A stretch of DNA of 64,000 nucleotides from Eledone cirrhosa (taxonomy: Eukaryota): assembly GCA_964016885.1 (NCBI GenBank), contig OZ024741.1, positions 2,666,001-2,730,000 of the forward strand, in the 5' to 3' direction. A program made the position numbers and the translations under genes. Each line of letters opens with the position of its first letter. The first letter of the stretch is position 1. Of the stretch, positions 1 through 64,000 are shown in pieces. Under the pieces are notes generated by a model that worked only from the letters and a program-made list of their open reading frames with translations, ran no database searches and was not told the origin of the DNA.

Positions 1-5
1 AAATA

Positions 6-68
<63 letters not shown>

Positions 69-260
69 ATATATATATATATGATATATATATATATGAT
101 ATATATATATATATATATGATATATAAATATATATATATATATATGATATATATATATATATGATACATATATATATATATGATATATATATATATATAT
201 ATGAAATATATATATATATATATGATATATATATATATATATGATATATATATATATGTA

Positions 261-334
<74 letters not shown>

Positions 335-381
335 ATATATATATATATATATATGTAAGCTATATATATATATATGTAAGC

Positions 382-418
<37 letters not shown>

Positions 419-452
419 GTATGATATATATATATATTTATATATATATATA

Positions 453-1250
453 TAGGAACCAGTAAGACCCCGACAGCTGAGCTCAAGCCGTTTCGACGGC
501 TAATTCTGGACTAAATGAAAATTTATCCTGGTATTTAAATAGCCGATCTTCTCAAGGGGTAATTCCATATATGGTCAAAGTGATTGTCAAAAATCAGTAG
601 TAATTCTGTGGTTGCAAATTAGTAGGGGAGATGGTGGCTAAACCTGCCAGTAGGAGAAAGAGGGGAGGGGGTAGAGTAGCCCCAATCAAGCGTTTGTAGT
701 GCCAGCTACAGCTGTGCATGAGGTCAAAGAAGATACAAAGTCCTTCTACCCCAGCTCTTCTCCTTTGTCGGCGTCTTTTCTCGCCCACCCGAGGCTGCCC
801 TTTGGCCCCTTGTAGCCTTAGTACCTCCACCCCCTCCCCTAGTCTAGAATAGATTTGGCGGGGTAGAAGAGCTGGGGTAGAAGGACTTTGTATCTTCGTT
901 GACCTCATGCCCAGCTGTAGCTGGCACTACAAACGCTTGATTGGGGCTACTCCACCCCCTCCCCTCTTTCTCCTACTGGCAGGTTTAGCCACCATCTCCC
1001 CTACTAATTTGCAACCACAGAATTACTACTGATTTTTGCCAATCACTTTGACCATATATGGAATTACCCCTTGAGAAGATCGGCTACTTAAATACCAGGA
1101 TAAATTTTCATTTAGTCCAGAATTAGCCGTCGAAACGGCTTGAGCTCAGCTGTCGGGGTCTTACTGGTTCCTATTACCCACTCTACTACCTCAAGTATTG
1201 AGTACTTTGGTGCGTTATGGTCCACCTGGTTCCTTACCACATTTCCTTCG

Positions 1251-1252
<2 letters not shown>
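453..1252 (+). mobile_element. Family A PLE-like fold-back insertion: ~308-bp inverted arms (453-761 / 865-1173) plus ~80-bp 3' tail
   Basis: Arms are near-perfect reverse complements and are flanked by (TA)n; the same tail recurs at 3524-3602, 40540-40620(-), 49380-49495, 51575-51705, 58317-58475. Confidence 0.8.
1066..1159 (+). ncRNA. Type I hammerhead ribozyme, U3-A8 variant (family A); mirror copy 467-560(-), duplicate 3416-3509(+)
   Basis: acccc-TTGAGAA-gatcggcta...tagccgtc-GAAAC-ggcttgagctcagct-GTC-ggggt; stems I, II and III all pair. Confidence 0.7.
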
Positions 1253-1285
<33 letters not shown>

Positions 1286-1346
1286 ATATATATAAATATA
1301 TGTATGATATATATATATATATATATATATGTATGATATATATGTA

Positions 1347-1382
<36 letters not shown>

Positions 1383-1414
1383 TATATATATATATATCAT
1401 ATATATATATATAT

Positions 1415-1451
<37 letters not shown>

Positions 1452-1452
1452 A

Positions 1453-1519
<67 letters not shown>

Positions 1520-1569
1520 TGTATGATATATATATATATATATGTATGATATATATATATATATATGTA

Positions 1570-1640
<71 letters not shown>

Positions 1641-1670
1641 GATATATATATATATATATATATATGTATG

Positions 1671-1702
<32 letters not shown>

Positions 1703-1770
1703 GATATATATATATATATATATATGTATGATATATATATATATATGTATGATATATATATATATATGTA

Positions 1771-1809
<39 letters not shown>

Positions 1810-1952
1810 ATATATATATATATGTGTGTGATATATATATATGTATGATATATATATATATATATGATATTGACATATATATACGTATGATATATATATA
1901 TATATATATATATGCATGATATATATATATGTATGATATATATATATATGTA

Positions 1953-1993
<41 letters not shown>

Positions 1994-2045
1994 ATATATA
2001 TATATATATATATGTATGATATATAAATATATATATATATATGTA

Positions 2046-2090
<45 letters not shown>

Positions 2091-2128
2091 ATATATATAT
2101 ATATATGCATGATATATATATATATGTA

Positions 2129-2248
<120 letters not shown>

Positions 2249-2319
2249 ATATATATATATATATGATATATATACATATGATATATATATAAATATATAT
2301 ATATATGATACATATATAT

Positions 2320-2361
<42 letters not shown>

Positions 2362-2509
2362 ATATATATATGTATGATATATATATATATATGATATATA
2401 TATATAAATATATATATATACATATATGATATTGACATATATATATTTATATATACATATATATATATATGCATGATATATATATATGTATGATATATAT
2501 ATATATGTA

Positions 2510-2556
<47 letters not shown>

Positions 2557-2680
2557 ATATATATATATATGTATGATATATATATATATGTATGATATAT
2601 ATATATATGTAAGATATATATATATATATATATGTATGATATATATATATATATATATATATGTATGATATATATATGTA

Positions 2681-2719
<39 letters not shown>

Positions 2720-2738
2720 ATATATATATATATATGTA

Positions 2739-2781
<43 letters not shown>

Positions 2782-2835
2782 ATATATATATATATATATA
2801 TATGTATGATATATAAATATATATATATATATGTA

Positions 2836-2878
<43 letters not shown>

Positions 2879-2928
2879 ATATATATATATATATGCATGA
2901 TATATATATATATGTATGATATATATAA

Positions 2929-4715
<1,787 letters not shown>

Positions 4716-4866
4716 GATATATATATATGTATGATATATATATATATATGATATATATATATAAATATATATATATACATATATGATATTGACATATATA
4801 TATTTATATATACATATATATATATATGCATGATATATATATATGTATGATATATATATATATGTA

Positions 4867-4911
<45 letters not shown>

Positions 4912-4993
4912 ATATATATATATATGTATGATATATATATATATGTATGATATATATATATATGTAAGATATATATATATATATATATGTATG

Positions 4994-5024
<31 letters not shown>

Positions 5025-5037
5025 ATATATATATGTA

Positions 5038-5076
<39 letters not shown>

Positions 5077-5095
5077 ATATATATATATATATGTA

Positions 5096-5136
<41 letters not shown>

Positions 5137-5190
5137 ATATATATATATATATATATATGTATGATATATAAATATATATATATATATGTA

Positions 5191-5233
<43 letters not shown>

Positions 5234-5271
5234 ATATATATATATATATGCATGATATATATATATATGTA

Positions 5272-5391
<120 letters not shown>

Positions 5392-5462
5392 ATATATATA
5401 TATATATGATATATATACATATGATATATATATAAATATATATATATATGATACATATATAT

Positions 5463-5505
<43 letters not shown>

Positions 5506-5654
5506 TATATATATATGTATGATATATATATATATATGATATATATATATAAATATATATATATACATATATGATATTGACATATATATATTTATATATA
5601 CATATATATATATATGCATGATATATATATATGTATGATATATATATATATGTA

Positions 5655-5703
<49 letters not shown>

Positions 5704-5785
5704 ATATATATATATATGTATGATATATATATATATGTATGATATATATATATATGTAAGATATATATATATATATATATGTATG

Positions 5786-5816
<31 letters not shown>

Positions 5817-6162
5817 ATATATATATGTATGATATATATATATATATATATATGTATGATATATATATATATATGTATGATATCTATATATATATATATA
5901 TATATATGTATGATATATATATATATGTATGATATATATATATATAAAGAAAAAGAGATGAAATCGAAATTGCAACTGGAGTCTTATTTTTTTTTAAATA
6001 TATATATTTATTTGGTTCCTTTACCGGTTTCGTAGTTCTTCTGCTTTTCAAAAGGTGAGTTGAGATGGAGGGTCTGTGGTTTTTCTCACATCTGGTTGGT
6101 CTCTCAATGTTACTTGTTTTATATGGAAAAAGTGGCTCGAAATGCCAGGTTTTTCGAGAAGT

Positions 6163-6696
6163 AAAACAAAACCCAAGAATGAAAAAAGCCCTTGAAACAC
6201 ACAAAACCATCAAAAGCAAAAGACAACCAAAATCACTGAAAACATTACTCACCAATGCCAAATTACCTTCCACAAACCCACAACCAAGTATCAAAAAATG
6301 TGGTCGCTCTAATTGTGGAACCTGCACTCACCTCATTGAAGGCAACACGTATACATTTAAATCAGGACAACATTTTACTGTAAAAAATCACTTCACTTGC
6401 TCATCAAAAAATATAATTTATGCCATTAAATGTAAAGGATGCAATGAAGATTATATAGGACAAACTAAAATCACACTCAGAAACAGAATGACACATTTCA
6501 TCGCCAACAATTACGAGATCCAACCACGAGACAGATACCACTAAGTGCACATCTAGACATTTGCGCAAGTAATAAGACACCCAAATTCCAAGTCTTCCCA
6601 TTTTACCTTTACGCTAACAATACAACAGAACAAATGCGAATAAATAAGGAAAATATGTTTATTCAAAAATATAGACCAACATTTAATATGGTTTAA
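6163..6696 (+). pseudogene. PLE Cys-rich linker plus GIY-YIG endonuclease, frameshifted near 6496 (Neptune-like)
   Basis: CGRSNCGTCTH...NIIYAIKCKGCNEDYIGQTKITLRNRM, then the shifted frame reads HRQQ...LSAHLDIC...RINKENMFIQKYRPTFN*. Confidence 0.88.
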
Positions 6697-7176
6697 TATA
6701 CATTATATCAACACCATAATATGACATACACACATACACATAACACCTTCTACTTTAGAAAATAAAAACCCGAACTAAATAACCCTTAACATACGTTTGC
6801 ACTGACAATACAACAGCAAACACGAATAAGTAAGGAAAATATGTTCATTCAAAAATATTCCTACTAAAGGAATCACTTTCCTACACACACACACATACAC
6901 ACACACACAATATATATATATATATATATTCTCTTCATCTTAACATGCTAACCATACTCCCACACACATAACACCCATACACACACATAACAACCCCTAC
7001 ACCTACAACTCCCTCCCCATTTCTACTAATAGAACCACTTTCCTACACACATATATACACACACACACAAAATATATATTCTCTCCATCTTAACATACTC
7101 GCACACACACACATAACACCCATATACACACACACACAACTCCCTCCCCCATTTCTACTAATAGAATCATCTTCCA

Positions 7177-7232
<56 letters not shown>

Positions 7233-8053
7233 GCACACAAATAAACATACATATCTTCACTTCAATACAAAATCTGAACTCTGACACCAGTGAACTAACC
7301 ATATTCAGTGAACCAGAACAATTCTCCCAATCCCATTTCTCTTGACCACTAACTTTTCATTGTCATAACATTCGCTATAAAGACTACAGAATAGTTTTCC
7401 AAATAAGGGCGCAAAAATGTAATGAAAACTTGTTCACTTGACAGCCAAATTTCATTTATAACCAATCAAATCACGTTTATTAAAAAAAAGCCTTCGTGAG
7501 CCACCTTTTTTTAAAGTAAAGAAATTCAAACACACACACACACACACGCACACACACACACACACAAGCACACAAATAAACACACATATCTTTACTTTCT
7601 TTATTCAATAGAAAATCTGAATTCTGACACCCCAGCGAACTAACCATATTCACTGAACCAGAACAATTCTCCATCCCTTTCTCAAAAATTCTCTAAAAAG
7701 GCTACAGAATGGATTTCCAAATAAGGGCACAAACATTTAATGAAAATTTGTTCACGTGACAGCCATAATTTCATTTATAACCAACCCCAAAAAAGCCTTC
7801 GTGAGCCTCCTTTTTTCAAGTAAAAAGAAATTCAAACATTCATATATGAAAAAAACAACCTGTGACAACCCCCCTCTTATTTGAAGAACTATTGTAACGC
7901 GAACTGGCGCGAAATTTATTATAATTATTGACAAACCAATCAAATTACTTCTCGAAAAACCTGGCATTTCGAGCCACTTTTTCCATATAAAACAAGTAAC
8001 ATTCAGAGACCAACCAGATGTGAGAAAAACCACAGACCCTCCATCTCAACTCA

Positions 8054-8091
8054 CCTTTTGAAAAGCAGAAGAACTGCGAAACCGGTAAAGG
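8054..8091 (+). ncRNA. Minimal type I hammerhead, U3-A8 variant (family B); other copies 6018-6055(-), ~10830-10867(-), 10940-10977(+), 38798-38835(-), 38895-38932(+)
   Basis: cctt-TTGAAAA-gcag-aagaa-ctgc-GAAAC-cg-GTA-aagg with palindromic stem III ACCGGT. Confidence 0.75.
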
Positions 8092-8250
8092 AACCAAATA
8101 AATATATATATTTAAAAAAAAAATAAGACTCAGTTGCATTTTCGATTTCATCTCATTTTCTTTATACTTTCACTCGTGTAGGACACCTCGGTTATTTTTC
8201 ATTTTGTAAAAAAAACCTCTCTTTCTAATATATATATATATATATATATA

Positions 8251-8860
8251 TGGTGCCAACCTTAACCGATGTTACTCTATGAATAACTGGGACAAGCCAA
8301 TCCGAATGGATTAGAATCGATTAGACTATATATATATATAACATCGGTTAAGGTTGGCACCATTAACTCAAGGATGGATGTGGATATATTCATGCATATG
8401 TGTGTGTCCGCATGTATTTGTGTGTTTCTCAATATATTGTTTATAACTCCCTCTGGTCGAGTAATCTTTGAAGTGTAGTGACTGCTGGAAAGCTGCCATT
8501 ACTCATACTTCTCACCTCCTTAACCACCTCCTCTACGGCCTCGATATAAATACGCCCTCCGCCTCCGTGGTATTTTTTCAGGGTTATAAGGGGCTTAGCT
8601 CTGTTTCGTGACGGTTGTATCACGTGACTGACTCCCCTCCGCCTTTTGGGATTGTATCTCACATCTTATAGACGCGTTCTTGAGGCTAGTAAAAGGAGGT
8701 ATCCTCTTGATAAGTCGGCAGACCTCACAAAAGCTGTATATCTCTATGATGTATTGTTTTTGATTATGCCACGAAACTACGTAGTCGAGGAATCTAGAAG
8801 CAGTTTAGGTATGATACATCTTATTACTAATTATATCTAAATGTTTCTTCTCTCTTCATA
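8251..8860 (+). mobile_element. Family C PLE-like insertion with a 24-bp inverted repeat at its 5' end (8251-8274 / 8339-8362)
   Basis: tggtgccaaccttaaccgatgtta / taacatcggttaaggttggcacca; HHR near the 3' end; TA-flanked. Confidence 0.6.
8702..8791 (+). ncRNA. Type I hammerhead, U3-A8 variant with long stem II (family C)
   Basis: tcctc-TTGATAA-gtcggca...tgccac-GAAAC-tacgta-GTC-gagga. Confidence 0.72.
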
Positions 8861-8927
8861 ATATATATATATATATATATATATATGATATATATATATA
8901 TGATATATATATATATGATATATATAC

Positions 8928-9110
8928 GATATTAAACAAATGGAAACTACATTTATAAAACCATATTTATTTCATTATATAAATTTCAGGGATATCATAT
9001 TAAAAATATCATATTAAAAATATGGTATGCCCTCTTCAGACAAAATACAATATAAACAGTTTTATAATAAATTTGACATACCTTAAAAAATGTTAAACTT
9101 CCATTTAAAA
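8928..9110 (-). mobile_element. Family D arm with hammerhead (CTGAAGA...GAAAT..ATA) on the minus strand
   Basis: Reverse complement closely matches 17880-18035 and is related to 29013-29310. Confidence 0.65.
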
Positions 9111-9639
9111 AGTTGTTATGGTAGTGAGAATGTTAAGGACAGTTAGAAAGAAAGACGGAGAAAAAAGAAAAAAGAAAAAGAAGGAAAAAAAAAGAAAAGA
9201 AAGAGCGGAAGGTGAAGAAGATGAAGAAATGTATGTAAAGAGAAGAACACCAAATGAGAGATATATGAGGGAAGGGGGTACTGTAATTATTTATTTATTT
9301 ATTTATTTATTTAGTGTTAAGGATACGGGGAGAAATAAAAACAAAAACAAAAATAAATAAGGAGAGGTAGATCGAGTAATATCTATTATACGAGGTGGGA
9401 GAGATAGGGGAGGGGTGAGATACAGGAGATATATATATATATATATGATATATATATATGATATATATATATATATGATATATATATATATGATTTATAT
9501 ATATATGATATATATATATATATATATATATAAATATGATATATATATATATATGTATGATATATATATACTATATATATATATATGATATATCTATATA
9601 TATGTACGATATATATATATATATATTTATATATATGTA

Positions 9640-9676
<37 letters not shown>

Positions 9677-9735
9677 ATATAATATATATATATTTATATA
9701 TATGTATGATATATATATATTTATATATATGTATG

Positions 9736-9769
<34 letters not shown>

Positions 9770-9772
9770 GTA

Positions 9773-9810
<38 letters not shown>

Positions 9811-9915
9811 ATGATATATATATATATATATATGTATGATATATATATGATATATATATATGATATATATATATATGTATGATATATATATAAATCTATG
9901 ATATATATATATGTA

Positions 9916-9952
<37 letters not shown>

Positions 9953-9971
9953 ATATATATATATATGTATG

Positions 9972-10020
<49 letters not shown>

Positions 10021-10150
10021 ATATATATATATATATGTATGATATATATATATATATATATATGTATGATATATATATATATATGTATGATATATATATA
10101 TATATGTGTGATATATATATATATATCTATGATATATATATATATGTATG

Positions 10151-10181
<31 letters not shown>

Positions 10182-10275
10182 TGTATGATATATATATATA
10201 TATATGTATGATATATATATATATATATGTATGATATATATATATATATATGTATGATATATATTTATATGTATA

Positions 10276-10314
<39 letters not shown>

Positions 10315-10713
10315 GTATGATATATATATATATGATATATATATATGATATATATATATGATATATATATATATATATATATATGATATATATATATATA
10401 TATGATATATATATATATATATATATATATGATATATATATATATATATGATATATATATATATATATGATATATATATATATGATATATATATATATAT
10501 ATGATATATATATGATATATATATATGATATATATATATATGTATGATATATATATATATATATATATATATGATATATATATATATATATATATGATAT
10601 ATATATATATATATGATATATATATATATATATATATATATGATATATATATATATATATATGATATATATATATATATATATGATATATATATGATATA
10701 TATATGATATATA

Positions 10714-10756
<43 letters not shown>

Positions 10757-10761
<5 letters not shown>

Positions 10762-11115
10762 AAAAAGAGATGAAATCGAAAATGTAACTGAAGTCTTATT
10801 TTTTAAAAAATATATATATTTATTTGGTTCCTTTACCGGATTCGCAGTTCTTCTGCTTTTAAAAAGGTGAGTTGAGATGGAGGGTCTGTGGTTTTTCTCA
10901 CATCTGTGAGAAAAACCACAGACCCTCCATCTCAACTCACCTTTTGAAAAGCAGAAGAACTGCGAATCCGGTAAAGGAACCAAATAAATATATATATTTT
11001 AAAAAAAAATAAGACTTCATTTGCATTTTCGATTTCATCTCTTTTTCTTTATACTTTCACTCGTGTAGGACACCTCGGTTATTTTTCATTTTGTAAAAAA
11101 AACCTCACTTTCTAA
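10757..11115 (+). mobile_element. Family B short fold-back copy (inverted pLTR plus pLTR with tail)
   Basis: Palindrome centred at ~10903; same 3' tail as 8166-8228. Confidence 0.85.
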
Positions 11116-11330
11116 TATATATGTATATATATATATATATGTATGATATATATATATATATGATATATATATATATATATATGTATGATATATATATATG
11201 TATGATATATATATATATATATGATGTATATATATGATATATATATATATATATGTATGATATATATTTATATATATATATATGTATGATATATATATAT
11301 GTATGATATATATATATATATATATATATA

Positions 11331-14300
11331 TAAATTGAAACAAAATGAAAACGAAATTTCATTTCTCACTCTTAGTATGGCACTTACTTAAATGTAAGTA
11401 TGCATGTATACGTACATACATATATGTATACAGACGTACAGTAGCATGCACATATATATATATATATACATATATATATACATATGCATACAGGTACACA
11501 TACATATATGCACGTATCAGTTTAGCGGCGCTAACGTCGCTTTGTTCGTTTGTAAACAAACTGAACAGCCTGAATTTATGCCATACGGTGTTAAGGCAAC
11601 CACGTCACCTTTTTGTTCAACACTGACACAGGAACGATGTACTAGTTTCAAGCTTGTTAGCTATCATCAGCACCGTTTACCCATCTGCCAGATAGTTGAA
11701 CGTTCGAAAGTATATACTTTCCTTATGAAAATTAACGGCTGAGCAGCCTAATTTGCATATTGAGTGAGTTAAATCGGTCAGGCATACCGAAAACGATAAA
11801 TTGAAACAAAATGAAAACGAAATTTCATTTCTCACTCTTAGTATGGCACTTACTTAAATGTAAGTATGCATGTATACGTACATACATATATGTATACAGA
11901 CGTACAGTAGCATGCACATATATATATATATATACATATATATATACATATGCATACAGGTACACATACATATATGCACGTATCAGTTTAGCGGCGCTAA
12001 CGTCGCTTTGTTCGTTTGTAAACAAACTGAACAGCCTGAATTTATGCCATACGGTGTTAAGGCAACCACGTCACCTTTTTGTTCAACACTGACACAGGAA
12101 CGATGTACTAGTTTCAAGCTTGTTAGCTATCATCAGCACCGTTTACCCATCTGCCAGATAGTTGAACGTTCGAAAGTATATACTTTCCTTATGAAAATTA
12201 ACGGCTGAGCAGCCTAATTTGCATATTGAGTGAGTTAAATCGGTCAGGCATACCGAAAACGATAAATTGAAACAAAATGAAAACGAAATTTCATTTCTCA
12301 CTCTTAGTATGGCACTTACTTAAATGTGAGTATGCATGTATACGTACATACATATATGTATACAGACGTACAGTAGCATGCACATATATATATATATATA
12401 CATATATATATACATATGCATACAGGTACACATACATATATGCACGTATCAGTTTAGCGGCGCTAACGTCGCTTTGTTCGTTTGTAAACAAACTGAACAG
12501 CCTGAATTTATGCCATACGGTGTTAAGGCAACCACGTCACCTTTTTGTTCAACACTGACACAGGAACGATGTACTAGTTTCAAGCTTGTTAGCTATCATC
12601 AGCACCGTTTACCCATCTGCCAGATAGTTGAACGTTCGAAAGTATATACTTTCCTTATGAAAATTAACGGCTGAGCAGCCTAATTTGCATATTGAGTGAG
12701 TTAAATCGGTCAGGCATACCGAAAACGATAAATTGAAACAAAATGAAAACGAAATTTCATTTCTCACTCTTAGTATGGCACTTACTTAAATGTAAGTATG
12801 CATGTATACGTACATACATATATGTATACAGACGTACAGTAGCATGCACATATATATATATATATACATATATATATACATATGCATACAGGTACCCATA
12901 CATATATGCACGTATCAGTTTAGCGGCGCTAACGTCGCTTTGTTCGTTTGTAAACAAACTGAACAGCCTGAATTTATGCCATACGGTGTTAAGGCAACCA
13001 CGTCACCTTTTTGTTCAACACTGACACAGGAACGATGTACTAGTTTCAAGCTTGTTAGCTATCATCAGCACCGTTTACCCATCTGCCAGATAGTTGAACG
13101 TTCGAAAGTATATACTTTCCTTATGAAAATTAACGGCTGAGCAGCCTAATTTGCATATTGAGTGAGTTAAATCGGTCAGGCATACCGAAAACGATAAATT
13201 GAAACAAAATGAAAACGAAATTTCATTTCTCACTCTTAGTATGGCACTTACTTAAATGTAAGTATGCATGTATACGTACATACATATATGTATACAGACG
13301 TACAGTAGCATGCACATATATATATATATATACATATATATATACATATGCATACAGGTACACATACATATATGCACGTATCAGTTTAGCGGCGCTAACG
13401 TCGCTTTGTTCGTTTGTAAACAAACTGAACAGCCTGAATTTATGCCATACGGTGTTAAGGCAACCACGTCACCTTTTTGTTCAACACTGACACAGGAACG
13501 ATGTACTAGTTTCAAGCTTGTTAGCTATCATCAGCACCGTTTACCCATCTGCCAGATAGTTGAACGTTCGAAAGTATATACTTTCCTTATGAAAATTAAC
13601 GGCTGAGCAGCCTAATTTGCATATTGAGTGAGTTAAATCGGTCAGGCATACCGAAAACGATAAATTGAAACAAAATGAAAACGAAATTTCATTTCTCACT
13701 CTTAGTATGGCACTTACTTAAATGTAAGTATGCATGTATACGTACATACATATATGTATACAGACGTACAGTAGCATGCACATATATATATATATATACA
13801 TATATATATACATATGCATACAGGTACACATACATATATGCACGTATCAGTTTAGCGGCGCTAACGTCGCTTTGTTCGTTTGTAAATAAACTGAACAGCC
13901 TGAATTTATGCCATACGGTGTTAAGGCAACCACGTCACCTTTTTGTTCAACACTGACACAGGAACGATGTACTAGTTTCAAGCTTGTTAGCTATCATCAG
14001 CACCGTTTACCCATCTGCCAGATAGTTGAACGTTCGAAAGTATATACTTTCCTTATGAAAATTAACGGCTGAGCAGCCTAATTTGCATATTGAGTGAGTT
14101 AAATCGGTCAGGCATACCGAAAACGATAAATTGAAACAAAATGAAAACGAAATTTCATTTCTCACTCTTAGTATGGCACTTACTTAAATGTAAGTATGCA
14201 TGTATACGTACATACATATATGTATACAGACGTACAGTAGCATGCACATATATATATATATATACATATATATATACATATGCATACAGGTACACATACA

Positions 14301-16768
14301 TATATGCACGTATCAGTTTAGCGGCGCTAACGTCGCTTTGTTCGTTTGTAAACAAACTGAACAGCCTGAATTTATGCCATACGGTGTTAAGGCAACCACG
14401 TCACCTTTTTGTTCAACACTGACACAGGAACGATGTACTAGTTTCAAGCTTGTTAGCTATCATCAGCACCGTTTACCCATCTGCCAGATAGTTGAACGTT
14501 CGAAAGTATATACTTTCCTTATGAAAATTAACGGCTGAGCAGCCTAATTTGCATATTGAGTGAGTTAAATCGGTCAGGCATACCGAAAACGATAAATTGA
14601 AACAAAATGAAAACGAAATTTCATTTCTCACTCTTAGTATGGCACTTACTTAAATGTGAGTATGCATGTATACGTACATACATATATGTATACAGACGTA
14701 CAGTAGCATGCACATATATATATATATATACATATATATATACATATGCATACAGGTACACATACATATATGCACGTATCAGTTTAGCGGCTCTAACGTC
14801 GCTTTGTTCGTTTGTAAACAAACTGAACAGCCTGAATTTATGCCATACGGTGTTAAGGCAACCACGTCACCTTTTTGTTCAACACTGACACAGGAACGAT
14901 GTACTAGTTTCAAGCTTGTTAGCTATCATCAGCACCGTTTACCCATCTGCCAGATAGTTGAACGTTCGAAAGTATATACTTTCCTTATGAAAATTAACGG
15001 CTGAGCAGCCTAATTTGCATATTGAGTGAGTTAAATCGGTCAGGCATACCGAAAACGATAAATTGAAACAAAATGAAAACGAAATTTCATTTCTCACTCT
15101 TAGTATGGCACTTACTTAAATGTAAGTATGCATGTATACGTACATACATATATGTATACAGACGTACAGTAGCATGCACATATATATATATATATACATA
15201 TATATATACATATGCATACAGGTACCCATACATATATGCACGTATCAGTTTAGCGGCGCTAACGTCGCTTTGTTCGTTTGTAAACAAACTGAACAGCCTG
15301 AATTTATGCCATACGGTGTTAAGGCAACCACGTCACCTTTTTGTTCAACACTGACACAGGAACGATGTACTAGTTTCAAGCTTGTTAGCTATCATCAGCA
15401 CCGTTTACCCATCTGCCAGATAGTTGAACGTTCGAAAGTATATACTTTCCTTATGAAAATTAACGGCTGAGCAGCCTAATTTGCATATTGAGTGAGTTAA
15501 ATCGGTCAGGCATACCGAAAACGATAAATTGAAACAAAATGAAAACGAAATTTCATTTCTCACTCTTAGTATGGCACTTACTTAAATGTAAGTATGCATG
15601 TATACGTACATACATATATGTATACAGACGTACAGTAGCATGCACATATATATATATATATACATATATATATACATATGCATACAGGTACACATACATA
15701 TATGCACGTATCAGTTTAGCGGCGCTAACGTCGCTTTGTTCGTTTGTAAACAAACTGAACAGCCTGAATTTATGCCATACGGTGTTAAGGCAACCACGTC
15801 ACCTTTTTGTTCAACACTGACACAGGAACGATGTACTAGTTTCAAGCTTGTTAGCTATCATCAGCACCGTTTACCCATCTGCCAGATAGTTGAACGTTCG
15901 AAAGTATATACTTTCCTTATGAAAATTAACGGCTGAGCAGCCTAATTTGCATATTGAGTGAGTTAAATCGGTCAGGCATACCGAAAACGATAAATTGAAA
16001 CAAAATGAAAACGAAATTTCATTTCTCACTCTTAGTATGGCACTTACTTAAATGTAAGTATGCATGTATACGTACATACATATATGTATACAGACGTACA
16101 GTAGCATGCACATATATATATATATATACATATGCATACAGGTACACATACATATATGCACGTATCAGTTTAGCGGCGCTAACGTCGCTTTGTTCGTTTG
16201 TAAACAAACTGAACAGCCTGAATTTATGCCATACGGTGTTAAGGCAACCACGTCACCTTTTTGTTCAACACTGACACAGGAACGATGTACTAGTTTCAAG
16301 CTTGTTAGCTATCATCAGCACCGTTTACCCATCTGCCAGATAGTTGAACGTTCGAAAGTATATACTTTCCTTATGAAAATTAACGGCTGAGCAGCCTAAT
16401 TTGCATATTGAGTGAGTTAAATCGGTCAGGCATACCGAAAACGATAAATTGAAACAAAATGAAAACGAAATTTCATTTCTCACTCTTAGTATGGCACTTA
16501 CTTAAATGTAAGTATGCATGTATACGTACATACATATATGTATACAGACGTACAGTAGCATGCACATATATATATATATATACATATATATATACATATG
16601 CATACAGGTACACATACATATATGCACGTATCAGTTTAGCGGCGCTAACGTCGCTTTGTTCGTTTGTAAATGTTTGCATATGTATATATATATGTATATA
16701 TATATATATATGTGCATGCTACTGTACGTCTGTATACATATATGTATGTACGTATACATGCATACTTA
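11331..16768 (-). repeat. Retrozyme-like tandem array: 11 full ~466-bp monomers plus a partial 12th, ending in a ~95-bp inverted segment (16674-16768)
   Basis: Period 466 (ORF starts 11345, 11811 ... 16005; the 11th unit is 454 bp); one minus-strand HHR per monomer; TA-flanked. Confidence 0.92.
11633..11677 (-). ncRNA. Minimal type I hammerhead ribozyme (first of 11 copies, one per monomer)
   Basis: Minus strand: aacggtg-CTGATGA-t-agct-aaca-agct-t-GAAAC-ta-GTA-catcgtt; palindromic stem III ACTAGT. Confidence 0.85.
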
Positions 16769-16987
16769 TATATATATATATATATATATATGTATGATAT
16801 ATATATATATATATATGTATGATATATATATATATATATATGTATGATATATATATATATATATGTATGATATATATATATATATATATATTAATTTGTA
16901 TGATATATATATATATATATGTATGATATATATATATATATATATATTAATATGTATGATATATATATATATATATATTAATATGTA

Positions 16988-17057
<70 letters not shown>

Positions 17058-17061
<4 letters not shown>

Positions 17062-46786: not shown

Positions 46787-47623
46787 ACACGCACTGCACT
46801 GACACACACAGACAGTCACACAGACACACACACCCAAATCACTTACAAAATAAAAGGCGAAAGAGGAGGTGGATTCTAAATAATAGGTTAGAAGTATTGA
46901 ATTGGCGTCGGGCGAGGGTGAAGAGAGGGCAGGGCGCTAACACTCCCACAGAACAGCAGGCACGGGCCTAGGTCTCCATTAAGTGTTTAACGGCACGATG
47001 TAATTACAATTATTATATAAACCAGCCGTGAAGTGTGGGGGACATTTAACAGGTGTTGAATAACCAGTGCTGTTGTTAGCCATACTACTCTTTGTTGCTT
47101 TCACTGAAGCCGTCTATTGTGACGTGGCTGCTGCCCATTGGAACACTTCTCCACACAGGTTTGCGACAAGCTTTCTTTGTGACGTCAGTACACAGCTTAA
47201 GTGATGTTTACGCCCTAACATCAATATCTTAGATGTTTTCATTTAGATACATTTCTTTCTATACATTTTTCCCCTCATTTTTTCTCATTCACAATATATA
47301 AATATATAAACACATAAACATATATATATATAAATATAAATATACATAGAGAGAGAGAGAGAGTGGAGGGGGGAGAGTGATAGCCGTAGAGGCACACACG
47401 CAGGCACGCAGGCTGGCACACACGCAAGCACACGAACGTTGTCACGTAGGTAACCACACACACTGAGCCTGCACCTAACCTACTACCGCCACACCATCCT
47501 ATTCTCTATGAATATAGATATATCTTATTAATTATATATATTTTGATTGAGCACACATACACACACACACACACACATACACACAGATATATGTATGTAT
47601 ATGTGTGTCTACCCGTGTGTGTG

Positions 47624-47654
<31 letters not shown>

Positions 47655-47725
47655 ATTATATATATATATATATATGTGTGTGTCTACCCGTGTGTGTGTG
47701 TGTGTATATATATATATATGTGTGT

Positions 47726-48062
47726 ATAATAAGAGAAACGTAAATTTTGTTTACGTGTATTTATGTTATCATTGTGAATCGACCTGCTGCGCACGTTTCA
47801 CAGATCATTGGCTCAAGGTCAGCCATGGAGGTTATCGACTCGACACAGTATCGATCTACTCATCAAACTAGTGATTCAGTGATTCAACAAACACTTTTTT
47901 TTTGTTGAATCAACTGTCTGGTGAGCAGATTGATACCGGAATCGGGTCCATATATTCCATAGGTGACCTTGAGCCAATCCTCTGCGAAGCGCGCGTACCA
48001 GGTTTATTCACAATGATAACATAAATACATATAAACAAAACTTCATCATTTCTCTTATTATA
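47726..48062. mobile_element. Old family L fold-back insertion with degenerate long-stem-II hammerheads in both arms
   Basis: Right arm CTGGTGA-gcaga...tctgc-GAAGC-gcgc-GTA; left arm (minus) TTGATGA-gtaga...tctgt-GAAAC-gtgc. Confidence 0.6.
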
Positions 48063-48064
48063 TG

Positions 48065-48102
<38 letters not shown>

Positions 48103-48103
<1 letters not shown>

Positions 48104-48345
48104 AGGAGGTGAGTTTTATTGTAGTACAATAAAGCAATGCAGATATCGGATAAGTAGCACTCTACAGTTTGTAGGACTGGATTATAAATAATATAAGATC
48201 AAAAGATGGTTAAAAGAGTTCCATGTATTTTATTATGCGCATTTCAAAAACAAATATCATCATGAGATGATATTTGTTTTTGAAATGCGCATAATAATAT
48301 ACATGGAACTCTTTTAACCATCTTTTGATCTTATATTATATATAT
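48103..48345 (-). mobile_element. Family J fold-back insertion (another copy 39751-39895), inverted within the HHR core
   Basis: Palindrome 48190-48340 containing ATGA-tatttgttttt-GAAAT-gcgc-ATA. Confidence 0.65.
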
Positions 48346-48816
48346 AGAGGGTCGGACGCCATGCTTTCCAGCATAGTTACGTCCCTTTACGATCTGAGTT
48401 CAAATCCCGCCGAGGTTGACTTTGCCTTTCATCCTTATGGGGTCGATAAAATAAAGTACCAGTAATGCACTGGGTAATTGCTGGCCTCGTGCCTAAAGTA
48501 GAAACAATTATATATATATATATATATATAGTAATAATGATAAATACGAAGACTAAAATCTGAAGAGGGCTCGATGAGGATAATATATATATAAAAATAT
48601 TTTTAAAAAACGTAGAGCAAATCAAATATTTATTAAAATAACAGATTAAAGTTTAAGCAAAGAATCGCTACTTTCACCCTTAACGGGATCTTCTGAAACT
48701 AAAAATATCAATCTGTGAACGCAGAAGTAATTATTTCGAAAAACGTTGCAACCGAAGGAAAAGAGGAAGACAATACTTTGGTTTGTGTTGTGGAGACTTT
48801 CCCAATCTGTTATTTT

Positions 48817-48896
<80 letters not shown>

Positions 48897-49964
48897 GAAC
48901 CACTCTACAACCCCAAGTATCGACTACTCTGGGGAGTAATGGTTTAACTTGTTTTTACCGCCTCCATTCTGATATATATATTTAAAGGATCTGTATTTCT
49001 TTTTTTCTTCTTTGATTCGTCAAATGAAAAAATGAAAGGAACAATTTCTTTTTTAAAAAGGAGTTTTATAATGTCTATAAAATATATCAAATATAACCGG
49101 TTTCGATGTATCGGTGTAATCGACCTTATCAAATGTTGAATATTACAATTGAAAAGAATTAAAGATTAAACATTTTAAATTAAATGTTGAAGAAGGTCTG
49201 TTCCAAGATGGCGAAGGGTAGAATAAAGGAGGGACACAGAAAATCTACAAAAGTAGTCTTTTAGGAAGTCACAGAATGTGTGACGAAACAGCTTTGACAA
49301 TCAACAACAATTAATAGCCATGTGGTCAATAAACTAACCAACTGGGAGTTTGTAATAAATTGAAATTAACCCCAACAATTGCTCTGCCGTCGAGGTCCTG
49401 AACCTTTTCCTATTACCCACTCTACTACCCAAAGTATCGAGAACTCTGGTGCGTTATGGTCCACCTGGTTCCTTACCACACTTTCTTCATTATATATGAC
49501 GGCTGCCCCCTCGTTATCAAGTATGGCCATTGCACGATATACCATTATTAATAATTATTAATTAATTCTATCGTGCAATGCCTGTACATGAAGATATTTT
49601 TTAAAGTGAGGAAAGACTGTGCACTGAGCCAATCCCACTCTCTGAGCGACAGTAGCTATAACCCGAAAAGAAGAAAAGATCAACAACATCGGTAACTACT
49701 GAGCCACAGGTTTTATATCGGAGTTATCCCAGTTTCCTGAGTTGCCTTCTCCTAGAAGAATGCCCTGACAAAGGCTAGGGCTCCTTCACTCCCAGTGGTT
49801 TAACCGTGCGATCGGGTGTCTAGCCCGACTATTTTTATCTCCCCGCGCATATACATACACATGCACCCATGTATATACACATATACATACATATGTGCAT
49901 GTGTTCATAGATATTTACACACCTTTGGATGGCCCTTGATTCTTATGAGTTCTTCCGCCCTTTG

Positions 49965-49996
<32 letters not shown>

Positions 49997-50039
49997 TGTA
50001 TGTATGTATTATGTATGTATGTATGTATGTATGTATGTG

Positions 50040-50126
<87 letters not shown>

Positions 50127-50341
50127 AGACATGCACTAGCAGCCGAGTTTTCCGGATATAATTATAACCATCAAATGCATGTTTCCTTGTGGTTGATTTT
50201 CTGATATGCACTTCTTCGTATGAAGGTACAATTAGATCCGAAAATCGATTAAAACTGTTTATAATTATTTTTCAATTATCATATTTGCGTATATGTATTT
50301 ATACACGTTGGTGCAGTTTCAGTTAGACATTCCGTATTAAT

Positions 50342-50443
<102 letters not shown>

Positions 50444-50552
50444 GGTAATTCCGAAGGAAAAGCAAAATAACCGATCCAGACGTATATCAATATTGTCTCG
50501 GTTCCAGAAACATTTGGTAATGGAGTAGTTATATTTTGTGTTGTTCACTTTA

Positions 50553-50635
<83 letters not shown>

Positions 50636-51125
50636 TGTGTATATATATATATATATTTATAAAGGAAAATAATAATATAGAAAGATTAAAAAAATAATAA
50701 AAAAAAATTAAACCACACAAAAGCCAGAGGAAGTTATGCGTTGGTCACTATATATAACAGGTGATTTAGTTCTCCATAACCTAGAGTTATAGAAATGCTA
50801 AGAGGCCCCTAAGATACCTTCAGAAAGTCCAATGGGGATTGTATTCCACACCATAATATCTTTTTATATTATTATTTCCCTTTTACTTTATTATTATATG
50901 TTTTAACTATCGTTATATGCTTTATTTGTTTATGTGCGCCCTCACGTGCTTCCGCCTCTTGTGAAAAAATCTGCCTGTACCCTCGTATGTAGCTGTAATG
51001 TTGAATAACAACCCCATTATGCATTCTCTCCACACTTCTCATTTCCGATATCCCCCTTGTTACCCTCTAATGTATTTCTAATGTTCATGTGACTAAGCTT
51101 GGTAGAGCTTATACTCAGCACTGTA

Positions 51126-51193
51126 TTTTTGTTTATAAAGCTCTGATGATTCCTGCCCCATGGTATGGATGAAACATTGTCAGCAAATAAAAA
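51126..51193 (+). ncRNA. Type I hammerhead (family F) near the 3' end of a ~570-bp TA-flanked insert (50660-51230)
   Basis: tttttgtttat..gct-CTGATGA-ttcc-tgcc..tggta-tggat-GAAAC-att-GTC-agc-aaataaaaa. Confidence 0.72.
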
Positions 51194-52040
51194 TTGTATG
51201 AGTATGTAGGCGTTCTTTGATTTCTTTTACATATATATATATATTTCTTTTCTGAATTTGTTTAGCAAGATTCTTTATCTGAAAACGTGTGTTGAAACCG
51301 ATATTATTATACTTTGGGAGGGTCATGTGCCAATAAGAAACACACGCACCAGTTGCAATCACTCCAATTTATTATAAATTAAATTTATAAATTTAAGAAA
51401 TTTGTAAATTTCCGGTTGGTTGGTTGGTTCCACAACCGGACGGATGTTCATATATTGTCAAACTTCTTTCGTCACACATTCTGTGACCTCTTCAGTGACT
51501 GGGGATTATTTTCTTTGTTTTGTGCCTCTCCTTTGTTCTGTCCTACGCCATCTTGTTTTTGGCAAAAACAAGAAATAGCCGTCGAAACGGCTTGAGCTCT
51601 GCCGTCGGGGTCATATTTTTTCATATTACTCACTCTACTGCCGTATGTATTGAGTACTCTGCTGCGTTATGGTCCATCTGGTTCTTTACCACAATTCCTT
51701 CGTTATATATATATATATATATATATATATAACCAGAAAATGCAAACAGAACACAACTGTTACATGACAAAAAGCTTTGTCAGAGAAAAGGCAATTTGAT
51801 ATCTTCCTCTCACCCTTTGTCTCACGATTGTGTTGACAAGATGTTAAGTGGTCAAACAGCTAAGACTACCTACTTATGCATCTGGACATCTTCAGACAAT
51901 ATATACACCTGTAAAAATGTATACCTATCTGTTTATGCATCTATTCTTCCATCTATATTCCTGTTTGTCTATAATCTATTTCTGTTTATCTATCCTTCTG
52001 TCTATATGTGTATTTATTATCCTACTATCCATCTCTCTAT

Positions 52041-52348
52041 CAGTTTTATGAAAGGTGGGTGAAAGTGTCGAGAAAGGCCCGTGTGAATGGGCCTTCTCTC
52101 TATATCAGCCTGTAGGTGAAAAAGGTAGAGGAAGAAGGGAGCTCTTTGTGCTCTTTGTGCTCCCGGGGAGAAGGGTTGCACATTTTTTCGGGGGTGTGTG
52201 CGACCCCAAAACGCCCTTTCCCTATTGAGGACTTCGATTGTTTTATTTTATTTGTTATATTTTTGTACTCGTTTTATTGTATGTAAACTCCCCCTCCCCC
52301 TTGTATTTGTCCCTTTCTTTTGTGCCCTGGTGGCAAATAAATAAAAAC
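52041..52348 (+). mobile_element. Short 3' fragment of the same Tx1/L1-like LINE, embedded in (TCTA)n
   Basis: Matches 53942-54240 (gttttatgaaaggtgggtgaaagtg...gggccttctctctatatcagcctgtagg). Confidence 0.8.
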
Positions 52349-52435
52349 TTATCTATCTATTTATCTGTATGTCTGTCTATTTATCTACCTATCTCTCTAC
52401 CTATCTCTCTATCTATCTGTCTATCTACATGTATA

Positions 52436-52936
52436 TCTATATATATAAAGTTATAGTTCCTGTCTGTTTGTTTGTTTGGTCACGAACTCCTCCTATGGTT
52501 TTGGAGATAAACCCCCATACCCATATATATTCTGAAACTACATTGCCCAGGGTACTTGGATAAGTATATTTCATTTTAATCAAAGGGTTCCCCGGGGGCA
52601 CAAAACCCCCGCTGAAAATGTTTTCCCTTCGATTTATATGAAATTTAAACCATAGGTAAATGACAAGATATGATGCCTATTCACAAAAGTTTTGAATTGA
52701 TATTTTGAAAAAAATTATTAACAAGAAACAAAATAAGAATAAGATTTAATAATGTAATTTGGATTTGATATTTTACAAAAAATAATATTTTCCAATTTTT
52801 CATGCATTACATTTTACATTGAGTGATATTGAAATGCAGAGTTTTTCTCCATAAATGATATCACTGATTTAATATCAATCATCATTTTCTTACAAAATAA
52901 AGTGTGAAACGCAGCAAGGCGCGGGTAATTCGGCTA

Positions 52937-52937
<1 letters not shown>
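52436..52937 (+). mobile_element. Non-autonomous Helitron-like element
   Basis: 5' TCtatatatataaag with tgtttgtttgtttg; 3' cgcagcaaggcgcggg...gCTAG-t. Confidence 0.7.
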
Positions 52938-53016
<79 letters not shown>

Positions 53017-53104
53017 TTATTAAACACTACTTCAGCGTTAAGAAATCATTCTCGCGTCCATTAGCATCATACGGATCTCTCTCTCTCCCTCTCCCTCTAA
53101 CTGT

Positions 53105-54245
53105 TTATCTCCCTTCTAACGGAGAGCTGGGGATGCCGCGGCTGACGATGAGCAAACACGCGTTCAGGCTGCGGCATCTCTACGTATTCATCACCGGACA
53201 ACCGGTGTTGGCCCCGTTCGTGAGCGAGCCTTCCCACGACTCGTCTCGCTGACCGAGCTGCAGTCCTGGGTTAAGCAAAGACCGAGGAAAATGGGCGACT
53301 GGCACATCGAATCTGCTCAGGCGCTCACAGCCCTCTGGCAGGCGGACCCGGCGATCAGTGGAGACTCCACTTCGTAATTCTATAGAGGGTTGATCCGCAG
53401 CAAGTGCGACGACACGGTCGGTGAAACTCTAGGCGTAGAGGAAGATGAACTGGCCAGTCTGTTCGGTAGGACCTTCCGCCCGGGACCGATGGACAACTTC
53501 CAAAAGTCCCTGGCCTGGCAGTGCTACCGAGGAGCTCTACCAGTTCGAGACAAGCTCTTCAGACATGGGCGCCCGGGCAGGGACCTTGCAAAAAGATCTG
53601 TCCGAGGTGCGTGCGAGACGAAGAAACCGTCGCGCACGCATTCATACACTGCCCGGGCGTCACCGACCTATGGGGCTATGTAGAACGACTATTGTCGCGG
53701 GTGGGACCAATCCGGTTGACCACCGAGTCCATTGTCATGATCAAACTGCCACCCTCCTTCAAAAACGAAGGAGAGGCGGTTTTCCTTTGTGTGATAGCTA
53801 TGGCGAAAGAGGTTGTATGGTGGACAAGGTTGAAAGGGCTGAGGTCAGACACCTTTCTCTCCGGCCAACAACGGATTCTTTTTTTCAAATACCACTTTGG
53901 AAGAAGAATCAGGATGGAGAGAGAGGTGCTGTACCCCAGCAAGTTTTATGAAAGGTGGGTGAAAGTGGCGAGAATGGCCCGAGTGAATGGGCCTTCTCTC
54001 TATATCAGCCTGTAGGTTCAGGAAAAGGAGGAGGAGAGGAAAGGAGTACAAACTCTTCGTACTCCTGGAGATGAGGGTTGCACACTTTTATGTGTTACCC
54101 ATATGTAATGTCTCCCCCTATTGGAGAAAATCGACTAATTTTTAAATTGCATTTGTGATAATATTTTACACGTTTTTATTGTATGCAAACTTCCCCCTTT
54201 GTATTTGTCCCCTTCTTTTGTGCCCCTGTGGCTAATAAAGAAACA
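53105..54245 (+). pseudogene. 5'-truncated Tx1/L1-like LINE: degenerate ORF2 C-terminus (RT-associated zinc-binding region) plus 3' UTR
   Basis: LAWQCYRGALPVRDKL, then CPRC-x3-EETVAHAFIHC-x5-LW...KEVVWWTR; ORF ends at 54015; aataaa followed by a (TCTA) tail. Confidence 0.8.
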
Positions 54246-55595
54246 TCTATCTATCTCTTTATCTGTCTTTCTGCCTGTCGTTCTCTGGCTATCTATTCAA
54301 GCAATAACAACAATAACAACAACGGAGCCCAAATCCCAATAGCAGAGCATTTATAGATAGACTGATATATATGTGTGTGTGCGTATGTGTGTGTGTGTGT
54401 CTGTGTGTCTGTGAGTGTCTGTGTATGTATGTGTATGTGTGTGTATGTGTGTGTCTGTGTGTGTCTGTGTGTCTGTGTGTGTATGTGTGTGTGTCTGTCT
54501 GTGTCTATGTGTGTGTGTCTGTGTGTCTGTGTGTGTCTGTGTGTGTGTGTGTGTCTGTGTGTGTGTGTCTGTGTGTATGTGTGTTAATATATATAGACAC
54601 ACACACAAATATATATATATACTGTAGTATAAGTTTGGTAGAAAAATCCAGGAGTTTAAAGCTTCTATCCCTAGGAAGAGTTAAGAATAATTAGTTACAA
54701 GAGTTAAGTATAATTAGTTACAAGAGTTAAGTATAATTAGTTACAACTGTGGTGTGTAGAGGTACTTACGTTTCGTTGGGTTATACACCCGAACACACTG
54801 CTATATATATATGAGGGGGGGGGAGGTATGTATATGAATGTGTGTGTTATATTAAAGTCTTTGCTCCGAGTGTAGTCAAAAGATGTTTCTCGTTTCTTTA
54901 TAATCCGTTTATGTATAATTTGCTGCAGGACACCATTCCTAAATCCATTTGACTTTTAATTCTTCGAGACCTTTCCAGTGTCATACAATGGTGTAGTGTT
55001 TTAATAGGCACACATTTTACTAGGTCGCAGATGATCAAAGGATTATGAATCGTTAATGCAGGATATTTATTGAATGGTTAATTCTTGGAAACCTTCATAG
55101 TTAATTTCATGTATCTGTGTTATTTATTAGGGAAGCATACGGGGGGGGGGGGGCGGGAAAGTTCCAGCTTTGGGTAAAAGAAAATATAGGAGGATCAGTT
55201 AATTATGATTTTATTCAACTTATTCCCGTCTCAGATTCACACACTTATTGCAGTGGTCCTTTAGTTTTACTAAACCCTGTAAAAAGAACTCGAAAGGTTG
55301 GGTCTCCCACCAGGCCTCTGTAGCAGTGATCAACCCAGGAACTTTCCAGCATCCCCTTGTAGATCTTTCTCAGCATCCCAGCATCCCCTTGTAGATATCT
55401 TTTTCATTCTTGTCATCAACTAGGACTTAAACGTTGAATTCATAGATTTAAGAGTCGAGTATTATAAATTGAAGGCGGCGGATAGAATGATTTGCGGTAT
55501 ATCACTTTCTCTAGAAGAAATAAATAAAAGTGATATATACATATATATATATATATATAGAAAGATTTGAATGGATACAGTTTAGTTGAAAGGAA

Positions 55596-55714
55596 TTTAT
55601 TGACACGTGTTTCTATAACAGTTACATAACCTAAAACAGCTATCTACAAACTTTTAGTTATGCAGACATTCAATATTTCAATGTTATTATTTACTGTCAT
55701 TTCATCAGAATAAT
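55596..55714 (-). ncRNA. Type I hammerhead with ~90-nt stem II region (family M), downstream of the GIY-YIG ORF
   Basis: ttatt-CTGATGA-a-atgacagt...actgttat-a-GAAAC-acgt-GTC-aataa. Confidence 0.68.
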
Positions 55715-56282
55715 ATTACTGAGGACCTATTTAGTTTTTATAGAGAATATTAGGAGGGAGGGGTGAAGTTGTTAGAAGAATAGTTGAAGGAGTGGTTTTT
55801 CGATAGCAGTGAGAATTCTTGGTGGCAGTGAGTAATTAGATTCCCATCTGTTGTTTTGACATTTTTTATAGAATATATTATTGGTTATTTTTCTAAATCT
55901 ATAGAAGGATTAGAGATAGTAAAGATATGCGTGGTTGGTTTTGTGTTTGCACTTAACATTCAGACTTAAATTTTTCTTTCAAGTGTACGTATTCTTTCAC
56001 CCACGCATTCACACACAAATATATTTGCACACCTCTACAAAATACATATACTCACAATTCACATATTCATACTTACACATATATACACATGCATACACAT
56101 ATATATACACACATGTATTCATGTACATACATACGCGCTCATGTGTATACATTTTCATACTCAACTTATCTTTATATATACACACGTATAGACACACACA
56201 TATATACATACATACTCTAGTCCATGTGTACACACATACACATACATACACATCCATATACACATACATACATACACATATA

Positions 56283-56340
<58 letters not shown>

Positions 56341-56665
56341 CATACATATACATATATACACATATATACATATACACACACACATATATACATATATAAG
56401 CACTTTAATACATGAATACACTTACATCTAACTATACACATCAAACATATATATATTTACTTATTTATATACATTTTCACATATATATACATACTTATGG
56501 ACGTTTTTAGACACATTCATTATCGCATATTTGTACCTATTCTCATCAGCATATCTTTTCATTATTAGTATGGTAATTTAAGGTTATTAATATATGTTGA
56601 GAAGAGATTGTTTTTATATTTTTCTAACTAGATTAAGGTTTATATAGTTGGGGGATGTCCCTCTT

Positions 56666-57605
56666 TTATGTAATATTCTGCTTGTAGTGGGAAAAAAGGG
56701 TTTTAGTTCTGTGACGGCAGAATAATGTTCGTTCAATTCTGTTATTCAGCAGTTTCTTCTTGTGTGTGATTATGTAATAAATCTCAAGATTACACAATTT
56801 GCAGAAATTTTGGCTCCTGGAAAAGCTTTGGGTTTTAGCTAATTTTTCCCATTTTAGGGTAAACTTTTGATTGCTATCCCTGAGCGTCCAAGCTTTTTCT
56901 GCTAAAGTTGTTACATTTCTTTGGCTCTGGTGTTTTATTGAGTAAGAATGCCTATACAATCGAGATTTAAACGATGTTGCCGTTGATCCCACGTAATACC
57001 ACTCGTTGCCTCCGGATTTAATGGTACACTTATAAATAATATTTTTTTCCAGGCAGTTATTGCCGAGGGGGCAGTTGTCAGGATAGGTGCAGTTACAGTT
57101 GTGTACGTTGGGTTTTCTCTGGAGTAGTATTGCGGACGAACTTAGGTGTGGTTTATTTATGTTCTGTAGTGTATTGTCTACTGTTTTTTTGGGGTTCTTT
57201 GTACTTAAGTTCTTAGTGTTTTCGTTTAACCTTCTAGTATTGATCTTTTTTATGTGTTGTTCAAGGTTTAACGCTGTAGAGTATGACAGTCTTATAGTGG
57301 TAGGGTTTAGGATTTTGTGGTATTTGTGTGATGTGGGAAAATGTCTTTTAATTATTTTAAAGAAGAGTACTGGTAAATTTGTACTAATGGAGCTATTGTA
57401 TTCGGGGCTATACCATAAGTACTCTTTGCATCGCTTTCTATTAGTTTTGTTTGTTGGTTTACTGGTGTGCATACTATGGTAGTAAGTGTGGTTTGGTGTT
57501 GTGTTATTATATCTACCTATGTGGGATTTATTTTGGGTGTTTTGATTGTTCCCATCTATGTACTCTATTTTGTTGAGGTAGCCTGCTTTACTAAGGGCGT
57601 TATAT
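56666..57605 (-). pseudogene. PLE ORF 3' part (post-RT linker plus GIY-YIG, Nematis-like from memory): ~313 open codons, 5'-truncated at (TA)n
   Basis: RKR...LWYSPEYN...KRHFP..HKYHKILN..TIRLSYS; CNC...CPLGNNCLEKNIIYKC...YYVGST..FKSRLYRH; CKLCNLE...LLNNRIE...CRH. Confidence 0.88.
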
Positions 57606-57611
57606 ATATAC

Positions 57612-57724
<113 letters not shown>

Positions 57725-58473
57725 TGTGTGTGTGTGTGTAGCCATATCTGTAGCTGTGAAAAGGAAAAAAAGAAAACAGTGCTCAATCTGGAAGAGATCA
57801 GAGATATTATTATACAAAAGCGGTGGATTGGCAGTATCGGTAGAAGGTCGGACGCCATGTTTTCCAGCATAGTTACGTCCCTTTACGATCTGAGTTCAAA
57901 TCCCGCCGAGGTTGACTTTGCCTTTCATCCTTACGGGGTCGATAAAATAAAGTACCAGTAATGCACTGGGTAATTGCTGGCCTTGTGCCTAAAGTAGAAA
58001 CAATTATTATACAAAAGCGCTACATAATGTTTCAAGGTCAAAATTCGACCTCCAGAAAACAAGAGTTATCGAAGTAGGGACTTCAGGGGCTAATACCAGT
58101 TTAAGGGTTATGGTTAGAAACTCGTATTAGCGCCTGAAGAAAGTTAAAGTACCAGTAATGCACTGGGATAATTGCTGGCATTGTGCCAAAAGTAAAAATA
58201 ATTATTTTGGTGACTTGTTTTTGGAGGTATGGTCACATTTGGGCCTTGATACCCTGCATGAACATAAATATATTATATATCATATATATAATATTTTATA
58301 TATATTATATATATATAGGAAAATGTTCAAGACCCCTCGACAGAAATATGTCGAAACAGCTTGAGCTCTGCCGTCGGGGTCTTGAACATTTTTCTATTAC
58401 CCACTCTACTACCCAAAGTATCGAGTAGTCTGATGCGTTATGGTCCACCTGGTCACTTACCACACTTCCTTCG

Positions 58474-58527
<54 letters not shown>

Positions 58528-59007
58528 ATATATTTTGAGTATGTGTTGGTTGTTTACCGATTTCTTTTTTTTTGTATTTAGCACTGACTCATGTGTGCGA
58601 AGGGGCTCGGTCAGGTTCGAGGCAGGATATCCTCTGGGTACTCGGATCACAAGCCGGGGTTGGACGTTTAGGCCCGCTGGTCGGAAACTTGGAGTGCCTG
58701 TTTGCACACAGGATAGGACTCCGCCGACGTACTTAGTCTCTTTATATCATCTAGTGTCAGCTAACTTCTGGTTAAGGAAGTGAGAGAGAGGGGCTGGCCA
58801 CAGCGGGGTGAGGCATGGTTTTAGCTGCTAGGTAGGTGTGTTGCTATAGGTACTAATCGAAGCGGGAGTGGAGGTGGGGATACAGGCGGGTGTACGGGGT
58901 GATTCCAGTTCCTCGGAGGACTAACAACACACCCAGGAGCTGGACATATCGATGAATTGACAGAATGGAACACATCTCAACACCATGTTTGCCTGTTCTT
59001 TCTACAT

Positions 59008-59075
59008 TAATTCTTACTGCCTGAAGAGGTCACAGCCAATAATGGCTGTCACTGAAATATATATAGCAGAGAATT
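59008..59075 (+). ncRNA. Type I hammerhead (family N) at the 3' end of a GC-richer insert ~58560-59120
   Basis: taattcttactgc-CTGAAGA-ggtcacagcca-ataa-tggctgtcact-GAAAT-atat-ATA-gcagagaatta. Confidence 0.82.
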
Positions 59076-59142
59076 ATAATAAACGAAGCCAACTTTAACA
59101 TGTTTGACTTACTTATTTTATATATGTATATATATATATATG

Positions 59143-59669
59143 TAAGAATATTTTCGAAACAGCGAGTTGGTTTGAAATTATTAGAATTGTAAGCTATCGC
59201 CGTATTTGGACTAAAGAAATTAAAGAAATTATTTAGCCTGATAGTGGGGTTAAGAACCCTCGGTGTAAATGGTAGGACGGTGGTCCGGATAACCAAAAAT
59301 GTGGGTTCGACTCCCATGTACGTCAATACTCATCTTTTTCCATTTCTCCGAGGGTTCTTAACCCCACTATCAGGCTAAATAATTTCTTTAATTTCTTTAG
59401 TCAAAATACGGCGATAGCTAACATTTCTAATAATTTCAAACCAACTCGCTGTTTCGAAAATATTCTTACTTGACATTACAGTCGCTAAGTTTATAGCTTC
59501 TAATTTGAATGGAAAAAGACGGGTGATGTGTTAGTGTAAATGGTAGCACAGTGGTCTGGATAACCAAAGATGTGGGTTCGACTCCCATGTACGTCAATAC
59601 TTATGTTTTTCCATTTCTCCGAGGGTTCTTAACCCCACTATCAGGCTTCTTTAATTTTTTTAGCTTACA

Positions 59670-59680
<11 letters not shown>
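59143..59680 (+). mobile_element. Family G: inverted arm plus tandem units containing a tRNA-like head (59525-59597); fragment also at 19983-20132
   Basis: 59143-59262 is the reverse complement of ~59348-59469; A-box tagtgtaaatgg, B-box ggttcgactcc, tggt/acca anticodon-like stem. Confidence 0.65.
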
Positions 59681-59707
<27 letters not shown>

Positions 59708-60284
59708 CCCGGGTTCAATCAGGGGTAACCACAGTAAGTAAGGTACTCAATACATAGCAGAGTATAAATATTTAATATAGAAATGCCCTGGCCTCTACAG
59801 GACTATAACTGTTTCATTCGGAAGAAATCATCACTTTCTGAATCTTGAACAACAAGATGCCTCGAGACTACTGTTACAATAAGAACGCCAGTTGTCGCTC
59901 GAGAAATGGTAAAAGAGAAAGTTTTGTCCTCAATCCCAGAAGTAAACGAAGCTGAAGCCCTTCTCTCAGTAGTACCAAACCATTTTCTTACGATAAAGAA
60001 GCTTTAATTGATATATGGTAAGATTTATAACTCCGTTGACTGAGGTAGTGCTAATGGAAGTATGTGTTTTATTTATGACTGTCGATAAAGCGTGGGTAAA
60101 GTTGGACAGAGTTCGTGCAGCGCTACATAACTGCCAACACTACAAAGGGTTACATCGAGAGACATTGATTGTTCACAGTGTAGGCAGATCACGTGATAAG
60201 AGAAGACCCACGGGCGATAGGGTACGGGTTTGCATTGATAAGTTTTGATAACTCTAAAGACCGCAAGAATATCGTTGAGTTATA

Positions 60285-60755
60285 TCTGAGAGTTGGAAGT
60301 GAGAGGTCAGGCACCCCAGGGCAGGATATTTACTGAGAGTGGGAAGGGAGAGGTCAGGCACCCCAGGGCAGGATATTTACTGAGAGTGGGAACTGAGAGG
60401 TGAGGTACCCCAGGGCAGGATATTTACCGAGAGTGGGAACTGGGAGGTGAGGTACCCTAGGGCAGGATATTTACTGAGAGTGGGAACTGGAAGGTGAGGC
60501 ACTCCAGGGCACGATATTTACTGAGAGTGGGAACTGAGAGGTGAGGTACCCCAGGGCAGGATATTTACTGAGAGTGGGAACTGGGAGGTGAGGTACCCCA
60601 GGGCAGGATATTTACTGAGAGTGGGAACTGGGAGGTGAGGCACCCTAGGGCAGGATATTTACTGAGAGTGGGAACTGGTAGGTGAGGCACCCTAGGGCAG
60701 GATATTTACTGAGAGTGGGAACTGGTAGGTGAGACACCCCAGGGCAGGATATTTA
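60285..60755 (+). repeat. 47-bp G-rich minisatellite, ~10 copies
   Basis: Unit actgagagtgggaactgggaggtgaggtaccccagggcaggatattt. Confidence 0.95.
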
Positions 60756-61195
60756 TTTACTATCTGCTTGGGGACCCAAATCATGTCAGGGCCTACTCCG
60801 CACATGAAGAAAGGGAAAAAAGAGCAGCATGTTGCTGCTATTGTTGTTGCTGCTGCTGTTACTACTGCTGCTACTATTGCGACTACTACTACTACTGCTA
60901 CTACATAACATACCACCCGCTCCGGGAATCAAACTCGCAACCTCACCATTGCGAATCCAATTCTTTAACAACTAAGACGTGCACTTTCACATAAAGCTAC
61001 ATACAGTCCGTAATACTAGATCTTTGGTTAAAACAGAAACCTTTCTTTGGGGCCAACTCATTATTGAAGAAGAAAGGTTAGAAGGAAAGTGAGTTGCTAC
61101 CATCCGGTCAAATTAAGGTCAAAGGGGCGAGTAGAATGAACCTCAGTTGGTTTTAATGAAGAGTTGTTCGATCAATGTGTCAGTCTAAGGCGTAC

Positions 61196-61275
<80 letters not shown>

Positions 61276-61516
61276 GATAGAGAGGGAGAGAGGGAAAGAG
61301 AGAAATAAGGAGAGAGGGAGAGAGAAAAGACTTCTACAAGACTAAAACTGTTTCAATCGTATGGAATCATCGGGAATGACTCCATACGAATGAAACAGTT
61401 CTAGTCCTGTAGAAGTCATTTCTATGTAAAATAAAGATGTCTACAATCTACCAACGTATTGAGTACTTTTTTTACTGTAATTTACCCCTGACACTGACAC
61501 AACTGAGGAGCCTACA

Positions 61517-61795
61517 TATATATATACTACTAAAACTCTGTGATTGTGTGCTTGTCTGTAATGTAATATAGCCAAAAGGGCGCATAATCGGAAAATACTT
61601 TGTAAGAAAGTTGCCCTGAAATGGAAATACAAATGGAATAAAACAGGTTTCGCGTAAATCGGAGCACGGGTTCTCGAGATACGTGGTTTTTCTGGGAATC
61701 TTCATAAATAGAGAAAGAGAATGATAGAGAGAAAGAGATAGTGGTTGTGTAAGTGTAGATTGAGAGAGAGATAGAGATAGCGAGAGATAGATAGG

Positions 61796-61893
<98 letters not shown>

Positions 61894-62000
61894 GATAGAG
61901 AAGGAAAATGGAAGAGAGATGTAAAAATATTTCTAAGTTAACATGATTTTAAAAAAATATTTTTAAGTGAACGTGACCCAACGGGTCTCGGGAGATCTAG
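61517..62000 (+). mobile_element. Helitron-like non-autonomous element containing a (GA)n tract
   Basis: 3' gaccc-aac-gggtc hairpin followed by CTAG-t; 5' tatatactactaaaactctg. Confidence 0.45.
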
Positions 62001-62161
62001 TTATATATAAATACCACCATATCACAAGGTCAGTTGGCTTTCCTGATGGTTTCCTTCAAATGAAACAGTTCTAGTCCTGTAGACATTTCTATTTTAAACA
62101 TTTTTACTCTACTGTGTATTGAGTACGTTACTTGCTGTGGTTACTCCCGATTGAACCCGTG

Positions 62162-62321
<160 letters not shown>

Positions 62322-63748
62322 AATTAGTATATCTACCAACATATGTATACAGATGCATACCTATGCTACCAAATATATAGGTTTTGTCTTAGTAACTTTG
62401 TAGTTCAATGCAAGGGGATGCAGAACAATTATATGAAAGACGTAAAATAAGAGAATTATGAAAATTAACTTACTTACTGAAATTTCACTCCAACTAATTA
62501 GTTTCTGTAAGGGAATAAATATCGTTACGTAACGTAATCATAGAGAATCCTTACGTCATCAGGGAGTCTATTCTCAGCTAAGTTACTAGGCAATGCGTGG
62601 ACACAGGGAACTCATATAAAAATAATTCAGTGGATGAAAAAAAGCGAGCGGGGACTAAATTCCAGGACATTGAAAAAACTCACTGCCTACTTGGTCAGTG
62701 GCAAATTCAAAAGAATCAATCACGTGACACTGAGGTTAATCAGTGAGGAGTGGGATGCTAATAAGACAGGTATGTATCTGTATACATATGTTGGTAGATA
62801 TACTAATTCTTTATAATTATCTCCAAATTATTTGTTGAGTAAAAATTTGCCGAAATTACTACTATGGTTCATGGTAGTGGTCAGGCCCCTGTCTTATTAG
62901 CATCCCACTCCTCACTGATTAACCTCAGTGTCACGTGATTGATTCTTTTGAATTTGCCACTGACCAAGTAGGCAGTGAATTTTTTCAATGTCCTGGAATT
63001 TAGTTCCCGCTCGCTTTTTTCTATCCACTGAATTATTTTTATATGAGTTCCCTGTGTCCACGCATTGCCTAGGAACTTAGCTGAGAATAGACTCCCTGAT
63101 GACGTAAGGATTCTCTATGATTACGTTACGTAACCATATTTATTCCCTTACAGAAACTAATTAGTTGGAGTGAAATTTTAGTAAGTAAGTTAATTTTCAT
63201 AATTCTCTTATTTTACGTCTTTCATATAATTGTTCTGCATCCCCTTGCATTGAACTACAAAGTTACTAAGACAAAACCTATATATTTGGTAGCATAAGTA
63301 TGCATCTGTATACATATGTTGGTAGATATACTAATTCTTTATAATTATCTCCAAATTATTTGTTGAGTAAAAATTTGCCGAAATTACTACTATGGTTCAT
63401 GGTAGTGGTCAGGCCCCTGTCTTATTAGCATCCCACTCCTCACTGATTAACCTCATCGTCACGTGATTGATTCTTTTGAATTTGCCACTGACAAAGTAGG
63501 CAGTGAATTTTTTCAATGTCCTGGAATTTAGTCCCCGCTCGCTATTTTCCATCCACTGAATTATTTTTATATGAGTTCCCTGTGTCCACGCATTGCCTAG
63601 GAACTTAGCTGAGAATAGACTCCCTGATGACGTAAGGATTCTCTATGATTACGTTACGTAACCATATTTATTCCCTTACAGAAACTCTATTAGTTGGAGT
63701 GAAATTTTAGTAAGTAAGTTAATTTTCATAATTCTCTTATTTTACGTC

Positions 63749-63755
<7 letters not shown>
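62322..63755 (+). repeat. Retrozyme/pLTR-like array: inverted copy (62322-62770) plus ~1.9 direct 528-bp monomers; hammerheads at 62487-62567(-), 63091-63171(+), 63619-63700(+)
   Basis: actcc-CTGATGA-c-gtaagg...ccttac-a-GAAAC-taatta-GTT-ggagt; period 62771 to 63299. Confidence 0.88.
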
Positions 63756-63792
<37 letters not shown>

Positions 63793-64000
63793 GGATACTA
63801 TTTATAGTTATGTATATTTTAAGCTATAAACAGGGAAGATCAGTAATTTATTACTACCTTATTACCAGTAAGATAAATAGCTCAATGTAAGAACATCAGT
63901 TGTTCTACAGAGCAGTTATATAGAATTCACAAGAATCAAAGCTATGTACAAATCATTTATTCACTTACAATTGTTTCATCCAAACCTAGGCTTGGAGTCT

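Follow-up and report, generated by a model that had tools for sequence, protein, structure and literature searches.

Inverted-arm insertions in simple repeats of Eledone cirrhosa end at two recurrent sites, suggesting paired priming by Penelope-like machinery

Results

Two end sites bound a one-sided tail

The window analysed here is one 64-kb stretch of Eledone cirrhosa contig OZ024741.1, in which simple repeats host 19 insertions with an inverted arm, each family being represented by one to three palindromes (Table 1). Copies and inverted matches were taken from a masked self-BLAST of the window; inverted matches without simple-repeat borders (20667-21052, 21189-21738, 41775-41970, 49517-49591 and 49857-49904) were left out of the 19, as were distant-copy and (ATT)n matches. 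At 16 of the 19 loci the outer ends occupy two sites separated by 40-115 nt, hereafter site 1 (inner) and site 2, each taken by one end of the insertion, an outcome with a chance of 0.5^16=1.5e-5 were every end to choose independently between the two at 50:50. Outer ends also recur to within a few nt among copies of the multi-copy families A, B, D, E, H and K. The three misfits are 47725-48062, where the ends are mirror-symmetric, the arms ~18% divergent and the hammerhead-like motifs degenerate, and 17818-17874 and 8250-8363 (locus F, in which the two-site pattern was not discerned), whose short arms start far from the family site.

A sequence-only reading of this DNA had proposed that the inverted arm starts at a fixed internal position. 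This is real and extends beyond the families then named, although fixed internal starts were already known as tail boundaries. The tail may lie on either arm: in three tandem-unit loci (62318-63757, 42096-42497 and 59142-59678) the inverted arm is tailed and the main copy stops at site 1. Solo copies, too, use one site or the other: the copy at 8926 stops at site 1, and those at 20130 and, in family A, at ~51703 and ~49490 stop at site 2. Both sites thus serve either arm.

Table 1 Features of the inverted-arm insertions and related copies in the 64-kb window.
Feature	Position	Strand	Description
Family A insertion 1	452..1251	+	inverted arm 453-761, mirror 865-1173, tail 1175-1251
Family B insertion 1, inverted tail-less arm	5943..6164	-	outer end at site 1, 4-nt TATA overlap with (TA)n flank
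Family B insertion 1, ORF end	6165..6696	+	5'-truncated; CxxxxCxxC linker, C-terminal GIY-YIG endonuclease
Family B insertion 1, direct arm	7945..8166	+	mirror of 5943-6164: 217 matches, 4 mismatches, 2 gaps
Family B hammerhead motif	8054..8091	+	minimal type I, U3-A8 core; predicted cleavage after 8087
Family B tail	8167..8228	+	62 nt, between site 1 and site 2
Locus F	8250..8363	.	25-nt inverted arm; outer end ~420 nt upstream of hammerhead-like motif at ~8705-8793 (by eye)
Family D solo copy (homologous part)	8926..9115	-	hammerhead motif; tail-less end at site 1; no palindrome
Family B insertion 2	10755..11114	+	near-perfect palindrome; arm 10755-10902, mirror 10905-11053, 61-nt tail
466-bp tandem array, retrozyme-like	11330..16768	-	one hammerhead motif per unit; main array ends at site 2 (11330)
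Locus G	26480..26738	+	older palindrome, ~40-nt tail
Family D palindromic insertion	29013..29407	+	hammerhead motifs in both arms; 95-nt tail
Family B insertion 3	38660..39008	-	palindrome, 1-nt spacer; tail 38660-38721, inverted arm 38866-39008
Family H palindrome	39547..39696	-	tail runs into (CA)n; site-1 end of inverted arm lies in (TA)n
Family K palindrome	39755..39895	-	non-nested arms, tail-less reaching ~25 nt further 5' than tail-bearing; bulged hairpin 39832
Family A insertion 2	40543..40748	-	near-perfect palindrome and tail; arm end 3 nt past other A copies
Family H tandem-unit insertion	42096..42497	-	main copy ends at site 1; inverted arm has tail (site 2)
Family K palindrome	48103..48339	-	near-perfect, tail ~80 nt
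Family A insertion 3	58315..58474	+	short inverted arm, direct copy, tail
Family E tRNA-headed tandem element	59142..59678	+	inverted arm ends at site 2; main copy ends ~40 nt upstream
Family H palindrome	61323..61517	+	tail-less arm joins (GA/CT)n tract, extending ~5 nt beyond tail-bearing arm in 5' direction
Family J tandem insertion	62318..63757	+	~528-nt unit, hammerhead motif; main copy ends at site 1, inverted arm at site 2

Family B is a Penelope-like element

Family B is a Neptune/Nematis-type Penelope-like element (PLE). The ORF at 6059-6544 contains a CxxxxCxxC linker, followed at the C-terminus by a GIY-YIG endonuclease (E=0.011, a score below the curated cut-off), and a CX2-5CxxC linker in this position defines the Neptune/Nematis type (PMC8557442). 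The ORF in the window is 5'-truncated and broken by a frameshift near 6500-6541; its homologues are ~750-770 aa long with an RT domain (best identity 70%), and those 54-70% identical over the family B fragment carry PF00078 and the DKG motif. As expected of endonuclease-bearing (EN+) PLEs, the pLTR holds a putative hammerhead, recognised as a motif, and is accompanied by an inverted 5' copy and a tail; the U3-A8 hammerhead variant has been described in PLEs (PMC4209133). Naiads, in contrast, have no canonical hammerhead and an N-terminal endonuclease (PMC8557442), and a Naiad identity is ruled out by the C-terminal endonuclease of the window ORF and its homologues and by the hammerhead motif.

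All three family B insertions end the inverted arm at the same nucleotide (last templated base 5943, 10755 and 39008) and have tails of 61-62 nt, as had been claimed.

Other families

Most families other than B are hammerhead-bearing non-coding elements. Our descriptor scan found 32 hammerhead motifs in the window against 1.0 in shuffles, and misses bulged or mutated copies such as those of locus F and family B insertion 2; at locus G it detected none. An Rfam scan of the window gave no hammerhead family among the best 150 of 266 matches, and the hammerhead calls therefore rest on our own descriptor. These best 150 Rfam matches are mostly sub-threshold miRNA matches to the palindromes.

The 466, 310, H and J arrays, with units of 466, 310, ~240 and ~528 nt, display the predicted anatomy of non-LTR retrozymes: their units are non-coding, follow one another in tandem and bear a type I hammerhead motif. 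The scan places 11 motifs in the 466 array at the array period, three in the 310 array, two direct ones in family J and one in family H, where a second is visible in the alignment. The inverted arm of the 466 array ends at site 1 (16768) and leaves a 62-nt tail, in agreement with the earlier reading. Site 2 of family J lies 115 nt beyond site 1. Family E carries a tRNA at 59525-59596 (48.4 bits in the Rfam scan), and its inverted arm has the same end as the solo copy at 20130.

The fixed end proposed for family A is found at 452-454 and 58315-58317, with tails of 72-78 nt, but the third arm ends at 40748, 3 nt further along the template than the claimed 40745. In the first insertion the putative hammerhead core lies at 1071, with predicted cleavage after 1154. 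A copy at 2927-3600 was rejected as an independent insertion, being a tandem duplicate of 577-1251 plus flank (2345 of 2345 aligned bases identical). For family D, the copy at 8928 had been taken for a second inverted arm; it ends within ~3 nt of the arm end at 29013 but has no inverted arm, and no mirror was found near it (best local score 18-23 of 80).

Relatedness of the arms and their inner ends

Private variants shared by the two arms of one insertion had been noted, and they are borne out: in the 10.8-11.0 kb insertion each arm has GAATCC (10838 and 10964), which the other two family B insertions lack, and AAAGGGATG is found in both arms of family B insertion 3, at 38731 and 38991. Arm divergence in family B is 0.7-3.5% within insertions (3 pairs) and 2.8-8.0% between them (12 pairs), the closest inter-insertion pair, at 2.8%, falling within the intra-insertion range. 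Within-insertion divergence is 5.8% in family D and 5.5% in H42 of family H.

The inner inversion point does not vary freely, contrary to what had been suggested. Indeed, of 13 non-tandem loci, 7 have their two inner ends at most 8 nt apart, where 1.3 would be expected (permutation test, p=2e-5). Two family B hairpins turn -62/-63 and -68/-70 nt from the predicted hammerhead cleavage site, and three family H loci turn, by eye, within the hammerhead core or next to it. Most of the inner junctions fall inside the hammerhead or on its 5' side, which matches the expectation for an uncleaved RNA template. Together with the shared variants, the coincident inner ends support the view that both arms come from one source template; the variants themselves fit two RNAs of one locus, or gene conversion, equally well.

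The arms are non-nested at 39755-39895 (~25 nt), 61323 (5 nt), 10755 (2 nt) and 39008 (1 nt), the excess being large at one locus only, and two RNA-templated syntheses are therefore needed.

A bulged hairpin next to site 1

Five families share a hairpin of the pattern NNTC-XXX-loop-XXX-TN-GANN just 3' of site 1, beginning 7-8 nt from it in A, D (two subfamilies), J and K and 12-17 nt from it in H; examples lie at 1180-1203 in the tail of family A insertion 1, at 29321 in the palindromic family D insertion and at 63232 in family J. The pattern has 19 matches in the window against 3.5 in shuffles, and in an alignment of 12 sequences 98.8% of cells are paired, with two-sided changes at 5 of 7 pairs; these figures are optimistic, as the motif was built by eye from the same families, and the family H rows (2 of 12) are misaligned. 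B, the only ORF-linked family, lacks the hairpin, as do E, G and the 466 array. The data do not support a stable hairpin beyond site 1 as a feature of all families, 45-nt windows 3' of the site giving a modest mean z of -1.2 against shuffles.

Discussion

On balance, it seems somewhat probable that both DNA ends of a cut start synthesis on one RNA, each at its own fixed site set by RNA structure. The insertions would be made by PLE proteins, from PLE RNA (family B) and from passenger RNAs that are non-coding, retrozyme-like and in one case SINE-like. The PLE protein would bind a structured RNA segment of 40-115 nt, the tail, and cleave the two strands of the target microsatellite, in most cases (TA)n; the two 3'-OH ends would prime reverse transcription on the same RNA, one at site 2 (the 3' edge of the tail) and the other at site 1 (its 5' edge), with 0-5 nt of primer-RNA pairing fixing the register and not the site. 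The two antisense cDNAs would often halt near the same template position, be joined by their 3' ends and be filled in, giving a head-to-head palindrome with a one-sided tail. Cutting and extension of both strands, the two internal starts and the predicted dimer are borrowed from another PLE; we infer that a single RNA molecule serves both ends, that the hairpin is bound by the protein and that the cDNAs are joined as described.

The palindromes could also arise by fold-back, in which a cDNA primed at the tail end snaps back and copies itself, and the endonuclease cuts the hairpin at a TA near site 1 and joins it to the other target end. Near-perfect hairpin centres at 7 of 13 loci and the 28-bp hairpin at 17818-17874 would fit, a TA-preferring endonuclease would account for the TA at site 1, and both self-priming (PMC3846280) and endonuclease resolution (PMC8557442) have been proposed before. 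But fold-back requires the tail-less arm to be nested in the tail-bearing one, which fails at 39755-39895 and 61323; site 1 must also be a start, since three main copies as well as solo copies end there; and both sites are RT starts in vitro (PMC11167929). We consider it unlikely as the general route, and it may be the source of a minority of loci such as 17818.

Independent priming on two RNAs of the same source copy, one per protein subunit, with later gene conversion aiding arm similarity, would explain the shared variants, the non-nested arms and full arm overlap without strand displacement, and common structural stall points near the hammerhead could align the inner ends. Alone, however, it leaves unexplained why each end has its own site (16 of 17 loci if only the symmetric one counts against) and why inner ends are 1-8 nt apart at copy-specific positions, such as the two turning points of family B, which makes it improbable.

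The sequence-only reading favoured annealing of the cleaved (TA)n target with an internal site that contains TA, the pairing picking the arm start. Some pairing between target and template is indeed seen: of 17 family-sites, 12 share 2 nt or more with (TA)n, where blunt random joining predicts 4.4 (p=1.5e-4), the overlap is 4 nt in all three B insertions and 4-5 nt in J, and the A copy at 40748 has moved 3 nt to the next TA. The excess is weaker when the join may take the better TA phase (p=0.07) and gone under a 2-nt slide null (p=0.88). Moreover, junctions overlap the target by only 0-5 nt, with none at 29013 (plus one untemplated base), 59142 and 18930, and the lowest copy shows 0 nt at three family-sites; at roughly the usual family sites, some ends are joined to (CA)n or (CT)n instead. 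The examined templates hold 13-64 TA/AT dinucleotides each, and perfect TA tracts ~60 nt off (10 nt in B, 9 nt in D, at least 13 nt in the 466 unit) are left unused. In vitro PLE initiation is likewise not homologous to the cut DNA (PMC11167929). A choice of the start site by TA pairing is thus not supported, and we hold it to be quite improbable.

Palindromes within (TA)n-rich DNA are prone to artefact, and the window holds a perfect 2.35-kb tandem duplicate at 577-5276. Fold-back chimeric reads or misassembly are nevertheless a highly improbable source of the insertions, for the arms differ by the divergences given above, spacers span 1 nt to more than 1780 nt, the mirror breaks off at sites typical of the family and leaves out flanking DNA, and the same architecture has been published for PLEs of other animals (PMC8557442, PMC3846280).

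Returning to paired priming at two sites, a more tentative extension, possible but rather doubtful, is that the tail RNA acts as a ruler for a PLE dimer, setting two RT starts on one RNA, with the hairpin as a cis recruitment signal. If so, one step would account for both the inverted pLTR and the one-sided tail, and the hairpin beside site 1 would let unrelated retrozyme-like RNAs recruit the PLE protein. The bulged hairpin is thereby a candidate recognition motif.

Comparison with known systems

In LINE-1 twin priming the second strand of the target serves as an internal primer on the same RNA, giving an inverted segment and microhomology at the inner joint, all of which resembles the present case. 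There is little overlap between its inverted and direct parts, and its internal site shifts with complementarity to the target. Twin priming of the L1 type was rejected for the insertions described here, as their arms overlap over the full length, the site is fixed and longer TA tracts are unused.

The insertions share with EN+ PLEs (Neptune, Nematis, Naiad and Hydra, Craig et al. 2021, PMC8557442; Adineta, PMC3846280) an inverted 5'-truncated copy, partial tandems, an often one-ended tail, palindromes at the inverted junction and a (TA)n preference linked to the CX2-5CxxC linker. These papers credit the tail to endonuclease resolution and the palindromes to self-priming; two primings are favoured here because the arms are non-nested and the inner ends coincide. 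The formation of tandem and inverted PLE insertions and the microsatellite preference are named as an open problem in PMC8557442.

A close biochemical parallel is the purified Poseidon PLE of Anolis carolinensis (PAc; Frangieh et al. 2024, PMC11167929), which cuts and extends both strands, prefers uncleaved RNA and has two internal RT initiation sites that bound the tail and are not homologous to the cut DNA. Both systems thus have two tail-bounding internal starts, AT-rich targets, an upstream hammerhead, an uncleaved RNA template and cutting and extension of both strands, the last two being predicted by analogy in our case. They differ in tail length (40-115 nt here, 30-40 bp in PAc) and in the 0-5 nt of target overlap common here. 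Fixed internal starts bounding a one-sided tail, and two RT starts in vitro, are therefore already known. The PAc start site is the same for both strands, which does not in itself predict one site per end; the passages of that paper used here neither model inverted arms nor report one site per end, and the two-start result accounts for the tail and not for the inverted arm. Passages of PMC13282606 and PMC12602865 hold nothing on junctions. Relative to the accounts in these passages, one site per end, a tail on either arm, non-nested arms and a covarying hairpin in five families are new. The junction rules, including the coincident inner ends, offer a specific test for the existing in vitro system.

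Metazoan non-LTR retrozymes, too, are built of non-coding units in tandem, one type I hammerhead to the unit. Their mobilisation by PLEs has been proposed, in the sections of PMC7229834 and bioRxiv 10.64898/2026.07.22.740005 drawn on here, from co-occurrence and sequence similarity; the word 'inverted' is not found in PMC7229834. Unlike that published case, the arrays described here display the PLE end signature directly, with an inverted arm, two sites and a tail. Thus our work brings direct structural evidence that PLE machinery inserts retrozyme-like arrays and a tRNA-headed element.

Results

Outer ends of inverted arms are fixed

The animal DNA of the window is AT-rich, with about 22% masked as dinucleotide repeat, and a SINE motif suggests that it may come from a cephalopod. 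The interval 5945-11115 holds two insertions of family B, a solo copy of family D, long (TA)n tracts and the small single locus F. An assembly gap of 200 bases (28645-28844) lies within a (TA)n-rich tract. Families A, B, D, E, H, J and K and the arrays of 466-bp and 310-bp units are elements inserted in simple repeats; an inverted arm is a mirror copy at the other end of such an insertion, and sites 1 and 2 are the 5' and 3' edges of the tail, at which the tail-less and the tailed arm end, respectively.

Inverted matches, together with two short ones seen by eye (58315 and 39755), gave 19 loci in all in which an arm terminates in a simple repeat. In 16 of them the positions of the two outer ends differ by 40-115 nt, the misfits being 47725-48062 (symmetric and old), 17818-17874 and 8250-8363. 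In family B, site 1 is identical in 3/3 insertions, as is site 2; in family A, site 1 falls within 3 nt in 3/3 and site 2 recurs in 5/5 tailed copies; both sites recur in 2/2 copies of family K and, within several nt, in family H; and a palindrome and a solo copy have site 1 in common in family D and site 2 in family E. The sequence-only reading had claimed a fixed arm start across independent copies, and this recurrence bears it out, its coordinates being correct to 0-3 nt, except that 8928 belongs to a solo copy and not to an arm. The family A copy at 2927, a perfect tandem duplicate, was excluded from the counts. This duplicate (577-2926 versus 2927-~5276; 2345 of 2345 aligned bases identical) repeats part of a family A insertion and its (TA)n flank, and is either a very recent duplication or an assembly artefact.

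Judged from the assembled sequence, the inverted-arm insertions are not an artefact. Divergence between the arms of one insertion reaches several percent, mirror symmetry ends at family-specific sites, and the spacers can be as short as 1 nt or as long as kilobases.

Both sites behave as starts

With only the symmetric locus counted against, 16 of 17 loci are discordant, which has a probability of 1.4e-4 under independent 50:50 choice of site per end. The tail sits on the inverted arm in three tandem loci, and among solo copies some terminate at site 1 and others at site 2; therefore both sites behave as starts.

Both arms had also been attributed to one template. At the sequence level, variants common to both arms of an insertion show a common source, but not thereby a common molecule. 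More telling are the inner ends, where the two arms meet: with arm reaches entered by hand, they lie at most 8 nt apart in 7 of 13 non-tandem loci versus 1.3 by permutation (p=2e-5), and in 0/3 tandem loci. Fold-back of a single cDNA, as proposed in PMC3846280, would likewise give coincident inner ends, but requires the tail-less arm to be nested in the tailed one, whereas at 39755-39895 and 61323 the tail-less arm extends further 5', by about 25 and 5 nt.

TA pairing and a candidate signal

Overlap with (TA)n of at least 2 nt, scored on the lowest copy, occurs at 12 of 17 family-sites versus 4.4 expected for blunt joins at random position and phase (p=1.5e-4); the expectation rises to 8.5 when the better phase is allowed (p=0.07) and to 13.5 with a 2-nt slide (p=0.88). 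At three family-sites, one copy or more has zero overlap. In B, D and the 466-bp unit, TA tracts of 9-13 nt about 60 nt off the site are not used, and some H and K ends adjoin (CA)n or (CT)n instead. The site is therefore set by something other than TA pairing. Of the earlier proposal that annealing of the cut (TA)n target primes the arm, what stands is that limited pairing between target and template probably determines the register.

A candidate determinant of the site, as a lead rather than a proof, is a bulged hairpin, NNTC-XXX-loop-XXX-TN-GANN. In families A, D, H, J and K it starts 3' of site 1, at a distance of 7-17 nt; it is absent from B, E, the single locus G and the 466-bp array. 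The motif, defined by eye on the tested sequences themselves, some from possibly related families, has 19 matches in the window versus 3.5 (maximum 8) in 100 shuffles. By inspection, 15 fall within tails or tail-like fragments and four look like chance; two tail matches (43309 and 20246) lie in copies outside those defining the motif. Among 12 aligned copies, two H rows of which are misaligned, 98.8% of cells pair, two-sided changes occur at 5/7 pairs, and the covariation score was matched in 0/500 shuffles. Short tail-like fragments also stand alone between (TA)n tracts, at ~20170-20262 (-), bearing the hairpin, and 48895-48975 (+), resembling the family A tail.

Identity of the elements

Coding and related features in the window
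Feature	Position	Strand	Remarks
Family B copy	5943-8228	+ (ORF end)	CxxxxCxxC linker and GIY-YIG domain, frameshifted; ORF ends ~6696
Further PLE-like family	17059-17771, 23742-24736, 25150-25308, 42735-42964, 51302-51548		Five copies
Open frame of 409 codons	56666-57895	-	Cys-rich, GIY-YIG-like C-terminal part by eye; Pfam search without match
GC-rich LINE-like 3' fragment	53130-54294		Weak zf-RVT match, E=3.6e-4

By its sequence, family B is assigned to the Neptune- or Nematis-type Penelope-like elements (PLEs) under the definitions given in PMC8557442. Scanning the window with a descriptor of type I hammerheads gave 32 motifs versus a mean of 1.0 over 20 shuffles, in families A, B, D, H and J, both arrays and several solo copies, and their presence fixes the RNA polarity. 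The U3-A8 core, already known from PLEs (PMC4209133), is present in families A and B. The motifs also give the arrays a retrozyme-like character (PMC7229834; bioRxiv 10.64898/2026.07.22.740005). The 310-bp array (~18111-18935, one hammerhead per unit) directly abuts the end of a family D tail, and its 3' end joins (TA)n with overlap 0. In solo hammerhead-bearing copies at 41159, 55708 and 59021, (TA)n begins 42-61 nt past the predicted cleavage site, a distance resembling that of tail-less family D. Family E has a tRNA-like head in place of the hammerhead; at 59142-59678 and 19985-20130, this element shows a PLE-style tandem, an inverted arm and two end sites, which suggests a SINE mobilised by a PLE.

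The further PLE-like family has one common 3' end, apparent by eye, a hammerhead motif at 42910 and a GIY-YIG-like ORF remnant at 24227-24736 (by eye; Pfam support absent); no inverted arm was seen in its five copies. The 409-codon frame probably represents a different PLE clade. A 3' piece related to the LINE-like fragment lies at 52042-52394. Minisatellite arrays at 43801-45472 and 60286-60755 consist of short AT-rich units and GC-rich units of ~47/94 bp, and a hammerhead scan of both found none.

Discussion

The fixed-start, two-ended insertion pattern is real, and the sequence-only interpretation is partly supported. In PMC11167929, both strands of the target are cut and extended by a purified PLE, two internal starts match the tail boundaries without homology to the cut DNA, and the template is uncleaved RNA, with a dimer predicted. 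Together with the anatomy described here, the simplest model would be two-ended priming on one RNA: both ends of the cut would prime, one per tail edge, and the two cDNAs would be joined at their 3' ends. Three parts of this model are inference: that a single RNA molecule serves both ends, that the hairpin plays a role, and that the cDNAs are joined.

In the literature searched, older subscription papers lying outside it, there was no report of a one-site-per-end rule, of non-nested arms, of the longer tails, of the hairpin, or of the PLE end signature on retrozyme-like or tRNA-headed elements. The core finding is already known, because PMC8557442 (summarised in PMC8969392) describes inverted 5' copies, an often one-ended tail and (TA)n targeting, and internal initiation is demonstrated in PMC11167929.
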